The position numbers and the translations under genes were made by a program. The notes below the pieces were generated by a model. That model was not told the origin of the DNA. It saw nothing but the letters and a program-made list of their open reading frames with translations, and did no database searches. This document shows, one piece after another, positions 1-64,000 of a stretch of DNA of 64,000 bases. Every line of letters starts with the position of its first letter. Position 1 is the stretch's first letter. The stretch is from Lytechinus pictus (lineage: Eukaryota): the NCBI RefSeq assembly GCF_037042905.1, contig NC_087251.1, positions 30,940,001-31,004,000 of the forward strand, written 5' to 3'.

Positions 1-96
1 AGGGAAATATGTCATGCGTACGAAAGGTAAAGTGAGGACCTTTAATTTTTTTTCCTTCCCTCCCCCTTCCTGTGGAAAATCCTGGATCCGCCCCTG
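1..96. mobile_element. Right end of non-autonomous DNA transposon (..AAAATCCTGGATCCGCCCCTG)
   Basis: Terminus typical of CAGGGGCGGATCCAGGA-type MITEs; left end outside window. Confidence 0.5.
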
Positions 97-204
97 CTTT
101 TAAGAATAGACAATTTCTTGGTGTTAGTAGATGCATTATGAGTAATGGAAAATGCAATATTCTTTTTAAATGTTATTGCTCTCATTTCCTCCATGACATA
201 CAAG

Positions 205-3200
205 TTGTCTTCAAGAACGGCAGAAAGAGAGCTCCAGGAAGCAAAGATGGAAGCTGCTTCATTAAGACACAGGTAGGGATAGATCTTTCCATTTTATACT
301 CTCAAGTCATTTCTTTTGTGAATTTTCATGATGGATACAGCACTCATTGGCCCGTATTCTCAATAGAGGTTTCAATTGTACCATGGTACAAAACCATGAA
401 CTATGCAGGTATTGTGTATATATGATGACACTTATTTCATAGCGTACACTAAGATAAGTCTAATTATAAATGCAGGCCTGCCAACTATTCCTTTTTTCCA
501 GGAGTTACCCGTTTTATCAACCAAAAAGAGAAACACTCTGTTTTTCTAATTATTTCAGATAAAAAATAAATCAGCCCATATACGTATTTGTGTGGTGGAG
601 TATGCAGACATGCCAACTGTTCCCTTTTTAGAGTGTTTGTTCCTCTTTTTTGCTATGTATACGCCAATATTTTTTTTGTATGATTTGTTACTTTTTTTTA
701 AATTTCCGATCAAGGAGTATGTGTTATTTGTTAAATGTCTGTAGATTAACAGAACTAGAAGGAAGGCGAGCTACATCTGAGAATGCTCCTCTCGTCAAAC
801 CTCAGGCTGCAGCACCATCCCCAATGAGTGAGTACCTTCATCATAAACAGAGAATATCATGTCATGAAAACCAGCAAGGCAATCTAAGCAAATTCATTGA
901 AAGATGACAAAGTTTGTGAAGTGAAACATTAGATAATGAAATGCTATAATTTTGCTTTAGTACCGACCAAGGCTTATTTATGGAATGAAAATACCTGTTA
1001 ACTGCTGTGAACTGCACTAAAGTATCCAACTGAATGAAGGAATATAATAATACCATGTAATTTCAATTTACATGAATTTGTTGTGACATAATAGATTTGG
1101 ACATCATGTAATTTGTGCCCTTTATAAGATTAAAAAGAGAGGATTGTAACATGTTATATTTGGTTATTTTTATATTTTTCCAAACAGGAGTAGTGTCTCC
1201 ATCATATGGACCAGGGTGAGTATCTATAGTATGTGTGATAAAACCGATCACATTAAAAATAAAAATAATAAATACCGACTGTTTAAACTTATCCCCCCTC
1301 CACTGACACTTGGTGTTTTGCATGCACTAGCATATGCTAAGTTATGAGTGAATTAATATCATCACTGGATGAAATTATTAGATTGATCATCTGTTTAACA
1401 ACCCAAGCTGGTGTCATTTGTTTGTTTGATATGTTTTTCAATTCAAATTACGCATAATATGCATTTCTCATATAAAATATTTTGTTGTATAATTCTTGCA
1501 TATTCTAATAATCAACACTTTTTATGGTCAGAAAGTAATTATTTCCTTGCATTTAAACTTTATTCTGCTTCTTCCCTTACAACACAGTGACCGAGGCAGC
1601 AAGATGTCCAGGAGAGGTGTGTATCTATTCCCTTTATCATCTATATCAGTGGATCTTGTTCAACATTTTGAATTCAACATTTTGGGGGGATGGAATATGA
1701 ATTGTGTTTGTAACTTATGTACAGTAAACTCTGACTGTAACAAATGACAAGAAATAGTAGTTGATATATCAGTGAGCAGGCCAAGGTCACCAGAGCCCTC
1801 CTTACAGAACAAAGGATTGAAGGGGGGTGATACACATGGTGAAAATACTTGCTTTTAGTTTCATGACGAAAAAAAAAATTATTTATTTATTTATTTTTCA
1901 TTTCAATTTGATTTATATTTAGATTATTTTGATTGTATTTATGAACTGTTGCTGGGCTTGCATCTATGGATTGCATGTTATTGTATATGTCTATAGAAGA
2001 AATGACTGCTAACATGTGCTGTTCCAATGGCTATGTAACGAAAAATCAAGGGAAATTACTGATTTTGCATTCATTTGCTGTAAGACCAAGTGTATTCATT
2101 TAAACAATACTATTAATTTGATATGATTCATTGTAAAAAATATTTTTATGTTTATTTGATGATCAACTCTAATATATTGTTTGCTATGTATCTGTATGCA
2201 CAGGTCCAAGCAGGAACAGCATAATAGAAGCAGACGCACCGTCGCCGCCATTGATTGACCCTCGCCATAGAGGTTCACCAGGGTCCAGGTCCAGGATGTC
2301 CCCGCCCATGATGGATCGAGACATGCCACCACCCCACCCTGATGACTACCTCCCACCCCCAATGCATCGGGATATGGGCCCCTCCCCTTACAGAGAAGTC
2401 TTGCCACACCATCCGGACTTTGGTCCACCCGGCCCGGGACCTTACAACGATCCCTACGGTCCACCTCCACCTCATGGACCCCCTCCACATGGTGGTTTCT
2501 CTCCAGAGTTTGGACCCCATCCTGATGATATGGATTTTGGCCCCCATGGACCGGGAGACTTTGGCCCCCCTATGAGACTCCCTCCCCCTGGGAGGGGCGA
2601 GTTTGATCCTCATGGCCCTCCTCCACCAATGCCGATGGGTCCTGACTTTGACCCCATGTTTGGACCTCCACCACCCCATGGAATGGATCCCATGCTTGGT
2701 CCTGGACCATTCCCAAGGAATGGTCCACCACCTTTTGATAGAAGAGGCCCTCCCCCTGGTTAGTAAAAAAAAGATTGATTATTTAATTCATTAGTTGGGA
2801 ACGATTCTCTCTCTCCCCATCTCTCTTTCCCATTATTATTGTTTCATGATTGGGGATTTTCTGCCCATCAGCATCTTTGATGTGAATGTGTGATTCTGTG
2901 AAACATATTCCTTGTGAGAAAATAAATGTAGCGAGGAATGATGTCTCAGTAGTTGAAATATCAGCTATCTTTTTGCAAGAAGGGTTTGCCATCTGACATT
3001 ATAGTTGTTAAAGCTAACATTGTTGGCTTTTAATCATGTCCAAACTTGTAAAAAGGTAAACTTGCATAAGTCAGCCCTCTGTAAGTCGGTTCGCTTAGTA
3101 GAAGCAAATTTTTTGACGAGATTATTGTCAAACGTGAGTTACAATTCAAACAGATTTCTGTGGTCCTAATATATATACAGTTGAGGCCAAAAGTTTACAT

Positions 3201-4513
3201 AGACCCAGGAAATTCAAAGAAAAGTTGACACTTGCCAAACATCATAAAATTACTATATCTTATAAAATATTTGTGCTATCACGACGAATTTGATATCAAA
3301 CAAATGAGTATGTCATGCCCCTTCATCACATTGCTTTGTCATCAGGAGCTGAAAAATATTTAGGTGTCATTTCCCCCCAAAAAAATCTTCATATTTTAGA
3401 CAAATCAAAATAAAAACTTGACAAAAACATTTAATATTGGTGCTAGTTACTGCTCAACACAAACATTTCAGATTACACTTTTTTGTTCAGTGGTGACATA
3501 TCATGATAAAAAAATGTAATATAAATCATAGATTTGACATTCATATATTTCTACGAAACGATGTCTGAATATAATAACAAACAATATAATACATTTGGCA
3601 TGAATATTACTTTTTTTCTTCAAAGAAAATTCCACCTGAAATATACTTTAATCCTGATGGCATCCTAATAATGTGAAAGAGCTTAATATGCTCTTTCATT
3701 TGATACCAAATTCGTCATAGTATTTGCATTTCTGGAAATATAGTAAATTTTACGATGTTTGGCAAGCGAACAAATTTCACTGAATTCCATGGGTGTATGT
3801 AAACTTTTGGCCTCAACTGTAAATGCTAAAACTTATATCTTATTTGTCATCATTAATTTTCTAATCTTTGGTTTATTTTGCAGCTATGAGACCTAGCAGT
3901 AGATCAGGACCTGGGGGTGCACCTGATGGACCAATGGGTGGTCCTAGAACGTCATCACCAATGGTTACACCTGATGGTCAACGGGTAAGAACTAATCCCT
4001 TATTGTTGAGATACCAGTGGAACTGTGCCTAATTTTTCTTGGGGGGAGGGAACATTGTCATTATAAATGGAGAAAGTTAGCAGTACATTGTAGCTTCTGA
4101 AAGTTTGAGGGTGTTTTGTTAAAACCTGTCACAGTCATTATGTTATGTTACGTGGGTCTCTCTTTGTCTTTACTTGCATTATTGAATAAATATCTGCTAG
4201 TTATTTTATGTATTTTACAGTATTTTTATTGTAGATTCAGTAAATTATTACAGTCTATTTGTTTAAATTTTTATATTTTTCAATTTGAATATAATCATTC
4301 ATTCATTCATTCTTACCTTCATTGATTGATTCATACATTTATTTTCCTACTTGATAAAATTCAAACACTTTTCTTGAAATATGTAATTCACTGTGAGTGT
4401 CAAGAGGTCGCTTTAAAGTATCAAACGTAATTTATTTCATACTTGTGTTTTTTTTTTCTTTTCAGGGGCCTCGAGGTCCACCTCCTAGACAGCCTTCCAA
4501 TATGCAGGCATGA
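205..4513 (+). CDS. MIA3: TANGO1/MIA3-cTAGE5 family ER exit-site protein, 3' coding exons (gene starts upstream of window)
   Basis: GT-AG exons with consistent phases: 205-272, 745-827, 1188-1215, 1588-1616, 2204-2758, 3884-3984, 4466-4513 (TGA). Translation LSSRTAERELQEAKMEAASLRHRLTELE..PLVKP resembles the TANGO1/cTAGE5 CC2 end as I recall it ([25 protein letters not shown]..VIVKP), followed by a PPP-rich tail. Confidence 0.85.
2204..2758 (+). CDS. MIA3: TANGO1-like proline-rich domain exon (PPP motifs, Sec23-binding type)
   Basis: cacag| acceptor, |gttagt donor; ORF 2251-2763 rich in GPPPP/DFGP repeats. Confidence 0.85.
3178..3819. mobile_element. Tc1-like non-autonomous element, TA TSD
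   Basis: TA|CAGTTGAGGCCAAAAGTTTACATA ... TATGTAAACTTTTGGCCTCAACTG|TA; imperfect IR extends >100 bp; end resembles Sleeping Beauty-type CAGTTGAAG. Confidence 0.88.
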
Positions 4514-4750
4514 GAGAGAGAGCTGTTTAGAGTGATACACCCACATAGGCAGCTTCCATCTTCAACAGTTTGATATCAGTATGAAAGATAGAGCCATTGC
4601 TGATATTGGTGGAAGAGTAGCAGCAAAGACTTCTATTTATTACAAAAATATATGCGGAGGAAGGAAGATTGATATTATTACATGTAAAACATGGTTTCCT
4701 CTCATCACACATTCTGTGTCACACATTCAAGGCTTGCTTACTTAACAGTG

Positions 4751-4927
4751 CAGTCAAACCTGTGTTAGTGGTCACCTCTCTATAGTAGCCACCTTCATAT
4801 AGTGACCACTAGGACCAATTCCCATGAAGGCAGATTGTGTGTATAAGAACCTGGCTATAGCAGCCACCCATCTATGAAGGCCACATTTGTGCTTCGCTTG
4901 GGTGGTCACTATAGACAAGTTTTGTTG
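4751..4927. mobile_element. pogo/Tigger-like MITE in the TANGO1 3' UTR region
   Basis: CAGTCAAACCTGT..GGTCACC left end; GGTGGTCACTATAGACAAGTTTTGTTG|TA degenerate right end. Confidence 0.6.
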
Positions 4928-7902
4928 TATGTTGATATTTATAGATTGTGGTGGGTGTTTTACATAGAGTGAAGCCTGACTGAAAGTCATGCTGAAGTGC
5001 CTACGTGCACATATGGGTTATATACCACAGTTGGTTTCAAGTGTGACTTTTTGTCAGATTTAAATCTTTGTGAAACATTGCTGAGTGTTTATGAGGAAGA
5101 ATTTCAGTAGGGAAAATGAAAGTTTGATAATTTCATAATAATTGTAATGCAGATAATTTATTTAGTGAATTGAAATACGAGTTGCAACAATAGATGCATT
5201 TACCGCTGTGCTAAAATATTTAGATCATTTCCGTTGCATTATCTCTATTGTGACCACTATCATATTTGACAGTTCGTAATATTGAGTGATTTCAAGTACT
5301 TTGTTAATGTTAGTGTTGGTGTTAAGAGCATGAAGGAATGTTGAGAACTTAGCTTCAACATTTGACAGTCATTTGATGCCATTACCGATGGCTCAGCACC
5401 TTTGTGCAGTTACACAAAAAAGTTTTGATGATGAATGAGTGAGAAATTAGTGAGAAATGGAACTCAGATGTCATATAAAGACTGTAAAATCTGAAATTGC
5501 CTTGAAAAATCGAATGGAATATGTTATAATTGTCTAAGATGTATTAATTTGCAATGATTTGCAGTCATTTTTAACTGTAAGGATTATTTTATTATGTTCT
5601 CATTATCTGGAGATTTTGAATACGAACATGAACACTTAATTTGAAATTATTTCTCAATCCCCAGAGTTTTAGTGAATGGTGAAATTATGTGTAAATTGTC
5701 ATTCACTGTGATATTCTTTTCTGCAGACAATGTTCCACAAAAATACTTCATAATTCCGTGGTCGATTCTAACACCAACTTACAACACTGTATTTGAACTC
5801 ACCCACTCACCCAGTATGTTAAATTCAACATTTTAGGCAAGTGAGCCTTAACCTTGTTAACAGTAAGCTAGTCTATATTTATTTTTGATTGCCAGTATTG
5901 TCTTGAGGTAAATGATTTTTTTTTTTCAAACTTCTTGAGACTAGTTATTCATAAAGATTCATTTTATCATTCTCGTCTAATTATGATATTGTAATTTTCC
6001 ATGTAAGATATTTTTAAATGCATTTGGGCATGCACAATGCTTATGCTAGTTAAAGAATATAGTCCCTTTCTAGGAGTTACTCTGTGTATCATTTTGAAAG
6101 TGCAATGAAGATAGGTTGATCTGAAGTTGTTAGCATTATTTCATATCATTTGAAATTTTCTTTGTGAAAATGTGTTTTCACTGAGAATTTTTTGGAGGAT
6201 TTGAGTAGTTATTCAATCAGGAATGAAAGTTAATATAGATTACAAGCTTGCATTGAGACACTTGTAGAATGGTAGCCTTTTGACAAGACTTTTTTTTTTT
6301 ACCATTACACGATAATTGACAAAAAAATGGCCCAGTGATTAAGACTGCAAACAATGAATTGGGTGAGCCATTTATATATATATTGCCAGTTGAGTAAATA
6401 CTTGAATATTCATTACTCTGTCCTGGGGCCCACAATTACGACAATTGACCAATCAAAATGATCGTCTCTAACCCCTCCACAATGATATTCATTGTTAATG
6501 TCTATGGGTTGAGCTGTCATGAAAAATGGCTCCTAATTGGGTATTATCATATTGGTAGCAGATAAGAAATGAGATGCAAAAAGGCCACCTTGCTGTGCTC
6601 AGTAGTATAGTCTTTCCACTTCAGACCCTTTACATTATACAGAGGGAGTTCTTGACAAAAGGCTACTAGAATTGTGATGAAGCAATGGGTTATTCTATCA
6701 GACTACTTGATAGAACAAAACAGCAACCTCTATCACTCTATTTTATTTCTTAGTTGAAATTAAACTACTTACCCATTAAGTGCCAAATATATATTTTCCT
6801 GTTGTGCTTTCCTGCTCTACAATATTTCTGTATTCACTTGAGGCTAATCTTGAGTGCTAACATTTTGGATAATCTAGAATTATTAAATTTAGTTCTTAAA
6901 AGTTTGGTGCTCAAAATGTAATAATTAGAAATTGTTTGCAGCATAATAGAGAAATGGATAAGCACAATTTTTCTGTTTCTTACTCTTTCATCTTGATGTT
7001 TCTTTCTTTTTTGTGTAAATTTCCGGAGCATGGTATTGATAAAGCTATCAGTCAAAACTTCCCTGGACATGTTGAAATATTGAATTAAAGAGATGACATC
7101 TCAAAATTATACTTCAGATTTTGTTTTACTGGTCATTGTTTGAGGTGGAAGTTTATTTTGTGTAATAAACATGGTTTATGTTCAGTTGGTCTACTATGAA
7201 CTTGGTCAAATTGCCATTTGATTTACACTTGATCTAATACCAGCTTAGTCTGATTCCCATTTAGTCTAACTCTCATACCCACTTGGTCTCATTTCAATTT
7301 CGGTTACTTCTTATTTTTTAATTTGTCAAAATGAAATTTGATTCATAAACAGTTCATCTAACAATATAGATTAAGTGGTGTTAGACCACGTGGGTATTAG
7401 CCGAAATGGGGAGAGGCCAACTGGAAATCAGACAATGTGGTAAATGGGCAAAATAGCAATTAGACCAAGTGGTTAGTAGATGAACTGCTGGTTGTAGATG
7501 AAGTAGGATGAGACCATATGGAAATTAGATGAAGCGGATGAGGGCCAATCAACAATTTACCATGAATATATGTCCCAGAGTCTGAGACTGTTGATAGAGC
7601 AATTTGACCTTATACCCCCCCCCCCTCACCACCATTTGAATTTCAGTTGGCAATTTACAGGAATTTTTTATATTTTTAATTCCATTGAACCTCAGTAGCC
7701 TTACAGGATCTATTGTAAGTTGGTCACGCTGCATTTTTACTAACCCATTTTTGACTAGTCCACCCTGACAATAAGTTAGTTTCAACAAGAACATAGGTTT
7801 GAAAAAATATATATTTTTAATTTTTTTTGCAAATTGGAATAAAATGGGAAAAAATCTTGGTCTTTTAGAGATTTTGTGATTTTTTTCAAAAGTCTTATCC
7901 TG

Positions 7903-8183
7903 GGCCCCGTCTTACAAAGAGTTACGATTGATCCAATCAATCGTAACTCTATGGAAATCCATCAGTGTCATAAATTTTTCTACAGGAAATTTGCAAAATA
8001 TCCTTTGTATATATGAAGGAGATCACACCAAATTGTCAAAATTCAAGAAATCAACGAATTTATGGATATACATTCATATCTATATTTTTTTTAATAATAA
8101 ACATGCATTTTATATGTTGACTTTGCTGGCTTTCCATAGCTGCGATTGATTGGATCAATTGCAACTCTTTGTAAGAAGGGGCC
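7903..8183. mobile_element. PIF/Harbinger-like MITE, CTG TSD
   Basis: CTG|GGCCCCGTCTTACAAAGAGTTACGATTGATCCAATCAATCG ... CGATTGATTGGATCAATTGCAACTCTTTGTAAGAAGGGGCC|CTG. Confidence 0.85.
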
Positions 8184-8387
8184 CTGGTCAGTTTACAATG
8201 AGGAAAACAATGTCACACTATTCTGTATTTTGTTAAATGAAATATTTATTTGATGATTTAAAAGGGACTTCCCCTACATCACAAAAGATAATGATTAAAA
8301 TGATTTTTTATATTTTTCATGAAGTATCAAACCCAATTTTGACATTATAAGGGGCCATCTATGTGCCCTCCCCCCACCATGCTCCAG

Positions 8388-8538
8388 GGGTCAGTTTCAT
8401 AAGGAGATACAATGATACTAACTTTGCCGTTATTGTAACTACCATGGAAACCTTGATTATGATTGGCTGCTGAGCCTCGTTACCATTGTTATTCACAATG
8501 ACAATTATACCGTACTAGTAACTTTGTGAAATTGGCCC
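8388..8538. mobile_element. PIF/Harbinger-like MITE, CAG TSD
   Basis: CAG|GGGTCAGTTTCATA ... TGTGAAATTGGCCC|CAG. Confidence 0.65.
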
Positions 8539-8799
8539 CAGCTTCCTACACCTATCAAGAGATAATATTGGATTTTTTAATTGAAACTAGATCTTGAATT
8601 CAAGCTCACAAAATTATTTTAATAAATTAATTTGACAAGATCCAAACCACATCCCCAAGATTCAAATGCAAAGTTCAAGGAAATGTCAACAAAAATTTAA
8701 TCAGCTTGTAATTGCAAACCATATGTACCTTTCAAAATTAAATTTCCATCATGATAGTACGATGATAAATCAATTTCTATTAAACATATCAATGCACAA

Positions 8800-9345
8800 A
8801 AGATGGTCAAGTGCACCCCAACAAAAAGTTTATTTCAATGAATAGAAAAAAATTAACAAGCATAATGTTGAAAATTCATTAAAAATCAAATGTAATATAC
8901 AAAAAAGATGTGATATTTTAAATTTTACTTATTTTCACAAAACAATTATTTACACATTTCGGGTGATAAGCAAATGAGAGCTGATGATATACAGTCCTTT
9001 GGGGGAAGGGTATCATATTTCAATTTTTGCACATTTGACAATTAGGAAGCTCTTCATGAAATCACAGTTGGTTTAAAAGATGGGAATTCCACATGTTCAA
9101 GGAGGAAAGAAACCTTTTTTCGATTAAGAAGAGAATTAGACTTTTCTATTTATCAAATATACAAAAGAAATAGTGAGTGGGTATGTGGCATTCCCTCATT
9201 TGCATTCTGATAAAGATGTACATATATATGTTATGTGAAATTAAGTGAAACTTATATTGTAATTTTTTTGGGGGGTCTTTTTAACACAATTTTAATCTCA
9301 ATTGTGATTGATGTTTCTCTATTCATTTAAATCAAAGTTTTGTTG
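8800..9345. mobile_element. Degenerate dispersed DNA-transposon-like repeat; related fragment at ~14575-14922
   Basis: CAAGTGCACCCCAACAAAAAGTT start, degenerate inverted end TTTAAATCAAAGTTTTGTTG; 14575-14922 shares internal motifs and ends GGACTTGGCCTTT. Confidence 0.45.
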
Positions 9346-9949
9346 ATATAAAGAGATGGAGTGAGAGAGAGGAGGGGGGGGGGGTGGTGAATAGATTGAG
9401 ATGTAGACACAGTATTTTATATATCACCCCCCTCTTTAATGCCCCTCATTTTGTTTTTCAATTATTGGGGGTAAATAAAAATATAGTTTGCCAGGTTAGA
9501 TCAATGTCCCTTAATGCTTACTAGTTTATTCATATTTTCTCACTCTAAAGCTCCCTGGTAGCTAGACAAGCGCTTCAAGTGTATTTTCCATAGAGGGTTT
9601 GTCACAATATGGCACAACTCATATCACGGCAAATAACAGAAAGATGGGGGGGGGGGGAGAGCGAGGCGAGAGGCCTGATGAGATGGGACAGGATCGAGAC
9701 TGGAACAGTTTGTAGATCCTATGAAGTATTATTTTCGTACGGTGGTATGACGGGGAAAACCCCCTTATCCAATGATTGAGCAATGAGGAAATGACCGCAA
9801 ACAATGTGTATTACCCGCGATGATCATAAATTAACTTTTATCGAAATTTTGGTAATATAAGTTGTTGTCTTTTTTAGCTATTACAACTTGAATTAGCTTG
9901 CTAATATTTCATGTTGCACAACTGTTTGTAAGTGCCACGCCTTTTTCTG

Positions 9950-10313
9950 CAAGTTTTCCAAGTTCGAAGAGCGAGGTGATGCAGGGCGGCGCACGAGATA
10001 AGAGGCTAAACGCCCTCTTGAGTTCTAAAATTTACAGTAATTCTGGACGTTCATCGTATTTTCGGGAACGATAATGGTTACACTTTCTGCATGTTTTGAA
10101 GCTTTTTGAAGAAAAAGTAAGTATTATCGAGACGCTAAGTATTATCTTCGGATCGGTAATTTAAATTCTATCATATTTTCTTTTGTTTGCAGGCAAGAAT
10201 TTCTTGATTTGAATGTAAAATTTTACGTTTTCCCCAGGTAGCTAGCATTTTGTAGCAATCGAAGTTGCACCAGACAGACACCGCACTACACATGCGTGAC
10301 GTCACGCGCTGCA
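9950..10313 (+). promoter_or_regulatory. Probable BIRC6 5' region: CpG-richer leader, 5'UTR intron (donor 10117, acceptors 10192/10237), CRE palindrome 10294-10307
   Basis: CpG enrichment relative to flanks; aa|gtaagt donor; ttttgtttgcag and ttttccccag acceptors; GCGTGACGTCACGC. Confidence 0.5.
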
Positions 10314-10491
10314 ATGGCTGCAGCTGTGGGATGGAGTGTTGAGGAAGATGGAAGTCTTTCTGTTGGTGAGCAGACGGTTGGGATTGCTTATCACCCAAGG
10401 CTGAATACTGTCCTGGCAGTTACCACAGACCCTAGCATCAAAGTTTTGGATGTCAATTCTGGTGTTATTCTAAAGAAATCGTCTTTATCAG
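10314..10491 (+). CDS. BIRC6: BIRC6 first coding exon
   Basis: ATG in gcaATGg context; MAAAVGWSVEEDG..IAYHPRLNTVLAVT..IKVLDVNSG; donor g|gtgaga. Confidence 0.9.
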
Positions 10492-13400
10492 GTGAGAATT
10501 CAATGACAAATGTGAAGCAAAGATGACATGAAAATGGATGACAAGGCAGGTCAGGTCAGCCGTTGGGACGGGTAGCCTTAAAGTTTGGAGAGTGAAAATC
10601 TTGTCTAGTTTTTAGGTGTGCATTGAGATGTACATGGGGCACCTTCCTCACGTCAATGCGAGGTTATTGCCTTCTTAAAAATAAAACTGATTGGCATGGT
10701 TGGGGACCTAAACTTAATTAAACTCTAAGGCCCGTATTCTGAAGTCGGGTTTAACTTAAACTCAGGTTTAAAGTTGTGGTTTAAGTATGGACAGCCAATT
10801 GTTACATAATCACTAACAATAGAGATATCATACTTCCGCTCATTCGGCTCTCAAATCATTCATAATTGTGTAGGAAGTATAAATAGATTATTGTCTTCAC
10901 CATCGATGAATCAGGAAAGAGCACAGTAAACATAAGAAACACACAACTTAATAAAAATGTTGATACTTTTGGCTTCCCATACTTAAACCACAACTTTAAA
11001 CCTGAGTTTAAGTTAAACCCGACTTCAGAATACGGGCCTAAGTCTAAAGCTACGGCCTATGCACTTTTCAGATGATAAAAGCTATGACAATTTAATATTT
11101 GAACAGATCAGACTCTGAATAGTGGAACATATTCTAAAGATCATTACCAAAGAACAAGAATTGTTCATCTCACTCTGCATGTCAACAGTAGAGGCGCACG
11201 GCCAATATGGGAGGCTCTCTCCAATAGGGGAGACAATCTCCCACATTGGAGACTTGCTTTGCAAAAGGACAAAAGAAACAACACCAACAAAAGCATGATT
11301 TTTTTCCACCCAAAATTTTGTCTCGCTGAGGTCAGAAGCCCATTTGTTTTGTGTGTGATTGACAACAAAAAGTAGACGGTGAATTTTTAAAGTAGACGGT
11401 GAAAAGGGGTAATTTTTCATGAGGAATCTGCTTATCACATTTTTATTTGCCGCCAAGTTAATCCTTTTGCAGCAAATGTAAACAAAGGAAATTGGACTCC
11501 AAAACTGGAGACTGTCTCTGAAATTGGATACCCAAATTCTTTACGAAAGTCTCTGATATTGGAGATAATCTCCCACATTGGAGACAGTCTCCAATATTGG
11601 CCGTGCGCCTCTACTGGTCAAAAATCCGAGTTTTCAGAGAGATGATATTTTAATTATCCTATTTGTGAGTGTTTCAATCGGTATGTATTTTACAACAAAT
11701 AAGAGATGAACCATATCTGACTGCTGTTGCCTCATTGAATTTTGTAAAGGGGTGCAAGTAGATTCATTTTCATTTCCTGTCAAAATGAATGAACAAGAAA
11801 GTATGGCCTTTGTTTTGCACCTAATTCCAAATAGTGATCAGTCATTCATTATTTCTTTTCAGCCGGTATTATGCATTTTTGCAAACAATTTTTTTATATT
11901 GGATCTGACTGGTGTTGCCTCATTGACTTTTGTACAGAGTTGTAATTAGATTCATTTTTCATATTTCATTTCCTGTCAAAATGAATAAAACAGATGAAAA
12001 GGATCGGAACTTTACATGAAATTAAAGCATATCATCTCAATTCTCTGAAAAAAAATAGGAAATCAGTTATGATCATTGAATCATTGCGAGTTACACAGTT
12101 ACACTTCAATGATCACAGAAAGGTATGAAAATATGTATTATCGCACTTAAATAATGAATGATAATCATTAATTTATGACTGATCATAATTTGCAACTACC
12201 GTATTTTCCGGTGTATTAACCGCACCTTTTTCCGTCGGGGAAAACCTCGAAAATGGGGGGTGCGGTTTATACACAAACACAGAGAAATCCGACCTCAGAA
12301 ACTTGATTGACTTGACGAAAACTTAGCATATATAATGAATGTGTGACATGTTTGAAACGTGGACTTGTAAAAAGAATGAAATAAAACTCACCTTACATCA
12401 TCTCTGTTTTTCTCTTTTCATAATTTAATGATTTTTGTCGTGGCGTTCGCGGGACGGCCAATCCATGTTTGGTGAGCGCTCCTCGGTAGCGCCTGCCAGT
12501 GCCTGCTGGCATGGCTGGCCGGCGCTGGGCGCGCCGCAGCCTAGCGACGGAAACTGAAGGCGGAGCGTCGCGCAGTACCGTAGACGTATTTAAGATTTTA
12601 CCCTCTTCTGTCCCAGAAAAAAAAATCCCAGAAAGAAACAGAAATCTTGCTCGAGGCCTTTCTAATGTGCAGCAGCTAACTAAACTTGAAGACTGTACGT
12701 GTTGAAGCGCCATCTACCGGTATTGATTGCTTTTGCAGCAATGGAGAACGTCGCCAATTAAGTCAAGGAAGCAATGATTTTAGGCCTTATCTGCAGTTGA
12801 TAATTTATATTTTCTTCGTGCATTTATGAAAATATAATTTTACATTGAATTTGAGTGATTTTTTAATTTGAAGTAAAATATTGATTTCATATGAACAACG
12901 TCGACTCGAATTGGATATAGAAATAATTGAGAACAATTATATTATTATTATTATTATTGCTAGCGTAAACTGGTATATGTAATAATTCGAGCATAAATAA
13001 TATGTCTTTTTTTTTTTTCTTGGACACTGTCCCGGCCCGCGATAAGTTTTAGTATTTTTGGAGGACACCTAGTGGCATCCCTGGAGTGTGCATTTAAGGC
13101 CTATTGTAGGCCCCCAACAACAAATTTTGTCACTACGCCATCACGCGAATTTTTTTTACCGCACCGCTCGCTGACTTTTTACTTTCAAGTCTTGCGCATC
13201 TTTTGAGACCAAATTTGCGATGCCTGGGTGCGCAGTTTTGAAATTACGCAACATTTTGTACGTGCATGTCGGACCCAAAATTGCTCCAAAACGTGATTCC
13301 ATGTTCAAGGTCAATGCAAATTGTGTTTTTCAACAAAAAATCATAAATGTATGATTATTTTTACTTTTGTTGGTTCAAATGGATTTATTTTATGCTATTT

Positions 13401-16400
13401 ATGATCGCAAAAGAGCCCCGACAAAGTTATTGGAAAAAAACAATAAAAAAAAAAAGTTAAAAAAAAAAAAAAAAAATACAAATTAAAAAAATAAAAAAAC
13501 CCTATTAAATTAGATTTTTTGCAATTTTTTGTGGATATTATAAAGGTAAAAATTGATACACTCACCAAAAATTAGCATTCTACTAGCTTAATAAATAAAG
13601 TCAAAGGCAAAAACATACAAAAAAACAAATTTAGGGCAAATTTCATATGCTCATTTGCATAATTAATTAATTAAATAATATAAACAATTAAGTTTTGTCA
13701 CATAAATTTGATGCAGAAGTACATTAAAGTTGCTGATAGTACATGTACACTTAATTGCATGTAAAATCAAACGCTCACAAATAAGCGGAATTCTACTACA
13801 CAGTCGGCTCGCCTGAGTGGCTGTATAATAGAAAACATAAAGTTCAACAAATCCACTTTTATTATTTTGAACTTGAAAAAAATAAAGCAAATAGGCTAAA
13901 ACCATGTACATGTAATATTACGGTTGTCAGTAGTTTTAGTATAATTCTTAATTGACCATGCAGTGTTCCAACTTACCCCATACCATGTTCCAACTTACCC
14001 CGTATAGGGTATAAGTTGGAATGCTTGCGATGGTCTTGTTCAAGGTGGATTTTTTTCAGTAATCATCATAGAGTTAAAAATTCTATGGGGTACATTTGTA
14101 GCCCCTAGATATATGAGCATAAGTTGATATATTGTTGGCTTCGTGAATAAAATCTATTTGGATTTTACAGCCATTTTTGTTGAAAATGTTCCAACTAACC
14201 CCTGTCTCCCCTACCTTGTACAAATAACTCCTGTGTACACTGTACATAAGTTATGTGAACTACATTTTACTCGCAAGCCCAGAAGTGTTTACATCTCATA
14301 TCATACTGCTAGATAATTAACCAAGAAAAATGTTCAACTCATAAGTAAGCACAGGTACCCCATCCTTTGTCTATGCATGAGTTAGCTAGGAATGTCCCCA
14401 AAATAGAGCAATATTTTGCTTTGGTAAGATTGCACATGTGGATGTGCTTGTATGAACTGGGCTGAAGCATTGGTGTTTCATTGTTATCTTTTACTAAGAT
14501 TTAAATTGTATAAACTAGGTATCAAATATGTAAGAACTGTAAGAAAGATATAGATTAGAAATATCATTTTAAAGGGAAATTCTTCATGTAAATGTCATTG
14601 TCAACAACACACAAATATGACCAAATTAGACTGATTGCTGCCTGATACCATACAACAAAAGAGAGAAAAAAAGAAAGAAGTGGATGACATCTTTGGTTTC
14701 CCTCATTTACATACTTGACTGGGATGTGCATGATGTAGCTGTTTTGAGAAATTTTAAAGCAAAACACCAAATTGTAATAACTTTGTTATTTTACATACAT
14801 GTACTGTACAAGCATTCTTCATTTATAAAGTTGATTTGATTTATTCAAATCAACTCTTTTTTTTTAAGGGGGGGGGGGAGGAGGGGGGATGGGGGGGGGG
14901 GAGGGGGATGGACTTGGCCTTTGAGAACAAAGTAAAGGTCACATTCTGAGATAGTTAATACCAAAGTTGAAAATATCATCCTCCTGGCTCCAGACCCTAC
15001 ATGAGTTGGAATAAATTATCAAAATTAAAATTATACTATTAAAATGCTGCTTTATCTTGAAATAAGCTACCGTAAGTAACGGACTATAAACCGCACCCGT
15101 GGATTAACCGCACCCCCAACTTTGGACTAAAAGAAAAAAAAAAGAAAAAAAAAATCCTTCTCACATTATATTTGAGGTACGAAGAAACAAAAACTAAGTT
15201 AAATATTTCAAAGTATCCAAAGAGATTACCGATATGCGGAAATCTGCTGTTCTTGATCAATTCATCTACAAACGTTTGCAAGAAAGAAAGGTCCCGACAA
15301 TATTGGCCACTTACACACTCACTCACCTCACAGTCACAGTGTACACACACACAGCACTGCCGTTCTTGTACATTGCAAACTACGATACGGTACCAGTAGT
15401 ACATCTTATCAAATAATGATCTGTGTCTTTCCCGGCGTAGGAGGAAGAAACATTCACATTTCTTGCATCACAAACTCACAATCACTTTCAGAATTTGTCT
15501 AGCATTCGATGTCTTAGCATGAATTTTGGATACGGGATTACAGGAAGGTTCAAGAAACAAAGAAATTTGCATTTTTTACAGTTGTTTTTACGGCTTCGCG
15601 CCGTCTCTCTCGTGCGTGGTGTACATGGTATCTTATGAAAAGCAAACGGGAAAGAAAAAATAAGCTGGCGCGAAATGGGACTTCGGAGGGGATCGAGGGT
15701 TAAAATGAATAGCGCCAGCTTAAGTCGCACTATGACCACAATACAACGCAAGCTACCTCAGCTCACTCAACTCTCGATCTTGCGCTCGCTCAGCTGTGAC
15801 AAAATATTACCGAGTATGCTTGGCGTCTCTTTGAACTTAGCCAGGGAACTTCGCTGCTTTGAACCGAGAATAAAGTCGAAATTAGTGTCATGAAGGTGGG
15901 TGCGTTCAGATCGTAATAATCGCTTCTCATACCCCTCTAAACGACATTGCCCTGGGCGGCTACGCCCGGCCACTCGATGTGTTGTGAACTGGCAGACGTC
16001 TTACATGTTCGGGAGGGGTTACGACGGGCTGACTCAGACCCGTTACCGTGGATAAACCGCACCCCCAACTTTTGCTTCTATCCCGCTGAGAAAAAGGTGC
16101 GGTTAATAGACCGTTACTTACGGTATATATCATTGGGGGCCATGTTGTTTTTTCTGTTGTCTGCAAATTCGTAGCAGAGTACAAAATGGCCATACCCATA
16201 CACCTGGAATTTAATGTTTCGGGCCCGCTCAATAATATTATTTCTATAGCTCTGCTTGGTTGATTAAAGGTCTGAAATGTGCAATATGATATAGAACTGG
16301 ATAAGAAAATTTAGATACTGAAGTGTTTGATATTCTCATAGCTATTGGTGACACTAGATTTCTTATGTATTGCTATATTTTAGCGGTCTGGAAGAAATTG

Positions 16401-19400
16401 CATCAGAACCGACAGCATCAGTTGGTCACTGCTTTGATTCAGCCCTAATCGAAAGGGTGATTCCATGACATTTGCTCCGGCGACGATTGCTCCGATGGAC
16501 AAAAAACTCTATTGCAATCCTCATTTTAAACCTATGTCCTCTGAGATATTAAGACCGAAGCAAATGTCGTGTCACCCAAAAGGGCACAAGAAGATCCAAG
16601 TCCAGTGAGAGGGGCATTAAGGCCAATCAGTAGGGTAAAAAGGCCTTTGTCATAGCCTTTGATTATTTAAAAGTCCTGATTATTTTTTGCTGCCATTTAC
16701 ATGTACAGTGCATCTAACAATTTTATGTGTGAATATTTAACATTTACAACACATTTCAATCTGAGGTATATCTATCATAAAGTTCAATAAATATCTTCAG
16801 TACCCATTTCATAATATTACCTTTCTGCTATTTTCTTTCTTGATGTGTTTGTTAATTTTGAGAAGCTCCTGCTAACAGACATGTAGAATGCCGTTATCTG
16901 AGTGGATCAGATCAATTGTTCTTAACTGATGGCTACTCTGTGGGATTGAGGAAAGATCTGGGTGGAGTTCTCCTGCTAGACTCTGCTCTACAAACCTCGG
17001 TCACTGACACCAACAATGATGTCATGGTTGAAATACCTTATTCTGAGGTGAGGAAATGAATTTTATACCAGCTATCGGGCTTCACCATGCTAAAAAAAGC
17101 CCCGGGGGGGGGGGGGGGGGGGGGGTACTCACGAAATCAGGCATTGACATGATCCACAAGAGAATAATATAAGTATTCATATATTTAGAATTTCTCAAGT
17201 GTATGACATAACAACCTCATTGACATAATCCACAAGAGAAATCCTATTCTCTGAATGCACAATTAATGGTATATTTGATAACAATAATCATATGAGGCGC
17301 CGAATGTACCAATATTACATAGAACAATTATTTGTTATATAATCATTATTTATTAAATAATAACTATTATTTATATATAATTTACATTTTATTTGTAAAT
17401 AACTACTATTATATAAAATATCATTTCTAATTATTTATATATAATTCCAAGTAATACTTCATTATTTGTAAATAATAATAGTTCGACATTCCATTATTTA
17501 TAAATAATGATTATTTGTTTTTCATTATTTATAAATAATGATTATTTGTTTTTCATTATTTATAAATAATGATTATTTGTTTTTCATTATTTATAAATAA
17601 TGATTATTTGTTTTTCATTATTTATAAATAATGATTATTTGTTTTTCATTATTTACAAATAATGATTATTTGTTTTTCATTATTTATAAATAATGATTAT
17701 TTGTTTTTCATTATTTATAAATAATGATTATTTGTTTTTCATTATTTACAAATAATGATTATTTGTTTTTCATTATTTATAAATAATGATTATTTGTTTT
17801 TCATTATTTATAAATAATGATTATTTGTTTTTCATTATTTATAAATAATTTGTTGAGTTTTCCATTATTTATAAATAATGATTATTTGTTAAATAATGAA
17901 AACGTCTACTTCATTATTTATAAATAATTTTTTCGAGTGCACCATTATTCTCATTATTTATAAATAATCATTATTTAATGTTCGAGTTTTCAATTATTTA
18001 TAAATAAAGATTATTTGTTAAATAATGAAATATCTACTTCATTAGTTATAAATAATAATTTAGTTTCAATATCCCATTATTTATAAATAATCATTATTTA
18101 TAAACAATTTTTACAGTTTGCCATTATATACAAATAATCATTACTTATATACAAATAACCATTATTTATTAAATAATGCCATTATTTATTATATAATGCC
18201 ATTATTTATTAAATAATGGAAAACTCGCTATAACATGCAAATGTGGGACCGCCCATGATATGAATATTCATGATGCGATTTCCTTTTTCGTGATTTTTCT
18301 TCACAAATTTTTGTCCGTTTCCTCTTCATAATGACATTTCTTGAAGCAATTTTCTAGGGATATGGTCTGATTGTAATATTCTTTATTTTCTATATAACTT
18401 CGTCTTCGTAGAAATATCAAAAAGTGTAATTTTATACGATTTTTCCTACAGTTCACAATTCCCATAGGCGCGCGTGTATCGTAGGGACAACCGGTGAATC
18501 GACGGAGTGCTCTTCATCGAAATACTACGTTGGTTGGTCCCCGGAAGTGGCGGGCGGAATTTAGCCTGAATCCTCGATGGAAGTCGATCAAGTGCATATG
18601 AGCTGAGAGAGTGAAATATCAGTGTACTTGTACAGGCCCTTCTACTTTTTATAAATATTTCTTGTTGCTTTTTTTGTTAAGTTAATTTTTCCTGGTGTAG
18701 AGATAAGTTTCAGTTCTAATAATGCACTTCAAATACATTTTGGAGTGTCTGTTTGAGGCGTTTGGGGCGATTTCACCCTGGCCCCAAAATTCTCGCAATG
18801 ACAATACGGGGGCATGATGACCCCTAAATTTTTAAAAACTTATTTTTCTATTGAAAATTATCACAAAATTCACCAAAAGTGTGCACGAAAGCCTTCGTAT
18901 TTCACTTTTAAAACTCCAAAAAGTGCCCAAATGATAAGCTTGGTCGCTTCGCTGTGTCGCTTTCAACTTGAGAACGTTTACGCGTCTGCTTCCCCCCCCC
19001 CCCCCTCCTCCGAAAGAAATTCTGTATACGGCCATGCTCTAAAGAGCCTGGCACATTGATTTATGTATACTTTCATTTTCATTATTTTTATCTCATTATC
19101 AACATGGCCTTACGCAGAATTTTTTCCAGGGGGGCCGGGGCCGGAGCATGACGCGCGTAAACTTTCTCAAAAAAATCTTGAAAGCGAGACAGCCACGGGA
19201 CCAAGCCCAAATGACAAGCTTGGTCGCTTCGCTGTCTCGCTTTCAACTTGAGAACGTTTACGCGCGTCTGCCCGGCCCACCCCCCGAAAGAAATTCTGTG
19301 AACGGCCATGCTCAAAAGAGCATATATGGCACATTGATTTATATGTACTTTTCATTTTCATTATTTTTATCACATTATCATCATGGCCTAGTTTTACACA

Positions 19401-22400
19401 GAATTTTTACCGGGGGGGGGGGGGGGGGGGAGCAGCTAGGACGCGCGTAAAGTTTCTCAAAAAAATCTTGAAAGCGAGACAGCGACGCGACCAAGCTCAA
19501 ATGATAAGCTTGGTCGCTTCGCTTTTTCAAGATTTTTATGAGAAAGTTTACGCGCGTCCTGCTCCCCCCACCCCCCCCCCCCCGGAAAAAATTATGCGTA
19601 AGGCCATGATGATAATGAGATAAAAATAATGAAAATGAAGTATACATAAACCAATGTGCCAGGCTCTTTAGAGCATGGCCGTATACAGAATTTCTTTCGG
19701 AGGAGGGGGGGGGGGGGATCGAAGCAGACGCGTAAACTTTCTCAAGTTGAAAGCGACACAGCGAAGCGACCAAGCTTGTCATTTGGGCACTTTTTGGAGT
19801 TTTCAAAGTGAAATACGAAGGCTTTCGTGCACACTTTTGGTGAATTTTGTGATAATTTTCAATAGAAAATCATCATGCCCCCGTATTGTCGGCATTTTGG
19901 GGCCAGGGTGAAATCGCCCCAAACGCCTCAAACAGACACTCCAAAATGTATTTGAAGTGCATTATTAGAACTGAAACTTATCTCTACACCAGGAAAAATT
20001 AACTTAACAAAAAAAGCAACAAGAAATATTTATAAAAAGTAGAAGGGCCTGTACAAGTACACTGATATTTCACTCTCTCAGCTCATAAGCACTTGATCGA
20101 CTTCCATCGAGGATTCAGGCTAAATTCCGCCCGCCTCTTCCGGGGACCAACCAACGTAGTATTTCGATGAAGAGCACTCCGTCGATTCACCAGTTGTCCC
20201 TACGATACACGCGCGCCTATGGGGATTGTGAACTGTAGGAAAAATCGTATAAAATTACACTTTTTGATATTTCTACGAAGACGAAGTTATATAGAAAATG
20301 AAGAATATTACAATCAGACCATATCCCTAGAAAATTGCTTCAAGAAATGTCATTATGAAGAGGAAATGGACAAAAATTTGTGAAGAGAAATCACGAAAAA
20401 GGAAATCGCATCATGAATATTCATATCATGGGCGGTCCCACATTTGCATGTTATAGCGAGTTTTCCATTATTTAATAAATAATGACATTATTTAATAAAT
20501 AATGGTTATTTGTATATAAATAATGATTATTTGTATATAATGGCAAACTGTAAAAATTGTTTATAAATAATGATTGTTTATAAATAATGGGATATTGAAA
20601 CTAAATTATTATTTATAAATAATGAAGTAGATATTTCATTATTTAACAAATAATCTTTATTTATAAATAATGGAAAACTCGAACATTAAATAATGATTAT
20701 TTATAAATAATGAGAATAATGGTGCACTCGAAAAAATTATTTATAAATAATGAAGTAGACGTTTTCATTATTTAACAAATAACCATTATTTATAAATAAT
20801 GGAAAACTCAACAAATTATTTATAATTAATGAAAAACAAATAATCATTATAAATAATGAAAAACAAATAATCATTATTTGTAAATAATGAAAAACAAATA
20901 ATCATTATTTATAAATAATGAAAAACAAATAATCATTATTTGTAAATAATGAAAAACAAATAATCATTATTTATAAATAATGAAAAACAAATAATCATTA
21001 TTTATAAATAATGAAAAACAAATAATCATTATTTATAAATAATGGAATGTCGAACTATTATTATTTACAAATAATGAAGTATTACTTGGAATTATATATA
21101 AATAATTAGAAATGATATTTTATATAATAGTAGTTATTTACAAATAAAATGTAAATTATATATAAATAATAGTTATTATTTAATAAATAATGATTATATA
21201 ACAAATAATTGTTCTATATAATATTGGTACATTCGGCGCCTCATATAATCATGCACTATGCTTTAATTGCTTGTTGGAGCTCAACAAATTGTTTACATTA
21301 GAGCATCTGTAACAATGACTACTTATTTTTAGCTGCTTTGCAGATTTATACGATTCTCATTTTCTTGTAATCTCTGTCAACCTGTCAAATAAGCTGACAG
21401 AGGTGCTGTAATATCAACAGTTTTTTGGACAGAAGCCTTGTGAATGACTGCACTAATTCATACACACATGTACATACTTTTATCTGTTTTGAATTGCAGG
21501 CAAGTCAGCTTCTGGCATGCCTCAGGAAGAACAAGATTGCCAATTCAGAGACTGTCATGGAGAGTATCGAAGAAGAATTGGAACGTTACAAACTTCCAAA
21601 TGACCATGCTTACCATAAAACAACTAAGGTAACGTACCCCAATTCATGGATTCCCTTTCATTCATTGCTTGTTTGGATAATATGGGCATGCCGAGGAGTT
21701 TGCATTGTTAAAAGGAATATTATAATATGAAACCATATAGAAGTAGATCAAGATGTTTTTGTGTTAAAGAATTAGGACTTAGGATTGGTATCCTTTATTT
21801 TGTTTGTATTTTGTCACCATGTAGACAGACCCCAGTCCAGATAAAGAAAGTCTAGGTACAGGTACAGGTGATGGCTGAAGCAAGTCCAAGTGTATTAACC
21901 CGTCTTGTCTAAAACTTGTTTTCTAGTGGGCTACTGTTCATCTCCGCCTACCCCATGCTACCCTCAAGAAAGTCATCAACGCCCTTGTGGTTGAGCTAAG
22001 TCGTACCCACCAACGGGTTTCTGCTCTTCCAATCTGTACCGCTATCCTGGATCGTCTTCAGAGACTCTACCCTGACGGACAGGAACCCTTGGTTGTAGGG
22101 GGAGATAACACCATTGAGAAGTCCCAGATGTACAGTGAGGCTACCCGGAGACAGACATTCGCTCAGTGGCCCCACATGGACTACAAGTAAGAAAACATTC
22201 CACTCATAACCTTGAGGGCAATTCCATGAAATATGTAGTTTGGATCCCCTGTATATGGGAACTTCCTAAAAAAGTTTTCTATTTCATATGTAACACTTCT
22301 AATGCTATCTGGCTTGAGCAGTTCATGGAATGAAGTAAGAATGGTGACAAATGGGATTCAGAGGTCTGAAAATGTGGATTTCTTTATGGAAATGTCATTT

Positions 22401-25400
22401 AGATGATTGAATGTTTTTATTTTGTTTTGAAATGAGAAGTGATATGAATGTATGTGTATCAAAAGATATACTGTATACATATATATTTTTGTTATTACAG
22501 GTGGGCTCTCCCTGAACCTATGGCTCAAGCTGGCTTTTACCATCAGGTACATATTCTGTGTTATGTTCTTGTCTTTTGTATTACATGTATGAATATGTCA
22601 ATTTATAATTTGTTATAATTCTAATTACTTTGTCAATCTATATATTTTTTGCAATGTTAAGGACATGTTTTAACTTGTGTATATATTTTTATTTTGTTAG
22701 AGATCATATTGCAAAAGGGGTAGGGGGAAGGTGGGATAAGTTGAGCATAGGGGCAAGTTGAGCCACCACCCCCAGGCCAATAATGAATGAGTCAGACATT
22801 GTGGTGGTGTCATGTATTGATGACCCATTGCATAACCCCTAACCCCACCACATTGTTTTCAACTTTGAAACAAAAAGTACTTTTTTAGAGGGAAAAATAC
22901 AAATTTCGGCCAAAAAAGTAAAAAAGGGTGTGAATTAGATAAGTGCTTTTTACGCACACACATCTTTAAATATAATAAAGACATAAGAACAACATTGTTA
23001 GCCCAGGTGTGGATCCTCACTCTTGTCATAGTCTTTTACATGATGGATGCATACGAAATGTGTGGATGCGAAATTATCGCATAAAGTTTGGACTGGGGTA
23101 AGTTGTGCCAGCAAACATGGGGCAAGTTGAGCCATGGTAATTCTTATGGTAATGTATATATAAAAAGCAAACAAACCTTAAAAAGCCATCGATATGCTGG
23201 CAGAAAGGAGCAAATTTATATGACTGTTCTCTTCCTTTTAGAGGATGTTAGTATTTATAGAGAATTAGCAAGTGAAAAGACTTAAAATAAAAAATTGCAT
23301 GCTGGTTCTTCCCCCATACATTTTGTACATAGTTTTTGTGGCTCAACTTACCCCAGAAGGTGGCTCAACTTACCCCACAGATGGGGCAAGTTGAGCCATT
23401 TGACATCTCTTTTTTCAAAGGTGAAAATTACTTTCAGTGTGGGGGTAGAAAGTTATATATAGGTGAGAAATATTTCAGAAGAATGAAATTTTAAAGCGAG
23501 GTACTCATTTCTACAAGATTATTAATCATATCAATTCTAACATGCAAAATTCAAAAAGTGTCGCAACTTACCCCGCCTTCCCCTACTTTTTTTACTGCTT
23601 ATGTTATTCTCATATTGTTAATATGAACTTATTCATTTATCATTATTTTAGTCTTACTGCCTCTCATGATATGTTATGGCAAGTAAGTTACAGTTTGAAA
23701 AAACATGTTGTGATTTGTCAGATTTTAATCTTGATTACCTTGTACCTTTGTTGTTTACAGCCCTCTTCAATAGGTGATGATAGAGCTATGTGTTTTACCT
23801 GTAGTGTGTGCCTTGTTTGTTGGGAACCAACTGACGAACCTTGGTGAGTAGGATTGATTTGTGTAATTTTTTTAACATTGGTTACCGGGATTGTTAACGG
23901 AATTTTGTTTCAATTTTTCAAAATATCACTCAAGACTAAAAATCCCCCCAAACATACAAGTGCTCTCTTTTTTAGAAGATTCTGAGCCGATGATGATTTT
24001 TAAAGGATAAATGGAACCATGGAACCATGTGTTCTATCATAATCATTTAAAGTTTCCACTTCTCTCATTACATTCAGGTCAGAACATGAGAGACACTCTC
24101 CCACTTGTCCCTTTGTGAGAGGAGAACCAACCCACAATGTTCCTTTCTCTGTTACCCTCTCAACCGGCCCAGCTCATTCACACAGCAAGACTGAAAAGGT
24201 AATATGTCCGTCTTTAATCGTTGAATGGTGTTAAATATTCTGTATCCCAGTAAGTAGCAGAGGGGTATATATCTCATGAAGAAAAGCCTTTCTATATAAA
24301 TATTATTATCTTTAATTACCATGATTCAGTAGACCATGCACTTCAGTACAATATTGCTCAGCAAATATTGGACATAGGCCTGGTGATAATTTATTAGATT
24401 TTGGTGCATTGTGCAGTTCTGTTCATCTTATGTTAAGTTATAGAAAGTAGAAGACAAAATAAGTCAATTCTTAAGTTATAGAAAGTAGAAGACAAAATAA
24501 GTCAATTTCAAGATATTGTTATTAAGTTTGAGAAAGAGAAGGACAGAGAGATTTAATAACATTTCATACATTCATACATGTATGAGATAGCTCCATCTCA
24601 GGTGACATTTATCCAAGATCTGGTGTAAAAATCTTTATCTAGTTCACAGTGAATTTAGTTTATCTAAATTGATCCTATTTTATCAGAGTCATGAATGTTA
24701 TCAGTTTCATTGTTTTGATACCTGTGATTGATTGATTTGAATAGATATCATGTGTTAGTGAGGGCAACACGTCTTCTTTAATGGCAACCTCTACCGAGTC
24801 TGGTCGTGTCTGCATCTGGGAAGTCCACGAACAACTGAAACTAGCCACCAGATTCATCGTCAACCCCAAGGATCCCATCTTCAAAGGACAGGCACCCGTG
24901 ATCATGGACACAGAACCAGTGAAGGCTGTTAAGCAGGCATGGATGACACCCGAGGTGCCGGTGTCTGGTACCAGTAGTAGCAGTAGCTCTACCATTAGTA
25001 CCTCGAGTAGTACCAGCAGTGGAAGCACCGGCCATGTTCCTATGAAGGATGAACTAGCACCAGTCAATAGGTAAGCCTTTCATATCTTGTGCCTCTGCAT
25101 TGCAAAGTGGCAGCAGAAAATGGTATGTGTCTACAGTGGAGATTGAGTCTTCCTCCAAATAATCACTGCATCCACATGTCGGCCTCTTAGGCTCGAATTC
25201 ACGGAGGTGGTTTTGAAAACCCACCGTTGAATCCCATGGTTTATGCAGATTTCCTGTATAAATTATGCTTAATTCACTGCGTATCGGGCGTGTGTATAAA
25301 AAATGTCCAATGCTGATGCGCGCTTTTGTCACAGTGCGCCAAATTGACGCCTGTTACCATGGTTAGATACGCTATTTTATTCATGAGTCCACTGTTTGAA

Positions 25401-28400
25401 GAGTGGACTCATTAATTCAAAATAGTGGACTCATGAATAAAATAGCATACTTAACCATGGCAACAGGCGTCAATTTGGCGCACCGCGACAAAAGCGCGCA
25501 TCAGCATTTGACATTTTTTAATGTACATAGTAAATAAGCGTAATTTTTACAGGAAATTTGCATAAACCATGGGTTCAACCGAGGGTTTTGAAAACCACCT
25601 TTGTGAATTCGGGCCTTACAGTCATTGTCACTGAGAGAAAGGAAGACAACAAAATCAGCTTTTGTTGTCACTTAAATGACAAAATTATTTTGTATTCACA
25701 AATTGTCCACTTTTGAATAAATAGGTAGTAAACTTTTTACACAGTGTAAAGATTTGGTCATGTACATAAGTTAAATCTGAAATAAATTCAATTGTTAATA
25801 TTTATCGCAGTTGTTTTTTAATGTCTTACCTTGTTACCTTTTGCAATATTCATACAATAAAATGTAGATCACAGATAATCTGTAATGCCCCTCAATTTGA
25901 GTGTGGTCACATATGATTGAAGAATGCATATGTGCTAGTGTGGTCACATGCAAACATTTTCATGCAACCTAATATTTGTGCAAATGATGAGACACATTCT
26001 AATGATTTAAAGTAAACACACATGTCTGTTAATGTTTGATATTGACAGTGATTTTTATTTTCTGCTTAGCCCCAAGGGACTCCCTGAGACCTCATCTAAG
26101 ACAGACGAATTGAAACCAGACCCTTCAGTTGAAGAATCAGAAAGAGGTAAGGTCATTGTTTACATTCATTGGTATTGGTGTCTTTGATTAAGCTTTTGAG
26201 CACATCAGAACATTTCAATAAAATTATTTGATTGTAAATGAAAATAATCTCATTGCTTTACAATAATATAGATCAATGTCCATATTTTTGTAAAACTGCA
26301 GGATTAAATTTATTCAAATAATAATGTTCAGTTTTTGTGTAGCGCATATCATATTACCTTCACACTCTGGCAGCCTGGCTGTAATGGTGTATTAAAGTGA
26401 TTTTTTAAATGATGATTGCAGAAAAAGGAGCATTTGGTTCTCTGGAGGTGATAGAAGTGAGTGGAGCCTGGAAGAGCTCGGACAATGAAAAGCCGGAGTG
26501 TAATGGCCCGCTAACTGCTAATGAAGGAATTCCAATGCACAATACTGGTAAAAAGCTCTTATTTTATTTTATTCTTCATTTGCCTTTATGCAGTGATTGC
26601 TATGTAATATTTTATGCCGTTGCCAAAATGCTTGTTATATTGAGAGTTTCTTAATTGTCAATGTGGGAAATATGTTTGTAGGAGAGCAAATATTGTTGGG
26701 TCATGAAACATGTTTAGCATTCAAATAGATATTGTGGTATGAAATTGTAATTTGAATAAAATAAATGAACCTGGCACAAGTAAATAGTGCATCGCAAAGT
26801 ATAAGAGATTTTAAGGTGACAGTTTCATTACTAATAAAGGTGTAAGATGTATTTAAGGGAAACAAATTAATGAAGTTGCCTTTATCTTGGTAAGGCTAAT
26901 GTCATACATGTATCAGTTAAATTAAGGTGCTCTGCATTATTTTCCCAAATGTAACTTCTGAAGGTTTTCATGGTGAATGAGAATAGTGTAGTGAGCTTCA
27001 AGGTACACCATGTATCTTTTGTGGGAAATTGTTGGTCCTGAAAAGGACCACCCAAACTCGTTTCGACAAGTGTGTTCTTGTCGTCTGAAAACTACTGCAC
27101 TATTTTCCCAAATCTTGTCCATTTTAGATTGATTTAATGTGTAAGCTTGATGCAGTGATGTATGCAAGTTTATTATACATGTGAGACATTTGTGATAAAA
27201 AAGGCAGCACTTCTCTATTTGATGCCAGGACACTATTACCCTACTATTGTGTTTGTAAATGCTAATCACCGTGATGATTCCTTCTTCTTGTTAATACCAG
27301 TACCTGCAGTGGGAGATGAGGAACCCTCAGATTCTGTTGCAGTGTCTGCTCTGGGTATGCTCAATGCCAGCAAACTACCAAGTATAGCAACGATAGGAAC
27401 ACCAGATATGTCTTTCCCTTGTCTTGTGGCTGGAGTTAGTATACGAAATGAAGATCAGGAACAAACAAGTAACAGTAAAGAGGAAGTTAGAAGCAACAGT
27501 GTGATAGAAACAGATAATTTCATTGATTTAGATAGACCAGGAGGTGATGAAAATGGAGATGATGCTGGCACAGGTGGTGCTCCACCAAAGAAACTGAAGT
27601 TTGCTGATGCATATCTTGGAGATTCAGTTGATGGGGATGTCGATGAGAAAGCAGGGAATAAAGTGGCGTATGTGAACTACTTGGTTGTATACTGCATGAT
27701 GTACAAGGGAAAGTTGTTACCGGTCGTCAAGAAGCCTGGTGAGAAAGCGTCATCGTCCTCGGGCTTTCACAAAACGCAGAGCATGTACTTTTCACTTTCG
27801 CAAGAGACGCAGAAGCCTTATTTGGATGATGATGAACTCGGATACAGTGACCTTGAAGATCCACTAAATTTCCAGTTCTCTCCCATGGTGAACAACAATC
27901 CTCCACCTGTTGCATCTGGTTCAGGGTCTGTGGTGTCAAAACAGGTGTCTATGAGTGTGAATGCTGTTCAGTGTGTAGAGCTCCCGGAAGCAGTGCAAAC
28001 AAATGATTATGTGGTAACGTCTGTCAGGACCTCCCTGGATGAACAGTATCTGATGGTCGTCTTGAGTCCTCATTCTGGGAAGATGTTTGAGAGAGAAGCA
28101 ATAGATGGTGGTGTGGACAAACAAGAGAAGGTAGATCCTGTAAGTATAAGTACAGAGTCTACAACGGAATCAGTGCAAAATGACTTGAACAAAGGAAGCT
28201 CTTCTTTCATGATGATGAGCAATGAAGATTGTGGTATAGGTGTAGACGAGGTCGATACCGGGCCTTGCTCTTCAGGAACAGATGATGCTGATTCTAGGAC
28301 TAACCACCAACATTTTGTGAAAGACGGACCTCCCAAAGCATCATCTGGAGGTTTTCTAGTCATCTACAAGTTAAAGCGAGCTGGCCAGATGATATCCATC

Positions 28401-31400
28401 GAGAAGGAACCATGCCATATACACCGGATAGCCTCTCCCGAGGATTCATTGTCGTACTTGACACCTCTCCCGTCAGGGGTGACAGATGCCAGCAGTGATG
28501 AAGAAGAAGTAGATCCGTACATGGACAGCTCTACAGACAATATGGATAAAGATGAAACTGATTCACCATCACCACCCTCGATAGGCAAGTGGACGGCACT
28601 AACTCAAAATGGCCATCTGATTGTTTTTGATGCTGCTTCTTTCTCAGTACTCCTGTCTATCTTGCCATCGCACTTTGAATTTACGCTGACTTCCTCTGGT
28701 GCAGAAGACAAGACAAATAGCTATATAGCACTTACCTATTGTACAGGTATGGAAAGACTCTGTGTATGCACAGGTGGAGGGAAGATTAGCTTTTTACAGC
28801 TAGATGATGGAGAATCTTCTATTAAAGTGAACAGTGGAGCCGATCAAAAGGATTCAGGGAAAACGGCAATACTAGATAGCAGACTGACTGCCAACATTGA
28901 CAAGTCAAGTGAGTAATCCAATATATTATTTTTCTTCAAAATTTTTTTTTCTTTTAAAAATGTGTTGATTTATATTTCCAAAATATAATCAATCCATAAT
29001 TATAATTTGCTCTATGGGAATATTTTGTGGCTAGTTGGTCTTCTAGTCAAATGGCTTGTTTAAAAAACCAATGAATACATGGATGCAATTTTGTAGTGTT
29101 TGACGACCCCTCCCCTCCCCCCCCCAAAAAAAATCAAATGATTATAAAATATAATGAAATGATACTGATATAAGTTATAACGGTAAATGGTGAATTGTTC
29201 AAGAGTTGAAAAACATTTTGCTGTTGTGACTAAAGATTTGAGCCAAAGTCAGAAAGCAAGTGAGTTTGTGCAATTGTGAACACAGTAGTCTACTCTATTT
29301 TTTTTTTGGTAGTACTCCAAGAGGGAATTATCGATAAAGATAATTATCTACTACATATTGGATTATCTTCAAAATTTATTTTAATTTGAATGTAATCTAA
29401 AACATATCAGAGATCAATTTGATAGTGTACATTTTGCCTGTAATAGGTAAAGAATTCATCATCAACTCAAACCTGACCATCTCGGCGCTTCACACGTTAC
29501 ATCAGCTGACCAAATTTGAGATCCTGGTGCCCCGTTTCTCTGCGACCGTACCCCCCTCCTGGACAGAGATCCAGCAAGAACAGCAACAAAGACGTCATCC
29601 CCAGCACCTACATCAGCGTCAGCAAGGAGATGCCCTCCAGCATACAAGGACTTGGAAGCTCCAACCGGATGGGTGAGTATTCCTTGCTTCAGTGTTGGTA
29701 GATGGACAATTCTGTCACATATGTACATCCCACCCCCTATTGTTAGAACAGGGGGTCTACATTTTACAAGCTTTGCTTTTTAGTAGGCCCCTCCACTTTT
29801 TTCATTTCATTGCTACGTTTCAATCTGTGTGTTATGCATTTTTTTTCAGTGTTAAAATGATTTATTATAAATGTACTTTGATGATTGTGGAATATGAATA
29901 TATCAACTTCCTGAGTGAGTTTCCTTCTGCCTCTGAGTTACGATTGATCCGACATTGATATGGACAGCCAGCAACTTCAACATCTAAAATGCATGTTCAA
30001 AATGTTTTCTAGATATGACATAAATTACATAAATTTGGTGTGTTCGCCTTTGTTTGCAGAGGACATTTTGAAGATGTAACTGTCTGCACTTGATATGCCA
30101 TTATCATTTACTGACAGTGTCTCTTTATATATCATTCATTACAGATCTACAAGTCAAGAGCATCTATTTGAGATAGTCCTACCCAGAATCTGTGCAGTTG
30201 GTCATATAGATATAAAGTTCAGTCTACTACCATTCTGTACGGTACCTCCTGGGATACAGGTCACTCTACTTCAACAGAGTGAAAAATATAGAGCAGGTAA
30301 ACAGTCTCAACATAACTCCTTCAACTCTTCCAATGTGTGTTTTTGTATTTGAAGCGTCTTCATAGATTTTCATTGCTTTTCCTCCGCCTATCATAGGTGG
30401 TTGCTGGCATTATGCTTTTGGGTTGTTTGTCCTGATTAATGAAATGACTGTTTGGTGGAGTGCATGCATCTTACAGTGGCTAACACAATGTAAAAGGACA
30501 ATGGTCACATACCCAAAAATGTATTTTTCTCTTTATAACTTAAGTGTAATTTAATGGTTTAACTTGAAAAAAACTTAATTTCGTTATCACCTGACAAAGC
30601 TTTATCTTTATTATTGAATAGGAGAGAAAGAAAAGATGAACATCAAATCAACACCCATTGATGCTCATATCAACTTCAACATGAACGCTGGATCTAGTGC
30701 AAGATCCAAGGAACCCAAAGAGCAAAATTTAGATCTTCCTGGTCTCCCTCCTCCGTTCCTTGGTGCTCTTGGCACAGATGATGCAGGTATCGATGAAGCC
30801 GGGCCTAGCAATAGACAACAGCCATCTTCCCAAGATGGACCATCCACTCAGTCATCAGGTCAGCGATCGGCTCTGACTGAATCATCTTTCCTTCGGAGAC
30901 ACAGAGAGGATGTCCTCTGTGGTCCTTGTGGACTGGAGCTGTTTGTAGATACACCTAGTCATACAGGGACAGTCATGCTGACCAGTAAAGATCTGATGCT
31001 CTGGAGAGGAAGATCATTCCTGCTGCATATCTGGACCAGTGATGAGGGAAGTGCTGAGGGTGCCACCAATGGCAGGTCCAAAGCTGCTAGTTCAGATCAA
31101 GGTATTGACCTATCAGAACTTATTAGATAACTTTTCTAGTTGCTGTGAAACGTAGTTTCAAGAAAAAGTGTTTGAAATAAGGTTATTTTACAATGTCATC
31201 ATAGATGTAGTTCTAGTAAGTTCTGACAAATTTGAAGAAACCATGTTTTGTGAGATGATGAAATTAGGAAACATATATAACCACATGTGGTTGTGGTAGT
31301 ATTGAAGCTTGGAAAAATACTGGGCTATTGATAGAATGATATCCTTCATTTTTCTCTCACAATCATGTGATACATGAGTTTATTTATATATACAAATATG

Positions 31401-34400
31401 TGGTAATTTTCTTTAATTCTGTCTGAATTTTACTTTTATTATCATAGCCTTCATTAAGCTCAGATAGTCATTGGTTAGTTTTGCTTAGATTTGCAAAATT
31501 ACTTAAGAAATTGTTAGGGCAATGTAATTCATGACATTATTGTAAAGCATCGAGTCAACATTTGAAAGACATGAAAATTTATCAAAAAAAGAGTGACTTG
31601 ATGCTTAATAAATTTATGTAACATGAAAAACTTGATGATTTCTTTATTATTGTCCATTTTCAGCATCATTTGTTCCTCAATTTCACACCAATGTGGATCT
31701 TGCTGACCGACTGACCACTGTCCAGCTACGTAAGGACATGGAGAAGTACACTGGATGTGATTGGATACAAGAATTGTCAATCACAGTCTGTAAATCAAAG
31801 AAAGTCAATCTACCCAAAGAAAGGTTTGTAGATGTTCATGAAAAACTTTAAGTTTGTAAACTTTTGGACCAGACTATCATTTATATATGGATATGCCCTT
31901 TCCAGTTACCCAAAGTCAAAATGATGTATCCTATAAAAATTGAGAAAAAATACTATTACACTTATGCAGAAATTATTAATTAGTCCTCAGCTTGTCTCAG
32001 ACTTGTCTGTAATTATATTGGTTTATAAGTAGAAGATATTTTTGATATACATAAATTATTATTTTCATGTATTACATAGCAAGCCCTTTCTTGATTTTCA
32101 GTAAGATCTTAAAATATTTGCTTACTTAATTGAGTTAGATTTCATGTGGTCAAAAATCGTAACAGGAATCTCAAGCATCTTGTGAAAAATGTTAGATTTC
32201 ACCTCTATAAGGGTGTTTCTGCTAGTTGAATATCAAATACTATGAATTATATATATTTTTCTATTCTGTTTCCAATTATTTAAAAAAAAAAAAAAAAGTA
32301 CACTTAACTAGGTTCCTAATTGATTTTCAAGTCATCTGCAGGGATCATTTGTGAGCATGTGTTTCAATGTTATTAGCTAATCGATAATTTTCTTCCTCCA
32401 TAACGTCATCGTAGATTCCAAAGAGCTCTAATGGTGGAGTCTTCCAACTTTCATCAAGATCTTCTGAACACAGTGATAGCACCAAGTAGCCTATCGTCCA
32501 ATTTGACAGAGCATAAGCAGAAGCAGATTCTGGCCTTTGATGTTCTTTGTTGGGTTGCAGGGGTTCATATAGCAGAGCCTGAGAGGTAAGAATGGCCTAC
32601 CCTGCTACAAGAGTGTCTTGCACAAAGAGAAATGTACATTATTTCTTTTGATGATCTGGGATGCTTGTTTGTTAGAAATTTACAATCACAATTTGCTGTT
32701 ATTGCTGTCATCTTTGTTATTTTCTGCACTAGAAAATGGTCTTTATAAGCGAATGATTCATCACTTATTCATGTCAAAAAAAAATTTTAATGCAAGAAAA
32801 AGAAAAGGATGGATAATTATACTTATCACATTTTTATTTTCATGAAGAGTGCATAGCAAGGCATTGTTGGTCGACATGAAATCTTATGTCAATAGTGTAT
32901 TTTTCCCCCTGAATGATTTACAGGGATAAGTAATTTTGTCATACTCTGCTGTATATCACTGTTCGTTGTTCTTATAATTTCCACATCTTTTAATTCCAGA
33001 CCTTCTGATTTAGTTGAAGCTACCCAATACATCTTACCAGATATCATCAAGATCTGCTACTTGGAAGCTGATAGAAGCCTTGCTCACAAGTGCAGCCGTT
33101 TCCTGGCTCTCTGCTTGGGGTAAGCTTTGGTCTTAATTGAGGTTTTGAGGGCTGGATGATATCAAGTTAATCATGTTTTGCACACTTATTATTCTTTAGA
33201 GTTTTTCAATTGTGTGTGTTTGAAATATTGAATGGTCAAGATTATCATATGAGCTCATCATTCTCACACATTTTTTGCATCAAGATAAATCCCTATAAAT
33301 CAAGTGAAGATAGAGATAATGTTATAATAATGATAATAATAATAACCTCATATTTTACCCAGGGAAGCCACTTCAGTTCTGAAAACCGTCTACCAGTGGG
33401 CCCATGATGATGTTATGTAATGTAATGTACTTATGTCAAATTTACAAGGAGATCCACACAGTGAAAGTATGTTTTAATTTGTTTGTGTGTGTATAATCAA
33501 TACTTTTATGTGTACACCATAGTTTGTTGCTGGAGGCATTATGTTTGGGGTTGTCTGTCCAGTTGTCATTCTTGCGATAAGCCAATAAAAAGAGATGTTC
33601 CTATGTCAAATTCACAAGGATATCCACACAATTAACTTTGTTTAATTTGTGTGAGTGTACATAACCATCAATTTCTTTTTAATCTTTCCTTCAGGTGTGC
33701 AAAGAGAAATCCAAACCCTGATGTAGCGGCTTTGTTCCAGAAAGCTCTCCTTGACAGCCTACTGCATTGGTTGCCAACCGTTGCTTCAGCTCCGTCCTCT
33801 GGCTCTCTGCATTGGTTCTTTGTAATCCTTGGTTTGGTAAAGCAAGCTGACTATGAAGCAGTCAGTGGAGGTTGCATGGCGATGCTAAAAGCAGCAGCGA
33901 GACAGCTGGACGAAGCTACCCTGCCTCAGCATGTGGTGCTTAGAGCAAAGTAAGTCTGACTTAATGTTCCGGGTCTAGGATTTGAATTTATTGAGGGCAA
34001 GAATTGATGATTAAAACTCAGGAGAATTTCAGTTGATTACAGTCTGGTTGTTAATGTATGGGTTGGAGGAAAGAGTAACGGTAAATTTTCTGTAGTTTTC
34101 AGCATGGTCCATCTGAAAACTTATTTCGAAGACGAATGAATTTATGATGTATTCTAAGGTATTGATATTATTTGCTTTTTTTTTGGGCATCAGTGTATCA
34201 TCCAAGAATTTTAAGTGTTTAAAGCTGTGCAATGTGAATAAGAAGATAAAAGATATTGACAAATGATATTTTTTCTTTTATTTTTGTAGGTTTGGCTATT
34301 ATGGGACACCCTTGGAACCAAATCTCTTTGACGTAGAGCCACCCCGTCCCCCATCCAAACTGGACTCTACCGGTCCTTCCACCACATCCACCGGCACCAC

Positions 34401-37400
34401 CACCTCCAGCTCTGTCCCTCTCCCCCAGATATGGACCGAGGTTGGACCTTATGGCAGTCATCAGGGTCTACCGGTGGTCCTGGGTGGGGGTGGTGCCTTT
34501 GATATCGGTGCTGAACCAGGTACCAAGGGAATGTCCCTGAGAGCCAAGGGATCCCTTGGAGGGATCGTTGGAGTGGAGACCGGTGATGGATCACTGACAA
34601 GTGGTGGTTATTTCATGAAAGGTCTCCTAGAAGTTGAGCCTTTGCATTTTGCCTGTTGTGGTATGAGTGACGGAGCACACATTGAGAGGATTGGAGGTGG
34701 TAAGTACTTTGGAGTAAAGGGGGGGATGAGGGTTATGGAACCTGATTGCATGATTGAGATAAAAAAATAGTTATAGCCATAACATGCTTGAATATCTTCA
34801 AGAAAAAATTGTCCTCGAAAAACGTATCATTTAAGAGAATGGATCACATTTAACCTCATCATCTTTCTGAAAATCATACAGAATGTCATTTTAAAATACA
34901 TCAATTTCTTTTAGAGTAATACACTATTTGTACTTTTTGTACTATTTGTATGTGGTAATTGGGTTCTTTCTAAGGCTTGATCAGGTATGGTAAAAAAATA
35001 TTATTGGTGTACAAGTTTATGAAATATGAGGTATAGAGAGTTTACATATATGCAGGTAGCATTTCTTTCATCTGGCTGAAACAAAAATTCCTCAAAAGTT
35101 AGAGCCAGTAATTGATCCCATGAGTTGTTGTTTTTTTGCAACTTTTGGTTGGCAAAATAATGAAAATCCTTTTTTCAGAGCTAACATATCAATGTGAATG
35201 TTGAGCGTCTATTGATTATTTTATATGCCACATCTTGACACAGAAATTTATCTATAAGAAACTTAACTATCATTTCTATATCATTCAACATATCATACAG
35301 GATATGTAATCAAGGTATACTACTAGACAGTGCTTTGAGTCTTATGTTTGTTTGATTATTTTAATTTTAGGTATCCACCCAGCCTCCAGTGTTCATCCTG
35401 TCCCTCAAGGTCAAGGTGGTAAAGGCAATACTGCACAGCCAGGTAACCCACCTACACCAGCCTACCTAGCTACTCTCACCAATGCAATGGCTACAGCTGA
35501 GAAACAACTCCAGAAGCTCAAAGAGAAGACCAAAGCATTGGTTCAACTCAAGAAGTATAACTACATACCAGGAGTAAGTTTCATCCATTCTTATTTGTTT
35601 CAACAATTTAGCAATAAGTCATGGCTTTCTCAGACATAGGTCTGTACATGTGGAGTGTTTCATGATAGGACTTGTCAGATGTTTCGTCCAACAAAATCTG
35701 AGACACCCATTAATTACCAGTAACATTCATACAACTTGTGTTTTTCACCTAAGCAAATCCAAAGAAAGTTGTCAGATCAGACAACTTGTTTGAAGAAAAA
35801 TGTTCATTAAATGCTCTCCTGATATGAAATTACTATCATTTGAAATGTCACTATACATTGATCTTAAATCATTTATTCTAATCAAACTATTGTTATGAAG
35901 GACAAGAAATATTAATGGTCTGAGAATTTTTTTGATTATTTGCTAAATTTTTATTTCTGAAAGTTAAATATAGGAGTTCTTCATAGTTATTTCATAGGTG
36001 TTATTATCACATATGGCCTTTTATATGACCAGGATTTGTTTCAGTTTTTATGAATCCTTGACATCCTGTCATAGCCTGGGTATGTTAGCCCTGTTGTGAT
36101 TTCTGTGAATGTGAGACTGAGTACATACATTTGTTTTAGTTAATACATATTAATGAATATGGTATGTTTCCTGTTTTCATTTCAGCAGTCATCAAAGGGC
36201 GTTGGAGAACCGAGTCCCAAGAACTCGCCTCTCTTCATGACCCCTCCTGTATCCCCTCCATCTGAACCTGTAGGGCAAGCCCCTCCAGAACAACCTCCTC
36301 TGTTGTATAGTATACCCGATGATGAATGTGGGTTACATGGTCAACCTGGTGAAGGTTCTCAGGGAGGAAAATCATCTAGTAAATCATCTTCAAAGGTTAG
36401 CAAATTTTAAAGAGTTGTTTATATCAAGTAACTAATATCTATGACTCTGCCCACCATTTTGTTCTTTTGTTCTCCTAATAACTAAAGAACCACTTGACAG
36501 ATTAGTTTTAACATTGGCCCAAGTATACATTATGATGATGATCTGATTATCTTTCAGGGGGGGGGGATTCGATGTCAGAGGCCATAAAGGTTTTAAAACC
36601 ATTGTCTGATATGAATCTTGGCTGAATTTGTTTTAAAATCATTTATCATACACCATAATTATTAGTGTTTGATAATTTGATGTGTTATAAAAACACTGTT
36701 GGCACTCGATGAACAAGTTGCAACTACTGGGGTTTTGAAATTTTTTGCTCAGCTGTCATTTACATTTAAGTTAATTGGTATGCAATGAATTGGATTAATG
36801 GGCTGTATAACTTAAGCCATGATTGTATTTCCATGCAAAACTTACAGTGAATATGCATTAATTAACAAGTAATTTGATTAATTATAAAGATCTTAAATTT
36901 ATAAAAGCCTACACTTCCCCGCAATAAAAAAAACCCAATGAATTCAGTCACTTTTATGTCTTAGATTGAATGGAATTTAAATCAAGATTTAAATTCAATG
37001 GATATAATCTTTTATTCATAGGATGATCTGAAGTTTGAGTTGGATGATGGTGTTCCCTCTAGTGCATCACTGGTACGCAATCTCCTTCATCCTCCATCAT
37101 CACATATGCTGGTCATAGAGAGGATGCATTCAGGTAAAAATCTTAAGTCATATTTCATATCCTAGACATGGCAGTTATACTCACATGAATCTGCAATAAA
37201 GAATACTTTTATGGCTGGATGTGACCCTTCCTAGTTTATGATTAACCATTTTTACTTCACGAATTGCTCCACGAAATACTTGAGAGCATTATGCTCTTCA
37301 TATAAACTAGGCAACTGAGACAAATCACTGGGAAGGTCACTCAAGTTGAGGATCAGACGCACATACATGTACTTTATGGAAATGACCTTTAGTATTTTAC

Positions 37401-40400
37401 CGATGTATTATACAATGCCATTTAGAAGTCTTTTCTTCATTTTCTTATATTGGAGTGTTATTTTATTTTGATTAACAAACAACCAGAAATTGAGTCCTAG
37501 TGAGCTTGTGGTTTATTATGAAAAGTGCCTGATAATTTTCAACAAAAATGATAAGTCATTTCAGTTTTGCACGATATGTGTGTAATTTCTTGTACACCAA
37601 CATAATGACTAATTTCATGCAAAATAATTGTTTCATATTATTATAGATATTTGCTTAAACCTTTTTCCTAAATCCTTGTTTAAATATTTATTTCATTCTC
37701 AGGAGCAAGGAGGTATGCTGTGCTGGACTTTGGTCGTCCGATTGTTTTGACCGATGTATATATTCCAGCATGCAGTGATCTCACTTCCCTATCAGTGGAC
37801 ATATGGACTCAGTTAGAAGAGGTGGATGGTCAGCGCTTAGCTGTTGCAATGGACATTGAATCTAGGGACCTGGTTCTCAATGATCTTCTACCTCCCCCTG
37901 TGTGTAGATACTTGAAGGTAAAAACACTTTGTTGCTTTGGAAAACTAAAACTTTTATGAAGCACTTTGAGATGGATGGACCGCATCTTTTGGAGGGACAA
38001 TGCACCTGTGAAAAGGTTATGGGATCTGGAAGTGGATGGCATAAGAAAAAATGAAGACTGAAGAATATATGGAAAGATATTGTAAGGTTGGTCTGATTGA
38101 GTAGGATGATGGTTTAGACTGAAAGGAATGGAAAGGGAGGGGGAGAATGGCGCAAGATTCTGGAACCTTCTTAAGAAGAAAATGCTGCCGAATAGACGGA
38201 TGATGATCAGCAACCCAAACTACAGAGTGTTGCAATTTTTTTTAGCATTGTTTGTTAAATGTATTGTCGTTCATGCTTTCATTTCAGATTACTGTTGTAG
38301 GCAACTATGGAAGCAACAGCCCAAAATCTAAGGTTCCATTGGGTACATTCTATGGTCATTCCTTCATTCACCAAGAGATAAAGCCAAGGGATCTCTCTGA
38401 TCCAGCACTTGTAGAACTACAGAAAGAACAGTATGTCGGACTAGCAATGGCAATATTGGATGACATCCAATGTAGGTATAGCCTTGCCACTAGCCGTCTC
38501 CAGAAGCTTCTTCAAGCCTATGAGAGCTACCACCAGACAGAGAATCAGATGGATGGCAGTTACACCCAGACACGAGAGAAGGTGGACACCAACGGGAGCA
38601 TCCGCAAGGCCTATGTGGAGTGTGTGCAGCTTCAGCAGCAGCTGAATGTTGTTCAGCGTACCATCCTGCGGCTACGTCAACAGCAGTACCAGCAGCAGTA
38701 TACGATGACCCCAATCACCAGCCCTGCTCTAGCTGTCAAGAACACCTCGACCGATGCGCTACGCATCATGTGTGAGCATCTGTTGGAGGTGTTGCTGAGC
38801 ACCACCCAAGGAGCAATGGCCCTGCCGGTGTCCCTGTGCTGTGCCTTGGATGCCGAGTCCTGCAAGTCAATCTTCAGGCACCTGTGTGTCATGGGAACAC
38901 CCAGACTGAGCTTACTCACAGGAACATTATTGGTTAGGGTTTGTGGCTCTCGGCAATGGTGGGGAGAGTTTCTGGCTGCTGCTCTCAAAGAATTCTTCCA
39001 GTCAGATCAACCTACAATGTTCCCTCAGGATAGGTGTGTATTCTTAAAAAAGTTGTATGAAATATTCCCTTGGTTATCAACTGTAATACAAACAGTTAAA
39101 TCAATAACATTGTATAAAGTATACCCAAAAAGAGGGAAGGGGGTATTTTTCAAAACCCCTCATGTAAAATGAAAATGTGAATTCCATTTGAGTAGAACGT
39201 AAATGAGTTAGATGTAGTAAACATTAGTGTCTTTAAGATTTATTTGATGTATTCAGTTAATCCACTCTCTGGTCCTTACAAATTCTTCACCACATCTAAC
39301 AAACAATGACAATCATTTTATTTGTATGACAGGGTGTTCCTTCTCTTGACTTCACTTGGACAAACCTCCTTGGCCTCAAGCAATGCTAGCAGTGTGTTGG
39401 AAGATCTCCTCAGACTCCTTACTGAACTACTCTCACCTCTTCTTGGCAATCAGTTTGTCAGCAGTTATGGATCACCTGAAGGTAAATACTTTGAATTGAT
39501 AGGATCTGGAAGGGAGTTATGATTTGTGACTATCATAAATACATAGATATTGAATATGAAGTAAAAGCCCCTTATATTTTGGAAATGCAAGGTTAAATGA
39601 AATGATATGGATTTCTCTCAGCTGATTAAGAGTATTTCATAAGGGTGTTGCAACTGCAAGAAAGATATTTGCAATCAATTCAAATACCACAATCAATTAG
39701 TTAATTAAAAAACCCGTAGTATGCATGATGTTGTAAGAAGCAGCTATCAATTAATTGGTTATTTTGCAAATAAAAGATCTGTTTAAAAAAAAATTCAAAT
39801 TTAATGCATATATTTCAAAGTTGTTCTTAGTAACTTAAAAGCCTGTAGAGGCTAGCCAGACATAGCAACAAGTAATGCACGCAAACTGTATTCCAAGTAT
39901 AAGTTCATGAAATACCTGGTTACCAGGGGGGCGTTTCATCAATATTTTCGTCCGACAAGTTGTCAGATCTGACAACTTTCCTGGATTCTGATTGGTTGAG
40001 AAGCACTGTTACTATAGTAACTGTCGGATAAAATAGGACTTGTCGGATAAAACGTCTGACAAGTCCTTTCATGAAACGCTCCCCTGGAGAGCGTTTCATC
40101 AACATTTTCGTCGGACAAGTTGTCAGATCTGACAACTTTCCTTGATAATGATTGGCTGAGAGTCACTGTTACCATAGTAGCTGTCGGATAAAACAGTACT
40201 TGTCGGATAAAACGTCCGACAAGTCCTTTCATGAAACGCTCCCCTGGTCTCCAGAAAAAAATTTCTGTGAATATGACTCTTATGAATGATTTGTGATTGA
40301 GTTTTATTTTTGATTGACTTCCAATGAATTGCAAGTCTCATGCAATGCTCCTGTATGTCTATCATACCATGTGTCTACATTCATTTCATCACAGGATCCC

Positions 40401-43400
40401 TGGATCTACCGCTAGTCGGCTGGGTACTACTATTCCTGTCCCGTGTATTGGATCACAGCAGTGGAAGCCATGGTACTGGTCAGTCTGACAATACCCAGGA
40501 TACTGAGGGAGGCACCACTGCTGCTGGAGCATCAGGAGGGGCCACAGCAATGCCCGATAACCACGCAGATAAAGGTTAGTCTAGGTTCCATCTACTTATA
40601 CCGTGTTAACACGCTGCATCGGCTCGCGGTTCAGAACCGCGAGCCAATGCAGAATCGGCTTTTTTGTTGCGTGTTAACGCGATTAACTTGCATCGGCTCT
40701 CGGTGCAATTACGTGTAAACAGCCGATTCTGCATCGGCAATTAGCGCGCATTTCATTTACTTTTCCATAATGACGTACTTGTAAGCGCACGGATCCAGCG
40801 TTGTCTTTATTATGACGTATATTGTTGGTGCGCCGATCATTTGAGGTTTTTGCCACGCGAGCCGATTCTGCACTTCGAGATGTGACAGCATGTAAACGCG
40901 GTGCAAGATAAACCAAAAGCCGAATCTGCATCGGCTTTTGGTTCTGAATCAAAAGCCGATGCACATGTAAACACGGTAATAGTTGCAAGGGATAGATCAG
41001 GAGTTGAGAGTTCAATACAGTAGAATTGTGTATACATATAATTCCTGCAATGTTGCAGTAGCATAATGAACTTGCCTATTTTGTATTTTGATGTTGATTG
41101 TCCATGCAGGTATGCGTAATTACACAGAAAATACCGTAATAATACTAAAATGTTCATGTGGCAATTCTTTGCAAACCACACCCCCAAAAAAGAATAAAAT
41201 CATTTCATTATGTTCATTGACCAAATTTGATAGATTTCTAGAAGGGAGCTGGGCCCCGTTGCGTAAAAGTTACTATTATGGTACCTTTGCAATCAAAATC
41301 AAGGATTCCATGCAAGTTACCATTGGATGGCAAAGTTAAGGTAATGTTAACTTTTATGCAACAGGGCCCTGAAGGTCATCAGAAGGTGTTAGGTCAATGG
41401 CAGCTGTCAATCTGTTTTAGCTAAACATCAAGTGTAACTAAATGAGACACATCTTTGCTACTTTCTTGTTCATTTCATGTTATTGTCTCCTTTTTTTGTT
41501 TTTTTTTGGGGGGTTAAATATACATTACTCAAGAAATCCTTGCTCATGAACCCATTCAGCATAGTCATACATACTGTTATAAATAACTTCATATTTCTAG
41601 GAGGAGCAGGGCAAGGTGGTGCTGGTGGTGGCAGCAACAGATGGGATTTCTTGACCAGTCAACTCCAGGCTCCGGGGAACAATTCCCAACGCTCCCACTC
41701 CAGCGGGAGAGATGTGGTCCGGGGTGTCAAGAAACAGGTTCAGTCCCACAAGGATCTGCTTTATGATATCAAGGGAGGCAAGGTCAGTTCTAAACCTAAG
41801 ATAATAAGCTAGAAAGAAAGAAAGCAAAAAAAAAACAAGATGCGCTTGTCATGTGATATTTCTTGCACCACCAAACAAAATTCATTATAGAAATTGTTTA
41901 AATAGCAAGCACCAATACTTTTGTAGGTATTTATGCTTTTGATATTTAAATGAGTTTCGCAGGCACTGACGATATAGTAAACCTTTATTTGCAAATTTGA
42001 CGTGAAAAAGTAGCTTAGAGATGATATTTGATTACTTGATCTGGTTGCAGTGTTAAACTGAATCTTTTACCATTTTAATCATTTTTTTTTGCTTTTGATG
42101 ATACTAAAAGCAGTCTAACTCCAAATACTCAACTAGAAGAATTTGCTACATTATTTATGTTGAATTTATTACCTTGTGTCTCTGGTAGTGTGAAGTGGTT
42201 CTATCAATATATGACAACATGTTTTTTACATCAAATTATAGATTATGCAGCTGGTATTAGAAATTGATTGCTTGAGAATTCTAATTAGGTGTTTTTCTTG
42301 GACGTTTTGAAGCACTAGTTTAAAATCTTCCTCTTTCATATACATGCAATACATTGTATACAGTTATGATTCTGTTTGCTAACATGGAGATTATGTCCTA
42401 TCCGCTCTGTAAAAGCACACATTCCGATTCATTATTTTCGTGTGATCTCAAAAAGGCTATAGTTTACCATCCAAAAATGCATTCTTTCATGTATTGCTGA
42501 ATAAAATCAGTTGAATTTTCAGATTTTGATGTAATGAACAGCAATGGGGTCAATTCTTGTTGGGACTTATAGTCATTTCAAAGGTTTCGTGCTGTGGATT
42601 ACCAATTCATTTCATTCCACAAGTCATCGTGTCATGGCATTCGCTTCCGTTTCTGTTTTCCATTCACTCGTTGTCATCGATTGCTAGAATTTGCTTTCTT
42701 TTTTTGTTTCATTCCCGTAATCATACGGGAATCCATGAACATATGGGCCGCCATTTTGCATATTTTCCTCCCTCCCTCCCTTCTCCATTACCAGAAGTCC
42801 AGTCAGGCCAAATACGGAGAAGACTCGAAAGGGGATCCCATCTCTGATTTCCACTTGAAGAAGAAACTCTATCATCAGGTAGCCAAGGTAGTTTCATCAA
42901 TGGGTGTTTTTAACCTGTCATGATGGGCTTTTATCTTTTAAATCAGCTTTCTTCCCTTTGCTGCAAACACTTCTGTCTTCTTTTTGACGTGCTGTTGACT
43001 TGAAGTTTATGCATTCGCATTTTAGTAGAAAGAAATTATTCATTGGACCTAACAGAAAGTCATTAATTCTTGCCTTGCAATCCTTGATGCTTTTTATTTA
43101 ACGAATAACTGTATTAATGTTTGGTCTCGTTGAAAATTATTGAATCAATTAGAAACAAAAATATGAATGTGACGCTGAATGAAATTGAAACATGTTCGCA
43201 AGAGCAAAATCTCTTTTATTACTTGTCATTTGGAAAATGAATTGGCAAAAGTTTGAATTTGAAATATGCTTTGTTCTTTAGTTTCTTTTTCTTATTTGTC
43301 AAAAGCTTTTTGTTCATCTCATGCATGATTACTTGTTTGATTTCAAGCTCATTTTAAAAGAAGTTAGGGTAGGAATTCTTGTTTTTTTTCAATTTTACTT

Positions 43401-46400
43401 ATATTAGATTATATTGAATGAAAATTGTCAATTATAATATTTGTTGATTACACCAATCTGAAAAAGTATTGCTCAAGAGTATGCACACGTCTTTTTTAAA
43501 GATTATGAATTTGTCATTATCTCTGCCTAATTTCATCTGTAATGTCAGTTCTTTAAAAAAAATAATTGATAAGATCAGAAGCGGAAAAATACAAAGTTAA
43601 ATAAAAACTTATTACAATGATAAAGCAAAATTAAGTTTACTGAGCCCATATAGATGTGAATTTTGGGGTCATAATGCCATGTAAGTTGGTTTGTAATTAT
43701 AAGTGTGTCGTAAATTTGTTTTGTTTTGGCTGAAAATATTGAAGCTGCCAACTTAGAGTAAATTTTTAGATGGTAAGCATGCTTGTTTTGATATTACTTC
43801 TTCACAGAAGTACCATTTAGGTGTAAAGCTACCAGTAAGCTCCTATGTAAGTTGATTGAAAATTAATATTTATTTGCAGCAGTTTGATTTTGTAGAGGTA
43901 TTGTCTTGGTTCAACCATCTTAACACTTTTCAAATACATTCATAGAATATAAAGAAAGGTATGTGTAGTCCTTCCCAATTTTAATATAAAAAGTTACAGC
44001 AAAAGGACTAACACAAACAAACACAAAATTAAACATCGGTAAATGGGTCAAATAACAGCAGCAACCCCCCCCCCCTCAAAAATAAAACCTACTCATGGTT
44101 AAAAATGTCATTCTTAATTCAACATTTCATACAAATTTGTCTCTCCCGTACAAGATCCAGGGCTGATATTCGTGAATTTTAAAAAGGTCATTTTGTTTTT
44201 CATGAGTAGTAGCTTCAGACTTCGCTGTCATTTCAGTGTTTGTATGTTGAATGTTCTGCATCTCATTGGAAAGTGCTTCATTTGTCTTGTACTTTATTCT
44301 GTGTGTTGTATCAATGTCAAATCATAACACATTCTTACTGTATTGCTTTCCCCATGTCAATTGTACTTGTTAATGTTGTTTATTAAAAAGAAAGGAAATA
44401 GATATGGGCCTTTTCATGCAGTATTACAGATAACCCAGTTTATGAGGATTAAACTTGATAAGCTATGAAAGTGAACAAAATATATGTTGATTTCAAAGTT
44501 GAAATGTGTTGGCTTTAGAATTCCGTTTTATCTTGTATGGCCATATCATTGAGATAACATTCAATAACTTAATTAAGCTATGAAAGTGAACAACTTATAT
44601 GTAAATTTTGAAGTTGAATTGTGTTGGCTTTAGAATATTGTTTTATTTCTTATGGCCATATCATTGAGAAAACATTCAAGAAATTTGTTAAGCTATGACA
44701 GTGAACAAAACATATGTTGATTTTGAAGTTGATTTGTGTTGGCTTTAGAATCTTATTTTATGGCCATGTCATTGAGAAAACATTCTAGAAATTCGTAATT
44801 ATGTTTTCGTTATTATTCTTATCAAGATTTCAATTCTGAGTGAGCTGACACCACAATTTCTCGCAGTGAGCTCTCACTATAAAAGACTTTCTTATAAGGA
44901 TGTGGTTCTCCCAACCCAGATTCATGTTTTGTTATTTTGCCTTTGCTAATTCACCACCTACTCTTTTGATTTGTATTGACACCCACAGGAGGTACGGAAT
45001 GTGCTTCGTGCAAGGATGGCTGCCCGTAGCGCCCGAGGTCAGAAGACCGTTCAGGGAGGATCAAGTCGAGGGACGGCTGACGGGAGTTCAAGTAGCGCCG
45101 GTGATCTCGTATCTACCATCCTCCTCACCAGGGATAAGTGTATACCAGTGGTCCAGGGTTTAGTCCGGCTTCTACTAGCTATGGATTTCACCTGCCATGT
45201 GGACCTGTTCCTTGTCACGTGCAAGGTAGGTGTTAAAGAGTTCAGAATAGAAGAATTGAGTATGTAATATGATAAAATTATAAGAAAGCTTATGAAAACA
45301 TTACCAAACATTTGTTGTCTATATGTGATCATTTTTTTCCCTTTTTTAAATTCTTACAAAACACTTGCCATTATGTTTGTATCGGTGTATCTGAAGTTGT
45401 TCACTGATCGACTTCTGCGGAGAGAATGTAATACGTATAAAAACTTGCAAATCTCTGTCAATCACATTATCTCATTAATTTTCACTCTCCACTCTTTTTC
45501 TCTGCAGGTTTTGGCTAGAATAGCCAATGCAACACGACCAGCCATCACGTTAGCTGAGATAATGAGTCAAGATGAATTGATCCAGCTTGTATCAAGGTTT
45601 TGTAGTAGTGAATACTGTGCTGGTAACTCTGCTTGGGGTGGTCCTTGGCCTTCACATGCTATTACCTGCCTCCTCTTGGATATCCTTGAAGGTACATTAC
45701 AGGGGAGCATTTCATGTCGGTGATTTTCACAGACAAATGTTATAAGCTAGTAAAGTCCTTGCATCTGATTGGTTCAGAACAAATTAGTTGGTGAAAATCA
45801 CTGCCAAGATGCTTTAAGAGAGTGAATGTTATGGAAAGGTCTTATCTACATTTTGTAGAATATTTATATTTTTCATGTTTTTCTTGTAATATTTTTTTGG
45901 GGAAAATTTTTATTTGAAAGTGATTTTATTTCAATTTTTTTCCTTGAAAGACTTACTAATCAATAGGCTGGTAAAATCATACATGATAAAGTTTTATAAA
46001 TGGGTGGGAAAAAAAGGGTTTAAACTTCTCCTAGTTACCCAGAACTGCTATACAACATAGTTGATTTGAATATATTAACATATATATATGGATGAAATAA
46101 GAATAAAACAAATTATGTGGAAGTTTTATTTATGACTTACTTTTTTTAATGATTTCAGGAGAGAGATTATACCCCTATGTAGAGGAGCCTGCCGGCGCCA
46201 GTGGTGGAACTACATTTACCCCTCCCATGGGAGCAACAGGAGCTGATCCAGACCTTATAGCAGACTCCCTTACCAGCGGTGGAGCAGAAGCCAGTGCACC
46301 TACTGAGTCTGAGACGGAAGTCAACAATGCATCTGGAGGAGAGTATGATTCAGGTGGAAATGGAGGAGAAGCAGAGGAGAATGAAGGTCTAGAAGAACCA

Positions 46401-49400
46401 CTGATTATTGGTAGGTTAACCCTTTTAGAGCTGGGTTACTTAGACCCATCTCACAGATGGAGGAGTATGGATTCCGCCCTCCCCCGGCCTTTAGGGGTTA
46501 AAACACTTTCACATCAAATTTTCAGGATCTTTGATAGGGAAACATTATAATAGAGAAACTACCAGGTGTAGTTGTGATTTGAAGTGTGATGTTGATGAAA
46601 TTTGAGTGTATAATTCTCAATTTGTGTACTTGATAAAATTTCAAAGAATCTTGCAAAGATTATCTAGTGATAATGACAAGAAAAGACAGTTAATACACTC
46701 TACTGTTAATTGTAACATTCAATTTTTTTTCTCTGTTCTTTATAGATGAACTGAGTGGAGATCCAGAGATTGTAGGAGAAGGGGGTAATGATCCCTTGGT
46801 AGATATGGATTTGCTCTTTGGTTCATGGAAGACCAGTGGAGGTCTCTTCGGCAACAACGCACCCAAGAAATTAGCCCAAAAGAGTGGAGCTGGTAGCATG
46901 GTAGACCCTGTCAAGATCCCTACATCAGCCCTCCTTGCTTATGCCAAAAAGAACAGGAAAGACAAGCTGAAGATCTTAGTCAGAGGAGATGGAAGAGGAG
47001 AGAGCTCAGGATCAGCTTTCACCCCAAGAATGTCGAGCGCAGTTGATGCAAGGTTGGACCAAGACTTGGAGATGAGTGCAGAGTGGTTCTTGAAGATGTC
47101 CAGTTTGATGGAGGCAGAAACTGTAAGTCAGACCTTCACCAGTCTTCCACCTCCACCTGCCTTTGCCCCGGAAGAGAAACCAGACGTGGAGCTCTTGGAC
47201 ATGGGGCAGACCGATGATGACTTGGCTGCAAGTAGAGCCATGAGTGGAAGTAGTAGCAACATTCATCCTTCTGTGAGATCTTCTAGGGACCTGATATCGA
47301 CCTGCTTTCACCATCTCTTTGCGGGACTCGAGTCGGACCGTATCAGGTTAAATTCATTGCTTCAGCTGTGGCTCACAATCAATGAAGGAAGCATCAGTGA
47401 TACGGATGGAAACACAAGTCACTTCAACGATTCTAGAGTGCCAAACTTTCCCCTGGATAAACCATCTATCAGTCACTTGCTGGCCACTTTGCGGAAAGAA
47501 CGCAATCTCAGTGTGTGGACTTGGTGTCTGGCTTTCAGAGTCTTGACGGTTCAAATTAATACTAGGGGCTCTACCAAAGATGCAGTGTCAGTGGCAAACT
47601 CAATGGTCAATGATCCAAACATGTTTCATGCTCTTTTCAAGTTCTTATCTGGTGGATCATTTCAGGGGCGAAGGTCTGGACACCAAGACTTTCAAGTAAG
47701 ATGCAAGATATTTTATGATTTTCATAGAAATTATATATCGAAATATAATTTTTAGCATTGCAAGTCAATGAGAAAAAAATTATTTGTTGATCCATTGTTG
47801 CCAATTAATGTTCATTTTCTCATTTTTACGGGCCTTCCTAAAGATAAAAGTAATGATGCAAAATGTACAAGAATAACAGTGATATTTTAATACTGGTAGA
47901 TGCAACTATAAGTGTGGCCATAACAACCATTATGTTATTATATTTAGATATATTGATATAAAGTAATGTGTTATTAAGTTTTTGATTTCTAAGGACTTAT
48001 TTTAAGTGTTTTCTTGTATTTTTCCCATTTAGGTTGGTCCAACAGTGACATTAGCCTTTCATCAGCTACTCCTCAGGTTACATCTGAGGGTGTTCTCTGG
48101 ACCATCAGCAGGGGCTAAGGCTCTAAAGAACCTTCTCTTGAGGGTTGTGAGAACTCTAGTTCAACCAAGGTTTGTGTCCATCATAAATCTAATATATTTG
48201 CTCTGGTTAAGTGTGTTAATTCACTTTTCTCCAATTTAAAATGAAAGCAAAATAATTTTAAAAGTAGGTTTTCAATGTGTAGATACAAAAGTGATACATT
48301 ATATGTACATAAATGCCTAATATGAGAAAGACACAAAACAATATGAAAAATTGGAGTGGGTTTAAGGATCAGCAAAGGCTATCATTCCATCAAAGCCAAT
48401 CTTTACTCCGCTTTAGATAATATTGAAATAATCATAAGTGATGTGCAGATATATTTATGGATGGTCCAAAATGAAATTCGATCCGATTGTAGTAATTTCA
48501 AAGTAATTACAAGTCATAGGGAAGTGTCCGATTATACATTCAACTTGTCCAATTCTAACCCTTGTCCCATCCACAGAGAGGCCATCAGTGAAGGAGTAGG
48601 ACCATTGGATGCTCAGATCACCTTCTTGGAGCTTATTCTGGAGCAGACCTTCAGCTCTACGGACCTTGGTAGCATCGCAACAATGGTAGATAACATTACT
48701 CTCCTGATCTATGAACATGTCATAGATGGTAGCGGAGTGACCCAGCTAAGCAGCGAGAATGGGAGTTCATCTAGAGCCAACTTGGCTAATGCACTTGCAG
48801 GGAAGCTCAAGGCAGGTGCATCAAGGGTGCTGCATAATGAGAACAGTCGGGAAGCTTTGATGTGTGGACTTCTACAGCTCGTCAATGAGCTTCTGAAGAT
48901 GTCGGTGTCTCCAGACCCATTCGGTACTTCAGTGTGGTCACCTGTAGGAGGCAGGGGATCCTTGCACAGCGGTGGCGTGGCCTACCCGACCCCACCAACT
49001 TCCATGAGCGATGATGACAAGGAGAGGACTGGGGATGTGAGCGGTCTCTCAGCAGCAGCCAGCAGTGCTTTTGCTTCATGGTCAGCTGCGCCTCAGTCTC
49101 AACCTTCTACTCCGCTACGATTAGCAGATCTTGTCCTCACCAATAAAGAGACAGTGTCCAACCTATTGTTTGCCCTAGGACATTCCAGCAGTATGGCCAT
49201 GGCAGCCATGCTGAATCCAGGTTTCTTCTCGCAGGGTAGTGAGCCCCTCATGAGTACTGAACCCTTATCGATAGGAGACCACATCTTCCAGATCTTAGCT
49301 ACTCTAAACAAAGAAGCATCACATGTCAGGATCGTCCTGCAAGCGATCTTGTCTTATCTTAGCTGTGCCAATGGAAGAAGAGGAGAGATGCTTTCAGAAC

Positions 49401-52400
49401 CTCTCCTGTGGTACACGCTTAGTGTTCTCAATAGCCCTACTGCAATGGACTCAATGCATGAAATTGGTGAGTGTTGTTGATTGATTGATTTTGTTTACCA
49501 AGCCAATAAAATGCAAGAAAAAAATATTGAACATAATAATCATTAGCTTCGAGAGCATAACCTATGAAAGCTTGAAAACCTCTGTTCTTCGAATCTCTGT
49601 GTAAAATGAAGAGAACATATCTACAAAGGCATCTTGTTAAAAGTCATATTTTTTCCCAAAAAATCTTGCAAGGGGCTTTTCATTAACAATAACGATTTCG
49701 TCATAAACAAATTAATGGAAAATACAGGAAAACTGCAATGAAAAGACGCTTAGCACCTATCCTGGGAGTCCTTCTAAAAGATGATACACAGACCTTTGAA
49801 AGGCAGCCCGAGACTGTAGAAGCAAAAATAATTCCTAATAAATATAAAATTAAAATAGTTTGTGACTGTATCTTCCAATGATAAAATCAGAATGAAAGGA
49901 ATTTAGAATCTCACTTGCATTTGTGTAATTTGTGGTGAAAAGGAGAGCCAATTCTTCCATTGTATTCCTATTTTCGTGAAAGTTTTATCTGCAATAATAT
50001 ATAGGAAATGCTCTAATAATCATATTTTCAGCCTCTCTTTCCCGATTGTCCCACTTTCTTAGGTTGCAGGGTTTGCAGAGTAGGTATGAATTACTGATGA
50101 TGAATTAAATAATTAAAAATGTGTTTTCTTTCAGGTGGAATTGAGATCATATGTGCCAACTTGGTCACCAGCAGTCGAGCTAGCATTGATCCTAACCCAA
50201 GCATCATATCTCCCATCATGCAACTTACCTGTCCTCCTAAGCCTCCGTCATCGTCCAATACCAGCAGCTCAAGTTCTAATACCAACACTGGTTTCACCAA
50301 GAGAGGATCAACAACCGTTGATGAAGAAAATGTGGAAGGCCTCACAAACTTTGCTCCATATGGTAGGTTCTTTAGCAAAAAAATATAGAGAACATTTTTT
50401 TTTCTCCAGCGATTTTTTGAAAATTGTAAAATATGCAACTCTTCTAATTTGTTTCCTCATTTCGTATTGTAAAATATAATGTTCTGAGTTTGTAGATATG
50501 GAGGAATAGATGATAAGAGTTAGCTGTAAATAGAACTTGAGCGTCCTATTCAGATGTTATGCAAGATACCTATTATTCAAATGTCCATGTATTCTCGTAA
50601 TTCATTGTAGATTAGAGGTTGTTTGCAATAATTTTATTTTACTTATATTCATAAAGGTGTGATTAGCTGTAGCAACATGACGACCAGACCAGCTGAGTCA
50701 TTGCTGCTTCCAACTCTGTCTAACCGTCGTAGCAGACAGTCTTGGGCACATACCTTCTCATCTGAGGAGACATGGTGTGATCTGACCATCACTCTACCTT
50801 CAGCAGTCGTCCTAGAAGAGATACATATTCTTCCTCATGTTACAAATCTAGCAAGTAAGTCCCATAGATTTATCCTTAAAAGTATTTTGATGATGTTATT
50901 TGCATGAATTGTCGTCTCATTCGTTAGTGAAGGGGAAACAGCATACTTTTTTGCTCTGATCAATATAATTGTACATTCATCATTCAAATGAAGTAGAACT
51001 AAGTGTGAGATCAGTGATTCTTCAAATGATTCATGTTGTGAAAATATTGAGTCAAATAAGTATTTGATTTATCTCTTCTTATCCGAAGCATGTCCATCTG
51101 CGGTTTCGGTAGAGATAAGTCCCAGTGGTTCCAGCACCATCCCAGTTTGTCCACCCCTTGCTACCAGTGGCCTTACATCCATCAAGCTCAAGATGCCCCG
51201 TCCCATGGTCACCTCATCAGTCTGCCTTCAGCTGAGACGACCCAGGGAGTCCACTCTGATGGCACTGACACGGATAAGATTGCTTGGGACTACAGTGTTA
51301 GGTGGTGGTCATACCGGTGGCAGCGGTGGGATTATATTCTCTCATATGAATGGAGTACCCATGGTACCACCAACAGCGCCGCACAATGTAGCTGAAGATG
51401 AAGCGGTTAGGGGAAGGTCAGTTTTCCCTTTTTGATAAATTTTAAAGTTAATTCCTTTTATATTTTATTTCTCACCTTTCAGTGTCTTTGATATATTATG
51501 AGGTTATTTCGTGCATCATATATTTACTGAACCTATTAAATGTAACCCTGAATATATTTTCAAAATTTTAATTTCATATTAGAAAATGGGATTTTATATT
51601 ATGTGTATTGAGTATCACATTGTACATTCATACATGATGTTATTCAATATTTGCTATTTTGCTTTAGTGTCCTTACAATTCTATGAAGTTAATAGTGCTC
51701 TTTTAAGGTAACCTTAGGTAAAGCCTCAAAATCTTATTTAGATTTTTAGAAGTGTCCATTTTACTTAGTTTGTAAATGGTCTCAAGTTGTATTTAGTTAA
51801 TATCTGTCATGATGCTCTCTTACTCTTCCATTTGATTTCCAATCTGTTGAAATTAATCATAAACTTGTTTATTTCATTAGCACCCGCTGGCTGAGACTCC
51901 TACACCACTGCTTAGCTGGGACATTCCTGAGTAGCACAGTATCAAGCATCGCCCAGACTGCTGCTCAGACTCCTGGTCTCCTCACGACCTGTATGGCCCT
52001 CCTAGCCTCCCCCCACTGCAGGCCAAACAGGAGGGATATTGAGTCTTTACTCCTTCAGCTCAGTAGGTCCAGGACTGAGGTAGGACTGACGCTGGTGGAT
52101 ATGTTCCTTCGGAACAACTACTGTTTTGGTCACGGTGAACATGGTGAGAACGCCTGTCCTACTGTTCAGTAATGATACCTTTTTTAAAAATTGTAATCTA
52201 TAAAATTTGTTTTCTTCTCACTTTGTTTGTAATTGGGTAGTTCCATACAATAATCAAACTTTTTGTACTTTCAACCCTGTATTCTCAATTTGTACATTCT
52301 TTCATGAACTGCCAAACCCATGATAATATGAGAGCATCAGGTTTCCTTATGCACTAGTGAACTGAGAAAATCTTTGGGACAGTCCCACATATAGAAGGGT

Positions 52401-55400
52401 TGGGCAAAAATACTAGCTTTGGAATTTGCCCAATTTGAAATTTACTTGAGTCACTGATTTCTAAATGTGCAGCATTTGAAATTCAATAAAGGAAAATGTT
52501 AAAATATTTCTGTCTAAATCCTGATGTATTGATGGAAACATAAAACCTGCTATTTTTCAGATTCTGGATTGGGTCTTCTAGGACGTCCATCTAGTCTTGC
52601 TTCAGATTCCAGTGTAGATATCATTTATCAGTTAGGAACAGGATCAGATCCTGGAACAAGAGAAAGGTTAGTATTACCTTCTGATGTTATCCAATGTCTA
52701 AGAATTCTTGATTATAATTGGATTAAGTTGCATTTTAGAAGATGTGAATGCTTTTTTGTGAATTTATATTATTCATGTATGTAAATGCATATAATACATA
52801 TTTATATGGTGCAAAAACAAAAACAACATACATGTATATGTTGATATGCTGTAAGATTACTTCATTATTTTCATACTTTACTCTGAAAAGGATGAATAGA
52901 GAATCCGTTCTATTTGCCATTATTAATTTCTATTTCAGTAAATGGGAATGTACAATTTGTGAACCTAAGAATGAATGACCTTTTAGATGATGGTCTCATC
53001 AAAGGGTATTTCACTATAACTTTATTTTCCATGGGAATTTACAACGATGGAAGAAAGATAAATATATTGCCATTGAATAACTTTAACTGAAATGTTTTTC
53101 AATTATCTTTTTGTGAACAGAGTACAGACTCTTCTGGACTGGTTAGGAGACACAGCCCGAGTGGCCCTTCACATGCATAGCAGCTACCATAGAGCACCCC
53201 GTACATTCTCACCTATCGAGTCAGGTCTCCTACATCCTGCACCAATCCATGTTCATTGTGTAGCCGCTGTCCTGTGGGCTACCCACTCTCAAAACAATGT
53301 ACAACATATGGTTAATATGATCCCAACTGAACTGTTCAGGTATGATTCATTAGTTGGTTTAGCATGTGTTTTGAGTGATGATGCGCAGCAGACAGTGTTT
53401 AGATCTTCATTTTCTTCAGGTTGCTCTATTATTACATCTTCAATAATTTCTATTGGTTATCCGATTATGTTAAATTGTCACGTAAAAGAATTTTTCAAAT
53501 AAATTTGTCATGTAATGAAAAATGAAATGTGAAATTTGTCATACGATTCACATACATTATATGTTTACGATCACACACCCTATCCAAAATATTCTTTTTT
53601 TCTTCTTTCGCACCCTCAAAAAGAAAAAAAATCCTTCAAACGTGTTAATGTGATTAAAGAAAAGAGTTAGAGAATACTCTTTAATCAAAGAGATTGTTAT
53701 ATTGATATAAGCATTTTCAATGATTTTGTTTCAAGAACAGGCAGTAATTTTCATGAATGAATGATTTATCTTTGTTTCAGTTCTATCTATGAATGGTCGA
53801 CTGTCCTACCAGTCAACTCGGCATTGAAGAGAGCAGCTGATTTTGTTTTGTGTTCAATGTGTATGATTCAACCAGCGCATTTTGATTCTTTGCTTCAATG
53901 GATGGGTGTCATGGTTGGTGGACCCGTTGAGCTTCAAGCCCCAATCACAGGTTTGTTGAATGTGTATAATTTTGAAATCCATAAAAACTTCTTGCATATG
54001 TGCAGTTCCAGCTTGTGGAAATCGCATTTAGACAGATCAAAAGTATTCCAGTTTGAAATTTAAGTGTTCACAAGATTTTTCTACGTTTAGCACACACATT
54101 TAAATATTTAGTTACATACACTATGAGTTATGTAGAATACTATCAATTGTAGCAAAAATGAAATTATGTCATGTATCAAAATGAAACAATGTATATATTT
54201 CCTGTTTTTTTTATTTTTTTCAATTCACCAATTGAAATCGTCAATTGAACACAAATTAATTTCTACCATTGTTTACATGTTTAATCTTCGTCTTGTAAAT
54301 TTGTTCAGATGACAGCAAAGAAGATGAGTTGAACATCTTACTAACAGACGACTCTAAGGGAGCTAACCTACAACACCAGTCTCAACCAAACCTACACCTA
54401 CCAACAAGCCAACCAATCACAAGGCAGGAGTTCAGTCATGTGATCATTGATGAGGCTCATCTATCACTGCTAGCCCTGGCCTGTCAGTCTGATGTTGCAA
54501 CCAAGAGACTGCTGGATTCTCAGTTCTTGGTTCTTCTCGCGGAAGCATTGTCAGAATTCTGCACACAGGTTTGTCATATCTTCCTTTAGACCGTAAAAGC
54601 ATCCCAACATACCCTACATACAATGAAGAAGACACGTTTGTTCCAATTTATTGATAAAAGTAATAGAGGGTGAAAAAGCCAGAGGGGCAGAGGGGGTGGG
54701 AAGGTGGAGATGAACAGAAAAAGTGTGGTATTGTCTGTACATCCATTTGTTTATATACATTCACACAATACATCTGTAATAATCATACATGTAAGTGAAC
54801 TAGACAGATTATCCAGAAGAAGCAGAATTAAAATATAAATCATTTATTTATATATATAGTAATATTTTGATGATATAATGTTCTTCAGTTGTTATTCTGT
54901 AGGAGGATATTAAATGTTATATTTCATTATGTGATCGTGTGATAGTTCAGTGGACATTATTGGGATATGCTTGTACTTTTGTTATTCTTTAGGAGCTGAT
55001 CCGAACAGAGTCATTAAACAGTTTCAATGATCCCTTGACCGATGCATCCAAACTCAAGGCCTCAGGATCCCGTGTCCAGTCGCCTCGCTCACCAAGAAAT
55101 TCAGCCAGGAGGGGAAGCACCGAATCTCTACCATCAGATGCTACCGTTGTCCTCACAGCCGACCTCGTAGCACCTGTTCTGAACTTCTTCAAGGACCTCT
55201 CAGCACAGATTGAGATCAAGAACTGGTTGGCTTCACCAGAGGGTGTGGTCTTCTGGGCACCCCTACTAGCCCTGCTCTGCACCAGTAACACGGTGACACT
55301 TCTTAGCTCAATGCCCAACTTCAATGGGGTACCTCGTCGTTCACATCTCCTGAGTGCATCGCAAAGAGCATCCTTGGAGAACGCCAGCATTGCATTCTTC

Positions 55401-58400
55401 TCCCGCTGCACCCTCTGCCATCCTGGCAACCAGAAGCTCCTGGCACAAGTTATCTGCGATGTCATCTGTACCCAGGATCTTCAGACTGGGTCACCGTTCG
55501 TCATTTCAGGGTTCATGCGTCGTCTCATACTTCAGCTGATGCTGGAGGATGAGAGTGTGTCTGTAGCGGTCAGCTCTGTGTGCCAACTGGTCAAAGGTCC
55601 TCAGTCTTGGACTGGACGTATCATTCATCCAAGTCTTGGTCTAGGTCACAAGAACATCTTGGTGGAGACCAAGCTTACAACCACCTGTACCCAGCTGATT
55701 ACATATCTAACAGGTTAGAATGTTAGAATGAATCACTTGTTTAAGTGTCAGACTCATTTATTTCACATCTCTCATAAAAACATTTAAATAACAGATACAA
55801 TGTACAAAACTATTCATACAAATACACATAATAGATCATCGTAATATGTTTGGCATAATAAACAACAACAAACACACAAAGAAGAAAAAAATACTTGAGT
55901 CATCAATTATATAAAGTGGACAGATAAGAATGAATTATGTAGCAGTGGATGTAGGGGATCAGCAATAAGCCATTGACCTGTCTAGGCTGATCCTTGTATA
56001 ATGCAAAAAAAAATCAAACAAATTAGAAGTTAATTGAATTAGGAAAAAAAATACACCCTACACAAAAAAGGAAAATAATGAATTTAATTGGGGTGGGATG
56101 GAGGGGTGTGGTTATATGCACAGAACTATATTTATCTATTAATGTAACAAATCAATAACAATATTTTATATTTCCTTTTAAAGTTAGATAAGGTTGGGCA
56201 TTGCTTTATTGCTTGGGGCAGAGAATTCCATAAAACAAGTCCACTGTAAAATATAGAACATCGAGAAAATTAATAACCACAAGTTATTATCAAGGATGTA
56301 CTTACCCTCTTATTTGAATTTAGGTGTTCAAATGAAAAAAATCATTTATACATATAAATCTATGTGGTGAAACGTACAAACTATTTTAGAAAGCAATCAC
56401 TCCATTCTTGTCTTTTCAGAGTATGTCTTCCTGTCCTCAATTTATGAGCACTTTCAAGCCATACAATGCTGAGGTTTCTATGTATTTTAGGGCATCATAA
56501 GTCACTTCAAAATGTATTGTTCCTTTGAACCATTAGCTTCTGGATTTTACTAGATTCAATTAGGTTGGAGGTATTTCATTGTAAAGTTAGGGAATAATTT
56601 ATTATAATCTAGAACGGTTATTATGAATGTTATGGTTTGCTCTTGATGTGATAGATACCCTTGGGCTGAAGAACCTCCCTGGAGATAAGAAGACAAAGCC
56701 TAGCACCGACTCAAGCAAGACGGACAAACAATCCTTTGTGATGGTTAACCTCTCCCCTGACAAACTAGATGTCACTGAAACAGAGATTAATGGAAATATC
56801 GGAAACTCTATTGGTGAGCTTATAGCTTGTTCAACTATGTATTGATCTCCTTTTTAAGCTCAGAATCATTTCAGAAAAAACAACAAGTTTTTTCATTATT
56901 TCTTCCATTATCAAGAAAAATAAATGTATTGTTAGAGAGAAAATACTTCTTGAATCTTGCTTGTTCAAATGCAGGTCATTTGACCCTAATATGGAAAGGA
57001 CTGTTGACATTAGTTCTTGTATCATACATACTACATTCCAGTCCTGGGTCATGTGATTCATTTTTATATGATTAATAGTACATTGTGGTCAATGCTAAAA
57101 TTTGTTGTATGATTAATTGTTAAGCTTGGTGTTACAGTGCCCCATTCAGTAGAGTGTATAAAATCCCAACCAATTACTGCTTCTGAAGTTCTTTCGTCAT
57201 GAATGTAATCCTCATGTCATATCCCAATTTTGGTGTTGAATTTTTACAGTGCCTCCATCCACTACTGCGTCTACTGCTGGATCTTCCACATCAGGAGGAG
57301 CCACAGGTGGAGCAGCAAGTGGAGCTACAGCATCAACCACAGCAGGAGCATCAGCAGGAGCATCAGCATCTGCCTCCTCCTCCTCTGCTTCCACCTCTGC
57401 CTCCTCTTCAACCAAGCAGCCTGAGAAGTTCCTCCTGTATCCAGGAGCTACCAACTTCCCTGCATCCATGGTGCCTACTCTCCCCCCAGAGCTCCTGCCC
57501 AAGTCCATGGATCGATGGGCTCCTTTCTTCAACACCTTCTCTAACCCTGCAGCCTCCATGACAGGAGCAGGTGCTACATCCTTCAACATGCCGGGACTGG
57601 TTCTGTCTCATGACCGTCTTGGTAGCCAGAATTTCCCGGGACGCATGACCATTGGGCAAGCTATCACTGTCCTGCAAAGGCGTGGACTGCCCGATGGATA
57701 CCCTACCCTAGAGATGAATATCAGGATGAGTACTTCACTACTCGGTGCATCAAAGACAGATAGCTCCAAGACGCAAGAAGCACAAGAAGGTATGTTACAT
57801 TTTTTATCCTTAACGATTATGTTTCACAAACCCTTTGTAGTTATGTTCATCTATTCCGTATGCTGAATATTCTTTGTATCATTGTTACAATATCTTTACT
57901 TATTCATCCCTCTCAGGTCGCAATGAGTCAAGTACCTCAGCCAGCTCCAATGATGCTGATCAACACATCCCTGAAGATGTCCTCCTGGACACTCCTCCAA
58001 TATCATCCTTCCTTGAGGTGTTTGCCCATCTAGGTGGGTTAGCTCTCATTGCTGAGCACCTCCCCCAGCTTTACCAGGACTCTCCCCTGGCTCAACAGCA
58101 GCAGCAGCAGCAGGTGAAGCAAGGTGCACAGACAAGTGCTGGAGGAAGCTCTGTTGATAAGATGACAGCAAGTGGAGGAGGGGCTTCTGCAGCAATGCAT
58201 TCTAGCTGGTGGAAGTACAGTTCAGATCTAGGAATGAAGGATCTAGGAGAGTTTGATGACTATGAGGTAATGATCCAACTTGTGGCCTTCCATGACATTG
58301 GGAACTTACCGTATATTCCAAGAGTTATTTTGTGAATCTGACAAAATGATTTTAAACTAAAGCTTTTTGATTAAAACTATCCTTTATGTTAAGACCTTAT

Positions 58401-61400
58401 TATTTGCAGATTTTCTCTCAGAACCGGGACATAAATGAAATAAAACTTGAGAGAAGAATATTTTGCATACCTATGTTACTTGTATGATGTTTATAGTGAG
58501 CTTTGCGGAGATATGAAATAAAACATACCTATGAAATTCAAATTATATTTGAGTGAACCCCGAACCTCATACCTTGTTTTCTCTTTTTTTTTTTAAGGTC
58601 TCACTTAATTTCTTCTGCCTTCAATCTGGTACTTGCATGCATTATCTGTAAATTGATTTTGACAAGGTATACATCACCTTAAAGCTTAGACTGTCCTTTT
58701 CAGGCTAAATCAAACTGTCAAAATTCATTTGAGGCAACTATTGTTTGGGTTTGTTTTGCATGGCAGGTCACATATTTTCAAACATATTCTTACTTTACAT
58801 ATTGTCCCCTCTCTCCCCTGCTGTAGGTTCTGATGGAAGGTCCTCATAGCACGACTATTTCATCGGTTGGTGGCGGCAGCACACTCGCCAGCACACTGAC
58901 CACTACCTCCAATGTACCATCCTATCCTTCCTATGGCATAGGAAGCACTGCTGCCCAGCTTCAAGCCACCTCCTTCTCCAACATTGTTCCTTTACACACC
59001 ATACCAATGACCACCTCCTCCTCATCGTCATCCTCATCGTCCTGCCCTCCTCAGGGCTCGACGACGGGTCAGTCCATGGGTAGCTGTACGGCAGCCATCC
59101 CTCCTCACTCCCTGGCAGCATTTGGGTTGTTCCTCAGGCTACCTGGGTATGCAGAGGTCTTGCTCAAGGAGCAGAAGAAGGCACAGTTTCTGCTGAGATT
59201 GATGCTTGGTGTCACAGATGATGGCGATGGAGGTAGGCTCTCTTTCCACAATAGCATATGGTTAGGGTTTAACATTGTAAAAAGCCTTCACTTTTTCTTG
59301 AATTTATTTTGAGATCTTTGGAAGGATTATGAAAAAATACCTGATATAATCCTTGTTTACATAGCAAAAAGGCTTACGCACAATAAGAAAAGTCAGACAT
59401 TGATAAATTGCTCTTTTACAAAAAAAAAATCATAAAATTATATAAGATGAAATTTGTGACTCATATCATTTAATAACTGAGTACCTTTCATTATCATAAA
59501 CAAGTTTGGAATCATCATATTACCAATTTTTTCTGTCTTTATTTGTAAAACTAAGTTTTCACATGTGAATAATCATTCCTACTTCATCAATTGGGTTTCC
59601 TTGTTTGTTGCAATCTCCAGGTCAGATTTTGTCATCCCCTCTTGCCACATCCCTACCAACGCTTCCATTCACCGTCCTGGTCACCCTCTTTGACTCCACA
59701 CCCCTGACCACCGATGACGGGGTATTGCTACGACGTATGACACTTGAGATTGGTGCTGTTCACCTTGTACTGGCTTGTCTCTCAGTACTCAGTCATCATG
59801 GTCCTAGAGGATCTTCACAGCCTGCTACAGGAGAGGGAGGTCCTGCAGTAAGTCGTTCTTTTCACTACACACAAGCCCTGGGGAACATTTCATGAAGAGT
59901 TTTGTTGGCGATTTTCACAGACTAATTTCCACTCAGCCAATCATAGGAAAGGATTTCCAGCAGCTTATAACATCTGTCTGTGAAAATCGCTGACACAACT
60001 CTTCATGAAATGCTCACCAGGCCCTGGGGAGCATATCATTGTATTGTCAGTGAAGTTGATTTCAACCAATCCAAAGTGTAAGATATTCATTTATTTGTTC
60101 AATGCCAGAATTCAAAGACCTGAAAGACATGAATATTTTATACTAGAATTTGATCTTTTTTATTCAACGTTGGTCCGGCAGCCATTAGAATGAAGATGTG
60201 AATTGGTAGTAAATTTGGTTATATGCCTGATTTAATTAAGTTTGTGCATTTCAATCCATTATACATGGATGATTCAGTACTGTGTTCATCATGTTCTTAC
60301 AGCCTCCAAATGGTAGCCAAGTTGGTGGAGTCAACGACAAGAATCAGAACTTCTGGGCCAAGGGAACAGGTTTTGGGACAGGTTCTACCACGTCAGGTTG
60401 GAATGTGGAGGAGGCCCTCGTTAGACAGAAAGCAGAAGAGGAGCATGTGACCTGTCTTCTCAAGGTAAGTTACTTAGAGTGTTTTTGGTCAAAGTTGAGA
60501 AGAATATGACTTTTCACAGACTATTAATCTTTGCATGATGTTTGAATGAACCTTGGGATGTAAATATTTGCACTTGTTGCATCAGATGCTTTTCATGTTT
60601 TGTCTGCATGAATGTTTTTTTTGTACCCAACTTACGATCGACAACTATAAATGTGGGAATACATATATTTTCATTACTCCTTTGATAATAACTATAATAA
60701 TAATATTCAGTTCTTTTATATTGCATATCACATACCATTTAACTTTTCTGCTCCCAAAGGGACTGGGATATCATTACCCTGGCTTTAGCCCGGCAATACT
60801 TTTACAGTGCATAAGCATTTCAAAGAGTACATTCCTGCCAATATTACCTAGGTTGAGTATTGCACAATGTGGATCAATTTTTTTGCTGAAGCAAATTACA
60901 CCATGATTGGGATTCGAACCCACGACCGGCTGTTTCACAGTCGGGAGACTAATCCACTGGACCACAACGTTGACTGAGAATTGCTTGAGATGAGTTGAAA
61001 GGCATATGACATGTTACTTGACTGGAGAACTGTTTTGGTTACATTGCTTTGTAGGTTCTATCAAGCTACATCAATCCAGTGAACAGTACAACATCATCAT
61101 CAGGAAGTATTGATGAGATGAGTGGTGATCTAAACCATGATCAGTTGACCACCATCTTCCCATCGGTATTCATTGAGTTACTCACCCAATCCTGCCTCAT
61201 ACCTGCAATCTCATCATACCTCAGGAATGACTCAGGTCAGTAAATCTTTCCGAGATCATAGTCCTTTTGTGTATGATGTCATAATCTCATAGCGCCCTCC
61301 CTCAGAGGATATAGAAATTTGTGTAAAAGGAGTTGTCAGAGATGCACCAGCTGGAGATCACCAATGCATTTAAGGCAATGGTTTATAACTCTAAGATGGC

Positions 61401-64000
61401 GCTGCAATGATGTCAATGCATAAGGTCTATTACTAAAAGAACGAAACAATACCAACTTGAAGACAAAATTAATGAATAGAATAAAACATTTTAATAAATG
61501 GAACATGTTTCATGGTAATCAAACCTCATCCTGAGTCTGAAAATTAGAAATAGAGTCATTGGTATTTATACATTTTTGGATATTAGGTTAAGTTGAAGAA
61601 TGTAGTTACATCACAAAACGATGAGGTACAATGTATTTTTTTTGCCCATTAAAGGTTTGATTTGTATATAATGTATTCCTTTCTCTCACATGCCAGTTCT
61701 TGACATGTCTCGTCATGTGCCGTTGTACTGTGCTGTCCTGGAGATCCTACGTGCCTTGGCTCTGTGTCCTCTCTTAGTGCACTTACTCCTTCCTCAGGGA
61801 GACAATGGAGATAAGTCTGTCATCAAGCTTCTAGAGAACATGAAGGGATGTGTAGATACATACACCTCCAAGCTCAAGTAAGACATTCCTCTCAGTTGTA
61901 GCGAGATTTCTTGTGCTCAATTAGAGCTTCAAAGATACATATTTTTTTCAAAACCCAGTGCAAATGTGTTACTTCTAATGCCATTAGCATTTTACTTTAT
62001 TCAGTGTGTGATTAGATAGTAGTGCATACAATTGCCTTGCCTAAGGTGCTGTGGCTTGGCATTGAACAATGGACCCCGAACCCAGAGCATGAAATGTTCT
62101 TCGAATGTTTCCATGGTGGATAACGTAATCATAGTCTTTCTAATGACTGTTTGTATTCTTTCTTGAAAGGAGAGGAATATTAGTTCTTCAGAGGTCCAAA
62201 ACTGATGAAGGAATGCAATCAAATTAAAGTTCTCTAAGCATTTTATTTCTTGTCTTCTCTCATCAGAATAATCAACAGTCCTAAAGACACATTACATGGT
62301 GTCACAATTAAATCATAACATAAAAGAGTTACAAAAGTGTTTTGTTATGAATGCATACCTTAAAACATAAAAATAATAAAACCCAACCCGTTTTTGTTTC
62401 ACCTGCACAGCAGAGCGAGACTATAGGCGCCGCTTTTCCGACGGCGGCGGCGTCAACATCAAATCTTAACCTAAGGATAAGTTTTTGAAATGACATCATA
62501 ACTTAAAAATTATATGGACCTAGTTCCTGAAACTTGGACATAAGGTTAATCAAGTATTACTGAACATCCTGCCTGAGTTTCAGGTCACATGACTAAGGTC
62601 AAAGGTCATTTAGGGTCAATGAACTTAGACCATGTTGGGAGAATTATTTTCAAAATCTTAACCGAAGGTTAAGTTTTTGAAATGACATCATAGCTTAGAA
62701 AGTATATGGACCCAGTTCATGAAACTTAGGCATAAGGTTGATCAGGTATTAGTGAACATCCTGCTTGAGTTTCAGGTCACATGACCAAGGTCAAAGGTCA
62801 TTTAGGGTCAATGAACTTTGGCCAAGTTGGAGGTATTTGTTGAATTACTATCATAACTTTGAAAATTTATGGATCTAGTTCATTAAACTGAAACATGAGA
62901 TAAATCAAGTATTAGTGAACATCCTGCCTGAGTTTCAGGTCACATGACCAAGATCAAAGGTCATTTAGGGTCAATGAACTTTGGCCATGTTGGGGGTATT
63001 TGTTGAATTACTATCATAACTTTGAAAATTTATGGATCTAGTTCATGAAACTTGGACATAAGGTTAATCAAGTATTAGTGAACATCCTGCCTGAGTTTCA
63101 GGTCACATGACCAAGATCAAAGGTCATTTAGGGTCAATGAACTTTGGCCAAGTTGGAGGTATTTGTTGAATTACTATCATAACTTTGAAAATTTATGGAT
63201 CTAGTTCTCGAAACTTGGACATTAGGTTAATCAAGTATCACTGAATATCCTGTGTGAGTTTCAGGACCATGGTCGATGGTCATTTAAGGTCAATGAACTT
63301 TGGCCGTGTTGGGGGTATTTGTTAAATTACCATCCTAACTCTGAAAGTTTATGGATCTAGTTCATAAAACTTGGACTTAAGAGTAATCAAGTATCACTGA
63401 ACATCCTGTACGAGTTTCAGGTCACATGACCATGGTCAAAGGTCATTTAAGGCCAATGAACTTTGGCCGTGTTGGGGGTATTTGTTGAATTACCATCCTA
63501 ACTCTGAAAGTTTCTGGATCTAGTTCATAAAACTTGGGATATAAGAATAATCAAGTATCACTGAACATCCCCTGTGAGTTTCAGGTCACAAAACCAAGTT
63601 CAAAGGTCAGTTAAGGTCAATAAACTTAGGCCATGTTGGGGTAGTTGTTGAATTGCCATCATAACTTTGAAAATTTATGGATAGAGTGAAAGAAATGTGG
63701 ACATGGGTGTAGTTGACAAGTCTTAAGTCACCGTTCAAGTGTCATTTATGGTCAATGAACGTGATATTATGTCATTATATGAATGGTGTTTTTGTGAATG
63801 ATTATTTTATAGTAGTTTTCAAAGTTAGCATTGCTGCTATATTAAATCGCGTAATGCAGACGAGACTGCCAGAGGCGTTCCACTTGTTACTAGATTCAGT
63901 TTAGGAGTGTTTTTAAAGTAATTGTCTTTGTTTACCTCACCAACCTTTAGACTTGTAAAGCCAAGCAAGAAGTCAAGCTCGAGGCACAGTTCCACCAAAG
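10314..64000 (+). CDS. BIRC6: BIRC6/BRUCE/Apollon, baculoviral IAP repeat-containing protein 6 (3' end incl. UBC domain outside window)
   Basis: Exons: 10314-10491, 16866-17047, 21500-21628, 21927-22186, 22501-22546, 23761-23843, 24078-24198, 24745-25070, 26070-26146, 26422-26547, 27301-28908, 29447-29672, 30145-30296, 30622-31101, 31664-31823, 32415-32585, 33000-33119, 33695-33949, 34290-34699, 35371-35573, 36186-36395, 37022-37133, 37703-37917, 38288-39033, 39333-39481, 40395-40574, 41601-41782, 42795-42887, 44989-45225, 45508-45691, 46159-46410, 46746-47695, 48033-48169, 48577-49466, 50135-50362, 50657-50854, 51089-51416, 51881-52143, 52561-52666, 53121-53339, 53781-53950, 54309-54568, 54993-55713, 56655-56813, 57250-57789, 57917-58266, 58827-59232, 59621-59847, 60303-60464, 61055-61235, 61697-61877, 63951->64000. 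Hallmark motifs: YHPxLN, DDRAMCFTCSVCLVCWEPTDEPWSEHERHSP, PRFSATVPP, IERMHSGARR..LDFGRP, IPPHSLAAFGLFLRLPGYAEVLLKE, WAKGTGFGTGST, SSYLRNDSVLDM. Confidence 0.97.
10729..11038. mobile_element. Tourist/PIF-Harbinger-like MITE, TAA TSD, ~62-bp perfect TIRs
   Basis: TAA|GGCCCGTATTCTGAAGTCGGGTTTAACTTAAACTCAGGTTTAAAGTTGTGGTTTAAGTATGG ... exact reverse complement ..TACGGGCC|TAA. Confidence 0.93.
11186..11616. mobile_element. MITE with 23-bp perfect TIRs and 5-bp TSD GTCAA
   Basis: GTCAA|CAGTAGAGGCGCACGGCCAATAT ... ATATTGGCCGTGCGCCTCTACTG|GTCAA. Confidence 0.9.
11715..11986 (+). repeat. Local direct duplication (~75-85 bp, ~188 bp apart)
   Basis: ATCTGACTG.TGTTGCCTCATTGA..TTCATTTCCTGTCAAAATGAAT at ~11715 and ~11903. 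Confidence 0.7.
12199..12720. mobile_element. Tc2-like element left end with GC-rich interior (right end not found)
   Basis: TA|CCGTATTTTCCGGTGTATTAACCGCACC, same AACCGCACC subterminal motif as 15070-16123. Confidence 0.5.
15070..16123. mobile_element. Tc2-like (Tc1/mariner) non-autonomous element, TA TSD
   Basis: TA|CCGTAAGTAACGGACTATAAACCGCACC ... GGTGCGGTTAATAGACCGTTACTTACGG|TA; subterminal CCGTGGAT.AACCGCACCCCCAACTTT repeated at both ends. Confidence 0.88.
16455..16577. mobile_element. Small MITE
   Basis: GGGTGA..GACATTTGCTCCGG ... CCGAAGCAAATGTCGTGTCACCC. Confidence 0.6.
16866..17047 (+). CDS. BIRC6: BIRC6 coding exon 2 (missing from ORF track)
   Basis: ECRYLSGSDQLFLTDGYSVGLRKDLGGVLLLDSALQT..VMVEIPYSE; tandem GAG/AAG acceptors (16863 or 16866); donor gtgagg. 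Confidence 0.9.
17511..17848 (+). repeat. 31-bp AT-rich tandem array (~11 copies), left arm of foldback
   Basis: Unit TTATTTGTTTTTCATTATTTATAAATAATGA. Confidence 0.93.
20821..21045 (-). repeat. 31-bp tandem array (~7 copies), right arm of foldback
   Basis: Reverse complement of the left-arm unit. Confidence 0.92.
21500..21628 (+). CDS. BIRC6: BIRC6 coding exon 3
   Basis: ttgcag|ASQLLACLRK..HKTTK|gtaacg, phase 0-0. Confidence 0.9.
21927..24198 (+). CDS. BIRC6: BIRC6 BIR domain exons (21927-22186, 22501-22546, 23761-23843, 24078-24198)
   Basis: YSEATRRQTFAQWPHMDYKWALPEPMAQAGFYHQPSSIGDDRAMCFTCSVCLVCWEPTDEPWSEHERHSPTCPFV; intact C-x2-C-x16-H-x6-C zinc ligands. Confidence 0.96.
22723..23583. 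mobile_element. pogo/Fot1-like non-autonomous element, TA TSD; related right-end fragment at ~13960-14212
   Basis: TA|GGGGGAAGGTGGGATAAGTTG ... CAACTTACCCCGCCTTCCCC|TA; repeated GGGGCAAGTTGAGCCA subterminal motifs. Confidence 0.85.
24434..24507 (+). repeat. 38-bp tandem duplication
   Basis: TAAGTTATAGAAAGTAGAAGACAAAATAAGTCAATT x2. Confidence 0.85.
24745..25070 (+). CDS. BIRC6: BIRC6 exon (propeller region plus Ser/Thr linker)
   Basis: atag|ISCVSEG..GRVCIWEV..|gtaagc. Confidence 0.85.
25190..25615. mobile_element. Fully palindromic PIF/Harbinger-like MITE, TTA TSD
   Basis: TTA|GGCTCGAATTCACGGAGGTGGTTTTGAAAACC ... GGTTTTGAAAACCACCTTTGTGAATTCGGGCC|TTA; arms pair to a centre near 25410. Confidence 0.9.
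27301..28908 (+). CDS. BIRC6: BIRC6 largest exon (1608 nt)
   Basis: taccag| acceptor, a|gtgagt donor; ALTYCTGMERLCVCTGGGKISFLQL motif; lies within the 584-aa ORF. Confidence 0.9.
29447..29672 (+). CDS. BIRC6: BIRC6 exon
   Basis: LTKFEILVPRFSATVPPSWTEIQQEQQQRRHPQHL..HTRTWKLQPD. Confidence 0.93.
30145..31823 (+). CDS. BIRC6: BIRC6 exons 30145-30296, 30622-31101, 31664-31823
   Basis: EHLFEIVLPRICAVGHIDIKF; DVLCGP; GCDWIQELSITV; phases consistent. Confidence 0.88.
32415..34699 (+). CDS. BIRC6: BIRC6 exons 32415-32585, 33000-33119, 33695-33949, 34290-34699
   Basis: CYLEADRSLAHKCSRFLALCL; SSGSLHWFF; GLLEVEPLHFACCGMSDG. Confidence 0.9.
35371..39481 (+). CDS. BIRC6: BIRC6 exons 35371-35573, 36186-36395, 37022-37133, 37703-37917, 38288-39033, 39333-39481
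   Basis: SPLFMTPP; IERMHSGARRYAVLDFGRPIVLTDVYIPAC; DDIQCRYSLA; FPQDRVFLLL. Confidence 0.92.
35651..35821. mobile_element. Degenerate inverted copy of the 39927 MITE family
   Basis: GTTTCATGATAGGACTTGTCAGA ... GTTGTCAGATCAGACAACTTG. Confidence 0.6.
39927..40243. mobile_element. Head-to-tail dimer of a ~157-bp Harbinger-like MITE (160-bp period)
   Basis: CAG|GGGGGCGTTTCAT..ATGAAACGCTCCC|CTG|GAGAGCGTTTCAT..ATGAAACGCTCCC|CTG. Confidence 0.88.
40395..46410 (+). CDS. BIRC6: BIRC6 exons 40395-40574, 41601-41782, 42795-42887, 44989-45225, 45508-45691, 46159-46410
   Basis: LDLPLVGWVLLFLSR; LLLAMDFTCHVDLFLVTCKVLARIANATRP; WGGPWPSHAITCLL. Confidence 0.88.
40601..40976. mobile_element. MITE with internal TGCATCGGC/GCCGATGCA repeats
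   Basis: TA|CCGTGTTAACAC..TGCATCGGCT ... AGCCGATGCACATGTAAACACGG|TA. Confidence 0.8.
41252..41368. mobile_element. Harbinger-like MITE, CTG TSD
   Basis: CTG|GGCCCCGTTGCGTAAAAGTTA ... TAACTTTTATGCAACAGGGCC|CTG. Confidence 0.75.
44460..44790 (+). repeat. 115-bp tandem repeat, ~3 copies
   Basis: AGCTATGA.AGTGAACAA at 44461, 44576, 44691; TGTGTTGGCTTTAGAA and TATGGCCAT.TCATTGAGA in each copy. Confidence 0.88.
46420..46497. mobile_element. Tiny TTAA-flanked CCC..GGG element (piggyBac-like remnant)
   Basis: TTAA|CCCTTTTAGAGCTGGG ... CCCGGCCTTTAGGGG|TTAA. Confidence 0.45.
46746..49466 (+). CDS. BIRC6: BIRC6 exons 46746-47695, 48033-48169, 48577-49466
   Basis: DARLDQDLE; LLQLWLT; VGPLDAQITFLE; LSEPLLWYTLSVL. 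Confidence 0.9.
50135..55713 (+). CDS. BIRC6: BIRC6 exons 50135-50362 through 54993-55713 (incl. DOC-like region)
   Basis: GLTNFAPYG; WCDLTITLPSAVVLEEIHILPHVTNLATCPSAVSVEIS; WLRLLHHCL; HPGNQKLLAQVIC; ISGFMRRLILQLMLEDE. Confidence 0.92.
55750..56270 (-). mobile_element. 5'-truncated CR1/L2-group LINE: ORF2 C-terminus plus 3' UTR
   Basis: Minus strand from ~56269 reads FSRCSIFYSGLVLWNSLPQAIKQCPTLSNFKRKYKILLL (WNSLP..FK motif), then a T-rich UTR with a GGATCAGC..GCTGATCC stem. Confidence 0.75.
56655..61877 (+). CDS. BIRC6: BIRC6 exons 56655-56813 through 61697-61877
   Basis: FAHLGGLALIAEHLP; IPPHSLAAFGLFLRLPGYAEVLLKE; TTDDGVLLRRM; WAKGTGFGTGST; LDMSRHVPLY. Confidence 0.93.
59881..60017. mobile_element. 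Harbinger-like MITE (related partial copy ~45702-45815)
   Basis: CTG|GGGAACATTTCATGAAGAGTT ... AACTCTTCATGAAATGCTCAC|CAG. Confidence 0.75.
60685..60969 (-). mobile_element. tRNA-derived SINE
   Basis: Minus strand A box TGGTCCAGTGG, B box GGTTCGAATCC, ~200-bp body, (ATT)n tail at ~60685-60705. Confidence 0.8.
61258..61430. mobile_element. Small MITE, ATAG.CCTT..AAGGTCTAT ends
   Basis: ATAGTCCTT..TGATGTCA..AGCGCC ... GGCGCT..TGATGTCA..AAGGTCTAT. Confidence 0.55.
62391..63888 (+). mobile_element. Helentron/DINE-1-like non-autonomous element with internal 163-bp tandem array
   Basis: Starts in a T run; 5' subTIR GTTTCACCTGCA and 3' TGCAGACGAGAC; (CGG)n microsatellite; 7 core repeats; short 3' tail ending CACTTGTT. 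Confidence 0.75.
62480..63700 (+). repeat. ~163-bp tandem repeat, 7 copies
   Basis: GAGTTTCAGG anchor (cagg) at 62581, 62773, 62936, 63099, 63262, 63418, 63582. Confidence 0.93.

Follow-up and report, generated by a model that had tools for sequence, protein, structure and literature searches.

The 64-kb stretch of DNA analysed here (the window) carries a 4-kb element in an intron of BIRC6. In our preferred reading, the element spans 17291..21245 (no strand assigned; 3,955 bp, ends TATGAGG...CCTCATA) and the host intron spans 17048..21499 on the + strand (GT..AG, 4,452 bp). With the element and one duplication taken out, this intron measures 491 bp and was thus made ninefold longer by the insertion. 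Exons matching solved BIRC6 were found on both sides of the element (E values of 6e-21 and 1e-11), with Pfam BIR and BIRC6 matches downstream of it, and the downstream exon 21500-21628, followed by a splice donor at 21629, was present in a spliced contig of public run X13. BIRC6 exons on each side and their continuous order bear out the intronic location proposed in an earlier note on this DNA, and the element itself is real.

Taken by the coordinates of the earlier note, the left arm of the element has 2,206 bases and the right arm 1,738 bases. Recomputation returned the same arm lengths, the same positions of a flanking 8-bp repeat and the same 9-nt loop at 19498-19506 as that note had given. 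Global alignment of the arms yielded 1,696 matches, 36 mismatches and 480 gap columns (97.9%), with terminal inverted repeats (TIRs) at both element ends. Between 17291 and 19115, the left arm differed from the opposite arm by 23 mismatches in 1,647 aligned bases (1.4%, thus 98.6% alike), and the innermost 86 aligned bases of the arms differed by 15%. Reading the arm divergence as an insertion age was rejected, since the TIRs of transposons are not reset with each jump.

Each arm is built in the order that the earlier note had described, with an AT-rich tandem outer domain, a non-repetitive inner domain and GC-richer inner units. On the left (all + strand), a terminal segment at 17291..17488 (198 bp, 17% GC, one mismatch to the right arm) contains a palindromic core in three degenerate copies. 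It is followed by a 31-bp array at 17489..17850, with 11 full units and a perfect 20-bp palindrome in most of them, and by degenerate AT repeats at 17851..18218, which are spaced by 17-49 bp and have the same palindromic core as the array. This 16-bp core motif occurs in 23 copies within 17291-18300 and in none within the 60 kb outside the element. The left inner non-repetitive domain at 18219..18927 (38% GC) gave no Pfam match, no phage match and no Rfam match at gathering level; the Rfam scan yielded five hits to miRNA models, all far under their gathering scores, as generic hairpins. On the right (- strand), the inner non-repetitive domain at 19786..20465 lacks 6 bp and 23 bp found on the left. 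The degenerate AT repeats and 31-bp array, located at 20466..21047, lack 128 bp (roughly four units) and a 20-bp unit relative to their left counterparts, and the right terminal segment lies at 21048..21245. Long modular TIRs with a tandem outer and a non-repetitive inner domain are what defines foldback architecture in PMC4079207.

At its centre, the element has three hairpin-like units of 270-281 bp, one of them without a partner, and no plain mirror point. Inner unit 1 (18937..19207, +, 271 bp), an imperfect inverted repeat in itself, follows a 9-nt spacer at 18928-18936. Inner unit 2 (19217..19497, +, 281 bp), which lies behind a second 9-nt spacer (19208-19216), is extra and unpaired in the right arm and shares 87.5-88% identity with units 1 and 3; the extra left-side unit amounts to 290 bp. 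The symmetry axis falls in the 9-nt loop at 19498..19506 (no strand assigned), whose sequence equals that of spacer 18928-18936. The inverted unit 3 (19507..19776, -, 270 bp), which is followed by an inverted spacer at 19777-19785, is 94% identical to unit 1 (99% in its outer and 87% in its inner part). Its inner part is about equally near to unit 1 (86.7%) and unit 2 (87.4%). At the centre junction, the first 17 nt are those of a unit start, and the sequence afterwards resembles a unit end, 6 bp shorter. The central 961 bases gave a fold z of -78 against 20 shuffles, with a predicted fold that is branched. The description of the element as one giant hairpin thus holds for the near-identical inverted arms and fails at the branched predicted centre, the extra left unit and the 15%-different innermost 86 bases. 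The 9-nt spacers could also be taken to prove that the inner units are flanked by 9-bp duplications of Mutator type, an idea that we dropped because tandem duplication yields an identical pattern.

No coding capacity was seen in the element. The longest stop-to-stop frame inside the element has 162 aa, Pfam gave no match for 10 of the 12 element frames of at least 60 aa, and no transposase domain was found among the window's 56 frames of at least 100 aa. The element therefore lacks a transposase ORF, as had been noted before, and its absence from this copy is expected of a non-autonomous member. Within the 64-kb window there was no second copy of the element, the single match being poly-G. The exact terminus pattern had no matches in metagenome, viral and prokaryote-genome contigs; a match to an inner 20-mer in one 66%-GC contig extended over 24 common bases and was judged to be chance.

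Other copies of the termini appeared in public sequencing runs, where the comparison covered the right-end 196 bp in 4 of the 24 listed runs. The right terminal segment was present in X2 at high summed depth (5,097-14,546 over the terminus versus 77 in the adjoining flank, summed depth not being copy number), and depth over its terminal 70 bp was 2.4-2.9 times that further in. In X1 and X8 it was letter-identical over the terminal 196-197 bases, both runs being without cover of the flank and so saying nothing on its absence. Among the loose ends listed (18 of 168, with neighbouring places possibly merged), 21 X2 contigs departed from the common sequence behind 21245 into varied flanks (agreement 0.41). 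An X8 contig stopped at 21245, and an X1 contig matched through 21246 and then continued into a different flank. A further X2 contig (record 21) matched from 21245 onward over 543 bases of flank, preceded by 125 unaligned letters, and is a probable empty site. Since the site is likely empty in X2, the element can be regarded as an insertion, and the empty-allele check suggested earlier thus gave a probable positive, with the terminal 196 bp tested. The multi-copy ends, the missing coding capacity and this probable empty site agree with the earlier description as a non-autonomous foldback-type DNA transposon. That it is young, as also proposed, is plausible given the identical terminal 196-197 bases in X1 and X8 and the seemingly empty site in X2.

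The earlier note had placed the ends at ATGAGG, inside the 8-bp direct repeat. This repeat, ATAATCAT, is indeed perfect at 17284-17291 and 21245-21252, and it is one among several self-consistent readings of the ends. Nested inside it, at this one locus, is a perfect 6-bp repeat at our preferred boundary, TAATCA at 17285..17290 and 21246..21251 (neither with a strand assigned; 17284-17291 and 21245-21252 in the 8-bp reading). Among the six X2 rows listed, the lowest of which comprises 4 contigs, there was none for 21244, where an element end would predict about 71 contigs, assuming separate listing of every place. With the end at 21245, about 7 contigs should leave at 21246, and the rows listed include none for that place (P of about 0.18). 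The public contigs, above all the X2 departures at 21245, hence favour TATGAGG with a 6-bp duplication over ATGAGG with an 8-bp one. The earlier ends were probably one base short, and we favour 17291-21245 with TA..TA termini and a TAATCA duplication. At this boundary the ends read TAT...ATA, and the terminal base could instead be a fixed target base.

We consider it likely that an integrase-like DDE transposase from the IS3EU/GingerRoot superfamily acts in trans to move this non-autonomous foldback DNA transposon at 17291-21245. Every complete IS3EU family has TA..TA ends, and the target-site duplication is usually 6 bp long (PMC10045372); among intact GingerRoot elements 72 of 77 have TA..TA ends and 72 of 77 have 6-bp duplications (PMC6839031). 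IS3EU has also been annotated in a sea-urchin genome (PMC11316814). The element shares with these groups the TA..TA ends (TAT fitting TAY), the TIRs, the existence of non-autonomous members and, in the preferred reading of this one locus, the 6-bp duplication. Fungal IS3EU ends read TAYGG (PMC12730594) and those of the element TATGA. It differs in that this copy encodes no integrase-like transposase. Moreover, published TIRs are short (above 30 bp in fungal IS3EU, PMC12730594; 100-150 bp in Selaginella GingerRoot, PMC6839031) and, at 30-150 bp, enclose a coding middle, whereas the arms here are 1.65 kb long, modular and repeat-bearing and make up nearly the whole element. Given the favoured TATGAGG end and 6-bp duplication, the partner is more likely a member of this described superfamily than an undescribed kind of enzyme, the possibility raised in the earlier note. 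Overall, the element is a multi-copy, non-autonomous foldback, with IS3EU as its probable mobiliser.

The strongest competitor, which we nevertheless regard as unlikely, retains 17292-21244 with an 8-bp duplication and invokes a Mutator/Phantom-, hAT- or P-type transposase. Foldbacks that have been classified are indeed mostly related to Mutator or P and have duplications of 8-10 bp (PMC4079207, PMC3169594, PMC5225508), and Muta1 (8-9 bp, PMC5225508), Tm1 (8-10 bp, PMC3169594) and Tetris (8-10 bp, PMC4079207) all have repeat-bearing TIRs. The 8-bp repeat is perfect and predicts the identical empty site: a contig start at 21245 is expected under the nested 8-, 6- and 4-bp readings alike, so that an 8-bp duplication always beginning with A and ending with T would give the same data. 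This reading, however, requires A as the first flank base in nearly every copy, which is what was seen in the 21 X2 contigs among the rows listed, in X1 and X8 and at both ends in the window, against a background A frequency of 0.30. Such a fixed A is unlike Muta1 (PMC5225508) and Tm1 (PMC3169594), whose 8-10-bp duplications are described as free of target sequence preference.

That faulty assembly or chimeric reads created the palindrome, or just its centre, is very improbable. In favour of such an origin, the public-run comparison covers only the right-end 196 bases, and no listed run contains half the words of 15500-23500 (best 0.26, small shares being no evidence). A fold-back chimera, however, duplicates an arm exactly, and the arms here show 23 differences in 1,647 bases and several indels including whole repeat units, which disfavours an assembly fold-back; both element ends also lead back into the intron, flanked by a perfect duplication, and the BIRC6 exon order is unbroken. 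Still harder to credit are a GAGG-ended element at 17294-21242 with a 4-bp ATAT or 2-bp AT duplication (Sola or ISL2EU/PHIS) and an element ending in ATGAGG with an invariable AT duplication of 2 bp. Sola and ISL2EU have GAG or RR ends and 4- or 2-bp duplications, these readings are self-consistent within the window, and the X1 match reaches 21246. The GAGG versions predict an empty-site start at 21241 or 21243, yet the probable empty-site contig begins at 21245, on which an end at 21242 fails; a fixed AT would carry the common sequence to 21246 in every copy, but the X2 contigs depart at 21245; and all of them require that the target happened to contain a tandem repeat. Least credible is a Polinton/Maverick derivative, which likewise makes 6-bp duplications (PMC10045372, PMC6839031) and can have long TIRs but whose ends start with AG (PMC6839031) rather than TA, and of whose polymerase or integrase Pfam detected no remnant in the frames scanned.

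In architecture, the element resembles Drosophila FB, Tetris (PMC4079207) and Galileo (PMC3688188) in its long TIRs with a terminal segment, a tandem outer domain of variable unit number and a non-repetitive inner domain, and in its lack of an ORF. Tetris has TIRs of up to 1,735 bp, 8-10-bp duplications and a proposed Mutator affiliation (PMC4079207), and Galileo is a P element (PMC3688188), whereas the ends here point to IS3EU; the central array of hairpin-like units is also unlike Tetris and Galileo. With Tm1 (PMC3169594) and Muta1 (PMC5225508, TIRs of 145 bp), the element shares tandem subterminal TIR repeats unequal in number between the ends, and these families, too, have many non-autonomous derivatives.

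The earlier comparison with FB and sea-urchin TU elements stands as to layout, any kinship being architectural only. TU elements have a tandem outer domain, a non-repetitive inner domain and no long ORF, with an outer unit of 15 bp and arms below 1 kb around a defined middle segment, and one studied copy reportedly has a thrice-repeated unit in its middle. By this description, the present element differs in its 31-bp unit, its 1.65-kb arms and its lack of a unique middle. To our knowledge, the enzyme of classical TU elements was never found.

In the proposed mechanism, a partner transposase encoded elsewhere would pair both element ends, cut adjacent to the terminal TA and join the ends to a target whose strands are cut 6 bases apart. 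By analogy to Galileo, whose repeats are transposase binding sites (PMC3688188), the 23 core copies in the left outer domain would be candidate additional binding sites, and slippage or unequal exchange may alter the number of repeat units. More speculatively, the mirror build could go back to a strand that snapped back on itself at one of the junctions in the 290-bp hairpin-unit array, with one arm being copied, and such snap-back copying might have removed any coding middle; the signs of this origin are a single diagnostic base and a small deletion, and the near-equal identity of unit 3's inner part to units 1 and 2 counts against it.

Published work has linked foldback build to the transposases of Mutator and P (PMC4079207, PMC3688188), and IS3EU, known chiefly via Repbase entries, was called "largely unexplored" in structure and function (PMC11934779). 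Literature pairing "IS3EU" with "foldback" showed co-occurrence in a reference list only, and Repbase or Dfam may already contain such families. We tentatively put forward, as a rather doubtful joint reading, that IS3EU/GingerRoot provides a third foldback route beside Mutator and P and mobilises an entire class of sea-urchin foldbacks, perhaps with TU among them, that the near-total palindrome arose via strand snap-back in a captured hairpin-unit array, and that the palindromic 31-bp unit is the first identified DNA site of an IS3EU transposase. If the end reading is true, it names the enzyme class to seek, offers a putative binding site and opens the long-standing question of the sea-urchin foldback mobiliser to testing. 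In its host gene, the insertion would place a 1.65-kb near-perfect stem in the BIRC6 pre-mRNA, which may affect editing or splicing.

The element, a foldback transposon of about 4 kb, lies in an intron of BIRC6 (17048-21499) that would measure 491 bp without it; on both sides, exons align to solved BIRC6 in the expected order, which upholds the intronic location proposed in an earlier note. A spliced contig from X13, a public sequencing run, matches two exons further downstream, one without a difference and the other with 1. Immediately left of the insertion, at 17145-17240, the intron carries a direct repeat of ∼21 bp, its copies 75 bp apart, which adjoins a run of 21 G bases. Re-reading of the sequence reproduced all coordinates of that note, for the element (17292-21244), its arms, its loop (19498-19506) and the flanking 8-bp direct repeat.

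The alignment of the two arms has 1,696 matching and 36 mismatching positions and 480 columns with gaps. One whole 290-bp inner unit on the left side accounts for part of the gaps; the remainder are 128 bp within an array of 31-bp units, a single 20-bp unit, inner-domain gaps of 6 and 23 bp, and a few small indels of 1 to 6 bp. Mismatches affected 23 of 1,647 bases over 17291-19115 and 13 of the innermost 86 aligned bases. Such mismatches and indels are unlike the product of a fold-back chimera and argue against this artifact as the source of the palindrome. The lack of a transposase reading frame was likewise borne out: the longest frame inside the element has 162 amino acids, no Pfam match was found in the 10 scanned of its 12 frames of at least 60 amino acids, and a transposase domain was absent from all 56 frames of at least 100 amino acids in the window.

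For 15500-23500, 24 public runs were listed, all with a word share below half (best, 0.26). Four of them (X1, X2, X8 and X13) were compared over 21050-22850; of the element, this range includes no more than the terminal 196 bp, and the rest is its right flank. In X2, summed depth, which does not equal copy number, was 5,097 to 14,546 on the terminus versus 77 on the adjoining flank. In the 18 of 168 rows of loose ends that were listed, 21 X2 contigs exit the shared sequence behind 21245, and their flanks beyond that point agree poorly (0.41). The arms of the element are inverted, it lacks coding capacity, and its end is shared by copies in many different flanks; we conclude that it is a real, multi-copy, non-autonomous foldback transposon. 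It behaves as foldback elements are defined and as Tetris does (PMC4079207).

Because the 8-bp repeat starts and finishes with AT, several readings of the ends are self-consistent: an 8-bp duplication with ATGAGG ends, a 6-bp duplication with TATGAGG ends, a 4-bp duplication with ATATGAGG ends, or a 2- to 4-bp duplication with GAGG or TGAGG ends. Contig exits favor 17291-21245. A contig from X8 is identical to the element end over 196 bases and stops at 21245, and one from X1 is identical over 197 bases and departs after 21246 into a different flank. A true end at 21244 would predict about 71 X2 contigs there if exit places were listed separately (neighboring ones may be merged), and none of the six X2 exits listed, the smallest with 4 contigs, falls at 21244. 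A true end at 21245 predicts about 7 contigs at 21246, where none was listed (P of about 0.18). The 8-bp repeat stands where it had been reported; the best boundary is 17291-21245, with TA..TA ends and a 6-bp duplication, TAATCA. An 8-bp duplication whose edges are fixed as A and T is formally equal to this; Tm1 and Muta1, which are Mutator foldbacks with 8- to 10-bp duplications, lack a preference of this kind (PMC3169594, PMC5225508). In X2 record 21, 543 bases from 21245 onward match the right flank with 33 differences, and the 125 letters preceding this match do not fit the element. This record is most likely an empty site, and the element is likely an insertion at a locus where X2 lacks it. 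Its start is compatible with the 8-, 6- and 4-bp readings and does not fit the GAGG-ended ones, which we discarded.

The corrected ends, TA..TA with the 6-bp duplication, point to IS3EU/GingerRoot, a superfamily with an integrase-like DDE transposase, and judged by this terminal sequence the element is probably an IS3EU member. Every complete IS3EU family has TA..TA ends, the duplications usually being 6 bp long, and IS3EU and GingerRoot form a single lineage (PMC10045372). Among 77 intact GingerRoot copies, TA..TA was counted in 72 and a 6-bp duplication likewise in 72, and the terminal inverted repeats span 100 to 150 bp (PMC6839031); fungal IS3EU termini read TAYGG (PMC12730594). IS3EU is little studied (PMC11934779), and a sea urchin genome carries an IS3EU annotation (PMC11316814). 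A link between IS3EU and foldback elements was not found in print, in a search that lay outside Repbase, Dfam and most subscription journals: of the papers found, PMC8268682 alone uses both terms, with "foldback" confined to a reference, and PMC5844308 describes a repeat with IS3EU similarity without the word "foldback." For TU elements, the literature searched gave citations (PMC3879986) and no further description.

In each arm, a 198-bp terminal segment is followed by the 31-bp array, which has 11 units on the left and about 7 on the right; next are degenerate AT repeats and then some 700 bp of nonrepetitive DNA. Most 31-bp units contain a perfect palindrome of 20 bp. With at most 2 mismatches allowed, the 16-bp core of this palindrome was counted 23 times in the left outer domain and not once in the 60 kb of the window outside the element. 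At the center are three imperfect inverted repeats, units of 271, 281 and 270 bp, two oriented inward from the left and one from the right. They are linked by 9-nt spacers, one of which is the previously described "9-nt loop," correctly placed. Folding predictions for the center give a branched structure, in which units 1 and 2 form a side hairpin between them; hence there is no unique middle, as claimed, yet no single unbranched giant stem.

We infer that a partner IS3EU-type DDE transposase would work in trans, cutting next to the terminal TA and inserting with a 6-base stagger. By analogy with Galileo repeats, the palindromic cores may be additional binding sites; such a role of repeats is shown for Galileo and untested for FB (PMC3688188). 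More speculatively, a strand might fold back at the inner-unit junction, where a unit start is complementary to the preceding unit's end, and then copy one arm. At the center junction, 17 nt resemble a unit start and what follows resembles a unit end, 6 bp shorter. This reading of the junction depends on one diagnostic base; against it, the inner part of unit 3 is equally near to units 1 and 2.

X2 terminus copies differ from the window at 21115, 21133 and 21171 in all or most contigs, and X1 and X8 are identical there; these are lineage-specific subfamilies. X2 depth is 2.4 to 2.9 times greater over the outermost 60 bp than deeper in the element, and it is also chiefly these 60 bp that X13 covers, a pattern that hints at sister families with nothing but the extreme end in common. 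The partner transposase may be among them.

The window holds further inverted-repeat elements. That at 11186-11616 (431 bp) ends in CA..TG and is flanked by a perfect duplication of 5 bp, GTCAA. The one at 3178-3819 (642 bp; CAGT ends, TA on either side) is presumably Tc1/mariner-like by its ends, and we take that at 10729-11038 (310 bp; GGCCCG ends, 3-bp duplication TAA) to be Harbinger/Tourist-like. Two short ones, at 7899-8187 and 25297-25520, have arms 83% and 92% complementary. Intronic tandem arrays lie at 62461-63704 (periods of 163 to 192 bp), 44452-44761 (115 bp) and 39931-40247 (160 bp), the last with a diverged inverted copy near 35652-35824. A highly abundant repeat (X2 summed depth of up to 1.1 million) has its left end at 22724, and 42 X2 contigs have loose ends before 22724 among those listed.
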